The notes below the pieces were generated by a model, which saw only the letters and a program-made list of their open reading frames with translations, made no database searches and had not been told where the DNA came from. From Deltaproteobacteria bacterium (lineage in GTDB: Bacteria > Myxococcota > Kuafuiibacteriia > Kuafuiibacteriales > Kuafuiibacteriaceae), in contig JAVJQW010000041.1 of NCBI GenBank assembly GCA_040218735.1, positions 384,001 to 448,000 on the forward strand: a DNA stretch of 64,000 bases, given 5' to 3'. A program made the position numbers and the translations under genes. Positions 1 through 64,000 of this stretch are shown here, piece by piece (position 1 is the first letter of the stretch; each line of letters begins with the position of its first letter).

Positions 1-409
1 GCGCGACGCCGTTTTCGAGGGCGATCGTCGCGTCGAGCTCGGCGCGCGCGAGCGCCGCCGCGTGGGCGGAGCGGCGGTCGAGCTCTCCCGCGATACGGCC
101 GGCTTCCTCGCGCGCGGCCTCCGCCGTGTTCGCGATCTCGCGGTCCTGCGCGTCGAGGATCTGGCGCGTCTTCGTCGCCGTCTTTCGCCGCTCGGTGGTC
201 GCCGAGACTCGGCGGTTCGTGAGGTCGGCGACGAGCTCCAGATCGAGGCTGGGCGCCGGTGCGGCGTCCCACTGGACCTTGGTGGTCCCCTCCTGGATCC
301 GCGAGAACGCATCGTCGAAGCGGCGGGGCGCTTCGTCGGGCTTCGCGGGGGCGGCCTTCGTCACGGTGGGCCGGGGCAGGGTGGCGGTGTTGGTTCGTTT
401 GACGTCCAT
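1..409 (-). CDS. Hypothetical protein, partial (runs off window start); helical/coiled-coil character
   Basis: ATG at 409 preceded by AGGAG RBS; frame open to position 1 (MDVKRTNTATLPRPTVTKAAPAKPDEAPRRFDDAFSRIQEG...); not in the ORF track because it lacks a stop in the window. Confidence 0.7.
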   Translation of the reverse strand, partial: MDVKRTNTATLPRPTVTKAAPAKPDEAPRRFDDAFSRIQEGTTKVQWDAAPAPSLDLELVADLTNRRVSATTERRKTATKTRQILDAQDREIANTAEAAREEAGRIAGELDRRSAHAAALARAELDATIALENGVA

Positions 410-438
410 GTCGGTTCGACTCCTGGGACGTCACCTAC

Positions 439-454
439 GCAACGACGGTGCCAA
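439..454 (-). promoter_or_regulatory. Sigma-54 (-24/-12) promoter
   Basis: Minus strand reads TTGGCACCGTCGTTGC, matching TGGCAC-N5-TTGC, 30 nt upstream of the ATG at 409. Confidence 0.7.
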
Positions 455-551
455 CGCCTTCCGGCCCCGGTGCGCAACGCGGGCGTGCACCTCGTGTGGC
501 GACGACTGCACCGGCGGTGCAGCACCCCCTCGGGGGCGTGGGCAGATCAGA

Positions 552-1259
552 TCACGGCGAGAGGCGGGTCGCGCGGAGGTTGCCGTTGATGCGGCACACG
601 CCGCCGGTGGTCGTGTTCGCGAGCGTGACCTGGACGAAGTCGACGTCGATGCGCCCCGCGGACGGGACGTACTCGCGGACCACGAGCGTGCCGCCGATCG
701 GATCCGGCGCGTTCCCCGTGATGACGTCGGAGTCCGTCGAGAGGTTGGTCCAGGTCGTGGGGAGGATGACGAGGTTCACGACCTGGCCGGTCTCGATGCG
801 GTGCTGCGAGGAGAGCACCATCGTCTGCGCGCCGTTCAGGTCGAACTGCAGGCTGCTCGTGAGGTTGCTCTGTCGCACGGAGCCGACGGCGATCGAGCCG
901 TTGTAGCTCACCACGATCTCCCCCGAGAAGTCGGCGGCGCACCCGTCGAAGGTGAGGCCGACCGTCGCAGCCGGCGGTCCGGCGTCTCGGAAGCCCGCGT
1001 CGTGAAAGCCGGCGTCATGAAAGCCGGCGTCGTGAAAGCCGGCGTCGCGGATCCCCGCGTCGAGGGCGCCCGCGTCGGGGCGAGGGCCCGCGTCGCGGTT
1101 CGGGTCGAACGGTCCGGCGTCGCGCGCGGCGGCGTCGGTCGCGCCCGCATCACGGTTCGGTCGGAACACACCGTTGTTGCCACCACCCGCGCCGATGTCG
1201 CGGCGGGAGCCGTCGCAGGCGAGCGCGAGCAGCGGGACGAGGAGCAGCGCGGAGCGCAC
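552..1259 (-). CDS. Putative lipoprotein with DAG-repeat linker and C-terminal beta-rich domain
   Basis: GTG start then RSALLLVPLLALAC (lipobox); repeated DAG motifs; C-terminal beta-strand domain bracketed by two Cys. Confidence 0.7.
   Translation of the reverse strand: MRSALLLVPLLALACDGSRRDIGAGGGNNGVFRPNRDAGATDAAARDAGPFDPNRDAGPRPDAGALDAGIRDAGFHDAGFHDAGFHDAGFRDAGPPAATVGLTFDGCAADFSGEIVVSYNGSIAVGSVRQSNLTSSLQFDLNGAQTMVLSSQHRIETGQVVNLVILPTTWTNLSTDSDVITGNAPDPIGGTLVVREYVPSAGRIDVDFVQVTLANTTTGGVCRINGNLRATRLSP
978..1063 (-). repeat. 15-nt intragenic tandem repeat encoding (F/I)(H/R)DAG
   Basis: aagccggcgtcgtga-type units; protein RDAGFHDAGFHDAGFHDAGFRDAG. Confidence 0.8.
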
Positions 1260-1332
1260 GCCCGTTCTACGCCGCTCGCGTTCGTATCTCCCCGCGGCCC
1301 AAGACGTGTCCGTGGGCGCATCGCTCGAGCGC

Positions 1333-2649
1333 TCAGCAGTCGGTCGAAGGCGCCGGTGACATCTCACCGCCGAGCGCGCAGCGGTGGGCGTTGATGCGAA
1401 TCCGGCCGACGCCTCCTCCGCCCCCTCCTCCCGGGCGATCGCCTCCGGAGCCGCCCGCACCGCTTCGGCCGTCCTCACCCGCCAGCGCTTCGACGAGCCC
1501 CGTCGCACCGTCGCCGCCCGTAGCGCCAGGCCCCGCCGAACCGCCGTTCGCGACGGACGTGGCGGCTGCGCCGTCGTCCCCGTGTTCACCGTCGTCGTCG
1601 TCGTCCTCTCCACCGGCCTGACCGCCGCCGGCTCCGTTGGCGAAGAGTCCACCCTCGACGGTCACGACGTCGGCTTCGAGGAGGAGCGCGCCGCCGGAGC
1701 CGCCGCCGCCTCCGGCCGCGCGCCGGTCGCCGCCCCGGCCCCCCTCGCCGAACGCATCGACGTGACCGCGGACCAGGATCGATCCGCTCGCCGAGATCTC
1801 GAGCGCACCTCCGCCGCGCCCGCCCGGTGCGTTGCCGTCGCCGCCCGCGCAGCCCGTGAGGAGCGGGACGAGCTCGGGCGTACCGTTCGCCGAGGCACCA
1901 TCGCCGCCGCCTCTGTCATCCGCGTCACCGCCCGGCGCGCCATCGGTGCCGAAGCCTCCGCCTCCACCGCCCCCGTCGTTGCGTCCGTTCGTTCCGGGGC
2001 AGCTCCGTGTGGCGTGCGCGACCGTGACTTCGCCGTCGATCAGGACGTTGCCGTCGATGATCACGAGGAGCGGTCTGCTGCCGCGCACGTCGAGGCGACC
2101 GGCGGCGGTGACTTCGAAGCGGCGGGCGGTCAGCAGCACGAGCTCTCCATCCGCGGTGCTCAGGACGTGAAGGTCGGGCGGAGGTCCGCACCATGCGTCG
2201 GCCTGCGCGGTGTCCGTGTCGACGAACGCCTCGCAGTCCACGTGGAGCGCGTCGTGGATCACCACGTCGCTGGGCTCATAGTTAGAGCTGAACGGAGGCG
2301 TGAAGCCGGTCATCGGCGCACCGCCGTCCGTCGCGGCGGTGCCGCCATCGCGAGGGGGGGACGCGTCGACGGCACCGCCGTCCAGGGTTCCGGAATCGAG
2401 GGACACGTTGCCATCCGTCGTCGAACCGGCGCCCCCGTCGCGGACGCGCGGTGGCATCAGCGGTAGCGACGGGCGCGGCGCGTAGTCACACGCAGCGAGC
2501 ACGACAAACGACGAAGCAGCCCAGGTCATCGCAACCCATGTTGCGCGTGAGCGGCGGGAGGACGTCCCCCTGGCGAACGCCGAACTCGCGGTCGATGGGC
2601 CTCGGGCGAGGACCGGGAGACCGAGGATCGAGGCGATTCGTGCGCTCAT
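1333..2649 (-). CDS. Glycine-rich exported protein / putative lipoprotein (GGGGGSGG repeats); start may be ~2529
   Basis: 438-aa ORF; internal VVLAAC lipobox; DGG linker; GGxGGGAL and GGGGGSGGALLLEA glycine-rich repeats. Confidence 0.7.
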   Translation of the reverse strand: MSARIASILGLPVLARGPSTASSAFARGTSSRRSRATWVAMTWAASSFVVLAACDYAPRPSLPLMPPRVRDGGAGSTTDGNVSLDSGTLDGGAVDASPPRDGGTAATDGGAPMTGFTPPFSSNYEPSDVVIHDALHVDCEAFVDTDTAQADAWCGPPPDLHVLSTADGELVLLTARRFEVTAAGRLDVRGSRPLLVIIDGNVLIDGEVTVAHATRSCPGTNGRNDGGGGGGGFGTDGAPGGDADDRGGGDGASANGTPELVPLLTGCAGGDGNAPGGRGGGALEISASGSILVRGHVDAFGEGGRGGDRRAAGGGGGSGGALLLEADVVTVEGGLFANGAGGGQAGGEDDDDDGEHGDDGAAATSVANGGSAGPGATGGDGATGLVEALAGEDGRSGAGGSGGDRPGGGGGGGVGRIRINAHRCALGGEMSPAPSTDC

Positions 2650-2655
2650 GGTGGT

Positions 2656-2689
2656 CCGTACGAAGGACCGCGGCCGCGGAGCGATTCGA
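2656..2689 (-). promoter_or_regulatory. Putative ECF promoter, motif 1 copy A
   Basis: Minus strand TCGAATCGCTCC-N14-TCGTACGG just upstream of ATG 2649; same motif found three more times in the locus. Confidence 0.6.
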
Positions 2690-2699
2690 TCTTCGTTCG

Positions 2700-4172
2700 T
2701 CAGTCGAGCAGCACGTAGCTCACGACGGAGCCGATCAAGAGCCCACCGCCGACGGCGAACAACGCGTTGGCGGTGCGCGCGTCACGGCGTCCGTCGTTCG
2801 CGATCGCCTCTGCGCCGGCGGCATCGCCGATGTAACCCGCGAGGTTGCGCTCCGCGTTGTTGGCGCGGACCCCGAACACGGCGCCGACGATCCCCGCGGC
2901 GGTCGCCGCGCCGGCGAGCCCCAGCGCCACCACGCGCGGCGTCGTAAAGAAGGGTGCTTCCACGATCGGTCGCGACGTCGTGACCGCGGGCGGCGGGTTG
3001 GCTTTGAAGCCCTCGAAGAAGGCCTGACCGAACGGGATCGCAAACAGGTCGTTGCGGAAGCTGATCTCCTCCGCGCCCCGTCGCTCGAGCTGCGTCGGTT
3101 GCGACGGCAGGTTCGACGCATTCACGCGAGCGACGGCGTCGAGCGGGATGACCCGCTCGCTGTCATCGGTGCGCAGGAAGTAGACGCTCTGGGGGACGAG
3201 CGTCATCGTCACGGGTCCGTCCACGCTCATGTTGAAATCGGCGAAGCGAACGCCGCGTCCGTCCTCGAGGAAGTAGCGGCCTGCGAGCGACGACGGCACG
3301 AACACCGACGGGGCGTCCGAAGCGCGTTCGCGTTCGAACAGCGGCTCGGCGATTCGAAGGCGGGGCGCAGCGACGAACGGTTCGAGCTTCGCACGCACGT
3401 CGCGGATTCGGCCGTTCGCCGCGTAGAGGAATGCGCGCACTTCTTCGTAGGTGACGCGACCGTCGCCATCGACGTCGGCCGCGCCTGCGAGCGCGGATCG
3501 CACCTCGTGGCTGAAGATCCCGGCTGCGAAGCGCCCCCACTCGTGGACGTCGGAGGCGTTCGATGTCGACAACAGGACGCCGGTGTTCGGGTAGCGGTCG
3601 AGATCTTCACGGTCCAAGAAGTCGTCGAGAGCGCGATTGATCGCCGCGTCCCCGTCCCCGCGTTTGGCGACGAGGAGGTAGGCGTTGCACGCGTCGATCA
3701 CCACGTGGTTCACGGTTGCCGGAGACTTCGAGATGACCTCCTGGAAGAGGTCACTCCGCGAAAATCGTGCGTCGAAGAGGTGCATCGTCCCTTCGCCGTC
3801 GTCGTCGACGCTGCCGTGCCCGACGTACACGAAGTAGAACGCAGTCCGACGCCCCTCGGCCTTCGCGGATTCGATCGCCTCGAACGTGTCGTGGAGCGCG
3901 TCGAGGAGCCCAGCCCGGGTGGGGACCTCGGCGACGGCGGACGTCGCGGGATGGCGTCGTTGCGTCGAGGCGTCGAGGACGGAGAGCACGCGGACCTGCT
4001 TCGCGAATAGCGCAAGCAGCTCGTGGTAGCGCGCGCCGTCGTCGTCCGCGAACTCGAGGTCGTCGAGTCCGCCGTCGAGGCTCTTGTTGTTCGCGACGAT
4101 GACCGCGAACGACTCCGTCTCGGGCGGCGGGGCACCCGCGAGCGCGACGGCGAGGGTGAGCGTGGCGATCAC
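2700..4172 (-). CDS. Exported caspase-like (peptidase C14 / orthocaspase) protein with C-terminal membrane hairpin
   Basis: Signal peptide; FAVIVANN and LEFADDD; catalytic dyad YFVYVGHG and VVIDAC; ALAGAADVDGDGRVTYEE; two hydrophobic C-terminal segments. Confidence 0.85.
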   Translation of the reverse strand: MIATLTLAVALAGAPPPETESFAVIVANNKSLDGGLDDLEFADDDGARYHELLALFAKQVRVLSVLDASTQRRHPATSAVAEVPTRAGLLDALHDTFEAIESAKAEGRRTAFYFVYVGHGSVDDDGEGTMHLFDARFSRSDLFQEVISKSPATVNHVVIDACNAYLLVAKRGDGDAAINRALDDFLDREDLDRYPNTGVLLSTSNASDVHEWGRFAAGIFSHEVRSALAGAADVDGDGRVTYEEVRAFLYAANGRIRDVRAKLEPFVAAPRLRIAEPLFERERASDAPSVFVPSSLAGRYFLEDGRGVRFADFNMSVDGPVTMTLVPQSVYFLRTDDSERVIPLDAVARVNASNLPSQPTQLERRGAEEISFRNDLFAIPFGQAFFEGFKANPPPAVTTSRPIVEAPFFTTPRVVALGLAGAATAAGIVGAVFGVRANNAERNLAGYIGDAAGAEAIANDGRRDARTANALFAVGGGLLIGSVVSYVLLD

Positions 4173-4909
4173 TTCGCGACCACCTGACCTTCGACGACGC
4201 GGACGCGGACGTCGTCATCCGAGGGCTCCGAGCCCCACCGGTGTTTCGCGGTGACCTCGGAGCTGGCGCCGAACACCGCCACGAAGCGCACCGGCCCCGT
4301 CGGCCAGGCGCCGACGTCGAGCCGCGACGAGAGCCGTACCTCGACCGCGTCGAGCTCGACGGGTAGCGGCCCGATCTCCGCGAGGGGGCGCCCGGCGTCG
4401 TCGAGGACGCCGAACTTCATCAAGCGCGCGTCACGACCCGTCGAGTACACGATCTGCAGGATGTCACCCTCGGCGATCGCGGACGAGGCCGCGTCTGCGA
4501 CCTGAACCTTGTCGTCCTGCTCCACCCGGAGCCGAAGGACGCGGATCCCGTACTTCGCGTCGAGGGTGACGTTGTCACCGCGCTGGTTCATCCGGTCCTC
4601 GGAGGGTTGCACGACGAAGAAGACACTCCCGGCCGCAGCGAGCGCGGCGGCGAATGCCCACCCGAAGCGCCGCGAGGCGCGCGGCGGGCTGGGCGGAGCG
4701 AGGCGAGCCGCGACGCGATCGAAGGAGGCGGGGGCGAGGTCCCCGTCGGCGACGGCGTAGAGCTGCTGCTCGGCCTTGGCGTGTCGTTCGAAGATACGTT
4801 CACAATCCGCGCACTGCTCGAGGTGCGCGTAGACCTCGTTCGACTCCGACTCCGAGAGTCGCCCCTCGAAGAGGCGCGTGATCATATCGCCGACGTGTTG
4901 CCCGCTCAT
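4169..4909 (-). CDS. zf-HC2 (ZAS) anti-sigma factor, single TM, periplasmic C-terminal domain
   Basis: HLEQCADC zinc motif; TM WAFAAALAAAGSVFFVV; directly downstream of an ECF sigma; GTGA overlap with the caspase gene. Confidence 0.85.
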   Translation of the reverse strand: MSGQHVGDMITRLFEGRLSESESNEVYAHLEQCADCERIFERHAKAEQQLYAVADGDLAPASFDRVAARLAPPSPPRASRRFGWAFAAALAAAGSVFFVVQPSEDRMNQRGDNVTLDAKYGIRVLRLRVEQDDKVQVADAASSAIAEGDILQIVYSTGRDARLMKFGVLDDAGRPLAEIGPLPVELDAVEVRLSSRLDVGAWPTGPVRFVAVFGASSEVTAKHRWGSEPSDDDVRVRVVEGQVVAK

Positions 4910-4919
4910 CCGCTCCTCC

Positions 4920-5609
4920 TCACAGGACCCCGACGGAGCGGAGCCAGCCCGCGCCCGTATTTCGGTAGCCGGTCAGATAGCCGTTCTTCTTGAGCATCCG
5001 GAAGAAGTTCGTCCGGATGCGGCGCTCCGATGTCTTGATCTTCGACTCACTCAGGCCGGTGCGTTCCGCGATCTCCTTGTGCTGCAGACCCGCGAGGAAC
5101 CGCAGCTCGTACACCTCGCGCTCGCGCGCGTCGAGCCCGTCGACGAAGCGACCGACCAGCGCTTCGAGCTCGCGGTCGGCGGCTGCGTCCTCGGCGTCGG
5201 CGGGGCGAGCGGGAGCGATCGGCTGCGAGAAGTCGACGTCGTGGGGGGCGTCGTCGAGCAGGTCGTAGTCGACCAGCGCGCGCTCCTTCCTCCGAAAGTC
5301 ATCGATGACGAGGTTCTTCGCGATGGTGGCGATGTAGCGTTCGTACGGCGTCAGCCCGTCGTAGCCAGAGCGCGCGCGGTCCGAGAACGCGCGCGCGAAG
5401 ACATCGTGGAGGCGGTCCTCGAGGTCGAAGGTGGAGGACGCGCCGCGGAACCGGCAGGTCCGCCCGCCGGACTGGAACGTAAACCCGTGCCGGAGGACCT
5501 GCGCGACGCGGGGGGCGTAGCAGGTGAATACCGCCGAGAGCGCGTCTCGGTCGCCGCGCCGGAAGCCGTCGAGCAGCTTGCGATCTTCTTCGAGCGGAGG
5601 AATTTCCAT
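4920..5609 (-). CDS. ECF RNA polymerase sigma factor
   Basis: Region 2 (LEDRLHDVFARAF, YIATIAKNLVIDDFRR) and region 4 (REREVYELRFLAGLQHKEIAERTGLSESKIKT). Confidence 0.92.
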   Translation of the reverse strand: MEIPPLEEDRKLLDGFRRGDRDALSAVFTCYAPRVAQVLRHGFTFQSGGRTCRFRGASSTFDLEDRLHDVFARAFSDRARSGYDGLTPYERYIATIAKNLVIDDFRRKERALVDYDLLDDAPHDVDFSQPIAPARPADAEDAAADRELEALVGRFVDGLDAREREVYELRFLAGLQHKEIAERTGLSESKIKTSERRIRTNFFRMLKKNGYLTGYRNTGAGWLRSVGVL

Positions 5610-5616
5610 GTTCGTT

Positions 5617-5685
5617 TCGCTTTGCGGCCGGCGTCGTCCGTACCCTAGTGTGCCGTACGGACGAACCGATGCTGGGAGCGAAAAA
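5617..5685. promoter_or_regulatory. Divergent putative ECF promoters, motif 1 copies B (-) and C (+)
   Basis: Plus strand TCGCTTT-N14-CCGTAC (5617-5643); minus strand TTTTTCGCTCC-N14-CCGTACGG (5685-5653); also a 10-bp inverted repeat TCGTCCGTAC/GTACGGACGA at 5634-5664. Confidence 0.6.
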
Positions 5686-6478
5686 ATCTGCTTGGACCCT
5701 CGCGGTCGTCCTCGGGAGCCTGACCACGGGTTGTTTCCCCGACCTCACCCCCGATCGAGGGAGTCTGACGGTCGGGCTCTTGGGGGTCGACACCGGCACG
5801 GACACGGTTCGCGTCACGGTGACCGCGGGTGCGGAGCGCCTGGTGGTCGAGGAGGCGCTCACGCCCGCCGCTTCGGTCCGCGTCGAGGTCGTCCCGGTGG
5901 GACCGATCGGCGTCCTCGCGGAGACGCTGCGGCAGGGCACCCTGCTTCAGTCCAAGGGCGTCAACACCGACGTACAGATGGGAGAGAACGACATCGGCAT
6001 CGACTTCGGTTCCGCCGGTCCCAACCCGCCGGACGAGGTACGTTCCGCGCCGCAGGCGGTCGTCGTGCGGCTCGAGGACGAGGACATCGTCGGGGGCCGC
6101 CTGCAGGGGGCAGAGCGCATCGAGCGTGATCCGTTCCTCGCGTTCCTCTCGGCGGCGCGTGCGTCGCTGGGCGGGGCAGTCCAGGTCGTTGGCGTCGTCG
6201 AGGCGACCGCGTCTACCGGCGACGACACGTTCGACGATGTCTTCGATGGACCGTTCGACCTGGAGATCGCGCCCGAGGGGGGCGGGGGGATCGTCGTCGG
6301 GACCTTCGCGGCGTCGGGGGCGCAGAGCCAGCTCATCGCCAACGACGCGGACCTCGCGGGTCTCGCGACGTCGTTCGAAGCGGGGCGGTTCGACGTGCGG
6401 CTCGACGGCCCGACGTCGGCGTCGCAGGTGGACCTCGAGGTCTCCGTCGAGGTTGTGTTCGCGGCCACGCTGCGCTGA
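5669..6478 (+). CDS. Hypothetical lipoprotein
   Basis: MLGAKKSAWTLAVVLGSLTTGC lipobox; beta-rich sequence; typical codon bias. Confidence 0.7.
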   Translation: MLGAKKSAWTLAVVLGSLTTGCFPDLTPDRGSLTVGLLGVDTGTDTVRVTVTAGAERLVVEEALTPAASVRVEVVPVGPIGVLAETLRQGTLLQSKGVNTDVQMGENDIGIDFGSAGPNPPDEVRSAPQAVVVRLEDEDIVGGRLQGAERIERDPFLAFLSAARASLGGAVQVVGVVEATASTGDDTFDDVFDGPFDLEIAPEGGGGIVVGTFAASGAQSQLIANDADLAGLATSFEAGRFDVRLDGPTSASQVDLEVSVEVVFAATLR

Positions 6479-6488
6479 ATTCTTCACT

Positions 6489-6521
6489 TCGAATCGCTCC
6501 ACGCGCGCTCCGCTCGTACGG
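6489..6521 (+). promoter_or_regulatory. Putative ECF promoter, motif 1 copy D
   Basis: TCGAATCGCTCC-N13-TCGTACGG just upstream of ATG 6529; first 12 nt identical to copy A. Confidence 0.6.
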
Positions 6522-6528
6522 GACGAGC

Positions 6529-7455
6529 ATGAAACGACGTAGCTCTCTTCACCTCTTCACGCTCGGTCTCCTCGTCGCTTGCGGCGGCGCAACCACGAAC
6601 GGAACCTCGCTCTCGACGCACGATCTCGAAGGGGGGCCCTTCGACTCGGCGCCCGAGGTGCAGGACCGCGCATCGGCCGAGGCGCGCGCGGTCGCGCTGT
6701 TCGGTGGCGACGTCATCAGCTCCAAGCTCGACGTCGAGCGTGGCCTCTCGGTCTTCGAGATCAAGTTGCTGCTTCCGTCCTCGGCGGTGATCGAGGTCTC
6801 CATCGAGGAGTCGACCGGACACCTCGTCCAGGTCGAACACGAGTCCGGCCCGCTCACCGACGACTTGCCGCTCGGCGATGGCTTCCTGAACCTGGCAGAG
6901 GCGCTCGCGAAGGCGACCGGGGATGTCGTCGACTACGAGCTCGAGCTGGACGACGGGCTTCGCTGGGTCTGGGAGCTGGAGCTCGCGGATGGCACGAGCG
7001 TGAAGGTCGACGCGCAGACCGGAGAGGTCTTCGACGGCGTCGGCGATGATTCGTGGGACGACGATGGCTTCGACGACGGACAGGCCGCGACCCCGACCGA
7101 CGCGATTCGCGACGCCGCGCTCGCGATCGTCGACGGCGAAGTCGTGAAGTCGGAGCGCGAGTTCGAGCATGGCATGAGCGCGTGGAAGCTCACGATCCGC
7201 ACGGCGTCGGGCGCCTCGGTCGAGGTGTACCTGCTCGCCGACGACGCGAGCCTCCTTCGGGTGAAGGACGACGAGGGGCCGTTCGACTACGCCGTCACGC
7301 CGGGCCGCGGTTGGCTGACGCTCGACGAGGCGGTCGAACGCGCGGGTCGAAGCCTCGACGTGCTCTCGAAGTTCCGCCTCGATCGCAGCGGTCAGGCGTT
7401 TGTGTACGAGCTGGATTTCGGAGACGAAGACGTGGACGTGAACGCCGTCCGATGA
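6529..7455 (+). CDS. Tandem PepSY-domain lipoprotein
   Basis: LLVAC lipobox; repeated EALAKA/GDVVDYELELDDG/WELEL/VKVDAQTGEV units (about four PepSY-like repeats). Confidence 0.8.
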   Translation: MKRRSSLHLFTLGLLVACGGATTNGTSLSTHDLEGGPFDSAPEVQDRASAEARAVALFGGDVISSKLDVERGLSVFEIKLLLPSSAVIEVSIEESTGHLVQVEHESGPLTDDLPLGDGFLNLAEALAKATGDVVDYELELDDGLRWVWELELADGTSVKVDAQTGEVFDGVGDDSWDDDGFDDGQAATPTDAIRDAALAIVDGEVVKSEREFEHGMSAWKLTIRTASGASVEVYLLADDASLLRVKDDEGPFDYAVTPGRGWLTLDEAVERAGRSLDVLSKFRLDRSGQAFVYELDFGDEDVDVNAVR

Positions 7456-7476
7456 CCGGACGCTGAGCGGAAACGA

Positions 7477-7504
7477 CGGCGGCCTCGAAGGTCCGAGGCC
7501 GCCG
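7477..7504. terminator. Hairpin between convergent genes (likely intrinsic terminator)
   Basis: CGGCGGCCTCG-aaggtc-CGAGGCCGCCG 11-bp perfect stem; short T run follows on the minus strand. Confidence 0.65.
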
Positions 7505-7518
7505 CGTCAGGTGTGGGT

Positions 7519-8709
7519 TTAGTAGCGGGCCGTGACCGAGAACGACAGGCGGGTCTCGTCACGGTGGAAGAAGAAGGTGTTCACGATGCCGTTGCGGACC
7601 ACGTTGCCTCCCTGCTCCCAGGCGATGCCCGCCGAGAGGAACGGCAGGGGCACCCAGGTCAGGTAGAAGTCGTAGCCGTACGCCGGCCGCACGAACACCG
7701 CGTCACTGCGGTCGGACTCGAACGAGTCCCGCGCCGGGTAGTTCACGGTCTCGGAGCCGTTGATGTCGGCGCCGAGCGTCAACGTCCCGAAGTCCCCGAG
7801 CGAGAACAGGTACTCGAGCGCGAGCTGACCGACGAAGACGAACCGCGGGAGGGTGGCTCCCTGCTGTCCGTTCTGCTCGGCGAACTCGTGCCCGCGCCAC
7901 TGCACGAGACCGGCCGCTGCGACGTACAGCTGGTCGATCACGTTCGTTCGGGCGACGGTCAGACCTTCGAGCCCCAGGTAGAAGCTCTGGATCTGCGCCT
8001 GACGTGAAGTCGGCAGGTACACCATGCCGCGGTGGATGAAGAAGATGTTCCGCTTGATCCCCGCGACCTCCACGTCCACCGGGTTGAACATCATCGCCCC
8101 CAGGTTGAGGTTGCCGAGCTGGAAACCACTCTCCTGCACGTCCGGGTCGAACCCGTCGACCGTGTACGTGCCGGCCGGGAGCCCCGACGGCAACTGACCG
8201 CCCTGCGCCACGAACCGCTGCTGCAAGTTCATGCGCGCGAGGAGCTGCCACCCCTTGGCGAGCTTGAAGCCCGCCGTGAGGGCGTAGTTCATCGAGCGGT
8301 CCCCAGCCGGATCCTCGTCGTTGATGACGGGGGTCCGGAACTGGAGCGACGCAGCCACGAAGAACGGTCGTTTGTTGCCGCCCGCGATCGCCACGTTCTG
8401 GGCGCCGAGCTGAGCCGCAACCTTCTTCGCGCTCTCCTTGCTGTTGTCGTCCCCGGCGGCGACGGCCGATGTCACGGCCGCGCCTTCACCTTCTTCCTTG
8501 TCGTCTTCCGCCTTGGCCGAAGTGGCCTCCGCGTCCGCGCTGCTGGCGGCGGTCTCCGAGGTCGAAACCTCGGAGGTCGCGCCGCCTTCCGCGGACTCTT
8601 CTGCGTGGGCCACTTCGGCTGGCTGTGCATCGTCGGCGCGCGCAGACGTCCCCATCACGAGGACCCCCGCACACACCGACGCGTAGATGAGCCAGCGAAG
8701 TTTCATCAT
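7519..8709 (-). CDS. Putative outer-membrane beta-barrel protein with acidic disordered N-terminus
   Basis: Signal peptide ending ARA; amphipathic beta strands; C-terminal aromatic beta-signal (RLSFSVTARY). Confidence 0.7.
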   Translation of the reverse strand: MMKLRWLIYASVCAGVLVMGTSARADDAQPAEVAHAEESAEGGATSEVSTSETAASSADAEATSAKAEDDKEEGEGAAVTSAVAAGDDNSKESAKKVAAQLGAQNVAIAGGNKRPFFVAASLQFRTPVINDEDPAGDRSMNYALTAGFKLAKGWQLLARMNLQQRFVAQGGQLPSGLPAGTYTVDGFDPDVQESGFQLGNLNLGAMMFNPVDVEVAGIKRNIFFIHRGMVYLPTSRQAQIQSFYLGLEGLTVARTNVIDQLYVAAAGLVQWRGHEFAEQNGQQGATLPRFVFVGQLALEYLFSLGDFGTLTLGADINGSETVNYPARDSFESDRSDAVFVRPAYGYDFYLTWVPLPFLSAGIAWEQGGNVVRNGIVNTFFFHRDETRLSFSVTARY

Positions 8710-11700
8710 CAGAACCCGACGAAGTTGTTGAAGTACTCGTAGTACGCCAGGAGGATCTTCAACCCGAAGTTGTCGAGCGTCTCGCTCGCACCCGCGTTCA
8801 GGTCGTCGTTGTAGTCCCGGATGTACTGGAAGCTCACCGGGCTACGCGACTTGCCCGCCGTGAGGTGCCACCCCTGATCCGCCAGGTACGTGTACGTGTA
8901 CTCCTCGCCGTCGTGCACGAAGATCTGCTGCGTGTTGTCCGGCCCCGTCGCGCGGTCGACGATGTCGTCCCCGTACTCGGCCTGCAGCTCCTCGAGCGTC
9001 TCGAAGCGACGAATCGCGATGCGCTCCTTCAGCTCCACGCTCCCGACCAGGTTCGAGTTCGTCACCGACGAGAACAGGCCGATCGCGTAGTAACGGAACC
9101 ACGGGAACGTGTCGTAGGAGGCGCCGAGCATGTTGTCGAGGACCCGCTGCGACAGCGCCGCGTTCCGCGTGCCGAACGGCGCGTCGTACATCGCGACGTA
9201 CGTGAAGACGTCCGGGTTGTAGTTGTAGACCGCCTGCAGATCCATGAACGCAAACGTCGTGAAGAGTTTGTCCACGATGATGCCGATGCGCAGGATGTCG
9301 CCGTAGAAGGGGTCGAACTCCGTCTGGTAGTTCCGGTACGCCGCCGACTGGTTGATGACCGCGTCGTAGAACGCCATCGTCATGCCGATCGCCGCCTGGA
9401 TGTCGATGTAGAAGTCCATCGAGATCTCGTCGTACTCCGGGTCCGTGAGGACCGGGTCGCCGTTGACCTGATCGAGCTTCTTCAGCGTGCCCTGCACGCC
9501 GCCGCCGCCCCAGTCGAACAGGGCGAGGTACCACATGCGAAGCAGCGGGAAGACCGAGTTGTAGACGCTGTAGATGTAGCGGTTCGTATCCCAGAACGTG
9601 CGGTACGCGCGGCGGTTACGAATGCTGTAGAGCCAGTCGTAGCGCTCGATCGAGTTCAGCACGATCTGCGAGGGCGTCACGCCGAGGTCGTGCGCCTGGC
9701 ACAGCGGCGAACGCATCCGGTGCTCGTCGGTGCAGTACAGGAAGTCCTCTTCCATCATCTGCTCGCGCACCTCGTTCGTGCCGTAGATCCACTTGAGCGC
9801 GGCCTCGTCGTACTGACCCCAGCTACGGCCGGTGCCCGCCTCCTCGTAGGAGACGACGTAGTCCATCACCGACGCCGACAGCTCGTCCTCGCGCATGTGC
9901 TTCTTGTCGACCGAGCCGTAGAAGTTGTGACGCAGGCTGAGGTTGTGGCCGAGCTCGTGGATCGCCACGTTGAAGACCACGTCCTCGATGATGCGCTCCG
10001 AGTAGACCTCGTCCGACTCGAACTTCCCGTTCACGCAGCGACGCGCGCCGGTCGCGATCGCGGAGATCGCGTCGTTGGCGTCGAACACGTAGATGTTCTT
10101 CTTGCTGTGGAGGTACTCCTGGTCGGCCTCGAGCCGGTCGTGGTTCTTCCGCCACTCGCGGAAGTCGTCCATGAAGCCGAGCTGCGCTTCGATGCCGTCA
10201 CGCGAGTGCAGCGCGAGGCCCTGGAAGGGATCCTCGTTCAGCATGATGTTGGTCATCGCCTCGTTGAACTCACGCTCCGTCGCGAGGCGGTCGGTGAGGT
10301 TCGCGACCGGGCTGCGACCCTTCGGCAGGTAGACGTAGGGGTTCCAGGCCGGCTCCGCGTAGCGAATCTCACCGAGCGTGCGGTGGTAGTCGCTCAGGAA
10401 CTCTTCGCGCGCGGGCTCCGGCAGGAAGCCGTCCGTCGGCTGGCCGTTCTCGAGGTCCGGCTCCGCGAGCTCCATCGTGCGGCGCATCTCGCGGAAGATC
10501 TGCGTCTGCAGACGACCGGAGTTGTCGGCCGGGACCGCGGTCTGACCCGCTTCGCAGTCGACCTGCTCCCACGCGAGGTCCGCCGGCTTGCCGACGGCGC
10601 CGTTCGTCTCCAGGTAGTCCTGGATGAGGAAGCGGTAGTAGTCCATGCCCACGTTGTAGAGGTTCAGATTCGCGCTGATGATCTCACCCGTGCGCGGGTC
10701 CGAGGACGACGGCCCGTAACCGAGCAGCCCCTTCGTGGTGTCGATGTCCTGGTGCCACGCGACGAAGCTGAAGCGCGCGTCGCCGAAGTGACGCTCCATC
10801 GGCTCGCCGTCCGGTCCGGGCGCGTTCCACTCCTGGAAGTCGAAGCGCAGCGACGCGCCCGCCTCTTCGAGGATGCGGTTCGTGTCGGCCTTGATCTCCT
10901 GGAACATCGGCTTGAACCGCTCCGGGAAGCCCTCGATGAAGTAGAACACCACCGGATCGGTGCGGTTCGGGTTCCAGCGGTGCAGGAGCGCCTTCGCGGA
11001 GAGCAGACCCGTCTCCTCGTCGCGGAACACGTTGAAGCGCTTGAACGCGCCGTACTTCTTGTTGACCGGCGCCTTCTCCGCGATCTCCTCCATCGGGAAG
11101 TCCGGCGACGGGCCGGGGCGGAAGAAGCTCAGGCGGTAACGCACCGACGCGGTGCCGACGTCCGACGCGAGCGACACGAGGTCGTAGCAGCCGCCGAACC
11201 AGGTCAGGACATTCAGGTCGTACGTCACCTCGATGACGAACGACATGTACTGGTCGTCCGGATCCCACTCGAACGAGTCGGGCACCATGTGCGTCGAGAT
11301 CGTCCGCGCGCAGTCCTGCAGGAAGTCCCCGTAGAACCAAGCGATGTTGGTGATCGGGTCCATGTTGGTCCGCTCGAAGTCGACCGCGAAGTTCTGGCGC
11401 ATCTGCCAGGGCTCCTCGGTGTTCTCCTCGAGGAAGTTCGTTCGCTCGCCGTCGAGGCTCTCGCGGAGCTTGATGTCCACGTGCCGCCCGGTGAACTCGA
11501 ACATCACGCGCTCGTTGCTCGTCGCGAGGTCGTCGTTCGGGTCGCCGACGTCGTCGCTCTGCAGCTTCTGGCCGTCGACGACCTGAAGCGCGTTCTCGAC
11601 GAAGCGGAACTTCACGTACCGCATGTCCGACTCGAAGCCGGGGAACGTGTAGTCACCGACCACGTTCGGCGAGGACGCCGAGACGATCGTCGACTTGAAG

Positions 11701-11870
11701 AGCCACCCGTAGTCGTGGACGTCCTCGCCCATCTTCGGGTTGTGGGCCGTGAGGTCCGCCTTCGTCAGGTAGAGGTTCTCGTCCATCAACCCATTACGAA
11801 TGGGTCGGTGGTCGACACAGGCCGCCAGCACGACGGCCGCAGTGATGAAGCTGATCTGGGTCCGATTCAT
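8709..11870 (-). CDS. Zinc-dependent metalloprotease lipoprotein (metzincin, EcxA/DUF4953-like)
   Basis: VLAAC lipobox; GYGPSSSDPRTGEIISA; HELGHNLSLRHNF zinc motif; SVMDY Met-turn; AAGGAG RBS before ATG 11870. Confidence 0.88.
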   Translation of the reverse strand: MNRTQISFITAAVVLAACVDHRPIRNGLMDENLYLTKADLTAHNPKMGEDVHDYGWLFKSTIVSASSPNVVGDYTFPGFESDMRYVKFRFVENALQVVDGQKLQSDDVGDPNDDLATSNERVMFEFTGRHVDIKLRESLDGERTNFLEENTEEPWQMRQNFAVDFERTNMDPITNIAWFYGDFLQDCARTISTHMVPDSFEWDPDDQYMSFVIEVTYDLNVLTWFGGCYDLVSLASDVGTASVRYRLSFFRPGPSPDFPMEEIAEKAPVNKKYGAFKRFNVFRDEETGLLSAKALLHRWNPNRTDPVVFYFIEGFPERFKPMFQEIKADTNRILEEAGASLRFDFQEWNAPGPDGEPMERHFGDARFSFVAWHQDIDTTKGLLGYGPSSSDPRTGEIISANLNLYNVGMDYYRFLIQDYLETNGAVGKPADLAWEQVDCEAGQTAVPADNSGRLQTQIFREMRRTMELAEPDLENGQPTDGFLPEPAREEFLSDYHRTLGEIRYAEPAWNPYVYLPKGRSPVANLTDRLATEREFNEAMTNIMLNEDPFQGLALHSRDGIEAQLGFMDDFREWRKNHDRLEADQEYLHSKKNIYVFDANDAISAIATGARRCVNGKFESDEVYSERIIEDVVFNVAIHELGHNLSLRHNFYGSVDKKHMREDELSASVMDYVVSYEEAGTGRSWGQYDEAALKWIYGTNEVREQMMEEDFLYCTDEHRMRSPLCQAHDLGVTPSQIVLNSIERYDWLYSIRNRRAYRTFWDTNRYIYSVYNSVFPLLRMWYLALFDWGGGGVQGTLKKLDQVNGDPVLTDPEYDEISMDFYIDIQAAIGMTMAFYDAVINQSAAYRNYQTEFDPFYGDILRIGIIVDKLFTTFAFMDLQAVYNYNPDVFTYVAMYDAPFGTRNAALSQRVLDNMLGASYDTFPWFRYYAIGLFSSVTNSNLVGSVELKERIAIRRFETLEELQAEYGDDIVDRATGPDNTQQIFVHDGEEYTYTYLADQGWHLTAGKSRSPVSFQYIRDYNDDLNAGASETLDNFGLKILLAYYEYFNNFVGF

Positions 11871-11884
11871 CGCTTCGGTCCTCC

Positions 11885-14197
11885 TTACTGCCACGCCGAC
11901 GCGGTGACCGCGCGGCCGTTCACGACGATGGCCTGCGTACGGTTGGCCAGCGACGTCACGCTCAGGAGGACGTTGCCGTTCTCCGAGTAGTTGAACACGA
12001 GCTCACAGTCTCGGTACGCCGACACCGGCACCGACTTCTCCCACGCCGCGAGCTTCTCGCGGACGTTGTCGCCGTAGGCGATGTCGAGCCCGTTGCAGAG
12101 CGGCAGCGTCCCCTTGAACGTGCCCATGTTGACCCGGCTGAGGACGCCGAGCTCGTCGATGTACCCGAGGACGACCGACTCCTTGCCGTACAGACGCACG
12201 ACGTTGGCCGGGACGAACTCGAAGCGCTCGCCGCGGATCTGCTTGGAGTAGCCGTTGAGGTCCTCGATCGGATCGCCGGAGACGGTGATCGTCTCGTTGG
12301 AGCCGACGCCCGTGGCGTAGCGCAGCCGCAGCGTCGCGAGCTGACGGTCGTAGGAGATGACCGACAGGTCCGTCGCGCCGAGCGACAGCATGTGCCCTTC
12401 GCGGAGGACGTCGCCGAACTCGAAGTACGCGTTGCCGGAGCCGCTGGCGGCGAGCGCGCCGTTGATCAGCGTGTCGATGTCGCTGTAGCCGCGGCTCGTC
12501 GTCACGAACGACAGTCCGCCGTAGTCGAGGCTGTACTGCGCCTGGACGCGAATCGGATCCGCGCCGTTCATGAAGTGCGCGGTGCCGATCGACCACCGGC
12601 GGTCGTCGGTGCTGTAGAGCGCGATGAACGTCTCGGCGTTGTTGGTGCCGCCGTGCGTGAACGCATCGAGCAGCGCGAGGGTGTACGCCTCGAGGTAGTA
12701 CAGCTCGTCGCGCGCGCGCGGGTCGAGCATCTCACGCTCCTCGGTGCTGAGGGTTTCGTAGGTCGCCAGGACGTCCGCGACGATCGCCGGCACGAAGTTC
12801 AGCTCGTCGTCGTCGACGAGCTGGCCGATGCGCTGCGGGGTGTCGTCCGTGAAGTTCGACGTGTCGACCGTGTACGTCCAGAACGGGTGCGACGTCACCG
12901 GCGTGCTCGTTCCGGTCGCGACGATCGCGTCGCGCATCCGCTCCTGCAGCCGCGTCGCGAAGCCGTTCGCCAGCGTCTGCGGGCGGAACTCGTCGACCAC
13001 GGCCGCGTTCGAACGCGAGAAGGAGATGCCGTACAGCGTGTCGGTGTCGAGCGGCTGCTCGCCGTCCCGGAACACCGGCTGCTGGGACGTCGGCCGGAGG
13101 AAGTCGAGGTACATCGTGTTGAACTCGACCGAGACCGCGTCGCGCGAGGTGTCGACGTTGTAGTTGACGCGGTTGATGACGCGCTCGTCACCGGACGCGA
13201 TGCAGTTCTCCTTGAACTGGGCCCACGTCAGGTTCGCGGTGAGGTCGAGCGAGCAGTTCTGCCGCAGCGCGCTGTCGTAGGTGACGGCGACGTTCGTGCC
13301 GTCGGGCGCGAACGCGATCGTGCCGCCGCTCTCGAACGGCGCCGAGCGCACCGGCTCGATGTACACGAAGGTGACGCCGCCTTCGGGCGTGAGGCGAATC
13401 TGCCAGCCCGAGTCGGGGAACCAGATGAACGTGTCCTGCGCCGTCGAGTCGTTCGACGTCGTGTAGATCAGGTTGCACGTCTGGGCCTCGAAACAATCGT
13501 AGTCGTCCGGGAAGGGCTGGGCGTCGAAGAACGTTTCGCGAACGGCACGGTAGATCTTCGAAGCGTTCGCGGGGTTCATCCACGCCGTCGCCTCGTTGGG
13601 CGCCGCCGCGCGGCTCGCGTACCGGTCGAGCTCGACGCCGTCGAGCTTCACGGGCTCGCGCGTCTTGATCTCGAGCGTCCCGGTCGAGCCGTCTTCGTTC
13701 GTGTACGAAGCGGTCATCGTGCCGAGGTACTGCTGGTAAGCCATGATGCCCGTGACGAGCCGCGTCTCCTGGTCGAACCAGACGATCAGCTCGTCGGTGG
13801 GACCCCAGGTGAACGCGTCGGCGTACACACCGGTCGGATCGCAGAACTTCCCGTCATCGGGGTGACCCAGGAGGTCGTCCGCGGGCAGCGGCGTATCCCC
13901 GGGGCCCCACAGCGGCACGCCGCCGACCGAGACGTCCGGGATGATCGGCTCCACGATCATCTGCTGGATGAGGTTCGTCGTGAGCTCCTCGTCGCAGAAC
14001 TTGGCGCGACCGATGGAGTCACCGCCCTGACTGACGAACCCTTTCTCCCCCTCCTGCGTCCACGGACCCGAGTCGGGTTCGTAGCCGTTTTGGGGGGCGG
14101 GGTCGCCCTCGAACGGGGTGAACAGTTGGTCTGGTCCGTCTTCGCAGCCGAAAGTGAACGCCGATCCGATGAAGAGAACGGGCAGCAACCTGCGCAT
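11885..14197 (-). CDS. Large hypothetical lipoprotein, first gene of the metalloprotease operon
   Basis: AGGAGG RBS; MRRLLPVLFIGSAFTFGC lipobox; strong codon bias. Confidence 0.8.
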   Translation of the reverse strand: MRRLLPVLFIGSAFTFGCEDGPDQLFTPFEGDPAPQNGYEPDSGPWTQEGEKGFVSQGGDSIGRAKFCDEELTTNLIQQMIVEPIIPDVSVGGVPLWGPGDTPLPADDLLGHPDDGKFCDPTGVYADAFTWGPTDELIVWFDQETRLVTGIMAYQQYLGTMTASYTNEDGSTGTLEIKTREPVKLDGVELDRYASRAAAPNEATAWMNPANASKIYRAVRETFFDAQPFPDDYDCFEAQTCNLIYTTSNDSTAQDTFIWFPDSGWQIRLTPEGGVTFVYIEPVRSAPFESGGTIAFAPDGTNVAVTYDSALRQNCSLDLTANLTWAQFKENCIASGDERVINRVNYNVDTSRDAVSVEFNTMYLDFLRPTSQQPVFRDGEQPLDTDTLYGISFSRSNAAVVDEFRPQTLANGFATRLQERMRDAIVATGTSTPVTSHPFWTYTVDTSNFTDDTPQRIGQLVDDDELNFVPAIVADVLATYETLSTEEREMLDPRARDELYYLEAYTLALLDAFTHGGTNNAETFIALYSTDDRRWSIGTAHFMNGADPIRVQAQYSLDYGGLSFVTTSRGYSDIDTLINGALAASGSGNAYFEFGDVLREGHMLSLGATDLSVISYDRQLATLRLRYATGVGSNETITVSGDPIEDLNGYSKQIRGERFEFVPANVVRLYGKESVVLGYIDELGVLSRVNMGTFKGTLPLCNGLDIAYGDNVREKLAAWEKSVPVSAYRDCELVFNYSENGNVLLSVTSLANRTQAIVVNGRAVTASAWQ

Positions 14198-14340
14198 GAA
14201 GTAGCCTCCTCGAGTCATGAAATGCCTGCCGGTGGGCCACACAGCCACCGTGGAGTGGAAACCGCAAGCGTAAAAACGTCACCTACATGTCGCACCGGTC
14301 GACGATCCAAGGGCCGTCCGGCGGAGCCTGGACAGGGCGT

Positions 14341-15720
14341 TCAGGCGGCGAGGAGGCGGGCCGGACGGGCCCGCGGGAGCAGCAGCTGAAACGTCGATCC
14401 GACCGGGGTCGGCACGTACAGAACCCGGCCGCCGAGCTCCTCCGCGGTCTGGCGAACCGCGTACAGACCGAGCCCCGAGCCGGGCGCGACCCGCGGGTGG
14501 AACCGCTCGAACATCGCGAACAGCTTGGGACGGCAGCGCTCCGGGATACCGAGACCATTGTCCTCCACGGCGATCCGGACGTGGTCGCCCTCCGCACACG
14601 CCGTCACCCGGACATAGGGGCGATCGGCATCGGGGGCGTGGAAGGTCACGGCGTTGCCGATCAGGTTCTCGAGCATCAACCGGAGGTCCGGCGGCGCCGC
14701 GAGCACGTGCAGGTCCGCGGGCACCTCGACCGAGAGCTCGACGCGCCCGAGGCCGACGGTGCTCTCGAGGTAGGTGCGGACATTCGACGCCGCGGCCAGC
14801 ACGGCCTGGGGCGCGGGGCTCCCCCGCTCCAGACGGACCCGGGAGAGCTTGGTGATGTCCGTGACCACGTGACCGAGGCGCCCGAGCGCCGTGGTCAGGT
14901 GGGTGAGCGCATCCTCGCGGGTCTCGGGGTCCGACAGCCCGAGGAGCTCCGCGAGCGTCGCCGCGGTGCGCACCGGGCCTGCGAGATCGTGGGAGACACG
15001 ATACGTGAACGCCGCCATCTCCTCCTTGGATCGCTCCAGCGCCGACGTCGCCGACTCGATGCGCCGGACCATCGGGCGGAAGATGAGCAGCGCCTCGAGG
15101 AGGAGCACGAGGATGCCCAGACCGAAGAAGCCGCGGTCGACGAGCTGGAGTCGAGCGAGCTTGGCCTCCGCGTCGAGCTGAAGCGTCGTCACGACGTCGT
15201 CGAGGCGGGGGAGCAGCATCGCCTGCTCCGCGAACAGCGCGTCGGCGAGCGACGCCGACGCTGGCTCCGGCGCGGCGGCGACCCGACGCGCCGTCAGCAG
15301 GAACGCGCGTACGTCGGCGTCGAGGCGTGCGTCGGAGAAGTAGAGCGCTTCGACTTGGTCGTCGTCGAGCACCCGCTCACCCCCGCCGGTCCGCCCCGAC
15401 GCGAGGACGGCGTGGTTCGACGCCATGCGGTCGATGGCGACGGTCAGCCGTTGGCTGGCCGCCCGCCGCGCCTCCGGGGATGCAGCCGTCGTCGCGACGT
15501 TCGCGTAGAGGGCGACCCGCTGCGACAACATGCGTTGCATGCCGCTGATGTTGACGACGTAGGCGTCCGCGTCGTTGTGCGCGAGGTGCCGACCCAACAC
15601 GAAGTGCGTGACCACGAGGACGGACGCGAGGAGGCCGAGCGCGACGATGTAGCGGCGGGTGAGGCGGCGCCCGATCGCCCGTGCGGTCGGGCTCGACGCG
15701 GATGGGTTGGCGGACCGCAC
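14341..15720 (-). CDS. Sensor histidine kinase with NarX/PilJ-type periplasmic four-helix sensor
   Basis: Two TMs; P-box-like DAYVVNISGMQRMLSQR; H-box VSHDLAGP; ENLIGNA, EDNGLGI and GSGLGL boxes. Confidence 0.88.
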   Translation of the reverse strand: MRSANPSASSPTARAIGRRLTRRYIVALGLLASVLVVTHFVLGRHLAHNDADAYVVNISGMQRMLSQRVALYANVATTAASPEARRAASQRLTVAIDRMASNHAVLASGRTGGGERVLDDDQVEALYFSDARLDADVRAFLLTARRVAAAPEPASASLADALFAEQAMLLPRLDDVVTTLQLDAEAKLARLQLVDRGFFGLGILVLLLEALLIFRPMVRRIESATSALERSKEEMAAFTYRVSHDLAGPVRTAATLAELLGLSDPETREDALTHLTTALGRLGHVVTDITKLSRVRLERGSPAPQAVLAAASNVRTYLESTVGLGRVELSVEVPADLHVLAAPPDLRLMLENLIGNAVTFHAPDADRPYVRVTACAEGDHVRIAVEDNGLGIPERCRPKLFAMFERFHPRVAPGSGLGLYAVRQTAEELGGRVLYVPTPVGSTFQLLLPRARPARLLAA

Positions 15721-15787
15721 CGATTCTCAGGAACGTCCGTGCGTCGAGCGAATCGAGTCGCGAATCCCTCGACCGTATCGATTCGGC

Positions 15788-17110
15788 TCACACGCTGCGT
15801 GACCCCTGCCCGGGCTGGGCGTAGGGGTCGAGGGTCATCGCGACGTTGCGGACGAAGGGGCGACCCAGCGGCGTGACCGCGAGGCGCCGGCCGTCGAGCT
15901 CGACGACGCCGTCGTCGATCATGCGCTCCAGGTCCGACGAGGGCTCGAGGTCTTCGTACAGCTCGGTCTCGAACCGGCACAACAGATCGCGGATCAGGTC
16001 GGCGCGGCGGTTGTCCTCGGCGTCGCGCACGTGACCTCGGATCGTCGCGAGCTCTCCGCGTTCGATACATTCGGTATAACGCTGCAGCTGCGGTTCGTTC
16101 TGCGCGTACGCGCCGCCCACGTCGCTGATCGACGTGACGCCGAGGCCGACCGTGCTGTCGGGCGGGTCCACGGTGTAGCCCTGGAACGTCCGGTTGAGCG
16201 TCCCCGCCTCGGCGGCGATCGCGAGCGGGTCGTCGACGCGGGCGAAGTGGTCCATGCCGATCGCGACGTACCCGGCGGACGTCAGCCGCTCGTAGGCCTG
16301 CTCGTACAACGCGAGCTTCTCCGCGCCGAAGGGGATCTCGGCGATCGGGAGCCGACGCTGGTGCCCGAGCCGCGCCGGGAGGTGCGCGAAGGCGTACGTC
16401 GCGATGCGATCCGGGAGCAACGCGACGACGTTCTCCAGCGTGGTCGCCCACGACGCCGTCGTCTGGTGCGGGAGCCCGTAGATGAGGTCGAAGTTGAGGC
16501 CCGCGTAGCCGAGGTCCTGCACCGCCGTCACCAGCTTGGCGACTTCGTTGACCGGGTGCTCGCGCGCGATGGTGTTCTGCACCAGCGGGTCGAAGTCCTG
16601 GATGCCCATCGACACGCGCGTGAACCCGAAGCGACGGAGCGCCGTGAGCTGGGCGATCGTCGTGACGCGGGGATCGACTTCGATGCTGAGGTCCGCATCG
16701 CCCTGGAGGGCGAAGGTGTCCGCGACGATCCGGAGCGCGCGCTCGAGCTGCGGGATGGTGAGGAACGTCGGCGTGCCGCCGCCCCAGTGCATCGCCCTGA
16801 GGTCCGGGCGGTGTCCGATGGCCTCGACGAGGAGCCGCGCCTCCGCTTCGACGGTGTCGAGGTACTTGTCGGCGCGCGCGCGGTTCTTGGTGACGGTGAC
16901 GTTGCACCCGCAGAACGCGCAGCGCGCCTCGCAGAAGGGGAGGTGGACGTAGAGGCCGACCGCCTCGTCCGGGCGGATGCGGGCGAGCGCGGCGCGGAAC
17001 TGGGCGGGCCCGAAGTCGTCCGACCACGCGGGGACCGTCGGGTAGCTCGTGTAGCGCGGCGCGGGGACGTCGTAGCGTTCGATCAGGGGGCCACGGGCGG
17101 ACGAAGGCAT
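15788..17110 (-). CDS. hemN: Oxygen-independent coproporphyrinogen III oxidase (radical SAM)
   Basis: PRYTSYPT; YVHLPFCEARCAFCGC; HWGGGTPT; DLIYGLPHQT; IGMDHFA; RTFQGYT. Confidence 0.95.
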   Translation of the reverse strand: MPSSARGPLIERYDVPAPRYTSYPTVPAWSDDFGPAQFRAALARIRPDEAVGLYVHLPFCEARCAFCGCNVTVTKNRARADKYLDTVEAEARLLVEAIGHRPDLRAMHWGGGTPTFLTIPQLERALRIVADTFALQGDADLSIEVDPRVTTIAQLTALRRFGFTRVSMGIQDFDPLVQNTIAREHPVNEVAKLVTAVQDLGYAGLNFDLIYGLPHQTTASWATTLENVVALLPDRIATYAFAHLPARLGHQRRLPIAEIPFGAEKLALYEQAYERLTSAGYVAIGMDHFARVDDPLAIAAEAGTLNRTFQGYTVDPPDSTVGLGVTSISDVGGAYAQNEPQLQRYTECIERGELATIRGHVRDAEDNRRADLIRDLLCRFETELYEDLEPSSDLERMIDDGVVELDGRRLAVTPLGRPFVRNVAMTLDPYAQPGQGSRSV

Positions 17111-17123
17111 GACCTGCCGTTTG

Positions 17124-17138
17124 GCAATTCGCGTGCCC
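17124..17138 (-). promoter_or_regulatory. Possible sigma-54 promoter for hemN
   Basis: Minus strand GGGCACGCGAATTGC (GG-N10-GC), 13 nt upstream of the hemN ATG. Confidence 0.45.
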
Positions 17139-17226
17139 GGCGTGGCGACGACGGGGCGGGCGCTTCGTGTTTCGAATTCGTAACGCCGGTGGGCGCGGGG
17201 CGGGCGGGTCTGGTAGTCGAGCGCCC

Positions 17227-17664
17227 ATGGAATCTGCCGCCAGGATCTACGCCGGGCCGATCGTCGTGACGCTCGTGTACCTGCTCCTCTACTACCTCTT
17301 CCAGCTCCACATCATGCGCGTGAAGGGGCGGCTGGTGAAGGAGTACAAGGCGCGCGGCGAGAAGTTCGACCGCTACTTCGGACAGGACCGGCACATGCTG
17401 GCGGCCGATCGGATCCAGCTCAACATGCTCGAGCACATGCCGCCGTTCTTGATCCTGCTGTGGCTCGCGGCGGTGTTCGTCGAGCCGTTCTTCGCGACGG
17501 TCGTCGGCGGTGTGTATGTCGCCGCGCGCGCGCTGTATCCGTTCTTGATGGGCGCGCGTCTCGGGCGCGGCATCCAGGCGCGGATCCTGATCGCGACGGT
17601 GACCGGCTACCTGGCGCTCGTCGCGTTGATGGGCGGCCTGGTCTGGCGGATGGTGGGCGCATGA
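17227..17664 (+). CDS. MAPEG family membrane protein
   Basis: About four TMs; ADRIQLNMLEHMPPF and VYVAARALY motifs. Confidence 0.8.
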   Translation: MESAARIYAGPIVVTLVYLLLYYLFQLHIMRVKGRLVKEYKARGEKFDRYFGQDRHMLAADRIQLNMLEHMPPFLILLWLAAVFVEPFFATVVGGVYVAARALYPFLMGARLGRGIQARILIATVTGYLALVALMGGLVWRMVGA

Positions 17665-18122
17665 GGTTCGCGCTCGCGCTGCTGTGTCTGCTCCTCCCTT
17701 CCGTCGCGTCCGCGAAGACGGTGAAGAGCGCGGACGCGAAGGTCCCGGTCGCGCGTGTGGTGAAGATCGTCGAGCTGGTCGACAAGCCGCACATCAAGGT
17801 GAACCTCGTCGTGCAGGACCTCGGTGGCTCGACGGACGTCAGCCCGACGCAGCGGCTGTTCTTCACGCTGTACTCGAAGGGCGAGATGTTCAGCACGGAC
17901 GCCGCGTTCGATCTGGGGCCGGTGTTCGGCGTGAAGTCCGCGAAGCGCAAGAGCGGCGGCGTCTACGAGGTCACGCTCGACGACGGCTTCACGGGGAAGA
18001 CGAAGACGATGACGGTCGACGCGCGCGAGGCGATCGTCGCGATGAAGAAGGTGTCGTGCGACGACTTCGACTGCGCCGCGTCGAAGGACTTCGCCGCGAC
18101 GATCGAAGTCTCGGGCCCCTGA
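17661..18122 (+). CDS. Hypothetical secreted protein
   Basis: ATGA overlap with the MAPEG gene; signal peptide MRFALALLCLLLPSVASA. Confidence 0.75.
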   Translation: MRFALALLCLLLPSVASAKTVKSADAKVPVARVVKIVELVDKPHIKVNLVVQDLGGSTDVSPTQRLFFTLYSKGEMFSTDAAFDLGPVFGVKSAKRKSGGVYEVTLDDGFTGKTKTMTVDAREAIVAMKKVSCDDFDCAASKDFAATIEVSGP

Positions 18123-18215
18123 ACGCCCCGCGGGCACACCCCGTGCCGCACCGCGGCACCTGCGCGCGGGTGTCCGGCAGATGACCGACCCCGGGTTCGC
18201 TCGCCGGTTGATCCG

Positions 18216-19220
18216 ATGGCGTGCGACCTGAACCTACATGATGATGACCGAACGATGGGTACAGGGGTCGTGGTGGTCGTGGACGCGAACCCGGGCGCGC
18301 TGGTGGTGTCCCGGAACATCCTCGCGCGCGCCGGCTACGAAGTGCACACCGCGCCCGACCCCGACGAAGCGTGCTCGCGCATCCGCACCGCCGGTCCGGA
18401 CGTGTTGCTGCTCGACGCCGCCTACGCGTGGCCGCACGTCCTCGGGCAGCTCGAGGCGGCGAGCTTCGTGCGCGTCCCCGTGGTGCTCGTCGCGCCCGCC
18501 GGCATGGGCCAGGTCATCGCGTCCGACCTCGCGGACGACGGCGTGCAGAACATCGCCGGCGTCATCGAAAAGCCGTTCCTCTCCGACGCGCTGACCTGCG
18601 CGGTCCGCGACGCCGTCCTCGACTGCAAACAAACGCGCCAGCTCGAGATACGCGGGCCCGTCACGCTCGACACCCTCCAGGAGACCCTCGACGCCGAGTC
18701 GGCGTGTGACCTCCTCGGCGTGCGGCCCGTCGTCGAAGTCTCGCCCGTCGACGAGCCCGACCGCGACGATCGCCTCGACCTCATCCGGGAGGTGCGAAGC
18801 GCGCTCGAGTTGGATGGGACACCGCCGCCGCCCGACGTCCTGATGTCCGGTCGCATTGGCGACATCACCGTCCCGCACCTGCTGCAGTTCGCGGAGGGGT
18901 TGTCGGTGACGGCGATGATTCGTCTGCGCTGCGACGAGCAGCGCTTCGTCGTCACGCTGCAGGAGCGTCACGTCGTCGGTGCGCGGCGTGGTCTCGCGCG
19001 GCGCGACGTCGATGACGCGGAGGCTTGTCTGCAGATCGTCGGCGAGGCGCTCGCGCTCACCGACGGCACGTTCTCCGTCGAGCGTCGTGAGCGGGTGTCG
19101 AGCTTGATTCGCCTCCCGCTCGCCGCGGTGCTCCTCGACGGTCTGCGTCGGCAGGACGAGGCGTTGCTTCGCCTCGACGCGACGATCGAGACGCCGCGCC
19201 GCGTCCCGATGCACTCCTGA
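18216..19220 (+). CDS. Response regulator receiver + DUF4388-like domain protein
   Basis: VVVVD, PDVLLLD and IEKPF receiver motifs; MSGRIGDITVPHLLQF...DGTFSV...LLDGLRRQDE DUF4388 signature. Confidence 0.75.
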   Translation: MACDLNLHDDDRTMGTGVVVVVDANPGALVVSRNILARAGYEVHTAPDPDEACSRIRTAGPDVLLLDAAYAWPHVLGQLEAASFVRVPVVLVAPAGMGQVIASDLADDGVQNIAGVIEKPFLSDALTCAVRDAVLDCKQTRQLEIRGPVTLDTLQETLDAESACDLLGVRPVVEVSPVDEPDRDDRLDLIREVRSALELDGTPPPPDVLMSGRIGDITVPHLLQFAEGLSVTAMIRLRCDEQRFVVTLQERHVVGARRGLARRDVDDAEACLQIVGEALALTDGTFSVERRERVSSLIRLPLAAVLLDGLRRQDEALLRLDATIETPRRVPMHS

Positions 19221-19280
19221 CAGGACGGTGTCAGGAGAGCCGCCGGGCTTCGAGCCTCCTGACAGTAGGGTGTCAGGAGG
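19214..19280. promoter_or_regulatory. Twin palindromic operators CTCCTGACA-N6-TGTCAGGAG (probable WYL regulator sites)
   Basis: Perfect inverted repeats at 19214-19237 and 19255-19280, centres 42 bp apart, upstream of the VOC-WYL pair. Confidence 0.75.
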
Positions 19281-19338
19281 GGGGCGGCATCTTCGTCTTC
19301 GTCGCGAACGGACGCGGCCCATGACGAAGGAGACAAAG

Positions 19339-19692
19339 ATGAAGCACCCGGTGGTTTGGTTCGAGATCAACGGAAACGACGCGAACGCGCTGCACGGATT
19401 CTACGGTGAGCTGTTCGGCTGGAAGATCGCGGCCGACAACCCGATGAACTACGGGATGGTCGAGGCCGAGAAGGGGCGCGGCATCCCCGGTGGGATCGGG
19501 CAGAAGGACGAGAAGAACCCGGGCGTCACGTTCTACGTGTCGACGACGTCGATCGACGACTCGTTGAAGGCGGCGGAGAAGCTCGGCGCGAAGACGTTGA
19601 TGCCGCGGACGCAGCTCCCCGGCGGGACGATCCTCGCGTTCTTCGCGGACCCGGACGGCAACGCGGTCGGCCTGGTCGAAGAGGCGGCGTAG
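19339..19692 (+). CDS. VOC family (glyoxalase/bleomycin resistance) protein
   Basis: AAGGAG RBS; PVVWFEI, FYGELFGW and FADPDGNAVGL. Confidence 0.92.
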   Translation: MKHPVVWFEINGNDANALHGFYGELFGWKIAADNPMNYGMVEAEKGRGIPGGIGQKDEKNPGVTFYVSTTSIDDSLKAAEKLGAKTLMPRTQLPGGTILAFFADPDGNAVGLVEEAA

Positions 19693-19702
19693 ACTCCTCG
19701 CC

Positions 19703-20404
19703 GTGCGTCGCGCCGACCGCCTCTTCAAGATCATCCAGCTCCTGCGGGGGCGGCGGCGCGCGGTGACGGCGAACGAGCTCGCGGAGAAACTCGAAGTCTC
19801 CGAGCGCACCGTCTATCGCGACATCCGCGATCTCGTGGCCTCGGGGACGCCGATACAGGGGGAGGCGGGGGTCGGTTACTCGCTGCATCGTGAGTACGAC
19901 CTGCCGCCGCTGATGTTCGACGAGGACGAGATCGAGGCGCTGGTGCTCGGCGCGCGAATCGTGGCGGCGAACGCCGACGAGGTGTTGGCGCGCGCGGCGA
20001 TGTCCGTGTTGTCGAAGGTCGAGGCGGTACTGCCGAAGGGGCTCGACGATCGCATCGCGAAGACGAAGCTGTACGCGCCGCGGCGCCGGATCTCTTCCGA
20101 GGTCTCCGACACGTTGGTCATCGTGCGCACCGCGACCGCGGAGCACCGTCGGCTGACGATCGAGTACGAGGACGAGAGCGGCGCCTCCAGCTCGCGTTCG
20201 CTGCGCCCGCTCGGCGCGTTCTTCTGGGGCCGCACCTGGACGGTCGCGGCGTGGTGTGAGCTGCGCGAGGCGTTCCGGAACTTCCGCTTGGATCGCATCG
20301 CGGCGATCGAGCTGGGGGAGATCTACGAGCCCGAGGCGGGGCAATCGCTCCACGACTACCTGCTCCAGTACGGACCCCAGGCGACGAAGATGCTCGAGCG
20401 CTGA
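19703..20404 (+). CDS. YafY-family wHTH-WYL transcriptional regulator
   Basis: MRRADRLF; ELAEKLEVSERTVYRDI; GEAGVGY; LPPLMF; AWCELREAFRNFRLDRI. Confidence 0.93.
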   Translation: MRRADRLFKIIQLLRGRRRAVTANELAEKLEVSERTVYRDIRDLVASGTPIQGEAGVGYSLHREYDLPPLMFDEDEIEALVLGARIVAANADEVLARAAMSVLSKVEAVLPKGLDDRIAKTKLYAPRRRISSEVSDTLVIVRTATAEHRRLTIEYEDESGASSSRSLRPLGAFFWGRTWTVAAWCELREAFRNFRLDRIAAIELGEIYEPEAGQSLHDYLLQYGPQATKMLER

Positions 20405-20449
20405 CCCTCGGTTTCTCGACGGCGCGGTCGGTGGCATGGTCGCGTGCCG

Positions 20450-21222
20450 ATGAAGAAGCTGAAGAACGGCGAGTACACGGCGGCGCTGCGTCCGCTTCAG
20501 GTCGAGCTCGCGAAGCTGCAGTCCTGGATTCGTGTGACGCAGCAGCGCATCGTCGTCATCTTCGAGGGGCGCGACGCGGCGGGGAAGGGCGGCACGATCA
20601 AACGCATCACCGAGCCGTTGAACCCGCGCGTGGTGCGGGTCGTCGCGCTGGGGACACCGACGGAGCGAGAGAAGACGCAGTGGTACTTCCAGCGCTACGT
20701 CGCGCACCTGCCGGCCGCGGGTGAGATGGTGATCCTGGATCGCAGTTGGTACAACCGCGCCGGCGTCGAGCGCGTGATGGGCTTCGCCTCGGAGGAGGAG
20801 GTCAACGAGTTCCTCCACGCCGTTCCGCAGTTCGAACGGATGCTCGTGCGCTCCGGCATCATCCTCATCAAGTACTGGTTCTCGGTGAGCCCGAAAGAGC
20901 AGGAGCGCCGGTTCCAGAGCCGCATCGACCACCCGACCAAGCGATGGAAGATCAGTCCGATGGATCTCGAGTCGCGGCTGCGCTGGGACGAGTACTCCCG
21001 CGCGAAGGACGAGATGTTCGCGTACACGGACATCAAGCAGGCGCCCTGGTACGTCGTCGAGGCCGACGACAAGAAACGCGCGCGCCTCAACTGCATCTCG
21101 CACCTGTTGTCGCTGCTGCCCTACGAGTCACACATCCGCGAGAAGATCGATCTGCCGCCGCGCCCGACGCGGTCGACTTACGTGCGCCCGCCGTACGACG
21201 AGCAGAACGTGGTGCCGAAGCG

Positions 21223-21229
<7 letters not shown>
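20450..21229 (+). CDS. ppk2: Polyphosphate kinase 2
   Basis: FEGRDAAGKGGTIKR Walker A; QWYFQRY; DRSWYNRAGVERVMGF; KRWKISPMD. Confidence 0.95.
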
Positions 21230-24305
<3,076 letters not shown>

Positions 24306-24306
<1 letters not shown>

Positions 24307-25874
24307 CAGTGGATGTGTCCGTGCGCGGGCTCGCCGGCCGCGCTCTGCGCGAGGCGCACGAGGTGCGCGCCTTCGGTGACGACGCGCTCCTCGACCGCGA
24401 GGCCCGAAACGATCCCCACGCGTCCGCCGGCGCGCGGGCCGACGCGGACGAGTCGCTCGGCGAAGTGCTCGCCGTCGACCTGGACGTAGACCACGCTCTT
24501 GCCCTCCCGATCGACGATCGCGCTGCGCGGGACGACGACCCCTTCGAAGTCGTCGCCCGTCGGGAGCGCGACCTCCACCAGGCCGCCGACCCGCATCGCG
24601 GGTGTGGTGTCGTTCAACGCGTAGACGACGTCGACGGTGCGCGTTCGCTCGTCCACCTTCGGCGCCACCGCGATGACCGAAGCGGTCGGCGACGCGCCTC
24701 CCAGCGCGATCGGGATCCAGCGATCGTCGCCCGCGATCGAGAAGGAGGCGTCGACGTCCGTGCGGAGCCGCGCCGCGTCTTGCTCGGGGACCCGCGCGAC
24801 GATCCACAGGACGCGCGTGTCCACGATGGAGAACAACGTCGCGCCGGCCGATAGGGTCGCGCCGGGCGTCGCGCGGACGGTGGCGATCGTTCCGGCGATG
24901 GGGGCGCTGAGCCGCCACGCACCCTCTCGCCCCGAACCGCTCGCGCCGGAGAACAGCGCGGCGGTCCGCTGCGCGGAGCGGACCGCCTCTTCGGCGATCT
25001 TCGCTTCACGTTCGGCGTCCTCCAGCTCGCGTTTCGCGATGGCCTCGTCGCGATAGAGCCGCTTCGCGCGATCGAGCGCGGCCTTCGCGGCTTGGAGACG
25101 ACCCTCCGCTTCGGCGACGGCGAGCTTCGTCCTTGCGACCTCTTCGGGCGACGAAGGCGCGGGTACGAACGACGCGAGCGTCTGGCCCTTCTTGACCTGC
25201 TGACCCGGGCGGACGAGGCCCGCACGCGGCGCGACGACGCGTCCGGTGACCGGCGCGGCGACGACGGCCTGGCCGTCGGGCGGTGTGTCGATTCGGCCCG
25301 GGACCGTGACGGTCGCGACGAGGTGCGAACGCGTCGGGAAGACCGTGTCGAACGGGACGCCCCACTGCTGCTCCTTGAGGAACTCGATCACGCCGACGTC
25401 TTCTTCTTCCTCCGTCTCGGCCTTGGCCTCCGCGGTGACGGTGATCTCGATGCCCTCGACGGTCCCCGACCTGCGTCCCTCCACGCGCACCCGTCCGCGG
25501 TAGACACCCGCCGTAGGGGGCGTCGCCTCGAGCACGTAGATGCCGCGCCGCAGCGGCGTCTTCGTGGTGCCGCGGATCGTCGCCGGCCCCTCGAGCTCCA
25601 ACGTGACCGTGCCCTCCGTGAGCGGGCTGAAGTCTTCCAGCCACGTGAGGTGTGCGAGGAGTGAGATGGGTTGGCCGACGACCGCCGCTTCATGCTCGGC
25701 GAACAGCTCGAAGCCGCCGCTACACAGGGTGATCGACTCCGTGGCCGCGCTGTGACCGTGCTGGGGCGCGTGATGGTCGTGTCCCGCGGGGTGCGCGGTG
25801 CTGTGGTCGTGACCGTCCTCGTGCTCGTGGCAGCCGGCGAGGGCCGCCAGGAGGAGTAGGCAATGCACTCTCAT
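24306..25874 (-). CDS. RND efflux periplasmic adaptor (MFP) lipoprotein with His-rich N-terminus
   Basis: LAGC lipobox; HEHEDGHDHSTAHPAGHDHH; LSAPIAG, VPRSAIV and SGLAVEERVVTEGA; C-terminal HGHIH. Confidence 0.9.
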
Positions 25875-27076
25875 TCGAACTCACCTCGCGCCGCGCGCAG
25901 CTCGACGTGCGCGGTCTTGGCCGCGAGCGCGAGGTCGAGCGCGCGGAGCGCGACCTCAGTGCGAACGCGGCGTGCGTCGATCAGCTCGACGACCGTGCGT
26001 TGCCCCTCGCGGTACCCCGTCTCTGTCGCGCGCTCCAGACGTTCGACCCGCGCGACCGTCGCCTTCGTGAAGCGCACCGACTCGTCTCGTGCCGTCGCGA
26101 ACGCGAGCGCGGCGCGCTCCTCTTCGAGGCGAGCGCGCCGCGCGGCCGCCTCTGCCCGTGCGTGCATCGCGCGCGCGGCGGCCTCGGCCTGGGCGTCGAG
26201 GCCTTGGCCGCGCGAGAAGACGGGGAGCCCCACCGAGACGCCGGCGACGTAACCACCACCCGGTTGGTCGAGCACGCCGAAGCGCGGGCCGCCAAAGAGG
26301 GTGAGCAGCGGAATCCAGGTCCAGGTGGCTCCCGCGGCGTCGGCGCGGTCCTTCGCCGAGCGCAGGAGGGCGACGGAGCGGCGCTCCTCTGCGTTGGCTG
26401 GAGACGTTTCGTCGAGCCCGAGGTCCCCGTCGATCTTCACACCTTCGAGGCCGAGCAGAATCGCGAGCTCGCGGACGAGCTGTTGCCGGCGCGCTCGCGT
26501 CTCGCGCAATGCACTCGCCGCGATCTCGCGTTCGATCTGGACGCGCGCCTCGTCGTAACCCGCTGTGTGGCCTTCCTCGCGTCTCCGCGAGACGACGCGG
26601 GCCGCTTCGTCCAGGCGGGCGACCGCCGATGTCTGCACACGCTCGCGCTCCGAGGCGGCGACCGCGCGGTAGAAGAGCCGAAGCGCGCGCACCGTCGCGC
26701 CGCGGGTCGCGTCTGCGGCGGTTGACTCCGCGGCGAGCCCCTTTGCGTGCGCGATGCGCTCCCGCGCGTTGCGACGGCCGGAGAGATCGAGCGGCACGTT
26801 CAACGTGATCTGGTCCTCACGCTCCGCGTCGAAGGTCTGCCGGTTCCACGCGAGCGATGGGTTCGGGTACAGCGCCGCGCTCACCCGCTGGGAATCGACG
26901 AACGCGGCGTACGCCTGAGCGGCCCGCGCGTCCGCGTCATGCTGCTGCACGCGCTCGACGACCTCGTCTGCGGTGATTGCTTCGGCGATCCGTGGAAACA
27001 CGAGGAAGAACACGGCGAGCAAGATCCGATTCAGCATCGGAGTTTTCGTCGGACGGCTGCGAGGAGGCGCTGACAT
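25871..27076 (-). CDS. TolC-family outer-membrane efflux protein (start 27076 or 27037)
   Basis: YPNPSL; GVSVGLPVFSRGQG; YREGQRTVVELIDARR; operon position. Confidence 0.88.
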   Translation of the reverse strand: MSAPPRSRPTKTPMLNRILLAVFFLVFPRIAEAITADEVVERVQQHDADARAAQAYAAFVDSQRVSAALYPNPSLAWNRQTFDAEREDQITLNVPLDLSGRRNARERIAHAKGLAAESTAADATRGATVRALRLFYRAVAASERERVQTSAVARLDEAARVVSRRREEGHTAGYDEARVQIEREIAASALRETRARRQQLVRELAILLGLEGVKIDGDLGLDETSPANAEERRSVALLRSAKDRADAAGATWTWIPLLTLFGGPRFGVLDQPGGGYVAGVSVGLPVFSRGQGLDAQAEAAARAMHARAEAAARRARLEEERAALAFATARDESVRFTKATVARVERLERATETGYREGQRTVVELIDARRVRTEVALRALDLALAAKTAHVELRAARGEFE

Positions 27077-27087
27077 CTTCGTCTTCT

Positions 27088-28044
27088 CTAACTTCCGAGG
27101 AGGCCCAGGAGGATCTCGACGCCGTGGTGAACGAGGTCGGCGCTCGCCGCAGCGCCGACGATGACGATGGCCGTCGCGACGCCGAACATCCAAGGCGTCG
27201 GACGGTCGGAGCGCGGGCGGTCGTCCATCAACACCTCGACCCGCGAGCGGATGTCCGAGCCGGAGAAGGCGGAGGCCCCGTCGGGGACGTGGATCGTGGA
27301 GCGGGTGAGGGCGACGAGCGCGCGCGCGACGCGGACGCGGCTGTCGAGGACACGCGCGGCGATGTCGTCCGCGGCCATCTCCTGGGCTCGTGCGATCGAA
27401 CGATCGAGCCATCGCGCCACGAACGGTAGGTGAAAGGCGAGCGCGAGCCCTGCGACGTAGCGACGGAGCGGGTCTCGGCGGAGGACGTGTGCGCGCTCGT
27501 GCGCGAGCACCGCCGCCAGGTGCTCACGACCTGCAGCACCGAGCAGGCCTTCGGTCACGTAGAGGCGCGGGCGGAGCAGACCGAGCACGAACGCCTGCGG
27601 TGCGTCGAACGGGAGCACCGATGTCTCGCCGTCGCGACGGCACGTCGCGTCGAGCGTGCGGCGCGTGCGAACCGCTTGTACGAGCGCGTACATCCGCGCG
27701 ATCGCACGCGCGCCGACGCGGACCGCGGCGAGGGCCGCCACCGCGATGAGGAACAGCGAGGGCCAGGCCGCCACATGGTGACCGCAGATGTGCGCGTGTA
27801 CGTGAGGATCGCCGGCGTGGCAGTGGTCCGTGATCCATCCGAAGGATGGGGCGAGCGCGGCGAGGAGGAGCACGCCGGCCACGAGCATCGGCGCGAGCGC
27901 CGCAGCGAAGTAGATGCGCGCGCGCGCCGTGGCCGTGAGGCCCTCGATGTGCCCACGAAGGAGTGACAGCGTGACCGCGGACGCGCCGGAGACGGCGGCC
28001 GCGATCAGTGCGAGCGCGGCGACGCAAAGGACGATGAGGGTCAT
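27088..28044 (-). CDS. M56/M48-like (BlaR1-type) membrane metallopeptidase with His/Cys-rich loop
   Basis: AFVLGLLRPRLYVTEGL; VLAHERAHVLRRD; QEMAADD; loop DHCHAGDPHVHAHICGHH. Confidence 0.88.
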   Translation of the reverse strand: MTLIVLCVAALALIAAAVSGASAVTLSLLRGHIEGLTATARARIYFAAALAPMLVAGVLLLAALAPSFGWITDHCHAGDPHVHAHICGHHVAAWPSLFLIAVAALAAVRVGARAIARMYALVQAVRTRRTLDATCRRDGETSVLPFDAPQAFVLGLLRPRLYVTEGLLGAAGREHLAAVLAHERAHVLRRDPLRRYVAGLALAFHLPFVARWLDRSIARAQEMAADDIAARVLDSRVRVARALVALTRSTIHVPDGASAFSGSDIRSRVEVLMDDRPRSDRPTPWMFGVATAIVIVGAAASADLVHHGVEILLGLLGS

Positions 28045-28466
28045 TCGCCCTCCTGTTCGCGGCGCTTCTTTTCGATCAGCGCCTCGAGCCGATCGAGTGA
28101 CGCAGAGTCCTCACCGGCGACGAGGTCGACGAACGCCGACAGGAGGCCAGCTTCACGCAGGACGCGGGCGCCCCCCGCGGCGTCGAGCATGCGCTGCGCC
28201 TTGAACGTCTCGCGCGTGAGCGCGGCGCGGTATCGATACGCGTGGGAGACCTTCTCTCGAACCACGAGTCCCTTCTTGAAGAGACGCTCCAGCGCGGAAC
28301 CCACGGTATTGACCGAGATTCCGCGGCGACGCCCCAGAGCACGGTGGGTCTCCTGGACGTCCGCCTCGTCGACCCTCCAGAGGTGTTCGAGGACGGCGAG
28401 CTCCAGCTCCCCGAGCTGCGGCAACCTTGATCTGGAGCCGGACACCGCCGCGAGGGTACGCGGCAA
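28041..28466 (-). CDS. BlaI/MecI/CopY-family transcriptional repressor
   Basis: LGELELAVLEHLW; NTVGSALERLFKKGLVVREKVSHAYRY. Confidence 0.9.
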   Translation of the reverse strand: MPRTLAAVSGSRSRLPQLGELELAVLEHLWRVDEADVQETHRALGRRRGISVNTVGSALERLFKKGLVVREKVSHAYRYRAALTRETFKAQRMLDAAGGARVLREAGLLSAFVDLVAGEDSASLDRLEALIEKKRREQEGE

Positions 28467-28478
28467 AAACTCCGACCG

Positions 28479-29882
28479 TCAATCGGAGCTGTCGGGTCGG
28501 AGGGCGAAGCGGAGCGCATCGACCGCCTCGAGCTGGCGTTCGAAGGGCTCCCAGTCGTCGGAGATGTCGATCGGCTCCCAGATGGCTTCGATGACGTCGA
28601 TCGTCAGCGTCACCGGCGCGGCGCGTTCGAAGTACGGGGCGTCGAGGCGCGCGCCTTCCGCGGGTTCGTAGGCGTCGAGTAGCGCGCGGACGTCGGCGAA
28701 CGCAAAACCCGCGTAGGTGGCGGCGTGGGGACTCGCTGCGAAGGCGTCGCGGCGTCCGTACGCGTCGAAGAAGAGCGCGTCGAAGGGGAGCTTCGTGCGT
28801 CCGAGGAATGCAAAGACGGTGTCGGCCAGCGCGCCGTCCTCGCGCACGGTGCGGGGCTCGAGGCCGAGGCGCCACAGCAGCTGCAGGAGGAACGCCGCGT
28901 GGAAGCGATCGTCGAAGCTCTCGAGGAGCTTTTCGAGGCGCGCCGACGGCGAGACGGGTCGAATCGCCTCCGCGAGCCGCGTGAGGTTCCAGAGCACCGT
29001 CTCGGGTTGGCGTCCGTACGCGTACAGGCCCGAGTGATCGAAGTAGGCCGCGGTGAACGTGGGGTCGTAGTGCGGCAGGAATCGGTACGGCCCGTAGTCG
29101 AAGCTCTCGCCGCTCACGTTCATGTTGTCGGTGTTGAGGACGCCGTGCACGAAGCCCGCGGTCATCCACTGCGCGCACGTGCGCGCGGCGCGGCCGACGA
29201 CCGTGTCGAAGAAACGCTCCACGAGATCCCCCTCCGCGTCGGCTGCGTCGGGGAGGTACCACTCGAGGCAACGTTCGATGAGCGTCTCGGCGCGGGCGCG
29301 ATCGCCGTGCGCCGCGAGGCGCTGGAACGTGCCGTAGCGAATGTGTCCGTGGGAGAGCCGCACCAGCACGGAGGAGCGCGTCGGGGAGGGCTCGTCGTTG
29401 CGCTGGAGGGCCTCGCCGGTTTCGACGAGGCTGAACGACTTCGAGGTGTCGACGCCGAGCGCTTCGAGCATCGCCGTCGCGAGCACTTCGCGCACGCCGC
29501 CCTTGAGCGTGAGTCGGCCGTCGCCACCGCGGGAGTACGGTGTCGTGCCGCTGCCCTTGGTGCCGAGGTCGAGGAGGCGCCCGCGGTCGTCGCGAAGCTG
29601 TGCGAAGGTGAACCCGCGCCCGTCGCCGAGGTTCGGGTTGTAGGAGCGGAACTGGTGCCCGTGGTAGCGCATCGCCAGCGGCGCTTGCAGGTTGTCTTGC
29701 AACGGCGTGAAGCGCGCGAGGTGGTCGACCCACGCGTCGTCGTCGAGATCGTCGAGGCCGACGCGCGCCGCCCATCGGTCGTTGCGGTACCGCAAGATGT
29801 GTTGCGGGAACGTCGCCGGTTCGACGATGTCGAAGTAGCCGTCGGAGAGCGTCGTCAGGGCGGGGGCGGGGGAGTAGGTCAC
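28479..29882 (-). CDS. selO: Protein adenylyltransferase SelO (YdiU family)
   Basis: YHGHQF; LGDGRG; KGSGTTPYSRGGDGR; GFVHGVLNTDNM; DYGPY; GTG start overlapping the upstream stop. Confidence 0.93.
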   Translation of the reverse strand: MTYSPAPALTTLSDGYFDIVEPATFPQHILRYRNDRWAARVGLDDLDDDAWVDHLARFTPLQDNLQAPLAMRYHGHQFRSYNPNLGDGRGFTFAQLRDDRGRLLDLGTKGSGTTPYSRGGDGRLTLKGGVREVLATAMLEALGVDTSKSFSLVETGEALQRNDEPSPTRSSVLVRLSHGHIRYGTFQRLAAHGDRARAETLIERCLEWYLPDAADAEGDLVERFFDTVVGRAARTCAQWMTAGFVHGVLNTDNMNVSGESFDYGPYRFLPHYDPTFTAAYFDHSGLYAYGRQPETVLWNLTRLAEAIRPVSPSARLEKLLESFDDRFHAAFLLQLLWRLGLEPRTVREDGALADTVFAFLGRTKLPFDALFFDAYGRRDAFAASPHAATYAGFAFADVRALLDAYEPAEGARLDAPYFERAAPVTLTIDVIEAIWEPIDISDDWEPFERQLEAVDALRFALRPDSSD

Positions 29883-31045
29883 GCGTCGCGCCGGCGAAGC
29901 GTCAGAGCGACGACGGCGAACGCGAGCATCCACGCCCCGGTGCCGCGCGTCGACCCCGAAGTTCGGCAGCCGCACGTGTCCGCCACCGGCGGGCCGTTCC
30001 CGTCGGCGTCGAGCACGGTGTAACCGTCGGCGAGGATCGCGGACTGGCCGTCGGGGTTCGTCACGATGACGTCGTAGACGCCGACCGCGATGTTCGCGGG
30101 GACCCGCGCGGTGATCGTCGTGGCGCCGGGCACGTCGACGCCGGACGCGTCGATGCTCCCGATGCGCAACGTGAGGCCCGCTTCGAAGTTGGTGCCGGTG
30201 ACGATGACGTCGACCGGGGCGACGTTGCGGCCTTCGTCGGGGGAGATCGCGCTGATGGTGGGCGCGCCGCCGGTGTTGCCGTTACCTCCGTCCACGCCGC
30301 CGGCGTCCGGATCGCCGCCGCCCGGGCCGGCGTCGCGCCCGGGTCCTGCGTCGCGGCGTCCGCCCGGTCCGGCGTCACGCATGGGGTTGTTGACGCCGCC
30401 GTCGCGTCGCGCCGGGTCACACTCGCCGCCGGGTTCCCACGGCGTGTGATCGGAGAGGGAGACGATCGCGCGGATGATGAAGTCGCCCGGGATGCCGCGG
30501 TCCTCCGCGGAGTCCCACAGCTCTACGGGGATGAACGTGGAGTTCGCGCCCTGGACGCCGTCGGCGTCGTAGAGGAAGGGGCGGATGAACATGTTGGCGC
30601 CGGGGTCTTCGATCTGTTGCTTCAGGCAGATGCGGAACGCCACCGTCGACGTGCGTGTGCCGTGGAGGAAGCCGACGAACCCCGGCGCGGCGGAGAACGG
30701 GAGCGCGGCGCCCTGTTCGACGATCAGCTGCCCCGGGCGATCACGGCCGAGCTCTTCGTAGGTCTGCAGGAGCGAGACGACCTGCTCGCCGTCGCCGAGC
30801 AGCGCGACGAACCCTTCGATGCCGAACGAAGGCTCCGGGAGATCGAAGCTCGCGCAGACCGCCTCGAGCCAGTCGATTCGGACCCCGCCCGCGGTCATCG
30901 CCGAGTTGTCGAAGTCGTCGTTGCAGAGCACGTACTGGCCGACCCGCGAGCAGTCGGGTCCACACTGGGTGGGGATCTGCTGCGCGAGGACCGGTGCCGC
31001 GCCGAACGTGATCGACAGGAGGACGACGGCGGCCGCGGGCTTCAT
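29879..31045 (-). CDS. Secreted IPT/TIG-domain protein with MYXO-CTERM-like sorting tail
   Basis: Signal peptide; RDAG linker; PTISAISPDEG...VTGTNF...YDVIVTNPDGQS (IPT); CGCRTSG...LAFAVVALTLRRR tail. Confidence 0.85.
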   Translation of the reverse strand: MKPAAAVVLLSITFGAAPVLAQQIPTQCGPDCSRVGQYVLCNDDFDNSAMTAGGVRIDWLEAVCASFDLPEPSFGIEGFVALLGDGEQVVSLLQTYEELGRDRPGQLIVEQGAALPFSAAPGFVGFLHGTRTSTVAFRICLKQQIEDPGANMFIRPFLYDADGVQGANSTFIPVELWDSAEDRGIPGDFIIRAIVSLSDHTPWEPGGECDPARRDGGVNNPMRDAGPGGRRDAGPGRDAGPGGGDPDAGGVDGGNGNTGGAPTISAISPDEGRNVAPVDVIVTGTNFEAGLTLRIGSIDASGVDVPGATTITARVPANIAVGVYDVIVTNPDGQSAILADGYTVLDADGNGPPVADTCGCRTSGSTRGTGAWMLAFAVVALTLRRRDA

Positions 31046-31092
31046 CACGCCCATCGTAGCGCCCCGTCGAAAACGGTGCGACCCTCGCACCG

Positions 31093-32175
31093 ATGCGCGA
31101 CGACCCGAGGGTGATCGTCAACCGCTGGACGCCTTCGGCCGACGGGGCCTTCGAACGCGCGCGGGTGCTCGCGGCCGGTGTTCACCCCGAGGGACTCGAC
31201 GCGGTGCGGGTGCGTTTCTCGCGCGCGGCGACGGCGCCGTTCGAGGGGGCGGCGCACCTCGTGAGCCTGATGCGCGGCGCGGCGCGCATGCGAGGTTGCG
31301 GGCTCGATCCGAGCACGCACGCGTCGGTCGTCGGCGACGTCGAGCTGGAGGCGGAGGCCGGGACCGAGCTGATCGTGGTGACGGGGCGGGCGCCCGAAGG
31401 TCGCGCTGCGCTCGTCGTGCGGCAGGAGCGCTTCCTCGCGGCGGCGTTGGACGCGGAGGGGCCGCTGCGCTGGATCCTCACCCCGCAGTACCTCAGCCGA
31501 CGCATCTTCCTGCACCACGACGCGGCGCTGTTGTCGCAGTCGGGCGCACCGGTGTCCTGGTTCCGCACCACGATGTTCGACACCACGGGCCTGCCGCCGA
31601 ACGACGACGGCGAGTCGGTGTTCCGCATGTCGTACAACCACCGGACGGAGCCGAACTTCTGCTACGACGTGCAGGGGCACGCGCGCGTTCGCTTCGCCGA
31701 GCACCCCTACGACGACGCCGCGCAGCGCTTCGGTCCGTGGCACGACCTCGACGGCGAGACGACCTACCACCTGAACGAAGCGCGCGGCGGCGCGGAGGAG
31801 GAGCACCGCGATGGGCACCCCCTGCGGAACCGCCACGAGGTCGCGAACGCCGGCGGGCACACCACGCTGTTCTGCCTGTTCGATCCGGCGCCGACCGGCG
31901 TCGAAGAGCACCACCCGGGCACGTACAGCGAGTACGGCGCGCTCGACGACGTGCTCGGCTCCGAACGCTACACGAAGAAGCTCGCGCGCCTGCGCGAGGT
32001 CGACGCACACATCGATACGTTGAGCCTCGCGGCGGCGCGCGGCGAACCGCTGGAGGGGACGGCGGCGTGGGCTTGGTACGAAGAGGCTTCGGAGCAGGCA
32101 CGCAACAACCGCGCGGCGCTCCTCGCGCGCCTCGACGAAGGGCGGCGCAAGATCGTCGCGCCGTGGGCCGAGTGA
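31093..32175 (+). CDS. Extended ectoine-synthase (EctC)-like cupin protein
   Basis: Collinear EctC-like motifs by eye: YLSRRIFLHHD, SWFRTTM, YNHRTEPNFC, TTYHLN, RHEV, CLFDPAPTGVEEHHPGTY. Confidence 0.6.
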   Translation: MRDDPRVIVNRWTPSADGAFERARVLAAGVHPEGLDAVRVRFSRAATAPFEGAAHLVSLMRGAARMRGCGLDPSTHASVVGDVELEAEAGTELIVVTGRAPEGRAALVVRQERFLAAALDAEGPLRWILTPQYLSRRIFLHHDAALLSQSGAPVSWFRTTMFDTTGLPPNDDGESVFRMSYNHRTEPNFCYDVQGHARVRFAEHPYDDAAQRFGPWHDLDGETTYHLNEARGGAEEEHRDGHPLRNRHEVANAGGHTTLFCLFDPAPTGVEEHHPGTYSEYGALDDVLGSERYTKKLARLREVDAHIDTLSLAAARGEPLEGTAAWAWYEEASEQARNNRAALLARLDEGRRKIVAPWAE

Positions 32176-32492
32176 TGCGGCGCTTCCTCTGGCTGCTCCT
32201 CTTCGTTGGCTGCACCGGCAGCGACGGCCCGAGCCTCGACCAGGTCGACTGCAGCGCATGCTCCGCCGACCAGGTCTGCTGGTACGACTACGACATCGAC
32301 GCCGACGCCTACCGCGGGCACTGCGCCGCTTGGCCGTCGTACTGCGACGCCGACCGTTCGTGTGAATGTATCGACACCCAGCGCGGCCCCGGCGGCGAAG
32401 CGTTCTGCGATGACTTCGGCGTGCAGAACAGCGACGTGTGCGAGGTGCACGAGGGGCGCCCGCTGGTGCGGTGTGAGACGAACCTAGGTTAG
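32175..32492 (+). CDS. Small Cys-rich lipoprotein
   Basis: TGATG overlap with the upstream stop; MRRFLWLLLFVGC lipobox; about 10 further Cys. Confidence 0.7.
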   Translation: MRRFLWLLLFVGCTGSDGPSLDQVDCSACSADQVCWYDYDIDADAYRGHCAAWPSYCDADRSCECIDTQRGPGGEAFCDDFGVQNSDVCEVHEGRPLVRCETNLG

Positions 32493-33392
32493 GCGGGTGA
32501 GCTCGTCGAGGAGGCCGTAGCGCAGGCCTCGCGAGGACACCGTGAAGAACAGGCGTCGGTAGTGCGCCAGGATCCCCGCGACGATCGCGGCGCCCGCGAC
32601 GATGACGTCGGCGCGCCTCGGAGGGATCACGTCGCCGAGGTAGCGCTGCTCCAACGACTGCGCGCGCAGCTTCTCGAGCGACTGGTTCACCTCGAGCACC
32701 GTCAACCTCCGCCCTTCGGCGTGGTGGATGACCTCGCGCATGAACGCGATCTGCTTCGCGTGACCGAACAGGGCGAGGGCCGTGCCGGCGACGCCGATCA
32801 GCGGGACGTCCGGGTCGAGCTCGGGGGCCTCCGCGAGCGCGTCGCGTACCGCGCGGCGCAGCGCCTCCACGTCGACGTTCGTCGGCGGGTCGTTCGGCAG
32901 GAACCGCTCCGTCAGCCTCACGCCGCCCAGCGGCAACGACACCCGACGCTCGATCTCCCCCGCGCGCCCCACGGTGATCTCCGTGGAGCGACCGCCGATG
33001 TCGAACACCGCGACGCGCCCCGGGCCGTACAGCTTCGACGGCGCCACGAACGACAGCTCCGCCTCGCGGTCGCCGTCGATGATCGTGAAGTCGAAGCCAC
33101 GCTTCTTCGCGCCGCGCACCACCACGTCCGCGTTTTCGACGCCGCGCAGGCCCGCGGTGGCGACCGCCACCTCCCGCTCGACGCCGTGCTCCGCGAGCAC
33201 CGAGCGCACGTGGTCGAGCCCTTCGAACGTGCGACGAATCGCGCCGAGCCCGAGCCGACCGGTGCGCTCGACGCCCTCCGAAACGCGAACGAACAGCTCG
33301 CCCTCGTCGAGGAGGTCGAACCCGTCCGCGGTCGTCTGCGCGACGGCGTACTTCAGGGTGTTGGAGCCGAGGTCGACCGCGCCAATCCGCAC
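32484..33392 (-). CDS. ppx: Ppx/GppA-family exopolyphosphatase (short form)
   Basis: VDLGSNT; VATAGLR; IIDGDREAELSF; DIGGRSTE; RADVIVAG; GLRYG. Confidence 0.9.
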   Translation of the reverse strand: MRIGAVDLGSNTLKYAVAQTTADGFDLLDEGELFVRVSEGVERTGRLGLGAIRRTFEGLDHVRSVLAEHGVEREVAVATAGLRGVENADVVVRGAKKRGFDFTIIDGDREAELSFVAPSKLYGPGRVAVFDIGGRSTEITVGRAGEIERRVSLPLGGVRLTERFLPNDPPTNVDVEALRRAVRDALAEAPELDPDVPLIGVAGTALALFGHAKQIAFMREVIHHAEGRRLTVLEVNQSLEKLRAQSLEQRYLGDVIPPRRADVIVAGAAIVAGILAHYRRLFFTVSSRGLRYGLLDELTRLT

Positions 33393-33397
33393 GGTCG

Positions 33398-34093
33398 TTA
33401 CATCTTCTTGAGCTCGGCGCGCCGGTTCTTCTGGTGCGCGGACTCCGAGCCGCCCAGGTCGATCGGCCGCTCCTCGCCGTACGAGATGATGTGGATCTGC
33501 TTCTCGTTCACGCCCTGCGCGACGAGGTACTTGCTCACGCTGCGCGCGCGACGCTCCCCGAGGTGCAGGTTGTACTCGGTCGAGCCGCGGACGTCGCAGT
33601 GACCTTCGATCTCGATGTTCTCCGCCGGCGTCTTCGTGAGCACCGTCGCGACGCGTGAGAGCACCGCCTTGCTGTCCTCGCGGATCGTGGCGTCGTTGTA
33701 GTCGAAGTAGATCGTCTCCAACGCGCCCGCGAGGTCGAGCGTCGCGCTCGCGTCCGTCATCGCGTTGGCCTCCGGATCCGAGATGTCCTCTTCCTCCGCG
33801 ACCTGGTCACAGCCGGGCTTCGACGCCGCCTGCGCCTGCTCGGCGAGGCTCTTCGCCTGGTTCGCCTTCTCCTTGGCCGCGTCGACCTCGCCGTCCTCGG
33901 CGAGCTGACGCGCCTCGGCGATCGCCGCCTCCGCGGCCTGGTAGGTCTCCTTGGCGCAGTCGTTCGCCTTGCCGGCGCGCGCCTCGTCGATCGCCTTCAT
34001 CGCCGCCTCGAGCTCGAGGTCGGCCGTGTTCTTCGGGCACGCGTAGAGCGCGACCGCCATCATGAGCACCGCGATTCGTTTCATGATCCCCAT
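33398..34093 (-). CDS. pal: Peptidoglycan-associated lipoprotein Pal (OmpA-C) with N-terminal helical DUF4398-like extension
   Basis: LYAC lipobox; IYFDYN; IEGHCDVRGSTEYNLHLGERRA; SYGEERP; KNRRAE. Confidence 0.9.
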   Translation of the reverse strand: MGIMKRIAVLMMAVALYACPKNTADLELEAAMKAIDEARAGKANDCAKETYQAAEAAIAEARQLAEDGEVDAAKEKANQAKSLAEQAQAASKPGCDQVAEEEDISDPEANAMTDASATLDLAGALETIYFDYNDATIREDSKAVLSRVATVLTKTPAENIEIEGHCDVRGSTEYNLHLGERRARSVSKYLVAQGVNEKQIHIISYGEERPIDLGGSESAHQKNRRAELKKM

Positions 34094-34108
34094 CTCCTCA
34101 CCGTCCGG

Positions 34109-35419
34109 TCATCGGTACGGCGACCAAGCCGGCGTCGAGTAACCGCCGCCCTTCGTGATGCGCGTCTGGTTCGAACCGTCGACCGCCATCACCCAAACCT
34201 GCTGCCGACCCTCGCGCGTCGACGTGAACACGATGTGATTGCCGTCGGGCGAGAAGCTCGGCTCCTCGTTGTTCCCCTGGTCCTGCGTCAGACGTTTGAT
34301 CTCCTTGGTCTCCGCGTTGACCGTGAAGATGTCGAAGACGTTGCGCTCGTCGCGCGCCGTGAATGCGATCAGGTCCCCCTTCGGCGACCAGTCCGGCGTC
34401 TGGTTGTACGTCCCGCGATCCGTAATGCGCTTCACGCCCGAGCCGTCCGCGTTCATCACGAAGATGTGCGGGTCGCCCCACCGCGACGAGACAAACGCGA
34501 TGCGCTTACCGTTCGGCGCCCACGACGGAGACGAGTCGATGCCCCAGTCCTTCGTCAGACGTTTCAGGCCGGTGCCGTCCGCGTTCATCACGTAGACCTC
34601 GCTGTTGCCGTCGCGCGACAGCGTCAACGCGACCTTCGAGCCGTCGGGTGACATCGCGCCGCCCGTGTTGAGCCCACGCTCCCCGGACAGCAGCTTCGGC
34701 GCGCCGCCGCTCAGCGGGATCCGATACAGGTTCGGGTTGTGGCGGATGTACGAAGTGAACAGCAGCTCCGCGCCGCCCGCGCCCCACGACGGGAGCAGGT
34801 TGATCGACTTGTTGCGCGTGACCGGGCGCGCCGACGAGCCGTCGACGTCCATCACCCACAGCTCGCGCCCCGTCTTGGTCTTCCGGACCGCCGCGATCCG
34901 CGTCTGGAAGATGCCCTTGTTCCCCGTGAGGAACTCGACCACCTCGTCCGTGAACTTCCGCGCGAACACCTTCGCCTCGTCCGGCTTGCCCCGGTAGGAC
35001 TTGGCGAGGAGCTGACGGCCGCTCGCCACGTCGAAGAAGCGGAAGTCCGCCTTGAGCGCGCTGCCCGACTCGGTGACGCCGCACTTGATCAGACCCTCGG
35101 CGCCGACGTTGACCCAGTCCTCGAACTTGATCGACGCGGCCGCGAGCCCCTCGCGCGCCTGGTCGGCGAGGTAACTCTTCGGGTCGAGCACCTTGAACGT
35201 CGCCGCGAGCGTGAAGTTCCACCGGAGGGTGTCGGTGATCGACTCCGCGGACGGCGGCGCGGTACCGCCGGCCATGTTGCGCGCGTCGGGGATCGCGATC
35301 GGGTAGGGCCTGAAGTCAGGGCTACCGATCTCGATGACGGCACGGGTGCCGGTGCCCTGGGCAAAGGCGGCGGCGGGGCTGGCGATCAGGAAGAGCGAAG
35401 TGAATAGGAGTCGTCGCAC
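34109..35419 (-). CDS. tolB: Tol-Pal system beta-propeller protein TolB
   Basis: TolB N-domain; GIFQTRIA; PD40 repeats (SPDGSKVA, PSWAPNG, PDWSPKG, PSFSPDG, PAWSP). Confidence 0.92.
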   Translation of the reverse strand: MRRLLFTSLFLIASPAAAFAQGTGTRAVIEIGSPDFRPYPIAIPDARNMAGGTAPPSAESITDTLRWNFTLAATFKVLDPKSYLADQAREGLAAASIKFEDWVNVGAEGLIKCGVTESGSALKADFRFFDVASGRQLLAKSYRGKPDEAKVFARKFTDEVVEFLTGNKGIFQTRIAAVRKTKTGRELWVMDVDGSSARPVTRNKSINLLPSWGAGGAELLFTSYIRHNPNLYRIPLSGGAPKLLSGERGLNTGGAMSPDGSKVALTLSRDGNSEVYVMNADGTGLKRLTKDWGIDSSPSWAPNGKRIAFVSSRWGDPHIFVMNADGSGVKRITDRGTYNQTPDWSPKGDLIAFTARDERNVFDIFTVNAETKEIKRLTQDQGNNEEPSFSPDGNHIVFTSTREGRQQVWVMAVDGSNQTRITKGGGYSTPAWSPYR

Positions 35420-35516
35420 GAGCACCTCGATAGCCGCCGGGGTACGACCGGCGGTGGTCTGGGTCAAGGGGATGCGGTCCAGCACATAGGTAGGACGGGG
35501 GCCTTCCGCACGATGT

Positions 35517-36284
35517 TCACGGCTTGAACCGGACCCCGACCCCCGTGTCGAGGTACTGATCGGCCAGCTCGCGCGGCGGCGGCGGAAGCTTCGTGCGCTT
35601 CAACATCGTCTCCACCGACGCCATGAACGCCTGGTTCGGATGCGCCTTCACGATCTCGTAGCGCGAGATCGTACCGTTGCGCTCGATGAACAGGACCACC
35701 TCCGCGGACAGGAAGCGCCGTTGGCTCGCGGGGATCGTGGTGGGGAGGACGTACTTCGACTTCAGCGTCCGCGCGATCTCCGCCTGGTACTTCGTCGCCG
35801 CGTTCTTCGCGCGCGCCGCCGTCCCCATGATGTCGCCGTCCTCCTGGCCCTCCGGCTCCTCGGAGTCCAGCTTCGACAGCGCGTCGTCCAGCCGCGCGTC
35901 CGATCCTTCGAGCATGCGGCGCGCGGCGTCCGACATCTCCGGGCTCTTCTTCTGGGGCTTCCGCCGCTTCTCGGGCTTGGTCTTGTTGCCGGTGTCGAGC
36001 GCGACGCCGTCGTCCTTCGGCGCGAGCGCGGGCGCGGTCTTGCGGGGCAGCAGCTTCGGATCGCGCGGCTTGCCGAGCCGCACCAGCTCCACCGTCACGG
36101 CTTCGACCGGCCGACGCGCCTTCGGCTTGAGGTTCTGATACGCGACGACGCCGCCGATCGCGCCGCCGTGCAGCAGCACGGAGAGCGTCGCGAACACCAC
36201 GAACCCGCGGTTCGCGTTCGACCGCCGCTGCGACGTGGTGGGGATCCGCATCCCCCCGGTCATCTCCATCGGGTTCTTCGCCAA
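35517..36284 (-). CDS. tolA: TolA/TonB-like energy transducer
   Basis: TM with SVLLHG (S-x3-H); Pro/Lys-rich linker; TonB_C-like domain ending LPPPP...GVRFKP; between tolR and tolB. Confidence 0.75.
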   Translation of the reverse strand: MAKNPMEMTGGMRIPTTSQRRSNANRGFVVFATLSVLLHGGAIGGVVAYQNLKPKARRPVEAVTVELVRLGKPRDPKLLPRKTAPALAPKDDGVALDTGNKTKPEKRRKPQKKSPEMSDAARRMLEGSDARLDDALSKLDSEEPEGQEDGDIMGTAARAKNAATKYQAEIARTLKSKYVLPTTIPASQRRFLSAEVVLFIERNGTISRYEIVKAHPNQAFMASVETMLKRTKLPPPPRELADQYLDTGVGVRFKP

Positions 36285-36293
36285 GAATCGCCC

Positions 36294-36725
36294 CTACTTC
36301 GTCTCCGGCGTGTCCATCGGGTCTGTGACCATGCCGAGCTTCTCGACGCCGGCGCGCTTCACGATCGCCATGATGTCAACGACGTAGCCGTACTCGAGCG
36401 AACGATCCGCGTGCAGGTACAGCTCACGCTCGTCCTGCAGCTTCGCGTTCGCCTTCAGTTTGTCCTCCAGCTCCGCGTACGGGATCGCGTTGTCGTCGTT
36501 GGTCCCGATGAAGATCTGCTTGTCCTTCCGCAACGTCAGCACGAGCTTCTTCTCGGTCCCTTCCATCGCCTGCGCCTTCGTCTTCGGCAGGTCGACGTCC
36601 ACGCCCTGCGTGATCAGCGGCGCCGTGACCATGAAGATGATCAGGAGCACCAGCATCACGTCGACCAGCGGCGTGACGTTGATCTCCGAGACGGCGCGCC
36701 CGCCTCCTCCGCTCGACATGCCCAT
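36294..36725 (-). CDS. tolR: TolR
   Basis: SEINVTPLVDVMLVLLIIFMVTAP; GVDVDLP; ADRSLEYG. Confidence 0.93.
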   Translation of the reverse strand: MGMSSGGGGRAVSEINVTPLVDVMLVLLIIFMVTAPLITQGVDVDLPKTKAQAMEGTEKKLVLTLRKDKQIFIGTNDDNAIPYAELEDKLKANAKLQDERELYLHADRSLEYGYVVDIMAIVKRAGVEKLGMVTDPMDTPETK

Positions 36726-36857
36726 CGCCGCCCGACGCTATCCCATCCGACTTCGACGCACCACGACCCCGATCGATCTGCGAAAATCGCGACTTTTCGG
36801 CCCGGTGGGCGCCGAAGACTGGCGTCGGCGCCCGGATTTCAAGGAAGGTAGAAGGCG

Positions 36858-39614
36858 GTGCACCCCGTCTTCGACCCGAGCCTGTACGTCATCGCAGGCC
36901 ACGCGCTCCCCGCGTTGGGGGTCTCGGTCGCGGTCTGCGTGCTCGGTCTCGTCGTCCTCCTCCGCGAGCGCTTCACCAACGTCGGGTTTGTGTTCATGGC
37001 CTACGCCGGCTGCCTGGGGACGTGGTTCTTCTCGGTCGGGATGCTGGGGTCCGTGCAGGACCCGGAGCTGCTGCGCTTCTACAACGCGCTCGCGATCTCC
37101 GGAGCGACGTTCGTCGCGCCCACGTTCTATCACTTCACCTCCTACGTCGTCGGCGACGTCCAGCGACAGGGCCTCCTGATCCGCGCGAAGTGGTTCGCCG
37201 CCTGCGCGCTGATGTTCCTCCTGTGGTCCAACGACGCGTTCATGACCGCGCCGGCCGAGTTCGCGTGGGGACACTACGTCACGTTCACCTCGTGGTCGGG
37301 CTCCGTCGCGGTGTTCGCGGTCGCCTCGCTCACGGTGTCGCTGGTGCGTGTGCTCCTGTCGTGGCGGAAGTCACCCGTCGGGTCCAACCGTCGCGAGCGC
37401 TCCAAACTGCTGACGCTCAGCTTCCTCTTCGCGTTCCTCGGCGCGCTCGACTTCCTCCCGGCGTTCGGCGTGCAGATGCGCCCGCTCGCGTACATCTGGG
37501 TGCTCCCGCTGATGGTCGCGAGCGTCTACATCACGTTCCGTCACCGCCTCGCGGACCTGTCGGCGGAGCTCGTCGCGGATCGGATCATCGCGACGATGTC
37601 CGAGGCGATCGTCGTCATCGACGCCGACCGCGTGGTGTTCGTCGCCAACGACGCCGCCCACGCGCTCCTCGCCGAAGACGGTCGTTCGCTCCTCGGTCGC
37701 CGCTTCGACGCAGAGCTACTCGGGCGTGACGTCGAGCGTCGCTTCTCCTCGCTCCTCGAACCGGGGGCCGCGCCCCGCAAGGAGATCGAGCTCGAGGATC
37801 GCGCGGGCGACCCACGAACCCTCGAGACCTCGCGCGCCCTCGTCACCGACCCCCGCGGGCAGGTCGTCGCGCAGCTCATCGTGCTCAACGACATCACGGA
37901 GCACCGACAGGCGGAGCGTGCGTTGGCGCGCGCGAAGCTGGGCGCGGAGGCGGCCACCGTGGCGAAGAGCACCTTCCTCGCGAACATGTCCCACGAGATC
38001 CGCACGCCCGTGAACGGCATCATGGGCATGGCGCAGCTCCTGGAGGACACGCCGCTCGACCGCTCGCAGCTCGAGTACGCGCGGACGATCCACACCAGCT
38101 CGCGTGCGCTCCTCACGATCCTCAACGACATCCTCGACTTCTCGAAGATCGAAGCCGGGCGGCTGGAGCTGTCGAAGGCGCCGTTCGATCTGAGGAAGCT
38201 CCTCGACCAAGTCGCGCTCGTCGCCAGCGTGAAGGCGTTCGAGCAGGGCCTCGAGCTGGTGGCGTTCGCCGACCCCGACGTTCCCTCGCAGCTCGTGGGC
38301 GACGCGGGTCGCATCCGGCAGGTCCTCACGAACCTCGTCGGCAACGCGGTGAAGTTCACGGCCGAGGGGAGCGTCGTCGTGCGCGTGACGCTCGACGGCA
38401 CGTCCGACGACACCGCGCGCATCCAGGTCTCCGTCACCGACACCGGGCCGGGCATCCCGGAGGACCGTCAGTCGCAGCTGTTCCGATCCTTTTCGCAGCT
38501 CGACCCGTCGACCACCCGTGAGTTCGGTGGCACCGGCCTCGGGCTCGCGATCTCCAAGCAGCTCGTGACGTTGATGGGCGGAGAGATTGGCGTGGTCTCG
38601 CGGGTCGGCTCGGGGACGACGTTCTGGTTCCGCCTCCCGCTAGGGTGGGGCGGCGAGGCCATCGCGCGGCCGAGGTCACTCGGTGGTCGTCGGGTGCTCG
38701 CGATCGAGGACGAGGATCCCGCGCGGGCGATGCTCGAGATCCTGCTGGGTGCGTACGGCGCGCACGTCATCGCGGTGCCCGACGTCGGCGGCGCCCGTGA
38801 AGCGCTCGCCGAGGGCACGTTCGACGTCGTGATCGTGGACCGAACCCTACCGGACGGCGAAGCGGCGGACGTCGTGGCGGCGCTGGAGGCGTCGTCGTCG
38901 AAGTCTGCGCGGCGGGTCCTCCTCACGCGGGCGGTCCACACCCACCCCGACGAGGTGCCGTTCGAGGCCTTCGTCGCGAAACCGGTGCGCGAGCAACACC
39001 TCGAGCGCGCCGTCCGCGGGGTGAAGGACACGCCGCGGCTGCTGCGGCCCATCTCTTCGTTCACGCGCCAGGTGCAGGTGCTGCTCGTCGAAGACAACCC
39101 GATCAACCAGCGCGTCGCGCTGCGGATGCTCGAGAAGCTCGGCTACGTCGCCGAGGCGGTCGCGAACGGTGAGCTCTGTCTGAAGGCGCTCCGCGACGGC
39201 TCGTACGACCTGATCCTCATGGACGTGCACATGCCCAAGAAGGACGGCTACACGACGACGCGTGAGATCCGTTCGCTCGGCGACGAGCGGGCGCGCATCC
39301 CGATCATCGCGATGACCGCGAACGCGATGGCCGGCGATCGCGACAAGTGCATCGCCGCCGGCATGAACGACTACATCGCCAAACCCGTGGAGCTCGACCA
39401 GCTCGAGGAAGTCCTGCGCCCGTGGAAGGAGCGCATCCGAAAGGAGCGCGCGTCGCTACTTGAAGAAGTGCCGCTTCACGATGTTGAGGAAGTCGCTGGA
39501 GAAGGACTCCATCTCGGACGTGAGGACGCGGATGCGGGAGAGGAAGAAGTTGTAGGCGATGACGGCGGGGATGGCCGCGGCGAGACCGGCGGCGGTCGCG
39601 ATCAGCGCCTCTGA
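36858..39614 (+). CDS. Hybrid histidine kinase (7TM sensor-PAS-HisKA-HATPase-REC-REC)
   Basis: N-terminal multi-TM region; PAS; FLANMSHEIRTP; NLVGNAVKFT; GGTGLGLAIS; two receivers (DLILMDVHMP...IAKP). Confidence 0.92.
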   Translation: MHPVFDPSLYVIAGHALPALGVSVAVCVLGLVVLLRERFTNVGFVFMAYAGCLGTWFFSVGMLGSVQDPELLRFYNALAISGATFVAPTFYHFTSYVVGDVQRQGLLIRAKWFAACALMFLLWSNDAFMTAPAEFAWGHYVTFTSWSGSVAVFAVASLTVSLVRVLLSWRKSPVGSNRRERSKLLTLSFLFAFLGALDFLPAFGVQMRPLAYIWVLPLMVASVYITFRHRLADLSAELVADRIIATMSEAIVVIDADRVVFVANDAAHALLAEDGRSLLGRRFDAELLGRDVERRFSSLLEPGAAPRKEIELEDRAGDPRTLETSRALVTDPRGQVVAQLIVLNDITEHRQAERALARAKLGAEAATVAKSTFLANMSHEIRTPVNGIMGMAQLLEDTPLDRSQLEYARTIHTSSRALLTILNDILDFSKIEAGRLELSKAPFDLRKLLDQVALVASVKAFEQGLELVAFADPDVPSQLVGDAGRIRQVLTNLVGNAVKFTAEGSVVVRVTLDGTSDDTARIQVSVTDTGPGIPEDRQSQLFRSFSQLDPSTTREFGGTGLGLAISKQLVTLMGGEIGVVSRVGSGTTFWFRLPLGWGGEAIARPRSLGGRRVLAIEDEDPARAMLEILLGAYGAHVIAVPDVGGAREALAEGTFDVVIVDRTLPDGEAADVVAALEASSSKSARRVLLTRAVHTHPDEVPFEAFVAKPVREQHLERAVRGVKDTPRLLRPISSFTRQVQVLLVEDNPINQRVALRMLEKLGYVAEAVANGELCLKALRDGSYDLILMDVHMPKKDGYTTTREIRSLGDERARIPIIAMTANAMAGDRDKCIAAGMNDYIAKPVELDQLEEVLRPWKERIRKERASLLEEVPLHDVEEVAGEGLHLGREDADAGEEEVVGDDGGDGRGETGGGRDQRL

Positions 39615-40229
39615 GATTCCGGGCGCGACGGTCGCGAGGTTCGCGCTGCCCATGCGGCCGATGTCCTGGAACGCCTTCATGATGCCCCAGACCGTTCCGA
39701 ACAGGCCGATGAAGGGCGCCGTCGAGCCGACCGTCGCGAGGAAGGACGTCAGGCTCTCCATCGCGGTGATCTCGGAGTTGGCGCTCCGGCGCAGCGCACG
39801 CTCGACGTTCTCGATGCCGCCGCCCAGCGTCTCCTCGTCGCCGCTTCGTTTCTTCAGGCGCGCGAGCTCGATGTACCCGGCACGGAACACCTGCGAGATC
39901 GGCGAGCCCTTGTAGGACTCGGACTGCTGGTACATCTGGTCGAGGCGCTTCGCGTCCCAGAACGCGGTGAGGAATCGCTCCGACTCGCGGCTCGCGCGGC
40001 GGAGGAACCACCACTTGTGGACGATGATCGCCCAGCTCAACACCGAGAACACGATCAGCAGCACGAGCGCCGCGAAGCTGATTGGCCCGGAGTGCGTGAC
40101 CGTCTCCCACAGCGAGATGTCCGTCGCGGAGGGCGGGGCCGCAGGGGTCTGTCCCACGGCTTCGAGCGTGACGATGATGACCGTGTTCGCGTCCGCACCC
40201 GCAGCCATGAGGTGAATGGCCGCTATCAT
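39456..40229 (-). CDS. tolQ: TolQ
   Basis: SVLSWAII; FLATVGSTAPFIGLFGTVWGIM; VAPGISEALIATAAGLAAAIPAV. Confidence 0.93.
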   Translation of the reverse strand: MIAAIHLMAAGADANTVIIVTLEAVGQTPAAPPSATDISLWETVTHSGPISFAALVLLIVFSVLSWAIIVHKWWFLRRASRESERFLTAFWDAKRLDQMYQQSESYKGSPISQVFRAGYIELARLKKRSGDEETLGGGIENVERALRRSANSEITAMESLTSFLATVGSTAPFIGLFGTVWGIMKAFQDIGRMGSANLATVAPGISEALIATAAGLAAAIPAVIAYNFFLSRIRVLTSEMESFSSDFLNIVKRHFFK

Positions 40230-40340
40230 GGCACCACAGACCTGACAACCATGTCAGGGGTCGCCCGCGGGCTCGACGCCCGGACCGCGGCACCGTGAAG
40301 TTGCGCCGGTGGTCTCGGTGTTGCACGCTTTTTCGACGGC

Positions 40341-41603
40341 ATGGCACGCACGCACCTCTTCGCTGCGCTGATCGTCGGCGCCTCCGCCTGCGGCGGCTCC
40401 GACGCCCCGATCGGGTCCTCCCAGTCGATTCGTTTCGAGATCTTCAAGGGCGGGCAGAACGTCGACTGCGCGAGCGTCCCGGAGATCACGCGTGTCGATG
40501 GCCTCCTGCTGCGGAGCAACGGCACCCAACAGGCCTCGGGCGAGGCGGACTGCGCGACGGGCACCTTCGAGCTGAACGAGGTGCCCGACGGGAGCTACAC
40601 CGTGGTCCTCAACGCGAAGGGCGAGCTGGGCGCCGACGCGGCCGGCATCCTGTTCTCCGCGCGCTCGGACGTGACGCTCCCCGGCGACGGCACCGCGATC
40701 TCGCTGCGTCCCGAGGTCGCCTACCTCGATCTGGAGTGGAACTTCGGGGACCTCGAGCTCGCCCCCTGCGCCGACCAGGTCGCGTTCGTCGCGGTGACGG
40801 TCGGGACGGGCAACACCACCACCGAGAGCTTCACGGCCGAGTACGACTGTACGGCGACCCCGATCGCGGTCCCCACGCCGTTCGAGCTGACCGAGCACTT
40901 CATCAAGGTCGAAGCGTACAACCACAGCGGATTCATCGACTTCTCCACCGAGGCCCGGCGCGTCTTCGACCGGGGCGACAACGCCTACACCGCGATGCTC
41001 CAGCCCATCGGCGGGACGCTCCTCCTCGATTGGCGCTTCGCCGCCGGCCCGGACATCGCGCAGGCCTGTGACGCCGCGTTCGTGCAGGTCGACGACCTCG
41101 TCGCGACGGTGCGCGCCCTGGACGGTAACGAGGTGACCTCGGAGGTCGTGGACTGCACCGCCGCTCGCCCGTACGTCTACCGCGGCCGCCGGTACGCCCC
41201 GGGCCGCGAGCTGGAGCTGTCGCTGGAGGCGGACGGCGCCCACCGGTTCATCGCCACGATGCCGTTCACGATGCCCCAGGGCGACTACGCACCCGGCGCG
41301 CTGACCCTGGAGGCGGTCGGGACGGCCACGATCACGGTGGAGGTCGCCACCTCGACCTGCACCTCCGCGGACACCCAGCGCTTCGACGTCACCGTCTTCG
41401 AGGTCCCCCCCCGGTCCGGCGAGGTCATGGTCTTCGAAGGGGAGATCCCGGCGGCCGAGACGATGGCCAGCCTCCCCCTGCTGACGTACGGCGAATACAG
41501 AGTCGAGGTGGTCCAGCAGGGGTCGGCGGGGCCCATCTGTACGCTGGACGAGCCGCGCACGATCGACGAAAAAGAGAACACGTGGGCGCCCTTCGTGTTC
41601 TGA
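40341..41603 (+). CDS. Hypothetical multi-domain beta-sandwich lipoprotein
   Basis: ASAC lipobox; repeated modules (L.W.F...C...V..C) with paired Cys. Confidence 0.75.
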   Translation: MARTHLFAALIVGASACGGSDAPIGSSQSIRFEIFKGGQNVDCASVPEITRVDGLLLRSNGTQQASGEADCATGTFELNEVPDGSYTVVLNAKGELGADAAGILFSARSDVTLPGDGTAISLRPEVAYLDLEWNFGDLELAPCADQVAFVAVTVGTGNTTTESFTAEYDCTATPIAVPTPFELTEHFIKVEAYNHSGFIDFSTEARRVFDRGDNAYTAMLQPIGGTLLLDWRFAAGPDIAQACDAAFVQVDDLVATVRALDGNEVTSEVVDCTAARPYVYRGRRYAPGRELELSLEADGAHRFIATMPFTMPQGDYAPGALTLEAVGTATITVEVATSTCTSADTQRFDVTVFEVPPRSGEVMVFEGEIPAAETMASLPLLTYGEYRVEVVQQGSAGPICTLDEPRTIDEKENTWAPFVF

Positions 41604-44600
41604 ACCAGTCACCTTCCTTGCGGCACGCGGGATTCTTCGTCCTCGGTCTCACCCTGGCCGGGTGCGCCGGGGACCCTGCGCCCTCGAACCCCAACCGCGA
41701 CGGCGGCGGACGCGTGACCCCCGACTCGGGGTTCTTCGACCGCGACGCCGGTCACAACTTCCTCGACTCGGGCGTCCCGCGCGACGGCGGCGACGACGGT
41801 ACGCGCGACGGCGGTGACACGACGCGCGACGGCGGCGACAACGGAATGCGCGACGGCGGTGACGCGACGCGCGACGGCGGTGACAACGGCATGCGCGACG
41901 GCGGCGATGCGCCGCGCGACGGCGGTGACACAGGCATGCGCGACGGTGGCCCGGCACCGCGCGACGGCGGTCCGGCGCCGCGCGACGGCGGCGTCCCGCT
42001 CACCGACGGCGACAACGACTTCATCCTCGACGTCGACGAGGGCAACGGCCTGATCGACACCGACAACGACGGCACCCCGGACACGATGGATCCGGACAGC
42101 GACAACGACGGCATCCCGGACAGCGTCGAAGCCGGCGACATGATCCTCACCACCGCGCCGATCGACACGGACGGCGACGGCACGCCGGACTTCCAAGACA
42201 CCGACGCGGACAACGATCAGATCCCGGACCTCACCGAGGGGACCGGCGACCCGGACGGTGACGGCATCCCGAACTACCTCGACCCCGACAGCGACAACGA
42301 CGGCATCTCGGACGCCGTCGAGGGCGCGGGGGATCCGGACAACGACGGCACGCCGAACTTCCTCGACGACGACGCGGACGGCGACGGCATCCCGGACACG
42401 ATCGAGGGGCAGATCCCCACGGACGCCGACTTCGACGGCACGCCGAACTTCCTCGACCTCGACTCGGATGGCGACACGATCCCCGACTCGATCGAGGGCG
42501 TCGTCGACACCGACAACGACGGCACCTTCGACGCCTACGACATCGACTCGGACGGTGACCTCGTGCTCGACCTCGCCGAGGCCGGGACGCCGGCGCCGGT
42601 CGACACGGACAACGACGGTGTCTTCGACTTCCGCGACCTCGATTCGGACGGCGACACCATCCTCGACACCCACGAGGGCCCGACGAGCGACGTCGACCAG
42701 GACGGGATGCCGGACCGCGTCGACCTCGACTCCGACAACGACGGGTGGACAGACGCGCAGGAAGCCGGCGACACGGACCTCGCGACGCTCCCGATCGACA
42801 CGGACGGCGACGGCCTGCAGGACTTCCGCGACCTCGACTCGGACGGCGACAGCCTCGGCGACATGGTGGAGCCGGGGTGCCCGATGGGATCGGAGCGGTT
42901 GCTCGCCGACACCGACGCGGACACGTTCGTGGATCCGGCCGAGGTCGCGTACGGGAGCAACCCGTGTGACGCGACGAGTGTGATCGACGACTTCTACTTC
43001 GTCCTCCCGCCGGGCGGGCCGGGCGACGACGCGCCGCTGGTGTTCAACAACACGCAGATCGACCGTGCGGACCTCGCGATCACGATGGACACCACCGGGT
43101 CGATGGCCGGGGAGATCGCGAACCTCCAGGCGTCGCTGTCGAACACGATCATCCCGGGCGTGAACGGCGTGATCCCGGACGCCGCGTTCGGTGTCGCTTC
43201 GTTCGAAGACTTCCCGATCGCGCCGTTCGGCGACGCGCCTTCGGGTGACATCCCGTTCCGACTCGGCACGCGCGTGACGACCAACGCGGCGACGTCGCAG
43301 GCGGCGGTCAACGGGCTCACCACCCGCAGCGGCGTCGACTTCCCCGAGTCGGGGATGGAGGCGCTGTACCAGGTCGCCACCGGCGCAGGGACTTCGTGGA
43401 CGGGCGGCTCGGTGCCGGCGTTCAACCCCGCGCAGAACAACGTACCGAACGTGGCGGACGGCACGATCGGCGGCGTCGGCTTCCGGCAGGATTCGCTCCC
43501 GATCGTGGTGCACGTGACGGACGCGATCAGCCACACGGAGCGCGACTACGCGGCGTCGGCTTCGACGATCAACGCGGCGACCACGACGCAGGTCCAGACG
43601 GCGCTGTCGTCGATCGGCGCGCGTATCGTGACGATCTCCAGCGGGCTGCGGCCGTTCAACGATCTGCTGTGCACCGGGAGCATTTCGTCGTTCTTCGGCG
43701 ACGTCGCGCCGGGCACCGACGTCGACTTCTTCGAGCTGCAGGGCGCGGTCGCCGGCGACACCGTCGACGTCGAAGTGCTCGCGAACGGATTCCTCTCCAC
43801 GCTCGACCCGCTCGTCGCGGTGACGAACGCGACGGCCCTCATCGCGACGAACGACGACGCCGCGGCGAACACGACCGACGCGGCGCTCGCGGGCGTGACG
43901 CTCACCGGCGCCGGGCCGTACTACGTGGCGATCACGTCGACCGGGGACACGAACTTCGACGGCGTCGGCGGGACCACGGCGGGGCACTACGTCGCGAACG
44001 TCGCGCTCAACTCCGCGTCGTTCATGGCGTCGCCGACCGAGTGCCGCGCGGACGACGGCGACGCGCGCATGACCGCGACGGTGTTGGTGCCGGTCGCGTC
44101 GGCGGTGCCGCCGGTGAATGTGGCGCAGTGCCTCGCGAACTGCGACGCGACGCTCGGCGCGGTGTCGCCGCTCTTCGCGGAGTTCACGTTCCCCTACGAG
44201 ATGTCCGAGGACACCGGCGCGGTGATCCCGCCCTGCTCGTGGAGTGAGTTCGGGACGGCGCGCCCCACGGGCTGCGCGGCGAACGAGTGTTGCACCGGCG
44301 AGGCCGGCGCGGGGGTGCCGCCGAACGCGGCGGGGCAGTGCCCGCTCGCGTTCGAGATCGATCCGACGGGCGCCGGCATCGACACCGCGATGATCTCCGG
44401 CATCCAGGCGCTCGTGCAGTTCTCGCCGTTCACGATCACCACGCAGGTCCGCGAGGATCCGGTGGAGCTCGCGAACAGCGGCATCGACACGCGGTGTTTC
44501 ATCCAGAGCGTGGTGCCCGTCTCGGCGACGCCGCCGAACGCGTGTGTCCCGCAGCCCACGATCGCCGACCTTTTCCCGCCGGCCGGACAGCCGGACGCGT

Positions 44601-44803
44601 GGGAGAACGTCGTGCCGGGCACGGTGTTGGCCTTCCAGGTCAACGCGCTCAACCAGGACGCGACGGGCCCGTGCGCCCCCGCGGCGGCGGCGCCCCAGCA
44701 GTTCTCGGCGTTCATCGATGTGGTCGCGGACGGCGTGACGGTGGTCGACACCCGCGACGTCATCATCATCGTCCCGGCCGCCCCGCCGGGCGGACAGAAC
44801 TGA
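41582..44803 (+). CDS. Large Ca-binding adhesin-like lipoprotein: RDGG linker, thrombospondin-3-like repeats, vWA domain with PPC-like insert (CglD-like architecture)
   Basis: LAGC lipobox; many DTDxDGxPDxxDxDSDNDGIPD repeats; MIDAS MDTTGSM; FPESGMEAL; VHVTDA; DVDFF...TLDP...NDD...YYVAI insert. Confidence 0.82.
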   Translation: MGALRVLNQSPSLRHAGFFVLGLTLAGCAGDPAPSNPNRDGGGRVTPDSGFFDRDAGHNFLDSGVPRDGGDDGTRDGGDTTRDGGDNGMRDGGDATRDGGDNGMRDGGDAPRDGGDTGMRDGGPAPRDGGPAPRDGGVPLTDGDNDFILDVDEGNGLIDTDNDGTPDTMDPDSDNDGIPDSVEAGDMILTTAPIDTDGDGTPDFQDTDADNDQIPDLTEGTGDPDGDGIPNYLDPDSDNDGISDAVEGAGDPDNDGTPNFLDDDADGDGIPDTIEGQIPTDADFDGTPNFLDLDSDGDTIPDSIEGVVDTDNDGTFDAYDIDSDGDLVLDLAEAGTPAPVDTDNDGVFDFRDLDSDGDTILDTHEGPTSDVDQDGMPDRVDLDSDNDGWTDAQEAGDTDLATLPIDTDGDGLQDFRDLDSDGDSLGDMVEPGCPMGSERLLADTDADTFVDPAEVAYGSNPCDATSVIDDFYFVLPPGGPGDDAPLVFNNTQIDRADLAITMDTTGSMAGEIANLQASLSNTIIPGVNGVIPDAAFGVASFEDFPIAPFGDAPSGDIPFRLGTRVTTNAATSQAAVNGLTTRSGVDFPESGMEALYQVATGAGTSWTGGSVPAFNPAQNNVPNVADGTIGGVGFRQDSLPIVVHVTDAISHTERDYAASASTINAATTTQVQTALSSIGARIVTISSGLRPFNDLLCTGSISSFFGDVAPGTDVDFFELQGAVAGDTVDVEVLANGFLSTLDPLVAVTNATALIATNDDAAANTTDAALAGVTLTGAGPYYVAITSTGDTNFDGVGGTTAGHYVANVALNSASFMASPTECRADDGDARMTATVLVPVASAVPPVNVAQCLANCDATLGAVSPLFAEFTFPYEMSEDTGAVIPPCSWSEFGTARPTGCAANECCTGEAGAGVPPNAAGQCPLAFEIDPTGAGIDTAMISGIQALVQFSPFTITTQVREDPVELANSGIDTRCFIQSVVPVSATPPNACVPQPTIADLFPPAGQPDAWENVVPGTVLAFQVNALNQDATGPCAPAAAAPQQFSAFIDVVADGVTVVDTRDVIIIVPAAPPGGQN
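41780..41992 (+). repeat. Intragenic tandem repeat: ten RDGG units of 21/24 nt
   Basis: cgcgacggcggc/ggt units; PRDGGDDGTRDGGDTTRDGGDNGMRDGG... Confidence 0.85.
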
Positions 44804-45020
44804 GTTGAAGGTCCTCGACGCCTCTCGCGCGAAGCGGGTCGACGGCGTCGCCGACGGCGAGGTCGGCGTGGCTTCGACGACGCTGGTGGAGCCCGACGCG
44901 CCCGTCGTGACGAGCGGGTTCGAGAACCCGTCGTCTGCGGCGAACGCGACCGTCGCGCGGCTCGCACCGCAGCACACCTACGCGGAGCGGCTGCGCGGCA
45001 AGACGTTCACCTGGCTCGCG

Positions 45021-45659
45021 ATGACGGGCGGGCGCGCCGTGGCGATCGCGGCGGCGCTGTGGGCGACCGGCTGCGCGACGACGTCGACGGCACCCAAACG
45101 ACGTGCGCCACCACCGCCGCCGAACGAGCGCATGAGTCAGCTCGCCCACGACGATTGGCTGGGCAACGGCGAGCGGCGCACGATCGCGCAGGCCGGGTGT
45201 TTCATGACGTCGCTCGCGATGGCGTCGGAGGCGATGACGGATCACGACTGGGATCCGGTGCGCGCGAACGACGCGATCAAGAAGGCGGGTGGGTTCTCGG
45301 GCCCGGCGCTCGAGCTGGACGAAGCGACGCGCGCGCTCGGACTGAAGGTGACCTGGCGCGGTCGTCTCACCGCCTCGTCGACGACGGCGCGGCACGCCGC
45401 GTTGTCGCAGCACCTCGGCGCGAACCGCGTCGCGGTGGCGGCGGTCGACTTCCGCGACGGTGCATCGAGCGGGGAGTCCGAAGGCGACCACTTCATCATG
45501 GTCTATGCGCAGCGAGGTGAGAGCTTCTTCGCCGTCGACCCGCTCGGGGGGCGCCTCGTCGAGCTCACGCGGGGCGACGACGGCTTCCTCGCCTACGGTG
45601 ACGATCCGCGATACCGAGTCTGCGAGATCTGCCTACTCGCGCCGCGCTTGCAGCAATGA
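45021..45659 (+). CDS. Peptidase C39-like (papain-fold) lipoprotein
   Basis: WATGC lipobox; QAGCFMTSLAM; GDHFIMV; AVDP (Cys-His-Asp). Confidence 0.72.
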   Translation: MTGGRAVAIAAALWATGCATTSTAPKRRAPPPPPNERMSQLAHDDWLGNGERRTIAQAGCFMTSLAMASEAMTDHDWDPVRANDAIKKAGGFSGPALELDEATRALGLKVTWRGRLTASSTTARHAALSQHLGANRVAVAAVDFRDGASSGESEGDHFIMVYAQRGESFFAVDPLGGRLVELTRGDDGFLAYGDDPRYRVCEICLLAPRLQQ

Positions 45660-45765
45660 TCACATTGCGGCGATCTGTGGGATCACACCTTCTGCGCGCG
45701 CGCAACTGAACCTGCACTAGAGATCGTATTCAGTCGGAGCACGATGTCCTAACCTCTCGGTCACG

Positions 45766-47895
45766 GTGACGACGGCGCGCGTGACTCCGGAGGGCTCCTC
45801 GAGCTTCACCGGCGAAGTGTTGGAGCTGCGTTCCAACAGCATCCTACTCAGCACCGATCACGAGCTGGCGTTTCGAACCCGCGCGCGTATCGAAGTGGGA
45901 CCGGCGACCGTCGACGGGGAGGTCGTCTTCGCCGAGGGCCGACGTCTGGCGTTCACGTTCCCGACGACGCCGGAGATCTTCGAGGCCATCGAGGCGCTCG
46001 ACGCGATCGAGAACACCGGCGACCTCCCGGCGAGCGAGCCCGACGTGCTCGCCGCGATCGACGAAGCGCTCGCGTCCTACGTGACGGCCGAGCTGCGCAT
46101 CATCGAGTCGGTGCCGCGCCGACCGCAGCCGCCGAATGTCGAAGGGGGCGCGCTCGATCCGGGCGACCCGCTCGACCAGCTCGTGTGGTGTCTCACGTTG
46201 CTCTCGGAGCGCCCCCTCGTCGCGCAGGTGACGGGTCCGCTGCAGACGCCGGTGAAGTTCAGGCTCCCGGGCGCGATCCTGGAGCTCGACGCGACACCGG
46301 CGGGCGCGGGGTGGGTCGGACTGCGTCCGCGTGACGCCGGTGCGGTGCGCGTCGTGGTGCAGAAGATGAGCGACGTCTTCGACGACGTCGTGGGCGCGGA
46401 GCTCCCGGAGCTCGGCCCCGACGGGCACACCGTCACCTTCAACGCGCGGCAGCTCCAGCAGGAGCAGGAGGACGGCACCCTCACCGTGCGGAGCGCGCCG
46501 CTGGAGATCGGCGAGGTGCGGCGCCTCGAGCTGCGCGCGCCCGGGCAACCGGACACGTCGGTGCAGGGGATCGTCATCGCCGTCGATGACGGCGAGGTCA
46601 CGTTCTCGATCGAGGACTCGACGCCCGAAGCGCCCGCGTCGGAGGCCGCGCCGGTCCACATCGTGGCGTCGAGCTTCGAGCCGGTGCCCTTCGATGGCCC
46701 CCTGGACGCCAAGCGCCTCGTCGCGAGCGGCCCCACGAACTACTTCGACGCGTTGTCGAAGGCGCTCGCGCTGCGCGGGCGGCACGTCCTGAAGATCGAG
46801 GGCGACGGCCGCACGGTGCAGCTGTGGACCGACGACGGACGTGTCGCGTTCACGACGGCCGATCCCGTCGACGAAGGGGATCGGATCGGCGAACGCCTCA
46901 TCGCGGCGCGGCGGGTCACGAAACACGAGGTCGCCGAGGCGCTCGAATCCGCACGCGGCGGGGTGCCGTTGGGCGGTGTGTTGCTCCGCGACGGTCGGGT
47001 CTCGAGCGTCGATCTGAACCGCACGCTGCGCGAGCAGACCATCGCGCGCGTCGGGGTGCCCGCGCAGATGAAGAGGGGCCGCCTCTCGGTCACGCCGTGG
47101 TCGGAGCCCGCGGTGGAGGGCCGCCTCCTCGCCGTGTCGCCGGGCGGCGTCCGGTCGGCGTTGCTCCGGCAGGTGGCCGCGGAGCAGACGACGCACGAGC
47201 TCCGCGATGTCTTCGAAGCGCAGGCGCAAGGTGTGTTGACGGTGCACCTCGAGCGCATCGAGCCCGGCTTCCGACTGAACGACCGCGCGATGCGCGTGGT
47301 GACGAACGCGGCGCGCGACGAGATGACGCTCGACGCCTTCCTGCGCTCGCGCGGCCTGAAACCCGTGGAGTCCGCGACGCTCGCGCTGCTCGGTCACGCG
47401 CTCGGGTTCATCGAGGTGGGGGCCGCCGCGCGCGGCGCCACGACCGAACGCACCGACACCAAGACGCGCGACCTCGAGAAGCGCGTCGAGCGGATGTCGG
47501 GCGCCGACCACTTCGATGTCCTCGAGGTGCACTGGGCGGCGAGCCACCAGGAGATCTTGGCGGCGTACCAGCGGATGACGAAGCAGCTCGAGGGGCGGGG
47601 TGCGTCCTCGCCGCGGGCGGCGACGTTGCGCGCGCAGCTTCTACAGCGGGTGGAGGAGGCGTTCGCGGTCGTGGGGCGAAGGACTTCGCGCGAGCGCTAC
47701 CGCAAGGAGAACTTCAGCGAGGACCAGCGTCGACGCGCGGCCGAGCACCTGATCGAACAGGCCGAGCTCTGCGTCCTCCGCAGCGACGCCGAAAACGCCG
47801 AGCTCGCCCTGGACGCCGCCGCGGAGCTGGCGGCGCTACCGCAGATCCAACGTCTGCGGCACCGCTGCCGAAGCCTCCGCGAAGCGGCGATCTGA
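45766..47895 (+). CDS. PilZ-like + DUF4388-like + degenerate DnaJ-domain protein
   Basis: N-terminal beta-barrel-like repeats; RIGERLI...LGGVLLRDG; DHFDVLEV...EILAAY...EEAFAVV...RERY J-like domain without HPD. Confidence 0.65.
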   Translation: MTTARVTPEGSSSFTGEVLELRSNSILLSTDHELAFRTRARIEVGPATVDGEVVFAEGRRLAFTFPTTPEIFEAIEALDAIENTGDLPASEPDVLAAIDEALASYVTAELRIIESVPRRPQPPNVEGGALDPGDPLDQLVWCLTLLSERPLVAQVTGPLQTPVKFRLPGAILELDATPAGAGWVGLRPRDAGAVRVVVQKMSDVFDDVVGAELPELGPDGHTVTFNARQLQQEQEDGTLTVRSAPLEIGEVRRLELRAPGQPDTSVQGIVIAVDDGEVTFSIEDSTPEAPASEAAPVHIVASSFEPVPFDGPLDAKRLVASGPTNYFDALSKALALRGRHVLKIEGDGRTVQLWTDDGRVAFTTADPVDEGDRIGERLIAARRVTKHEVAEALESARGGVPLGGVLLRDGRVSSVDLNRTLREQTIARVGVPAQMKRGRLSVTPWSEPAVEGRLLAVSPGGVRSALLRQVAAEQTTHELRDVFEAQAQGVLTVHLERIEPGFRLNDRAMRVVTNAARDEMTLDAFLRSRGLKPVESATLALLGHALGFIEVGAAARGATTERTDTKTRDLEKRVERMSGADHFDVLEVHWAASHQEILAAYQRMTKQLEGRGASSPRAATLRAQLLQRVEEAFAVVGRRTSRERYRKENFSEDQRRRAAEHLIEQAELCVLRSDAENAELALDAAAELAALPQIQRLRHRCRSLREAAI

Positions 47896-47899
47896 ACCT

Positions 47900-48904
47900 C
47901 TAGCCGTTGTAGGCGCCGTAGGCGTCGTCCCACTCGTCCTCGGTCCACTCGAGGTCTAGGTCGCCGGTGCAGCTGCCGTTGCCGGCGGCGTCGACGGTGC
48001 ACGTGAGCGAGCCGTCCTTACCGGTGATCGAGAAGCTGCCGCTGTTGTCGTCGGCGGAGATGGTCAGGGTGTAGGAGACCTCTTCGCCGCTCGGGAGCGT
48101 CACGAAGACGACCATGCGGAAGGTGAGCTCCGCGCTGTCGTCGTTGGCGCCGAGCTTCATCTCGAGGCCGCCCTTGTTGTTGAGCTCGTGGCTCTTGCCG
48201 TCGGCTTCGATGAGCGTGGCGATCTCCCACGCCGCGAAGATCTCCATCGAGAAGTCGCCGTTGGTGGTGCCGTTGGTCGGCGCGCGGCCGACGCCTTCGA
48301 GGCGCATCTCGCCGTCCTGGCAGACCTTCTCGCTGTCGCTCTTCACGCAGACGTTCGCGTACACGTAGCTGGCCTCGTACTCGAAGCTGCCCGCGTTGAT
48401 GTCGACCTCGCCCGACATCTCCATCGTGAGGCGCCCGCTGAGCGAGGCGTCACCGCAGCTGTCGAAGTCGATGTCGACCTTCATGTCGAAGCTGTCGCCG
48501 TTCGGGTCGAGCGTCGCGGCCTGCGCGAACGCGTCGTTGAAGCAGCTGTCGAAGTCGTCGTCGGCGGTGCGCAGCTCGCGGATGTTCATCGCGCGGCCGA
48601 AGCGTCGTTCGACGTGCTCGAAGAACGGCTTCATCGCGTCCATCGCGAACATCGGCTGGACCGCGGGGCGCTCCGCGGCGCCGGAGATGGTGAGCGCGCC
48701 GCCGCCGAAGGGGCTGATGGCTCCGACGGAGCCGGCCGAGCCGTTGGCCTGCTGGCGCTGCGCGGCCGCGGTGACGCCGCCCTTGTCGTTGACGGAGCCG
48801 GTCGGGTTGTCGAGCGCGTTCCTGATGCTGGAGATGTCGGGGCCCGAGCCGCAGGCGGCGGCGATCGGGAGGAGCAGGGTGAGGCAGAGTGGGGATGTCT
48901 TCAT
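47900..48904 (-). CDS. Hypothetical lipoprotein, beta-rich and acidic
   Basis: MKTSPLCLTLLLPIAAAC lipobox; strong codon bias. Confidence 0.75.
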   Translation of the reverse strand: MKTSPLCLTLLLPIAAACGSGPDISSIRNALDNPTGSVNDKGGVTAAAQRQQANGSAGSVGAISPFGGGALTISGAAERPAVQPMFAMDAMKPFFEHVERRFGRAMNIRELRTADDDFDSCFNDAFAQAATLDPNGDSFDMKVDIDFDSCGDASLSGRLTMEMSGEVDINAGSFEYEASYVYANVCVKSDSEKVCQDGEMRLEGVGRAPTNGTTNGDFSMEIFAAWEIATLIEADGKSHELNNKGGLEMKLGANDDSAELTFRMVVFVTLPSGEEVSYTLTISADDNSGSFSITGKDGSLTCTVDAAGNGSCTGDLDLEWTEDEWDDAYGAYNG

Positions 48905-48920
48905 CGCCCGACACCGTACG

Positions 48921-48959
48921 CCCCCGGCCCCCCCTCTCTTCAAGGGGGGGCGTGGGGGG
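48921..48959. other. GC-rich hairpin (terminator-like or REP-like) between co-directional genes
   Basis: GCCCCCCCT-ctcttca-AGGGGGGGC stem, extended by ccccc/ggggg; no U-tract. Confidence 0.45.
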
Positions 48960-49003
48960 TGATCGCCGATACGTCGTCTTCAGGCGGAATCAGGAGGCGC
49001 TCC

Positions 49004-51832
49004 TCATTGGCACTCGGGGGGCGTGAGGTTCGCGTACGGCGTCTCGTTGGCGGCGAGGCCGGCCTGAATCTCCTCGTAGCAGGCCTTCACCTCGGCGGCG
49101 CGGGTCCACGTCCCCATCCAGCCGGTCGCGAGCTGACCGGTCTGCGTCACGCCGCTGAAGTCGACGAAGACCTTGAGGTGACAGTCGCGGCAGCTCTCGG
49201 CTTTGCACTCGTCCTGCGGTCCCCACGGGTTGCCGCACGGGGTGCCGCCGTTTTCGCCTTCCATGCACATGACGTAGTTCTTCCAGACGCCCGTGACCTC
49301 GGTCGGTTGGTTCGCGAAGTTCCCGGTGGAGCACGTCGGGTTGTACTCGACCTGCAGCGGGTTGCCGTCCTTGGTGAGCGTGTCGTTGCCGCGCGGGAAC
49401 CAGAACGTCGCCCAGTTCCAGTAGCTGAAGACCTGGTGGGTGCCCGACGAGATGTGGAAACCGACCAGGTACTGCCGCGGGCCGTCCGGGGGATCGTAGG
49501 AGTACAGGTCGTCCGGATCCGCGCTGGCCGGGAGCTCGCCGAGCGTGCGCCAGAAGCCCTTGTACACGCGCGCGTCCGTCTCGAACGCCGGCATCGAGTC
49601 GCGGAGTCCGGCGAAGCAGTACGAGACGCGGGCCGCCTGCGCGCAGGGGTCGAGGTAGCCGTTGCCGCGCAGCGTGTTGTGCGTGCTGCCGTTGTACATC
49701 GTGCGCTTCTGCGTGACGGGCCGGTCGCCGGGTTGCGGGAGGTCGAAGATCTCCTGGTAGGACGCGTACAGCATGTGCTGCGGCACGGAGTGCTCCCAGC
49801 GCGGGTAGCCGTTGACGAGCTCGGTCGCCTCGACGAGCGCGCACCACGCGGCGAGGCGCGACGTGGGGTCGACGTTCGGGTCGTCGCAGGAGGGCTTCAC
49901 GTGCTGAATGCCACCCGCGGCGCCGCCGTCGAGCGGAGGCTTCGGCTTCGCGATCTGCGTGGTGTGCGGCGGGGGCGGGGGCGGGAGGCCGCCGGGCGAG
50001 GTGTCCGTCGGACGGATGTAGATGCCGCCGGCGATCGGGTCCGCGATGGCGACGAAGTCCGGGGTACCGCAGCCGCTCGGTGCGCCACCGTCGAGCTGTT
50101 TGGAGAGGCGTCGCGCGAGGTCCTCGAGGAGCGACGCGTAGCTCAGCGCGGAGTCGTGCGCGCGGCCGGTGGCGACGACGCGACGCGAGCCGCGATCGAG
50201 GCCGGTTGCGGCCGGACGGACGAGGAGGAGATCGACCTTCACACCGGACGCGGGGTCCACGACGTTCGCGGGGACGGGGAGGAAACCTTCGTTGGCGGAT
50301 GCGTTCCACTGAAAAGATGCGATGTAGCTCGCGGACGCCGCGAAGACCGGACAGAGGTGACGGGCGAGGGTGTCGTCGCGAACCTCGCGGACGAGCCCGA
50401 AGGTGGAGGTCGGGTGGGCTTCGGCGTCGGTCGCTTCGAAGAGGCGCGGACACTTGTCACCGCTCGACGGCACCGCGCCGACGCGGAGGCGCACCAGCGT
50501 GGAGCTGCTGCCGGGGAGTCGTTCCATCCGGACGTCGCCGAAGTAGAAGTCCGTGCCTTCCGTGGGCAGGTCGCTGCCGTGCATCGACAGCTCGTCACCT
50601 TCGACGAGCGTGGTCGCGGATCCGATCGGCCGGCCATTGCCGTCGGTGAGTGAAGCGATGGTCGGCGCGGTGCCGAGGCCACACGCGGGCGCGGGGAAGC
50701 TGCTGTAGCCGGGCGCAGGGAAGGGCGCCGCGGGGGGCTTGAGCCCGAAGCGGACGAAGCGCTTCAGGCGCGAGAGGTCGGCGGAGTCGATGTCGCCGTC
50801 GGCGTCGACGTCGGCCGCCGCGACACACGCGACGTCGTCGGTGCCCGCGAGGCGCGCCGAGAGCGCGTGGACGTCGTCGTTGTCGACGCTGCCGTTTTCG
50901 TCGACGTCGCCGCGGATGAACGGCGCGCCGGCGTAGGTCACGCGACCGCCCGTGGCGATGGAGCGGTCGGCGGTGTCGAGGACGATCGCGCCGCTCGCGA
51001 ACGCGGCGGACGGACGCGGCGCGACGACCTGAAGGCGGCTGTCGCTCTGCGTGAGGATCTGCGCGGGCTCCCCAGCGACACGAACGCCGAGGACCTGCGC
51101 GAGGTGCCCGCCGAACACGGTGAGCGTGGTGCCGGTCGGCGACGCGCTGGTTTCGGTGCACTGCGCGTCGGGCGGGAGCGCGGAGTCGATCAGCGTGACG
51201 TTTGCGAAGCCGACCTCACCGGCGGCGGCGAGCGGCGCGCCCTGCGCGGCGGAGACCGTGAGTGTCGCGGACGCGAGCGCGGTGCCGGACGCGTCGTGCG
51301 TGAGCAGGTTGACGCCGTTCGAAGACGCCTCGAGCAGGCTGCCGCTGCGCGACAGGCGAACGGCGACGGGGAGCGAGACCGGGACGGGCGTCGAAGCCAC
51401 GGTGGTGCCGTCGCGCGCTTCGGCGCTGAGCCACACGCTGCCGGCGGCGCGCGAGACGGTGATGCGGAAGCGGGGCGCGTCGGGCGCGCGGACGATCGTC
51501 CGTGCTTCGAGGCCGCCTTCGTTGCCTTCGTCGACGTCGGTGATCAGCGCGGAAACGACGAAGTCGTCGGTGATGTCCTGGCCGACGACGCGGATCGCAT
51601 CGTCGGGGCCGTAGCCGTCGCCGTCGCCGCACAGGCGGAAGCCGTTGCCGCCCGTCGTGCCGGTCGTGCCGGTGGGTATCGATGCGCCGAGCGATTCGCC
51701 GACGTCGTGCGCGTACCAGTCGGCGATCGCGCTGCTCGCGAAACACGGGCTCGCGCCCATCGTCTGTGCCTCGGCGTTAGGGGTGATTGCGCAGGTCGCG
51801 ATGCCGAGTGCGCACAGAACTCGTAGTCTCAT
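49004..51832 (-). CDS. Secreted multidomain protein: beta-sandwich, IPT, dockerin-like EF-hand pair, C-terminal CxxCH (c-type haem) domain
   Basis: GAGGAGG RBS; signal peptide ending AEA; FIRGDVDENGSVD and CVAAADVDADGDID; YLVGFHI...WNWATFW...VWKNY...SCRDCH. Confidence 0.72.
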   Translation of the reverse strand: MRLRVLCALGIATCAITPNAEAQTMGASPCFASSAIADWYAHDVGESLGASIPTGTTGTTGGNGFRLCGDGDGYGPDDAIRVVGQDITDDFVVSALITDVDEGNEGGLEARTIVRAPDAPRFRITVSRAAGSVWLSAEARDGTTVASTPVPVSLPVAVRLSRSGSLLEASSNGVNLLTHDASGTALASATLTVSAAQGAPLAAAGEVGFANVTLIDSALPPDAQCTETSASPTGTTLTVFGGHLAQVLGVRVAGEPAQILTQSDSRLQVVAPRPSAAFASGAIVLDTADRSIATGGRVTYAGAPFIRGDVDENGSVDNDDVHALSARLAGTDDVACVAAADVDADGDIDSADLSRLKRFVRFGLKPPAAPFPAPGYSSFPAPACGLGTAPTIASLTDGNGRPIGSATTLVEGDELSMHGSDLPTEGTDFYFGDVRMERLPGSSSTLVRLRVGAVPSSGDKCPRLFEATDAEAHPTSTFGLVREVRDDTLARHLCPVFAASASYIASFQWNASANEGFLPVPANVVDPASGVKVDLLLVRPAATGLDRGSRRVVATGRAHDSALSYASLLEDLARRLSKQLDGGAPSGCGTPDFVAIADPIAGGIYIRPTDTSPGGLPPPPPPHTTQIAKPKPPLDGGAAGGIQHVKPSCDDPNVDPTSRLAAWCALVEATELVNGYPRWEHSVPQHMLYASYQEIFDLPQPGDRPVTQKRTMYNGSTHNTLRGNGYLDPCAQAARVSYCFAGLRDSMPAFETDARVYKGFWRTLGELPASADPDDLYSYDPPDGPRQYLVGFHISSGTHQVFSYWNWATFWFPRGNDTLTKDGNPLQVEYNPTCSTGNFANQPTEVTGVWKNYVMCMEGENGGTPCGNPWGPQDECKAESCRDCHLKVFVDFSGVTQTGQLATGWMGTWTRAAEVKACYEEIQAGLAANETPYANLTPPECQ

Positions 51833-51868
51833 TTGGTCGTATCCTCCTCGGGTCACCGGACCCGCGAC

Positions 51869-51916
51869 GACATGGGTCGCGACCGCTTCGGATCTGATCT
51901 CGGACTGCAAAAAATC
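51869..51916 (-). promoter_or_regulatory. Putative ECF promoter, motif 2 copy A
   Basis: Minus strand GATTTTTT-N9-GATCAGATCCG-N15-ATGTC. Confidence 0.6.
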
Positions 51917-51934
51917 TGCGACCATCCTCTCGCT

Positions 51935-54580
51935 TTGAAACGCGGCGGAGGGATCGTGCTCTTGTGCGCCGCGCTGGCCTGCACCGAGCGACGCCCTGCG
52001 CCCGAGCCCGAGCTGGTCGACCTCCCGATGCGCGGGTGCGTGCACGTGAGCCGCGTGTGCGAAGTCGGCGAAGCGCCGCTGGTGTTCTACGCCGAGGACG
52101 CCAAGGAAGTACGCGCTGCGCTCGACGGGACGGAGCTGACGACGCGAACCGCGACGCTCGCGACGGGCGTGCGCGTGTCGGTCGACGTCCCCGCGCGGCG
52201 AGGCACGCTGACGTTGTCGATCCTGGGTGACGTGCCGCGGCTCATGCGCGTGTCGGTCGATGCGGTGCCGGCGGACGTCGCGGTGCTCACGGCGCCGACG
52301 GATCGCACTTCGGGTGCGCGGCGCACGCAGGATTCATCGCGCGCGGAGGCGATCGCGAAGTTCGCCGAGGCGCGCCGACTCTACAAGGAGGGGGACGCCG
52401 AGGCGGCGATGGCCGCGCTCACGAAGTCCGCGGAGCTCGCGGACCGCGCGAGCTTGCGATCGCAGGCGGCGCGGAGTCGTCTGCTCGCAGTGTGGATCGC
52501 GGCCCGCAGCCTGCGTGACTTCGAGGCGGCGCGCTCCACGCTCGACCGCGTCCCAAAGCGGTCGCCGTACGACAGTGAGGCGGATGTCCTCCGCGCATTT
52601 CACGTCGCGGTCGTAGCGAGTGAGGTGGGTGATCGTCGCTCGGCGCTCGCAGCGGCCGGTCCGGCGCGGATGCTCGCACGAACGCTCGGTCTGAACGTGC
52701 TGGCGACACGGCTCGAGATGCGGGAGCTGAACACGCTCCACGAGCTGGGGCGTTTCGACGAAGCAGCGACGCGTTGGCGGAGCTTGGTACGACAGGGAAC
52801 GGGAGATGGGTGTCTCGACGTCCTCGCGACCGGCAACCTCGGCTGGTCGCTCATGCGGGCTTCGAAGGGATCCGAGGAAGCACGTGTCTGGCTCGAGGCT
52901 GCGCTCGCCGCTGACGAATCGCGCTGCACGGACCCCCCTCCCACGCGTCGCGCGAATCTCCTCGTCAACTCCGCGCTGCTGGCGCTCGAACGAAAGGAGC
53001 TCGACCGCGCGCAGGCGGCGCTCGACTCGAGCCGCCGGTCGCCGATGCTGCCCGAACATGCGCAGTGGGCGATGTTGATCGACGCCTCCATTGCCCTGGA
53101 GCGCGGAGACGTGAAGCGAGCCCTCGCGGACTTCTGGGCCCTCGCGGAGCGGGCGGACGCGACGCGTTTGACCGAAATCGCGTGGCACGCCTGGGTCGGC
53201 GTAGGGCGCAGCCGGCAAGCACTCGGTGATCTCGACGGCGCCGCAGAGGCGTACGCAGCGGCCGAGGCCCGGACGGCGCGGGAAGCCGTGCTCGTCCCGG
53301 TCGACGGAGGGCGGCAGCATCTCTACGGCGATCGCGAAGAGAGCGCGCGTCGGTGGGTTGCGCTGGAGATCGACCGCGGTCGCCCGAAGGCTGCGTTCGA
53401 TGTGGTGCGTCGCGCTCGACGACGCACGCTCGCCTCGATCGAGCTCGCGCGCCGGATCGCCACGTTGGATGGGGCGTCGCGTACACGGTGGGAGCGGGAC
53501 GTGGCTCGATATCGTCGGACGCGCCAAGCCCTCGAAGACCGGAGCGCAACACTCTGGCTGCTGCCCAAGTCCGAGCGCGCGAAGCAGGAAGCCGAGGTCG
53601 AACGTTCGGTCGCCGAGGCGCGCCGCGCTCTCGACGAAGCGATCGGCAAGTTGGCGCGCACGGATGTGTTCTCCACGCTCGCGAGCGAACGCGGCGATCC
53701 GACCGCCGCACCGTTCCGTTCGCCGGCCGAGGGTGAGGTGATGGTCGCTTGGTATCCGCTCGCCGAGGGTTGGGCGGTGTTCGCGGTCAGCCGCGAGGGC
53801 GTGGTCGTCGAGAGGCTGGTCGGGGAGCCCACGCCGGACGCGATCGTGGGCAAGCTCCGCGGACCCATCGCGGCGGCTCGGCGTGTGACGGTTCTGGCTC
53901 CAGGGGGCGTCGACCGCTTTGCGCTTCACCTCGGTCGACTCGGCGGAGAGCCACTCGCCCGACGCAAGCTCGTCGCGTACGCCCTCGACCTCCCACCGCG
54001 CGAGGAACGTTCGAATGACCGAAAGAGCGCACTCGTCGTCAGCGATCCACGCGGCGACCTACGGGCGGCTCGGGACGAGGGCACCCGCGTCGCGACGAAC
54101 CTCTCGTCCCGCGGCTGGTCCGTATCTCGAGCCCAGTCCGACGAAGCGACACGGCGCCGCCTCCTCGTCGGGCTCACGCGGGTGGAGCTCCTCCACTACG
54201 CGGGTCACGGCACGTTCGGGGGCCACGAGGGTTGGGAGAGCAGCCTGCGTTTGGCGGACGGTCGTGTGACGGTGGGCGACATCCTCACGTCGACCGCCGC
54301 GCCCGCGACGGTGCTCCTCCTCGGGTGTCGTACGGCGGAGAGTAGCGACGTCGGGGCGAGCGCGGGGCTGGGGATCGCCCAGGCCTTCGTCCTCGCCGGG
54401 GCCCGCGCGGTCGTCGCGGCGACGCGCGAGATCGACGACGAGGCCGCCGCCGAAGTGTCGGCCCGAATTTCTTCCGCCCTCGATGACGGATCCGACCTCC
54501 TCACCACCTATCAACGGTCTGTACACGGAACCGACGACGACGTGCCCGAACGGGACGCCATCGTGGTCCTGACCCCCTGA
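51935..54580 (+). CDS. TPR-CHAT domain protease, putative lipoprotein (start 51935 TTG or 51956 GTG)
   Basis: LLCAALAC lipobox; TPR-like helices; ALVVSDPRGDLRAARDEG; LLHYAGHG and LLGCRT catalytic dyad; GIAQAFVLAGARAVVA. Confidence 0.88.
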   Translation: MKRGGGIVLLCAALACTERRPAPEPELVDLPMRGCVHVSRVCEVGEAPLVFYAEDAKEVRAALDGTELTTRTATLATGVRVSVDVPARRGTLTLSILGDVPRLMRVSVDAVPADVAVLTAPTDRTSGARRTQDSSRAEAIAKFAEARRLYKEGDAEAAMAALTKSAELADRASLRSQAARSRLLAVWIAARSLRDFEAARSTLDRVPKRSPYDSEADVLRAFHVAVVASEVGDRRSALAAAGPARMLARTLGLNVLATRLEMRELNTLHELGRFDEAATRWRSLVRQGTGDGCLDVLATGNLGWSLMRASKGSEEARVWLEAALAADESRCTDPPPTRRANLLVNSALLALERKELDRAQAALDSSRRSPMLPEHAQWAMLIDASIALERGDVKRALADFWALAERADATRLTEIAWHAWVGVGRSRQALGDLDGAAEAYAAAEARTAREAVLVPVDGGRQHLYGDREESARRWVALEIDRGRPKAAFDVVRRARRRTLASIELARRIATLDGASRTRWERDVARYRRTRQALEDRSATLWLLPKSERAKQEAEVERSVAEARRALDEAIGKLARTDVFSTLASERGDPTAAPFRSPAEGEVMVAWYPLAEGWAVFAVSREGVVVERLVGEPTPDAIVGKLRGPIAAARRVTVLAPGGVDRFALHLGRLGGEPLARRKLVAYALDLPPREERSNDRKSALVVSDPRGDLRAARDEGTRVATNLSSRGWSVSRAQSDEATRRRLLVGLTRVELLHYAGHGTFGGHEGWESSLRLADGRVTVGDILTSTAAPATVLLLGCRTAESSDVGASAGLGIAQAFVLAGARAVVAATREIDDEAAAEVSARISSALDDGSDLLTTYQRSVHGTDDDVPERDAIVVLTP

Positions 54581-54593
54581 CGCGAGAACGAAC

Positions 54594-56501
54594 ATGAAAC
54601 GCTTGAACAACGCCCTTTGGATTGCCCCTCTCCTCGTCGCCGCCTGTGGCGCGCCCGAGGAGCCCGTCGAGACCGCGGAGGCGGGCATCACGCCCGCACA
54701 GCAGAGTCACTGCGACGCGTTGCGCGCCGCCGGCGCGACCTCGCTACCCTGGTATTGCGGTGGCTTGCAGAGCACCTTGCCGCCGGAGCTCGACCGCGCG
54801 TGCCCCGACAACCAGTGGGTCGGCTACCGCCTGACCTCCGCGCCTTGCCCGGTCGTCACGGCGCCGCCGGCCCTCGGGACCTGGAACAAGACCGAGCCCT
54901 TCACGGGCTCCATCCCGGGCCTCGAGCGCTGGTGTGTGTACCGCTGGGAGCCTGCGGTGGTCGGCACGCCGCCCGACACCTCGGTGCTCCCCGATACGCC
55001 GGACCTCCGTCTGGAGCGGGACTGTGAGGTCGTGAGCGCCCACGCGCGCCTTCCGAACGGTGCGTGGCAGCCCCTGTCGACCGCTTATCTCGAGCAGATC
55101 GATGTCCCGGAGATCGCCGGCCTGCCGTTCCAGCAGACGACGCGCGTCGCGATCGTCGACAGCTCGCTGGAGCGCGTCGGGGCGGTGAGCGAAGGCCTGT
55201 CGCGTCACGGCGAGGCGATGGGCTCGGTCGTCCACAACCTGACATGCCTCGGACCGAACGGTGCGCCGTGCGGCGCGGAGCTATCGAATCACCTCGCGCT
55301 CCCGCGCATCGACACCGAGACCTACGGAGAGCGCGGCGGGCACTACGGCACGCAGTCGGAGCTCGGCGTCGCGATGTTCCAGGCGATCTTCTCCTGGCGC
55401 TTCGGACCGACTTGGACCCCCGGCTCTCGTTTCATCATGAACCTGAGCGTCGGCTGGAACGAGGCCTACGGCGGTGCACCGTCGAACCCGAGCCTGCCCG
55501 CGAAGCTGGTCTACCAGGTTGCGCAGTACGCCTCCTGCAACGGCGCGCTGATGATTGCGGCGTCCGGCAATCGCTCGACCGACCTCACTCCGGGGCCGAT
55601 CTTCCCGGCGGGTTGGGAGCGCGCGACGCCCTTCTGCTCCGACGCGCCGCCCAACGCCTACGACCCGCTGGTGCACGCCGTGGGCGGAGTCGATGGGCGT
55701 GACTCCACACTCGCGCTCTCGCGGATCGCCTCGCAGCCGCGCCTCGTCGCACCGGCCGCGCAGGTGAACGTGGAGCAGCCCGTGCTCAACAACGTCCCGA
55801 CCGTGATCGCGAGCGGGACGTCCTTCGCCGCGGCGGGGGTTTCGGCGACCGCCGCGCTCGTGTGGAGCCTGCGCCCCAACCTCCAGCCGTACCAGGTGAT
55901 GCAGGTCGTCTATCAATCCGCGATCCCCGTGGGCGGCGCGTCGGACTTCGGGTTGAACAACCAGGCCTTCGCGCGGCGTCGTGTCTCGGTGTGCCGCGCG
56001 GTGACGCTCGCCTGCCTGGGCCTCGCCTGCCCGCCGCTCCCCGCGTGTGAGAACCGTGCAGCGGGCGTCGACGCCACGGCAGACTTCGCGACGGCGATTT
56101 CCATCACCTACCCCGGGTTGATGGGACCGCAGAACGCGGTGCCGGGGCCGAGCGCAACGAATCCGAGCGACCTCGATCCCTTCAAGGAGCCGTGGGTCGT
56201 CCCGCAGCCCGACGAGGAGCCGTGTCCGCTTTGTGGGATCACCGCTGCTACTTTCGAAGGTCAGATCGATCAGGACATCGCGCAGTCCGGCGCGACCATC
56301 ACCAACAGCACGGTCATCGTCACGACGTTCCAGGGCGACGAATTCGTCATCGCGGTCGACATCCCCGACCCCACCCAGCCCTTCGAGATCGAGCTGGCTC
56401 AGCTGCAGGATCAGGACCTGAAGACCGGGAAGTTCGAATTGACGACGGACGAGAAAGGTGAGGAAACCGTCCGCGTCAGTGAGCTCTTCATCAAACCGTA
56501 G
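54594..56501 (+). CDS. S8 subtilase-like serine peptidase lipoprotein
   Basis: LLVAAC lipobox; VAIVDS, RHGEAM, MNLSVG, AASGN and SGTSFAAAGVS motifs. Confidence 0.85.
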   Translation: MKRLNNALWIAPLLVAACGAPEEPVETAEAGITPAQQSHCDALRAAGATSLPWYCGGLQSTLPPELDRACPDNQWVGYRLTSAPCPVVTAPPALGTWNKTEPFTGSIPGLERWCVYRWEPAVVGTPPDTSVLPDTPDLRLERDCEVVSAHARLPNGAWQPLSTAYLEQIDVPEIAGLPFQQTTRVAIVDSSLERVGAVSEGLSRHGEAMGSVVHNLTCLGPNGAPCGAELSNHLALPRIDTETYGERGGHYGTQSELGVAMFQAIFSWRFGPTWTPGSRFIMNLSVGWNEAYGGAPSNPSLPAKLVYQVAQYASCNGALMIAASGNRSTDLTPGPIFPAGWERATPFCSDAPPNAYDPLVHAVGGVDGRDSTLALSRIASQPRLVAPAAQVNVEQPVLNNVPTVIASGTSFAAAGVSATAALVWSLRPNLQPYQVMQVVYQSAIPVGGASDFGLNNQAFARRRVSVCRAVTLACLGLACPPLPACENRAAGVDATADFATAISITYPGLMGPQNAVPGPSATNPSDLDPFKEPWVVPQPDEEPCPLCGITAATFEGQIDQDIAQSGATITNSTVIVTTFQGDEFVIAVDIPDPTQPFEIELAQLQDQDLKTGKFELTTDEKGEETVRVSELFIKP

Positions 56502-57144
56502 CGCCCCCGACGGGGCCTCGGATCTCGAGCTCGTCCAACAGGCCCTCGGTCGCGACGCCGCCGCCTGTCGCCGCCTGGTGCGGCGGCTGACGCCCGTCAT
56601 CCAGCGCCGGGTGAACGGCGCCCTGATCCGGCACCACCGCATCGACCGGCAGGAGACCCTCGACCTCACGCAGGACGTCTTCCGCCTCCTCTTCGACAAC
56701 GACGGGCGCGTCCTACGCACCTGGGATCCGGAGCGCGGGCTGTCGCTGGAGAACTTCGTCGGCCTCGTCACCCGGCGCGAGGTGAACGCCATCCTCTCCT
56801 CCGGGCGACGCAGCGCGTGGGCCGAAAAACCCACCGCCCCGGACGACCTGGAGCCCCAGGCCGCCGCGCCGGAGGCCGAGGTCCGGACGCTGTCGAAGGA
56901 TCTCCTCCGCGAGGTCCTGAAGCGCCTCGAGCAGCGCCTGAGCACCAAGGGCCTCGCGCTGTTCTACGCGCTGTTCGTGCAGCACCTGGACGTCGAGACC
57001 ATCTGCGCCGAGCACGACATGAAGCGCGACGCCGTCTACACCTGGCGCGCGCGGCTCAAGAAGACCGTCGCGACGATCTCCGAAGAAATCGCGTCAGATG
57101 ACGGCCTGTCACCACCAACGTCACGAGCGGGAGCATCCGGATGA
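56479..57144 (+). CDS. ECF RNA polymerase sigma factor
   Basis: DLELVQQAL; DLTQDVF; LRTWDPERGLSLENFV; region 4 ICAEHDMKRDAVYTWRARLKK. Confidence 0.88.
   Translation: MSSSSNRSAPDGASDLELVQQALGRDAAACRRLVRRLTPVIQRRVNGALIRHHRIDRQETLDLTQDVFRLLFDNDGRVLRTWDPERGLSLENFVGLVTRREVNAILSSGRRSAWAEKPTAPDDLEPQAAAPEAEVRTLSKDLLREVLKRLEQRLSTKGLALFYALFVQHLDVETICAEHDMKRDAVYTWRARLKKTVATISEEIASDDGLSPPTSRAGASG
57094..57122 (+). promoter_or_regulatory. Putative ECF promoter, motif 2 copy B (inside sigma 3' end, before anti-sigma)
   Basis: TCAGAT-N18-ACGTC, same spacing as the other two copies. Confidence 0.45.
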
Positions 57145-57857
57145 ATCGCGACGAAGATCTGCTCGAAGCCCTCGGCGAAGCCGCAAAGGACCGCGACGAG
57201 GAGGATGACCGCTGGTGGGACGCGGTCGCGGCGAAGGACGCCTCGGCGCTGCCCTCCGAGGAGGCCGTCGAAGCGCTGAGGCCCCTCGACGACGCGGAGA
57301 TGGACGGCATCGCCGACATGCTCCTCGCGGAGGAGAAGCCCGCCGTCGAAGCGGATGAGGGCGGCGCGACGGTCGTCTCGATCTTCTCCGCCCGCCGCTG
57401 GGCCGCCCCCGCCGGCGCGCTCCTCGCGGTCGCCGCCGCGGCGCTGCTGTTCCTGAGCACGCCGAACGACGCGATGCTCCCGCGCTACGCGCTCGACGTT
57501 CGCTCCGGCGAGAAGGTCGTCCGCGGCGACGACCACACCCAGACCGAGATCACCGCGTACTCCGACGGCGCGACGTTCGACTTCGTCCTCGTCCCCGACG
57601 AGCGGGTCACCGGAGACGTCGCGCTCGCCGCGGTGGTGATCGGCGACGGCGGGGAGAAGGTTTGGGACGCCCCCTTCACCCGCCTGGACGGCGGCACGCT
57701 CCGCGTCCGCGGCGTCGTCGGCGAGCAGCTCGACCTCGCTCCGGGCGACTGGCGCGTCGTGTTCTTCGTCGGCCCGAAGGACCGCCTCCCGACGACGCCC
57801 ACGCACGAAACGCCGTCCGGCGTGCAGCGCTTCGAAGCCCAGATCCGCGTCCGCTGA
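57141..57857 (+). CDS. Putative membrane anti-sigma factor
   Basis: ATGA overlap with the ECF gene; acidic cytoplasmic N-terminus; TM AGALLAVAAAALLFL; C-terminal Ig-like domain. Confidence 0.75.
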   Translation: MNRDEDLLEALGEAAKDRDEEDDRWWDAVAAKDASALPSEEAVEALRPLDDAEMDGIADMLLAEEKPAVEADEGGATVVSIFSARRWAAPAGALLAVAAAALLFLSTPNDAMLPRYALDVRSGEKVVRGDDHTQTEITAYSDGATFDFVLVPDERVTGDVALAAVVIGDGGEKVWDAPFTRLDGGTLRVRGVVGEQLDLAPGDWRVVFFVGPKDRLPTTPTHETPSGVQRFEAQIRVR

Positions 57858-57905
57858 TTTTTTTTCCCTCCGCGGATCAGATCCGCACCCCCCACCGCCA
57901 ATGAC
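57856..57905 (+). promoter_or_regulatory. Putative ECF promoter, motif 2 copy C
   Basis: GATTTTTTTT-N9-GATCAGATCCG-N15-ATGAC; 11-mer identical to copy A. Confidence 0.6.
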
Positions 57906-57949
57906 CGACCGAAGCGCTCGCACCGAGCGCTCGGAAGGAAGAAAACAAA

Positions 57950-60100
57950 ATGTCACGTACCCAGCTCCGGCACGGCCGGTTCATCGCATCGATCTGCGCC
58001 GGTCTGGCGGCGCTCACCTTCACGGGTTCGGCGTTCGCCGAGCCGTGGGCCGGCGACGTCACCGGCGAGACGCCCTGGACCACCGCGACCGGCGACTTCG
58101 ACAACGACAACCAGCGCGACCTGGTCTTCGGTTTCCCGAAGCGCTCGGGCAACGGCCTGGTCGGCATCTGGATCAACGACGGAGACCCGCGCCACAGCGC
58201 GGTCGAAAACGGCAGCAACAACGGCGCCGCCTACTTCAACCTCGTCCAGAACAACTTCCTCACGATCTTCCCCGCGTCGCCCGTCATGCAGGGCTCGCCG
58301 GTCTACAACCAGGCCCAGCCGCTCTTCGGCGCGAGCGTCGTGACCGGTGACTTCGACAACGACGGCAAGGACGACATCGCGTTCGGCGCACCCGGCGCGA
58401 CGATCAACGGCCGCTCCAACGCCGGCGCGGTCGTCGTCATCTACGGCAAGGACCTCGGCAACCCGAACGCGAACATCCCGCCGACCCCCGGCGCTGCGGT
58501 CACGTTCACGCAGGACTCACCCGGCGTCGGCTCCTCCGCGGAGACCAACGACTACTTCGGTGAAGTGCTCGCGGTCGGTGACTTCGACTGCAACGGCGTC
58601 GACGACCTCGCGATCGGTGTTCCGCGCGAGGACATCGGCTACAGCGCGCCGGACGCCGGCTACGTGCACGTCCTCTACGGTCAGACGAACAGCGGCCTCA
58701 CCGGCGTCGGCAGCTCCACGCTGTGGCAGGGCGGCGGCCCGCTCTCGGACACCTACGAGGCCAACGACCACTTCGGCGCCGCGCTCGCGGGCGGGGCCTT
58801 CGCGCCGTCTTCGTACTTGGGCCAGCGCTGGTGTGACAGCCTCGCGATCGGCGTGCCCGGCGAAGACTTCACGTACAACTACCAGACCCGCGTCGACGCC
58901 GGCCGTGTGCACCTCATCATCGCGCCGAGCTACGCGCAGGGCGGTTACTTCACGGGCTTCAAGCCGATCACCGAAGGCTTCGAGTTCCTCCTCGACCAGT
59001 CCACGAACGGCGTCTACTCCTCCCCCGAGAACAACGACACGTTCGGCTCGGCGCTCGGTCGTGTGACCGGATCGCGGGCTGCTCGCGGCAGCCCCACCCC
59101 ATTCATCGACGCGCTGTGGATCGCCGCCGCCGGCGAGTCCTGCAACAACTGTGTGGACGGCGTCGTGCACCGCCTCGACTGGTACCTCGGCAGCTCCTGG
59201 ACCGGCTCCAGCGTGCGCCCCGACATCCTGGAGACCGAGACCGGCGTCGTCGTGGAGAAGGGCGACCAGTTCGGCCGCTGGTTGCAGTACATCCCGGAAG
59301 GCATCGACCCGCAGACCGCCGAGATGTTCGTCGTCTCGCCCGGCACCAACAAGTACACGTCCTCCGAGAGCGCCGCGTGGCCCGCGGGGCGCGCCAACGC
59401 GAACCGCTACATGGCGTACGACGGCTTCGTGCAGGCGGCCGACGACCTCGGCTTCGTGCTGATCATCCCCGAGTGGGAGGACTACAACTTCGGCAACGAC
59501 TTCCAGCCCAACTTCAACGCGGGCGGCTACCGTGCGCTCCTCGGTCGCGACATCCGCGCCGACTGGTGGATCGACCGCATCGTGGACCGCTACGCAAACG
59601 TCGGTCTCGGCGACGGACGGATGCACCTCTTCGGTCACTCGGCTGGCGGACAGTTCGCGATTCGCTACGCGCTGCAGCGCCCCGAGCGGATGCTGAACGT
59701 CATCGTCGAGTCGTCGGGCAGCATGCCGCGTCCCACGATCGACGAGAACCCGAACGACGGCATCGAGCCGACGCCGAGCCCTTGGCGCGGTGGCTTCGGC
59801 AACATCTGGCTCCCGGCGGCGAACGGTTGGCCGGCGCTCGTGTTCTTCCCCAACGAGGCGGGCGCGGCGTGGGCCGCGGCGAACCGCCCGATCAGCATCG
59901 TGGCCGGGTCGCTCGAGGGCGCTTCGCACACGGACGTGGTGATGGACTGGATGGACGACGTCGCGACGACGTGGGGCCCGCACCAGATGACGTACTGCGA
60001 AGTGCAGGGCGTGGACCACGACTCCAAGAGCGCGCACCGCTCCGCGCTCAAGACCGTGTGGCCGAGCCTGTCGTTCCCGGGCGCGCCCGCGTGCAACTGA
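57950..60100 (+). CDS. Secreted FG-GAP (integrin-like propeller) protein fused to an alpha/beta-hydrolase
   Basis: Signal peptide; FGASVVTGDFDNDGKDDIAFGAPG and FGEVLAVGDFDCNGVDDLAIGVP repeats; GHSAGG nucleophile; GVDH. Confidence 0.85.
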   Translation: MSRTQLRHGRFIASICAGLAALTFTGSAFAEPWAGDVTGETPWTTATGDFDNDNQRDLVFGFPKRSGNGLVGIWINDGDPRHSAVENGSNNGAAYFNLVQNNFLTIFPASPVMQGSPVYNQAQPLFGASVVTGDFDNDGKDDIAFGAPGATINGRSNAGAVVVIYGKDLGNPNANIPPTPGAAVTFTQDSPGVGSSAETNDYFGEVLAVGDFDCNGVDDLAIGVPREDIGYSAPDAGYVHVLYGQTNSGLTGVGSSTLWQGGGPLSDTYEANDHFGAALAGGAFAPSSYLGQRWCDSLAIGVPGEDFTYNYQTRVDAGRVHLIIAPSYAQGGYFTGFKPITEGFEFLLDQSTNGVYSSPENNDTFGSALGRVTGSRAARGSPTPFIDALWIAAAGESCNNCVDGVVHRLDWYLGSSWTGSSVRPDILETETGVVVEKGDQFGRWLQYIPEGIDPQTAEMFVVSPGTNKYTSSESAAWPAGRANANRYMAYDGFVQAADDLGFVLIIPEWEDYNFGNDFQPNFNAGGYRALLGRDIRADWWIDRIVDRYANVGLGDGRMHLFGHSAGGQFAIRYALQRPERMLNVIVESSGSMPRPTIDENPNDGIEPTPSPWRGGFGNIWLPAANGWPALVFFPNEAGAAWAAANRPISIVAGSLEGASHTDVVMDWMDDVATTWGPHQMTYCEVQGVDHDSKSAHRSALKTVWPSLSFPGAPACN

Positions 60101-60109
60101 AGCGGTACC

Positions 60110-61462
60110 TCAGATGTTCATCTCGACCTGTAGGTAGCCGATCGTCGGGTTCGGCGTGGGCGCCCCTCGGGCGGCGTTCACGGCGAACCCGCGGCGCCAC
60201 AGGTGTGCGAAGCCTCCTTCCAATCTCACGTTCCCCGGCAGGACGTCGTACTGCACGCGCACTTCGAATTGCTCGCCGAGCGTCGCCCCCGACTGACCCG
60301 TGGGATCGCTGTACCCCGACCCGAACCAAGCGTCGCGCGCGGCGGCGAGTGTGAACGAACGGGCGGTGATGAGCGTGCGGACCCCGTCGAAGGGGCTCGC
60401 GTCGAGTTGGATCCCCGGCGTGAACAGGTTCGTACGGTTGAACGCGAGGTAGATCATCGTCGGCCCGTACTCGGGGCGCGGGACACCGTAGAGGTGGTTG
60501 AAGCCGTGGCTCACGTCGTCGTCGGGATCCTCGTCGCCGCTGGCGTACTCGAACGTGAGGGACAGGCTGGGCTGGGCCCACACGTCGAAGGTGTAGCCGG
60601 TGGACGCGTGGAGGAAGCCGGCAAGGTGGTTCAACTGCTCGACCTCGCCGACCTGAAGGAGCGCCTCCAGCTCGAAGTGGACGTCACCCACCGCGGGGTT
60701 CTTCACCACGCGGACGCCGGGGTTGAGCAGGTCGGCCCGGCCGTTGGCGCGGCGGTCGTGGCGACCGAAGACATACGGCTCGAACGCGACGTCGCCGAAG
60801 ACCCGCCGCACGTAGACGCCCCAGAAGACGTTGTCGAAGGACTCCGTGTCGAGCTCGAAAGCGTTGTCCGCGATCGCGTCGCGGTCGGTTGGTCTGATTC
60901 GCACCGGGAGCGTCGCGAACGCGTCGACGGTCGTGTCGCTCGCTTCGTAGTGCAGGTGTCCGCCGGTGAACGCGTTGATCGTGTTGCGGTAGCGGTTGCG
61001 CGCGATGAAGCGACGGCTACCGAGGTCGAGCGTGAAGCGACCGAGGAGGAGCGACAGCTTTCGCTCTTCGTTTTCGGCGTCGAAAGCGACGTACGCCTGG
61101 AGGATGTCGAGCGGGTTGGCGTACGCGAAGTCGACGGGAGTGTTGTCGTCCGAGAGGTACGCGCGCATGTCGACGACCTCCCCGCCGACGCGCCACGCCG
61201 AGCCGCGCGCCTCGGCGAAGATACCGGTACGGGTCGAGAGCACCTGGTCGCCGCCCGTCAGGCCGGCCCGGAACTGTTCGTCGATCGCCTCGAAGCGGGT
61301 CTGGTTGTGCAGCTCGACCGTGAGCCACTCGGGGAGGCGGTCCGAGAGCCGCCAGGGCTCGGCCGACGACGACCTCGGAGAGGAAGTCGTCATGGCCACG
61401 AATGCGATGGCCGCGAGCTGCAGGGCGGTGGCGCGGGGCCATCGGTTCTCGGCGATCGACAT
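60110..61462 (-). CDS. Alginate-export (AlgE-like) family outer-membrane porin
   Basis: TRFEAIDEQFR; ILQAYV; GRFTLDLGSRRFIARNRYRNTINAFTG; YASGDEDP. Confidence 0.82.
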   Translation of the reverse strand: MSIAENRWPRATALQLAAIAFVAMTTSSPRSSSAEPWRLSDRLPEWLTVELHNQTRFEAIDEQFRAGLTGGDQVLSTRTGIFAEARGSAWRVGGEVVDMRAYLSDDNTPVDFAYANPLDILQAYVAFDAENEERKLSLLLGRFTLDLGSRRFIARNRYRNTINAFTGGHLHYEASDTTVDAFATLPVRIRPTDRDAIADNAFELDTESFDNVFWGVYVRRVFGDVAFEPYVFGRHDRRANGRADLLNPGVRVVKNPAVGDVHFELEALLQVGEVEQLNHLAGFLHASTGYTFDVWAQPSLSLTFEYASGDEDPDDDVSHGFNHLYGVPRPEYGPTMIYLAFNRTNLFTPGIQLDASPFDGVRTLITARSFTLAAARDAWFGSGYSDPTGQSGATLGEQFEVRVQYDVLPGNVRLEGGFAHLWRRGFAVNAARGAPTPNPTIGYLQVEMNI

Positions 61463-61551
61463 GGGCGTGGCACGTAACATCGATTCGATGCGGCGTCGCG
61501 GTGTTCCGCGTTGATGCGCCGACGCACAAAACTCACCGATCCGCGCGGTGC

Positions 61552-63327
61552 ATGTTGCTGAGGCCTCAGAACTCACCGAAGGTGTTCGTGGGGGGACTCT
61601 TGGCGGGAGGATCTGCGAGCGGCGCCAAGCCCGGACATGGCCTGGAACGTCGGCTCCTCGTGGGATGGGTCGCCGGGTCGGTCGTCGTGGGTCTCGCCGC
61701 GCTCGCCGGAGCGTTCTTCCCCCTCTACGACCTGCTGTTGGAGCAGCGCGAGGCCCAACTCCTGGAGCAGTGCCGTGCGACCGCACGCGGCGTCCAGCAG
61801 TTCGAGCGACGCATCGAGGCGATCGCGGCGCAGGTGTCGAGTCGAACCCGGGCGCGCGGTGCCCTCGAGGCGCTCAACACAGAACGAAGCACGCTTGCGG
61901 AACACGAGGCGATCGTCCGTCCGATCCTCGAGGACGCGCTCCGACGTTCCCGCGGTGCCATCGCGTGGTTGGTTCGTCACGACGCCGACGGGCGTCGTGT
62001 CATCGCCATGGGGTCCGAGGCCTCGCCCATCGCGCTGGTCCCGGACGCACCCGAGCTCCTCCTTCGGGGCGTCGTCGAGAACGCCGGGGAACGCTACGTC
62101 GTCGTCGAGTCCGCGATCCTCGACCCGACCGGGCGTCGCGTCGGGACCGACCAGGTCGGGTTCGATCTGGCGGCGCTCCGTGCCTTGTTGGACGACGCGA
62201 CGTTGCTCTCGTCGGACGGACAGATCGCCCTCGGGGCTCCGCTCTCTCGCGCGTGGCGGGACTGGGCGTTGGCGCCGACCTCCGAGGTGGTGGCGGACGA
62301 CGAGGTCGGTGAGCGGCTCCTGACCCGCGCGGCGGTCGACGATACCCAGTGGTGGGTCGTCCGCTCGACGCCGTACGCGTCCTCGATCACCGGCCAGCCG
62401 CTTCGGCGCCTGTTCTGGATCATGGCGGTGTTGATCCTCGTCGTGGTCTTGGCGACGGCGCTGTCGCCGGTTCTGTTGGCGCCCGTGTCACGACGACTCG
62501 TGGCGGACGCGCGTCGGATCGAGGAGGAGTCCGCGTCCCGGTTGGAGGCCGAGGAGGCGCTTCGAAAGCACCTCGACAACCTCGAAGAGGTGGTCGCGGA
62601 GCGCACCGCTTCCTTGGAGCGTTCGAACGCGGACCTCGAGCAGTACGCCTACCTCGTCTCGCACGATCTCAAGGGCCCGATTCGCACGATCTCCGCGTTT
62701 GCGGAGGTCCTCGAGGGCAACGAGGCGATCGCCGAGGACCCTGAGGCGCTTCACCAGATCCACTTCGTCCGCCAGGCCGCGAAGCGTTCGTCGGACATGG
62801 TCGATGCGCTCCTGGAGCACGCGCGTGTTTCGCGGGTGTCGTTGGCTCCGACGACGGTCTCGCTCGATGAGGTCACCCAGGAGATTTGTAGGGATCTCGG
62901 TACGCGAATTCGGGACACGGGTGCGAACATCGAGGTGGGTCAGCTCCCGACGCTCGAGACGGACCCGCAGCTCGTTCGGTGCATCCTCCAAAACCTCATC
63001 GAAAACGCGTTGAAATATCGGCGGCCCTCCACCCCTCCGCACGTCTGGGTGCGATCGACGGACGTCGATGGGCGCATCGTGGTCGAGGTCGAGGACAACG
63101 GTGTGGGCTTCGACCCGAAACACACCGAGCGGGTGTTCATGAAGTTCTCGCGCCTCCACAACGACGACGCGATCGAGGGCGTGGGGATCGGGCTCGCCTT
63201 GGTTCAACGTTCCGCCGAGCGACTCGGAGCCCGGGTGTCGGCGAGCTCACGACCCGGGGTCGGTAGCTGTTTCCGCGTCGAGTTCGGCGTCGATCTCGAA
63301 GAAGACCTCAGCCCGAGAACGCGATGA
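61552..63327 (+). CDS. Membrane sensor histidine kinase (start uncertain)
   Basis: Two TMs; LEQYAYLVSHDLKGPIR; QNLIENALKY; EDNGVGF; GVGIGLA. Confidence 0.88.
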   Translation: MLLRPQNSPKVFVGGLLAGGSASGAKPGHGLERRLLVGWVAGSVVVGLAALAGAFFPLYDLLLEQREAQLLEQCRATARGVQQFERRIEAIAAQVSSRTRARGALEALNTERSTLAEHEAIVRPILEDALRRSRGAIAWLVRHDADGRRVIAMGSEASPIALVPDAPELLLRGVVENAGERYVVVESAILDPTGRRVGTDQVGFDLAALRALLDDATLLSSDGQIALGAPLSRAWRDWALAPTSEVVADDEVGERLLTRAAVDDTQWWVVRSTPYASSITGQPLRRLFWIMAVLILVVVLATALSPVLLAPVSRRLVADARRIEEESASRLEAEEALRKHLDNLEEVVAERTASLERSNADLEQYAYLVSHDLKGPIRTISAFAEVLEGNEAIAEDPEALHQIHFVRQAAKRSSDMVDALLEHARVSRVSLAPTTVSLDEVTQEICRDLGTRIRDTGANIEVGQLPTLETDPQLVRCILQNLIENALKYRRPSTPPHVWVRSTDVDGRIVVEVEDNGVGFDPKHTERVFMKFSRLHNDDAIEGVGIGLALVQRSAERLGARVSASSRPGVGSCFRVEFGVDLEEDLSPRTR

Positions 63328-64000
63328 ACAACGTGAACACCGGGCCGCGCGCCTGGCTCCGCACGCCGAGGCCGGCGAGGCTGAACTGCGCGCTCGTGCC
63401 GACCTGCCAGCGGTCGCTCGCGAGGAACGTCGTCTCCAGGATCGTCGAGGTGAACGACGTGCCGTTCGACTGACCCGCCGGGTTCTCGACCGACGCTGCT
63501 CCCCCGGTGTCGAGCGCGTGCCGCCCGCCGAGCCGCAAGACACCTTGCAGGCGCCACCACCGTCCGCCGAGCTCGGCGCGCCAGTCGAGCATTCCGTCGT
63601 AGCCACCGAATCGCTGCACCCACCCGATCGCGGCGGAGGTCCAGGCGGCGTCCCACGCCCAGCCGAGCTCGGCGCGGCCGGTGAGATCGAGCTGCCCCGG
63701 ACCGGCGCGGAGCTCGGCGATGGTCGCGCCGTCCTCGTCCGCGAGCGGCGCGATGACCTCGCCGGACGCCACGGGCACGCCGAGCCAACCTTCGAACGCG
63801 AGCGCTCCGCGACCGAAGCTCAGCGCCGTGTAGCGCACGCCCGCGCGCGGGTCGCCGGGGCGCACGAGTGATCGGCTCGTTTCGCCGTCGATGCGAAACC
63901 ACCGAGCGACGTCCCACTGCGCGAGGAGCGTCACGCCCGACCCGAGGCTCAGCTCGGCCGACAGCGCGTTCGTGAGCTCGCGGTAGCCCGGGATCGGCGT
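63308..64000 (-). CDS. Putative outer-membrane beta-barrel protein, partial (5' end beyond window)
   Basis: Frame open to window end; amphipathic strands; C-terminal VFTLFIAFSG. Confidence 0.55.
   Translation of the reverse strand, partial: TPIPGYRELTNALSAELSLGSGVTLLAQWDVARWFRIDGETSRSLVRPGDPRAGVRYTALSFGRGALAFEGWLGVPVASGEVIAPLADEDGATIAELRAGPGQLDLTGRAELGWAWDAAWTSAAIGWVQRFGGYDGMLDWRAELGGRWWRLQGVLRLGGRHALDTGGAASVENPAGQSNGTSFTSTILETTFLASDRWQVGTSAQFSLAGLGVRSQARGPVFTLFIAFSG

Follow-up and report, generated by a model that had tools for sequence, protein, structure and literature searches.

Four genes packed together at 51.9-57.9 kb of the window raise the question of whether two proteases anchored in the bacterial envelope set a sigma factor free, or whether they are simply what that sigma factor expresses. 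The window is the whole stretch of 64,000 nucleotides analysed here (positions 384,001 to 448,000 of contig JAVJQW010000041.1, from a member of the Myxococcota), and the genes encode a TPR-CHAT lipoprotein, an S8 (subtilisin-type) lipoprotein, an ECF-type sigma factor and a single-pass membrane protein resembling an anti-sigma (Table 1). A first-pass annotation had named these four products and called their genes tightly packed or overlapping. Pfam, profile searches and homology agree with the identities, and the ORF coordinates agree with the layout, the start of the sigma gene overlapping the end of the S8 gene by 44 nt and that of the anti-sigma gene overlapping the sigma stop by 4 nt (ATGA). 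Judging from this arrangement, the four genes likely form one operon. The CHAT frame is open from 51833 to 54580 on the forward strand, and its likely start is the TTG at 51935 (MKRGGGIVLLCAALAC), kept in the same-genus ortholog (L002); the 14-nt block AATCTGCGACCATC shortly upstream is conserved there as well, and within the window no second copy of this 14-mer was found beyond chance, the other matches needing 3 mismatches. For the sigma gene, GTG 56479 is an alternative start.

Table 1. Features of the four-gene locus and its flanks (positions are those of the window).
Feature	Position	Strand	Basis
Secreted TIG/dockerin protein, C-terminal CRDCH motif	49004..51832	-	Pfam Dockerin_1 4.4e-08
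14-nt block shortly upstream of CHAT start	51913..51926	+	alignment with same-genus ortholog L002
TPR-CHAT lipoprotein, 881 aa	51935..54580	+	Pfam CHAT 6.1e-19
CHAT lipobox Cys16	51980-51982	+	lipobox AALAC
CHAT catalytic His758	54206-54208	+	
CHAT catalytic Cys798	54326-54328	+	
S8 (subtilisin-type) lipoprotein, 635 aa	54594..56501	+	Pfam Peptidase_S8 6.5e-15
S8 catalytic D189	55158-55160	+	
S8 catalytic H205	55206-55208	+	
S8 oxyanion N326	55569-55571	+	
S8 catalytic S410	55821-55823	+	
Divergent ECF-type sigma, 228 aa, start GTG 56458	56458..57144	+	sub-threshold TIGR02937 and paralog profile
Putative zinc-less single-pass anti-sigma, 238 aa	57141..57857	+	homology to zf-HC2 anti-sigmas (hhalign)
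Anti-sigma cytoplasmic helical N-domain, residues 1-64	57141-57332	+	
Anti-sigma transmembrane helix, residues 87-108	57399-57464	+	
Anti-sigma periplasmic Ig-like beta-sandwich, residues 116-237	57486-57851	+	
Secreted FG-GAP repeat and alpha/beta-hydrolase protein	57950..60100	+	Pfam FG-GAP 1.6e-24; Abhydrolase_1 1.1e-05

From its N-terminus onwards the TPR-CHAT protein has a signal peptide with the lipobox, a small beta domain in which a pair of Cys is conserved, a TPR superhelix and the CHAT domain. Its motifs HYAGHG and LLGC are both intact, and the catalytic His and Cys are invariant in 13/13 paralogs, which bears out the dyad read from the sequence at first. With the AF2 model (pLDDT 85, pTM 0.84), Foldseek ranks DdvA first (8rw5, 3.6e-13), followed by a Csx29 chain (8eey_B, 4.8e-13) and then by separases; the best profile match of the CHAT domain is again DdvA (8rot_B, 2.7e-07), and the fold alignment with DdvA has 16% identity. 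Profiles were required for such relationships, single-sequence PDB searches with the CHAT, sigma and anti-sigma proteins having given no useful match. The S8 protein has its own lipobox, LLVAAC (Cys18), so that the lipoboxes ascribed to both proteases are indeed there, and a lipobox or signal/anchor stands at the N-terminus of every CHAT and S8 paralog. It scores 55.6 bits against Peptidase_S8 (PF00082, cut-off 21.8) and has Asp, His and Ser in the subtilase order together with the oxyanion Asn; all 9 of 9 paralogs keep D189, H205, N326 and S410, and the triad noticed earlier is thus confirmed. The Asp-His spacing of subtilisin is longer than the 16 residues of this enzyme. A C-terminal motif, PQPxxxCPxC, is conserved.

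The sigma factor is divergent: the window protein has no Pfam match at E<=0.01 and no sigma-family match even at E<=10, and its hit to TIGR02937 (6.1e-05, 22.7 bits) lies under the cut-off of 42.9. Its paralogs pass the cut-offs of Pfam Sigma70_ECF or Sigma70_r2, and a profile of 12 of them matches the solved ECF sigma ShbA (9isn_F, 4.4e-12, profile positions 16-204), so the protein is placed in the ECF group (group IV, with sigma-2 and sigma-4 regions only) through its paralogs and their profile, the single protein remaining sub-threshold. A cognate anti-sigma adjoins it, as the overlap of the two genes, the presence of this partner in 18/20 related loci and its homology to zf-HC2 anti-sigmas indicate.

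The 238-aa partner itself has no match in Pfam or NCBIfam. Its family aligns by hhalign with the zf-HC2 anti-sigmas of a second kind of module found in this genome (subtype B, see below), with a probability of 99.0 and E 3e-18 over 210 columns that span the N-domain, the transmembrane helix and the ectodomain. By this alignment the protein is homologous to zf-HC2 anti-sigmas, but zinc-less: a match to the zf-HC2 motif (HxxxCxxC) is absent from it and from all 101 family members (none of which has a meaningful Pfam match either), the zinc-ligand columns of subtype B face non-ligand residues or gaps, and the three N-terminal helices of its AF2 model (3-30, 40-45 and 51-64; pLDDT of the model 82) offer no Cys/His ligands. 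Because the window protein lacks both the zinc motif and a part of the N-domain that most family members have, its grip on the sigma factor is something that we infer. The ectodomain is modelled with block pLDDT values of 94-97 from about residue 141, and its Ig/filamin-like structural matches (up to Z 9.0) are generic; as a family, however, it is specific to these modules and common to both subtypes. The zinc-less anti-sigmas with such an Ig ectodomain amount to 3171 clusters (50% identity, E<=0.001), for which there is no Pfam model.

Does this set of genes occur elsewhere? In the genome of the window, CHAT and sigma paralogs stand together at 12 loci; a sigma paralog lies within 10 kb of CHAT at 12/16 CHAT places, and CHAT is present at 13/14 sigma places. 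Ten of the 12 modules include a serine protease (S8 in 9, Trypsin_2 in 1, locus C17a) and 2 have neither, while the gene order is shuffled from module to module. Four loci make up subtype B, whose sigma reaches Sigma70_ECF and whose anti-sigma position is taken by an anti-sigma that Pfam assigns to zf-HC2. A search of other genomes with a 6-sequence sigma alignment yielded 28 loci (20 strong and 8 weak). Within 10 kb of the 20 strong ones we found CHAT at 16, an anti-sigma at 18 (1 of them fused) and S8 at 10, and 3 of the 4 strong loci without CHAT are contig ends; none of the 8 weak ones has CHAT, anti-sigma or S8. As S8 occurs at only half of the strong loci, it may be accessory. Among 40 relatives, 27 of 40 anti-sigma matches sit within 10 kb of a CHAT match. 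There are exceptions, namely a related locus with full flanks and the sigma alone (L030) and, in this genome, a sigma and anti-sigma pair without proteases (C14). The gene set recurs more often than chance, and the co-occurrence that the first-pass annotation had put forward as a check was found both in this genome and in others.

Two of the proteins are tied together in Haliangium, where a MAG encodes a protein of 1145 aa in which a complete anti-sigma runs on into a complete TPR-CHAT without a signal peptide between them, and where an S8 gene follows the fusion gene. In a second Haliangium fusion (1174 aa), the anti-sigma part has 44% identity with that of the first and the CHAT part 35% identity with the window protein, and both fusions are in frame. 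Across 12 complete modules the similarity matrices of the four proteins are positively correlated, most strongly for anti-sigma/S8 (r 0.67) and anti-sigma/CHAT (r 0.44), although these (Mantel) correlations rest on 12 related modules and duplication of whole modules can yield them without any contact between proteins. Together these comparisons support the view that the four genes are a conserved, functionally linked module, and the earlier idea of a CRISPR-independent, extracytoplasmic unit gains support from the lipoboxes, the recurrence, the two fusions and the absence of cas families from the called genes of the window.

The flanking genes are another matter. A secreted dockerin/CxxCH protein and an FG-GAP hydrolase do lie on either side, as had been described; the former has a signal peptide from M72 and a gene divergent from the CHAT gene and syntenic in the same-genus genome, and FG-GAP proteins adjoin three other modules of this genome as well. 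However, BLASTP of the window dockerin and FG-GAP proteins against all ORFs within 10 kb (E<1e-5) found homologs at 0/28 related loci, from which it appears that these two genes are not conserved with the module. Nor did 27 module heads have a common promoter motif (5-mer/4-mer pairs 14-18 nt apart; at most 8 heads sharing one, against 7-9 in shuffled sequences), and the suggestion that the flanking secreted proteins are the output of the switch is thus left unsupported. Scans for sigma-70 promoters and terminators gave nothing above shuffles, and Pfam recognised no cas, CBASS or other defence family in the 44 genes called in the window. Large secreted proteins adjoin several modules of the genome, and one paralog module adjoins an RHS/SpvB/TcdB-type protein. 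The genome also encodes M50 site-2 proteases (two full-length matches, 220 and 201.5 bits).

Among known systems, DdvS/DdvA of M. xanthus comes closest, with an ECF sigma and its partner: an ECF sigma with a single-pass transmembrane anti-sigma that is fused to a periplasmic TPR-CHAT (PMC6061681, PMC11506125). Removal of the latter is described as exposing DdvA to RseP, and autoproteolysis of DdvA is put forward there as a proposal, next to an account of RIP in general (PMC11506125). Both systems have an ECF sigma held (in the window by prediction) by a single-pass anti-sigma, and in both the proposed site-1 protease, acting before RseP, is a periplasmic TPR-CHAT whose His/Cys dyad is conserved; the window CHAT has DdvA as its top match by structure and by CHAT profile, and the two Haliangium relatives have the fused, DdvA-like layout. 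On the other hand, anti-sigma and TPR-CHAT have a gene each, both in the window and in every paralog examined in its genome, the TPR-CHAT of the window is a lipoprotein, and its similarity to DdvA is only remote (no single-sequence match and the low identity given above). The window anti-sigma is without the CHCC zinc site, whereas DdvA has a CHCC zinc three-helix bundle that binds sigma, and its ectodomain is Ig-like where that of DdvA is a helical scaffold. The module further adds an S8 lipoprotein (S1-type in one paralog), has no CBASS/CRISPR island near it among the called genes, and exists in about 12 copies in one genome. The gene set has the look of a DdvS/DdvA relative that is unfused, has two proteases and has been duplicated many times.

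The first-pass annotation, which did not cite DdvS/DdvA, allowed that genome-context surveys might have noted such an arrangement, and they have: in actinobacterial ECF54 the sigma stands beside a small beta-sandwich (carboxypeptidase-regulatory-like) protein at +1, a subtilase and a TPR-CHAT, and proteolytic regulation was proposed from this context alone (PMC7826278, Casas-Pastor et al. 2021; PMC8999054). Compared by described gene context, the four components correspond to those of the window. The hosts differ (Actinobacteria and Myxococcota). A word-based search with our sigma profile listed 56 proteins, the named ones of which were from Myxococcota or Nannocystaceae, none of these being actinobacterial. 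ECF54 is described in these surveys as lacking an anti-sigma, while the +1 protein of the window, although its family is invisible to Pfam, is homologous to zf-HC2 anti-sigmas; by analogy, the anti-sigma said to be lacking from ECF54-type neighbourhoods may be their +1 beta-sandwich protein. In the SigmaE pathway (RseA/RseB/DegS/RseP) the periplasmic domain of RseA is cut by a periplasmic serine protease and then an M50 site-2 protease acts. The window likewise has a single-pass anti-sigma, and its genome M50 genes, but its proteases are S8 and caspase-like instead of S1C/PDZ, its sensors are lipoproteins, and the anti-sigma ectodomain is without homology to RseA.

The annotation had also invoked type III-E Craspase, in which the TPR-CHAT protease Csx29 frees an ECF-like CASP-sigma by cutting its partner Csx30 (PMC10028731; bioRxiv 10.1101/2023.06.23.546230). 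The parallel stands insofar as a TPR-CHAT frees, or in the window would free, an ECF-like sigma by cutting its binding partner, and Csx29 chains are near-tied with DdvA as structural matches of the window CHAT, but it is more distant than the experimentally studied DdvS/DdvA: Csx29 is cytoplasmic, RNA-guided and bound to Cas7-11, whereas the window protein is exported. Membership in type III-E was rejected, the Csx29 model NF041237 reaching only 13.9 bits (E 0.017) against a cut-off of 300, for an exported protein in a window with no cas family among its called genes. The SAVED-CHAT to PCaspase cascade of Haliangium ochraceum is a two-protease CHAT cascade that also touches a sigma factor, in a member of the Myxococcota, but is described as cytoplasmic and triggered by cyclic oligoadenylate (type III-B CRISPR), with a caspase and not a subtilase as the second protease (bioRxiv 10.1101/2023.06.23.546230).

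We think it fairly probable that the locus is a sigma switch by regulated proteolysis of the DdvS/DdvA kind, with its parts on separate proteins. Judging from homology, the zinc-less anti-sigma would use its cytoplasmic N-domain to keep the sigma at the inner membrane, and its Ig-like periplasmic domain would be the docking site and/or the substrate of the TPR-CHAT lipoprotein. We propose this role for the Ig-like domain because of the natural fusions and of a complex prediction, which the first-pass annotation had suggested as a check. CHAT 17-881 with ectodomain 109-238 gave a median score of 0.59 (runs 0.40, 0.59 and 0.66), against 0.01 for the best of 3 controls, the runs agreeing in at least 95% of contacts with a partner pLDDT of at least 79. 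The mark used is passed by 116/157 solved complexes and 2/215 mismatched pairs, and with scores of 0.60 or below by only 18 of the 157 plus both of those mismatches, counts that are only a rough guide here because custom alignments were used; the prediction thus lends weak support to binding of the anti-sigma ectodomain by TPR-CHAT. Proteolysis would be turned on by a signal from outside the cytoplasm, most likely a protein that the TPR superhelix reads; CHAT and the S8 lipoprotein would together take off the ectodomain (site-1 cleavage) in a two-protease step, in which one may prime the other, and an RseP-type site-2 protease would then release the sigma. That the anti-sigma is bound and cleaved, in which order the steps follow, what the signal is and which genes form the regulon are all parts of this scheme that we infer. 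As there are about a dozen modules in the genome, each probably reads a different signal and drives a small regulon of its own.

One may ask whether S8 (or the trypsin-like enzyme) is not the real site-1 protease, by the logic of DegS, which cuts RseA at site 1, and RseB, which guards it; TPR-CHAT would then be an RseB-like sensor or guard on the ectodomain that controls access, its own catalytic site acting elsewhere, for example on the signal protein or on a pro-form of S8. Trypsin_2 takes the place of S8 at C17a, a hint that serine proteases in general can play this part; no other pair of matrices correlates as well as anti-sigma and S8, and in Haliangium even a fused anti-sigma/TPR-CHAT gene has an S8 gene behind it. 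We nevertheless hold this version to be unlikely: the dyad of CHAT is invariant in all 13 paralogs, and its catalysis is therefore under selection, whereas S8 is absent from 10/20 related loci and any serine protease from 2/12 modules of this genome, with CHAT nearly always there. DdvA, too, works without any S8 mentioned in its paper, in the text of which the word "subtilisin" occurs 0 times.

A reading in which the proteases are cargo, expressed by an ordinary autoregulated sigma/anti-sigma pair and acting on prey, matrix or envelope proteins, would suit the packing into one likely operon and the large secreted proteins beside several modules, and published surveys consider regulators and targets inseparable from neighbourhood alone (PMC7826278). 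It has to contend with the two in-frame fusions of anti-sigma and TPR-CHAT, with the weakly supportive complex prediction and its near-zero controls, with the DdvA precedent and with an ectodomain family specific to the modules and common to both subtypes; both enzymes are also lipid-anchored rather than freely secreted, and we find this reading distinctly improbable. Least of all do we expect a system of defence or conflict, with the proteases as killing effectors, as in abortive infection, and the sigma on no more than a side branch, something put forward for some CHAT systems linked to CRISPR. DdvS/DdvA does control a CBASS-CRISPR defence island (PMC11506125), CHAT proteases work in type III CRISPR cascades (bioRxiv 10.1101/2023.06.23.546230), and one paralog module has the RHS/SpvB/TcdB-type neighbour; still, Pfam finds no defence family among the called window genes, the enzymes face the periplasm, and about a dozen paralogs in one genome suit a repertoire of sensors better than a suicide device. 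It would take a good deal to make us adopt that reading.

If the locus is indeed a proteolytic switch with separate parts, it bears on a claim made for DdvA, namely that a periplasmic caspase-like protease makes the first cut in releasing a sigma factor (PMC11506125). This claim is hard to test in DdvA, where the protease and what it presumably cuts share a single chain, under an undefined signal. In the split module the proteases and the substrate are separate and can be mixed, mutated and titrated, which makes the claim directly testable, and the module could reveal how envelope proteases turn genes on. The analysis also names a large unannotated family, the zinc-less anti-sigmas with an Ig-like ectodomain. 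Finally, one could imagine, although we consider it doubtful, that the modules are a diversifying repertoire of periplasmic two-protease receptors, in which the protein recognised, whether foreign or self (of prey, phage or kin), differs from one TPR-CHAT/S8 pair to the next, and each pair cuts its own matched Ig-like anti-sigma, giving a private transcriptional response. If this were true, having the parts on separate proteins would allow protease and substrate to evolve, and to be swapped, independently of each other, and these bacteria would have, in their envelope, a counterpart of expanded innate-immune receptor families.

We think that the four packed genes, encoding a TPR-CHAT lipoprotein, an S8 lipoprotein, a divergent ECF-type sigma factor and a 238-aa single-pass anti-sigma, probably form a switch of the M. 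xanthus DdvS/DdvA kind, split over separate genes and equipped with two proteases. According to PMC11506125 and PMC6061681, DdvA is an anti-sigma that crosses the membrane once, its cytoplasmic part being a zinc-bound three-helix bundle and its periplasmic part a TPR-CHAT; its form without TPR-CHAT undergoes RseP-dependent degradation, and its self-cleavage figures there as a proposal only. DdvA (8rot_B) is also the best CHAT-domain match of our CHAT profile (2.7e-07, the type III-E CRISPR Csx29 chains reaching about 1e-3), and the AlphaFold2 model of the window's CHAT protein (pLDDT 85, pTM 0.84) retrieves DdvA (8rw5; 3.6e-13, 16% identity) and Csx29 (8eey_B; 4.8e-13) nearly tied at the top, followed by separases.

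The first-pass annotation had allowed that genome-context surveys might already have noted this arrangement, and this is indeed the case: it is printed for ECF54, a group from another phylum (Actinobacteria), from context without experiments. The ECF re-classification supplement (PMC7826278) puts a carboxypeptidase-regulatory-like domain protein at +1, names a subtilase and a TPR-bearing CHAT protein as further neighbours, and recognises no anti-sigma; a review (PMC8999054) files the group under "proteolysis" on the basis of neighbourhood. In the literature on the CHAT domain, subtilisin, ECF sigma, anti-sigma and ECF54 we found no experimental study of the split module.

The region has a G+C content of about 70% and numerous spurious open frames; we therefore relied on third-position G+C and family matches to choose genes. 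The four module genes lie packed on one strand. TTG 51935 is most likely the start of the CHAT gene and yields the N-terminus MKRGGGIVLLCAALAC, a lipoprotein signal; a same-genus ortholog keeps the TTG start and the signal peptide and does not keep the upstream frame. The S8 peptidase begins with MKRLNNALWIAPLLVAAC. Just upstream of the CHAT start stands a block, AATCTGCGACCATC, which is conserved in a same-genus genome (the flanking intergenic DNA is not), has no second copy within the window, and may belong to a promoter or leader. In the module heads we found no shared promoter motif.

Coordinates of the module genes, of neighbouring features in the window and of selected paralog features (G000, the same genome; C- and L-numbers, loci)
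Feature	Position	Strand	Remark
TPR-CHAT protein	frame open 51833-54580	+	Pfam CHAT 6.1e-19
S8 peptidase	54594-56501	+	Pfam 6.5e-15
Sigma-like protein	56458-57144	+	44-nt overlap with S8 end
238-aa protein	57141-57857	+	4-nt overlap with sigma stop
Block AATCTGCGACCATC	51913-51926		9 nt upstream of CHAT start codon
Second ECF sigma/anti-sigma pair, then 490-aa protein	2700-5609	-	Sigma70_ECF, Sigma70_r4_2; zf-HC2; 490-aa protein without Pfam match
BlaI-type repressor and BlaR1/M48-M56 pair	27088-28466	-	Penicillinase_R
Tol-Pal-like cluster	33398-40229		OmpA-family protein, TolB, TonB_2, ExbD/TolR, MotA/TolQ
Outer-membrane porin	60110-61786	-	Alginate_exp-type
Histidine kinase	61402-63327	+	
FG-GAP lipoprotein at C54b	G000 C54:169000-173544 (L013:1-4545)		1515 aa; RHS repeats, FG-GAP, SpvB, TcdB_toxin_midN
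Trypsin_2 lipoprotein at C17a	G000 C17:220431-221483 (L016:6432-7484)		350 aa
C42 module	G000 C42:503000-517000 (L018)		
CHAT paralogs of low third-position G+C	C64:172299-174827; C50:30291-32990; C17:38644-41355		0.62-0.73

On sequence grounds the sigma factor is divergent: it has no sigma-family match in Pfam even at E<=10 and only a sub-threshold match to TIGR02937, and a profile of 12 paralogs aligns over nearly its entire length with the solved ECF sigma ShbA (9isn_F; 4.4e-12). The 238-aa protein is identified as an anti-sigma by homology: its family matches the zf-HC2 anti-sigmas of a second module subtype (B, described below) with a probability of 99.0 (E 3e-18, 210 columns) across N-domain, membrane helix and ectodomain; the zinc ligands are not retained, and the window's copy is without one segment of the N-domain. 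In its AlphaFold2 model (101 input sequences, pLDDT 82) the N-terminal part forms three helices, and a disordered stretch precedes a membrane helix (93-106); residues 116-237 form a confident beta-sandwich, which matches Ig/filamin-like domains at a generic level (Z <=9.0). The family is large and unnamed, with 3171 clusters (50% identity, E<=0.001), 464 of them at E<=1e-30, and no meaningful Pfam match in any of 101 members.

A survey of the 11.6-Mb assembly (tblastn, gene calls and Pfam) finds CHAT paralogs at 16 places and sigma paralogs at 14; a sigma lies within 10 kb of 12 of the former, and a CHAT within 10 kb of 13 of the latter. Subtype A, to which the window's module belongs (C58, C64, C54a, C50, C67, C17a and C42), combines a weakly scoring sigma with a 220-265-aa partner without Pfam match; in subtype B (C54b, C17b, C59, C61) the genes run CHAT, zf-HC2 anti-sigma, S8 (about 770 aa), Sigma70_ECF sigma. 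At the twelfth locus, C56, CHAT is accompanied by a sigma paralog and by a partner of 242 aa, which aligns with the anti-sigmas of subtype B and gives no zf-HC2 match. C42 has two sigma/anti-sigma pairs around one CHAT, with an FG-GAP protein adjoining, and at C17a the Trypsin_2 lipoprotein occupies the S8 position; gene order varies among these loci. All CHAT and S8 paralogs bear an N-terminal lipobox or signal/anchor, and the CHAT paralogs have a common Cys pair just past it, which fits a periplasmic protein. We also observe that third-position G+C is low in several CHAT paralogs (typical genes of this genome are near 0.9, the window's CHAT at 0.81), possibly from relaxed codon usage, recent acquisition or fast evolution.

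The first-pass annotation had made co-occurrence in other genomes a test of its reading, and these genes do co-occur there. A scan with a 6-sequence sigma alignment, at one genome per species, gave 28 loci, which we searched with paralog-built profiles for CHAT, anti-sigma and S8. Among the 20 strong sigma matches (E<=3e-28; labelled Myxococcota, Polyangiaceae, Haliangium, Sandaracinus and Nannocystaceae, with four MAGs labelled Acidobacteriota/Thermoanaerobaculia), 16 have CHAT within 10 kb, the misses being L033, L034 and L040 at contig ends and L030 with full flanks; 18 have the anti-sigma (one fused form included) and 10 have S8. None of the three was found by this search in the eight weak loci (L045-L052; labelled Stellaceae, Alphaproteobacteria, Acidobacteria and Myxococcales). 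Across 201 sampled genomes of the phylum the anti-sigma family (E<=1e-8) occurs in 21, including 11 of 19 further genomes from the family to which the window belongs, and is most numerous in the present genome (13 matches). When 40 relatives were searched for both the anti-sigma and CHAT, 27 of the 40 anti-sigma matches had a CHAT match within 10 kb, and several of the others were on short contigs.

The strongest argument that the separate proteins may work jointly comes from two Haliangium fusions, whose layout is that of DdvA. In a Haliangium MAG (L029) one 1145-aa gene, also present as a called gene in the protein collection, comprises a complete anti-sigma (profile positions 1-235, E 1.6e-34) and a complete TPR-CHAT (profile positions 24-878), with no lipoprotein signal at the joint, and is followed by an S8 gene. 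The second protein, of 1174 aa and from another Haliangium, is 44% identical to the first in its anti-sigma part (probability 99.3 for its N-terminus against the anti-sigma profile), and in its C-terminal part it shares 35% identity with the window's CHAT, more than any in-genome paralog does.

Contact between CHAT and the anti-sigma was probed by one complex prediction. CHAT 17-881 with the ectodomain 109-238 gave a median of 0.59 over three runs (0.40, 0.59, 0.66; best of three controls 0.01; verdict "weak support"), with at least 95% contact agreement and a partner pLDDT of at least 79. Of 157 solved complexes 116 pass the mark, as do 2 of 215 mismatched pairs; only 18 of the 157 and both passing mismatches do so at <=0.60, and these counts are only roughly valid because author-built alignments were used. 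Taking the fusions as prior, the prediction modestly raises the odds of contact.

In the switch that we favour, the zinc-less anti-sigma would hold the sigma, the TPR-CHAT lipoprotein would dock onto its Ig-like ectodomain, this ectodomain would upon a signal be removed by CHAT and/or the serine protease, and an M50 protease (M50 genes are present in the genome) would complete the release. A rival reading, which we consider unlikely, takes S8 as the true site-1 enzyme and CHAT as the sensor. Asp189, His205, Asn326 and Ser410 are invariant in all nine S8 paralogs, as is the CHAT His/Cys dyad in 13 of 13 aligned paralogs; S8 is present in nine of the 12 modules, and C42 and C56 have neither S8 nor Trypsin_2.

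That both proteases are mere cargo seems to us more improbable still. Co-variation was compared across 12 modules in which each of the four genes is a clean ORF (five of them in this genome, the others being L025, L027, L037, L038, L041, L043 and L044; L028, with CHAT in two ORFs, the fused L029, L031, with ambiguous ORFs, and all subtype-B modules were left out). Normalised BLAST-score matrices correlate positively for every gene pair (r 0.67 for anti-sigma/S8, 0.44 for anti-sigma/CHAT, 0.39 for sigma/anti-sigma, 0.37 for CHAT/S8, 0.27 for sigma/CHAT and 0.22 for sigma/S8). Whole-module duplication would yield an equal result, so the correlations say no more than that each module evolves as a unit.

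The flanking genes are what the first-pass annotation described, a secreted TIG/dockerin protein with CRDCH on the minus strand and an FG-GAP plus alpha/beta-hydrolase protein downstream. We found no homolog of either in the 28 related loci, and they do not belong to the conserved unit. In this genome, however, four modules have an FG-GAP protein beside them (C58; C17b, with an astacin domain; C42; C54b, RHS/SpvB-type), and large secreted ones are recurrent there, that of C54b lying directly downstream of a subtype-B module. Elsewhere in the window we note a second, canonical sigma/anti-sigma pair with no adjoining CHAT or S8 gene, a BlaI/BlaR1 pair as a further protease-gated transcription switch, a Tol-Pal-like cluster broken up by a hybrid histidine kinase gene on the opposite strand and, beyond the FG-GAP gene, a porin, which G+C-based gene calling overlooked, and a histidine kinase. 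Of the words sampled from 51800-58000, half or more recur in contigs of five DNA runs belonging to three studies (a possible source left out), labelled as aquaculture, sponge and biofloc metagenomes, which is a habitat lead only.

What is new here is the amplification of the module to about a dozen copies, the existence of two subtypes joined by one ectodomain family, the exchange of S8 for S1, the Haliangium fusions, and the tie of all this to the ECF54 context already in print.
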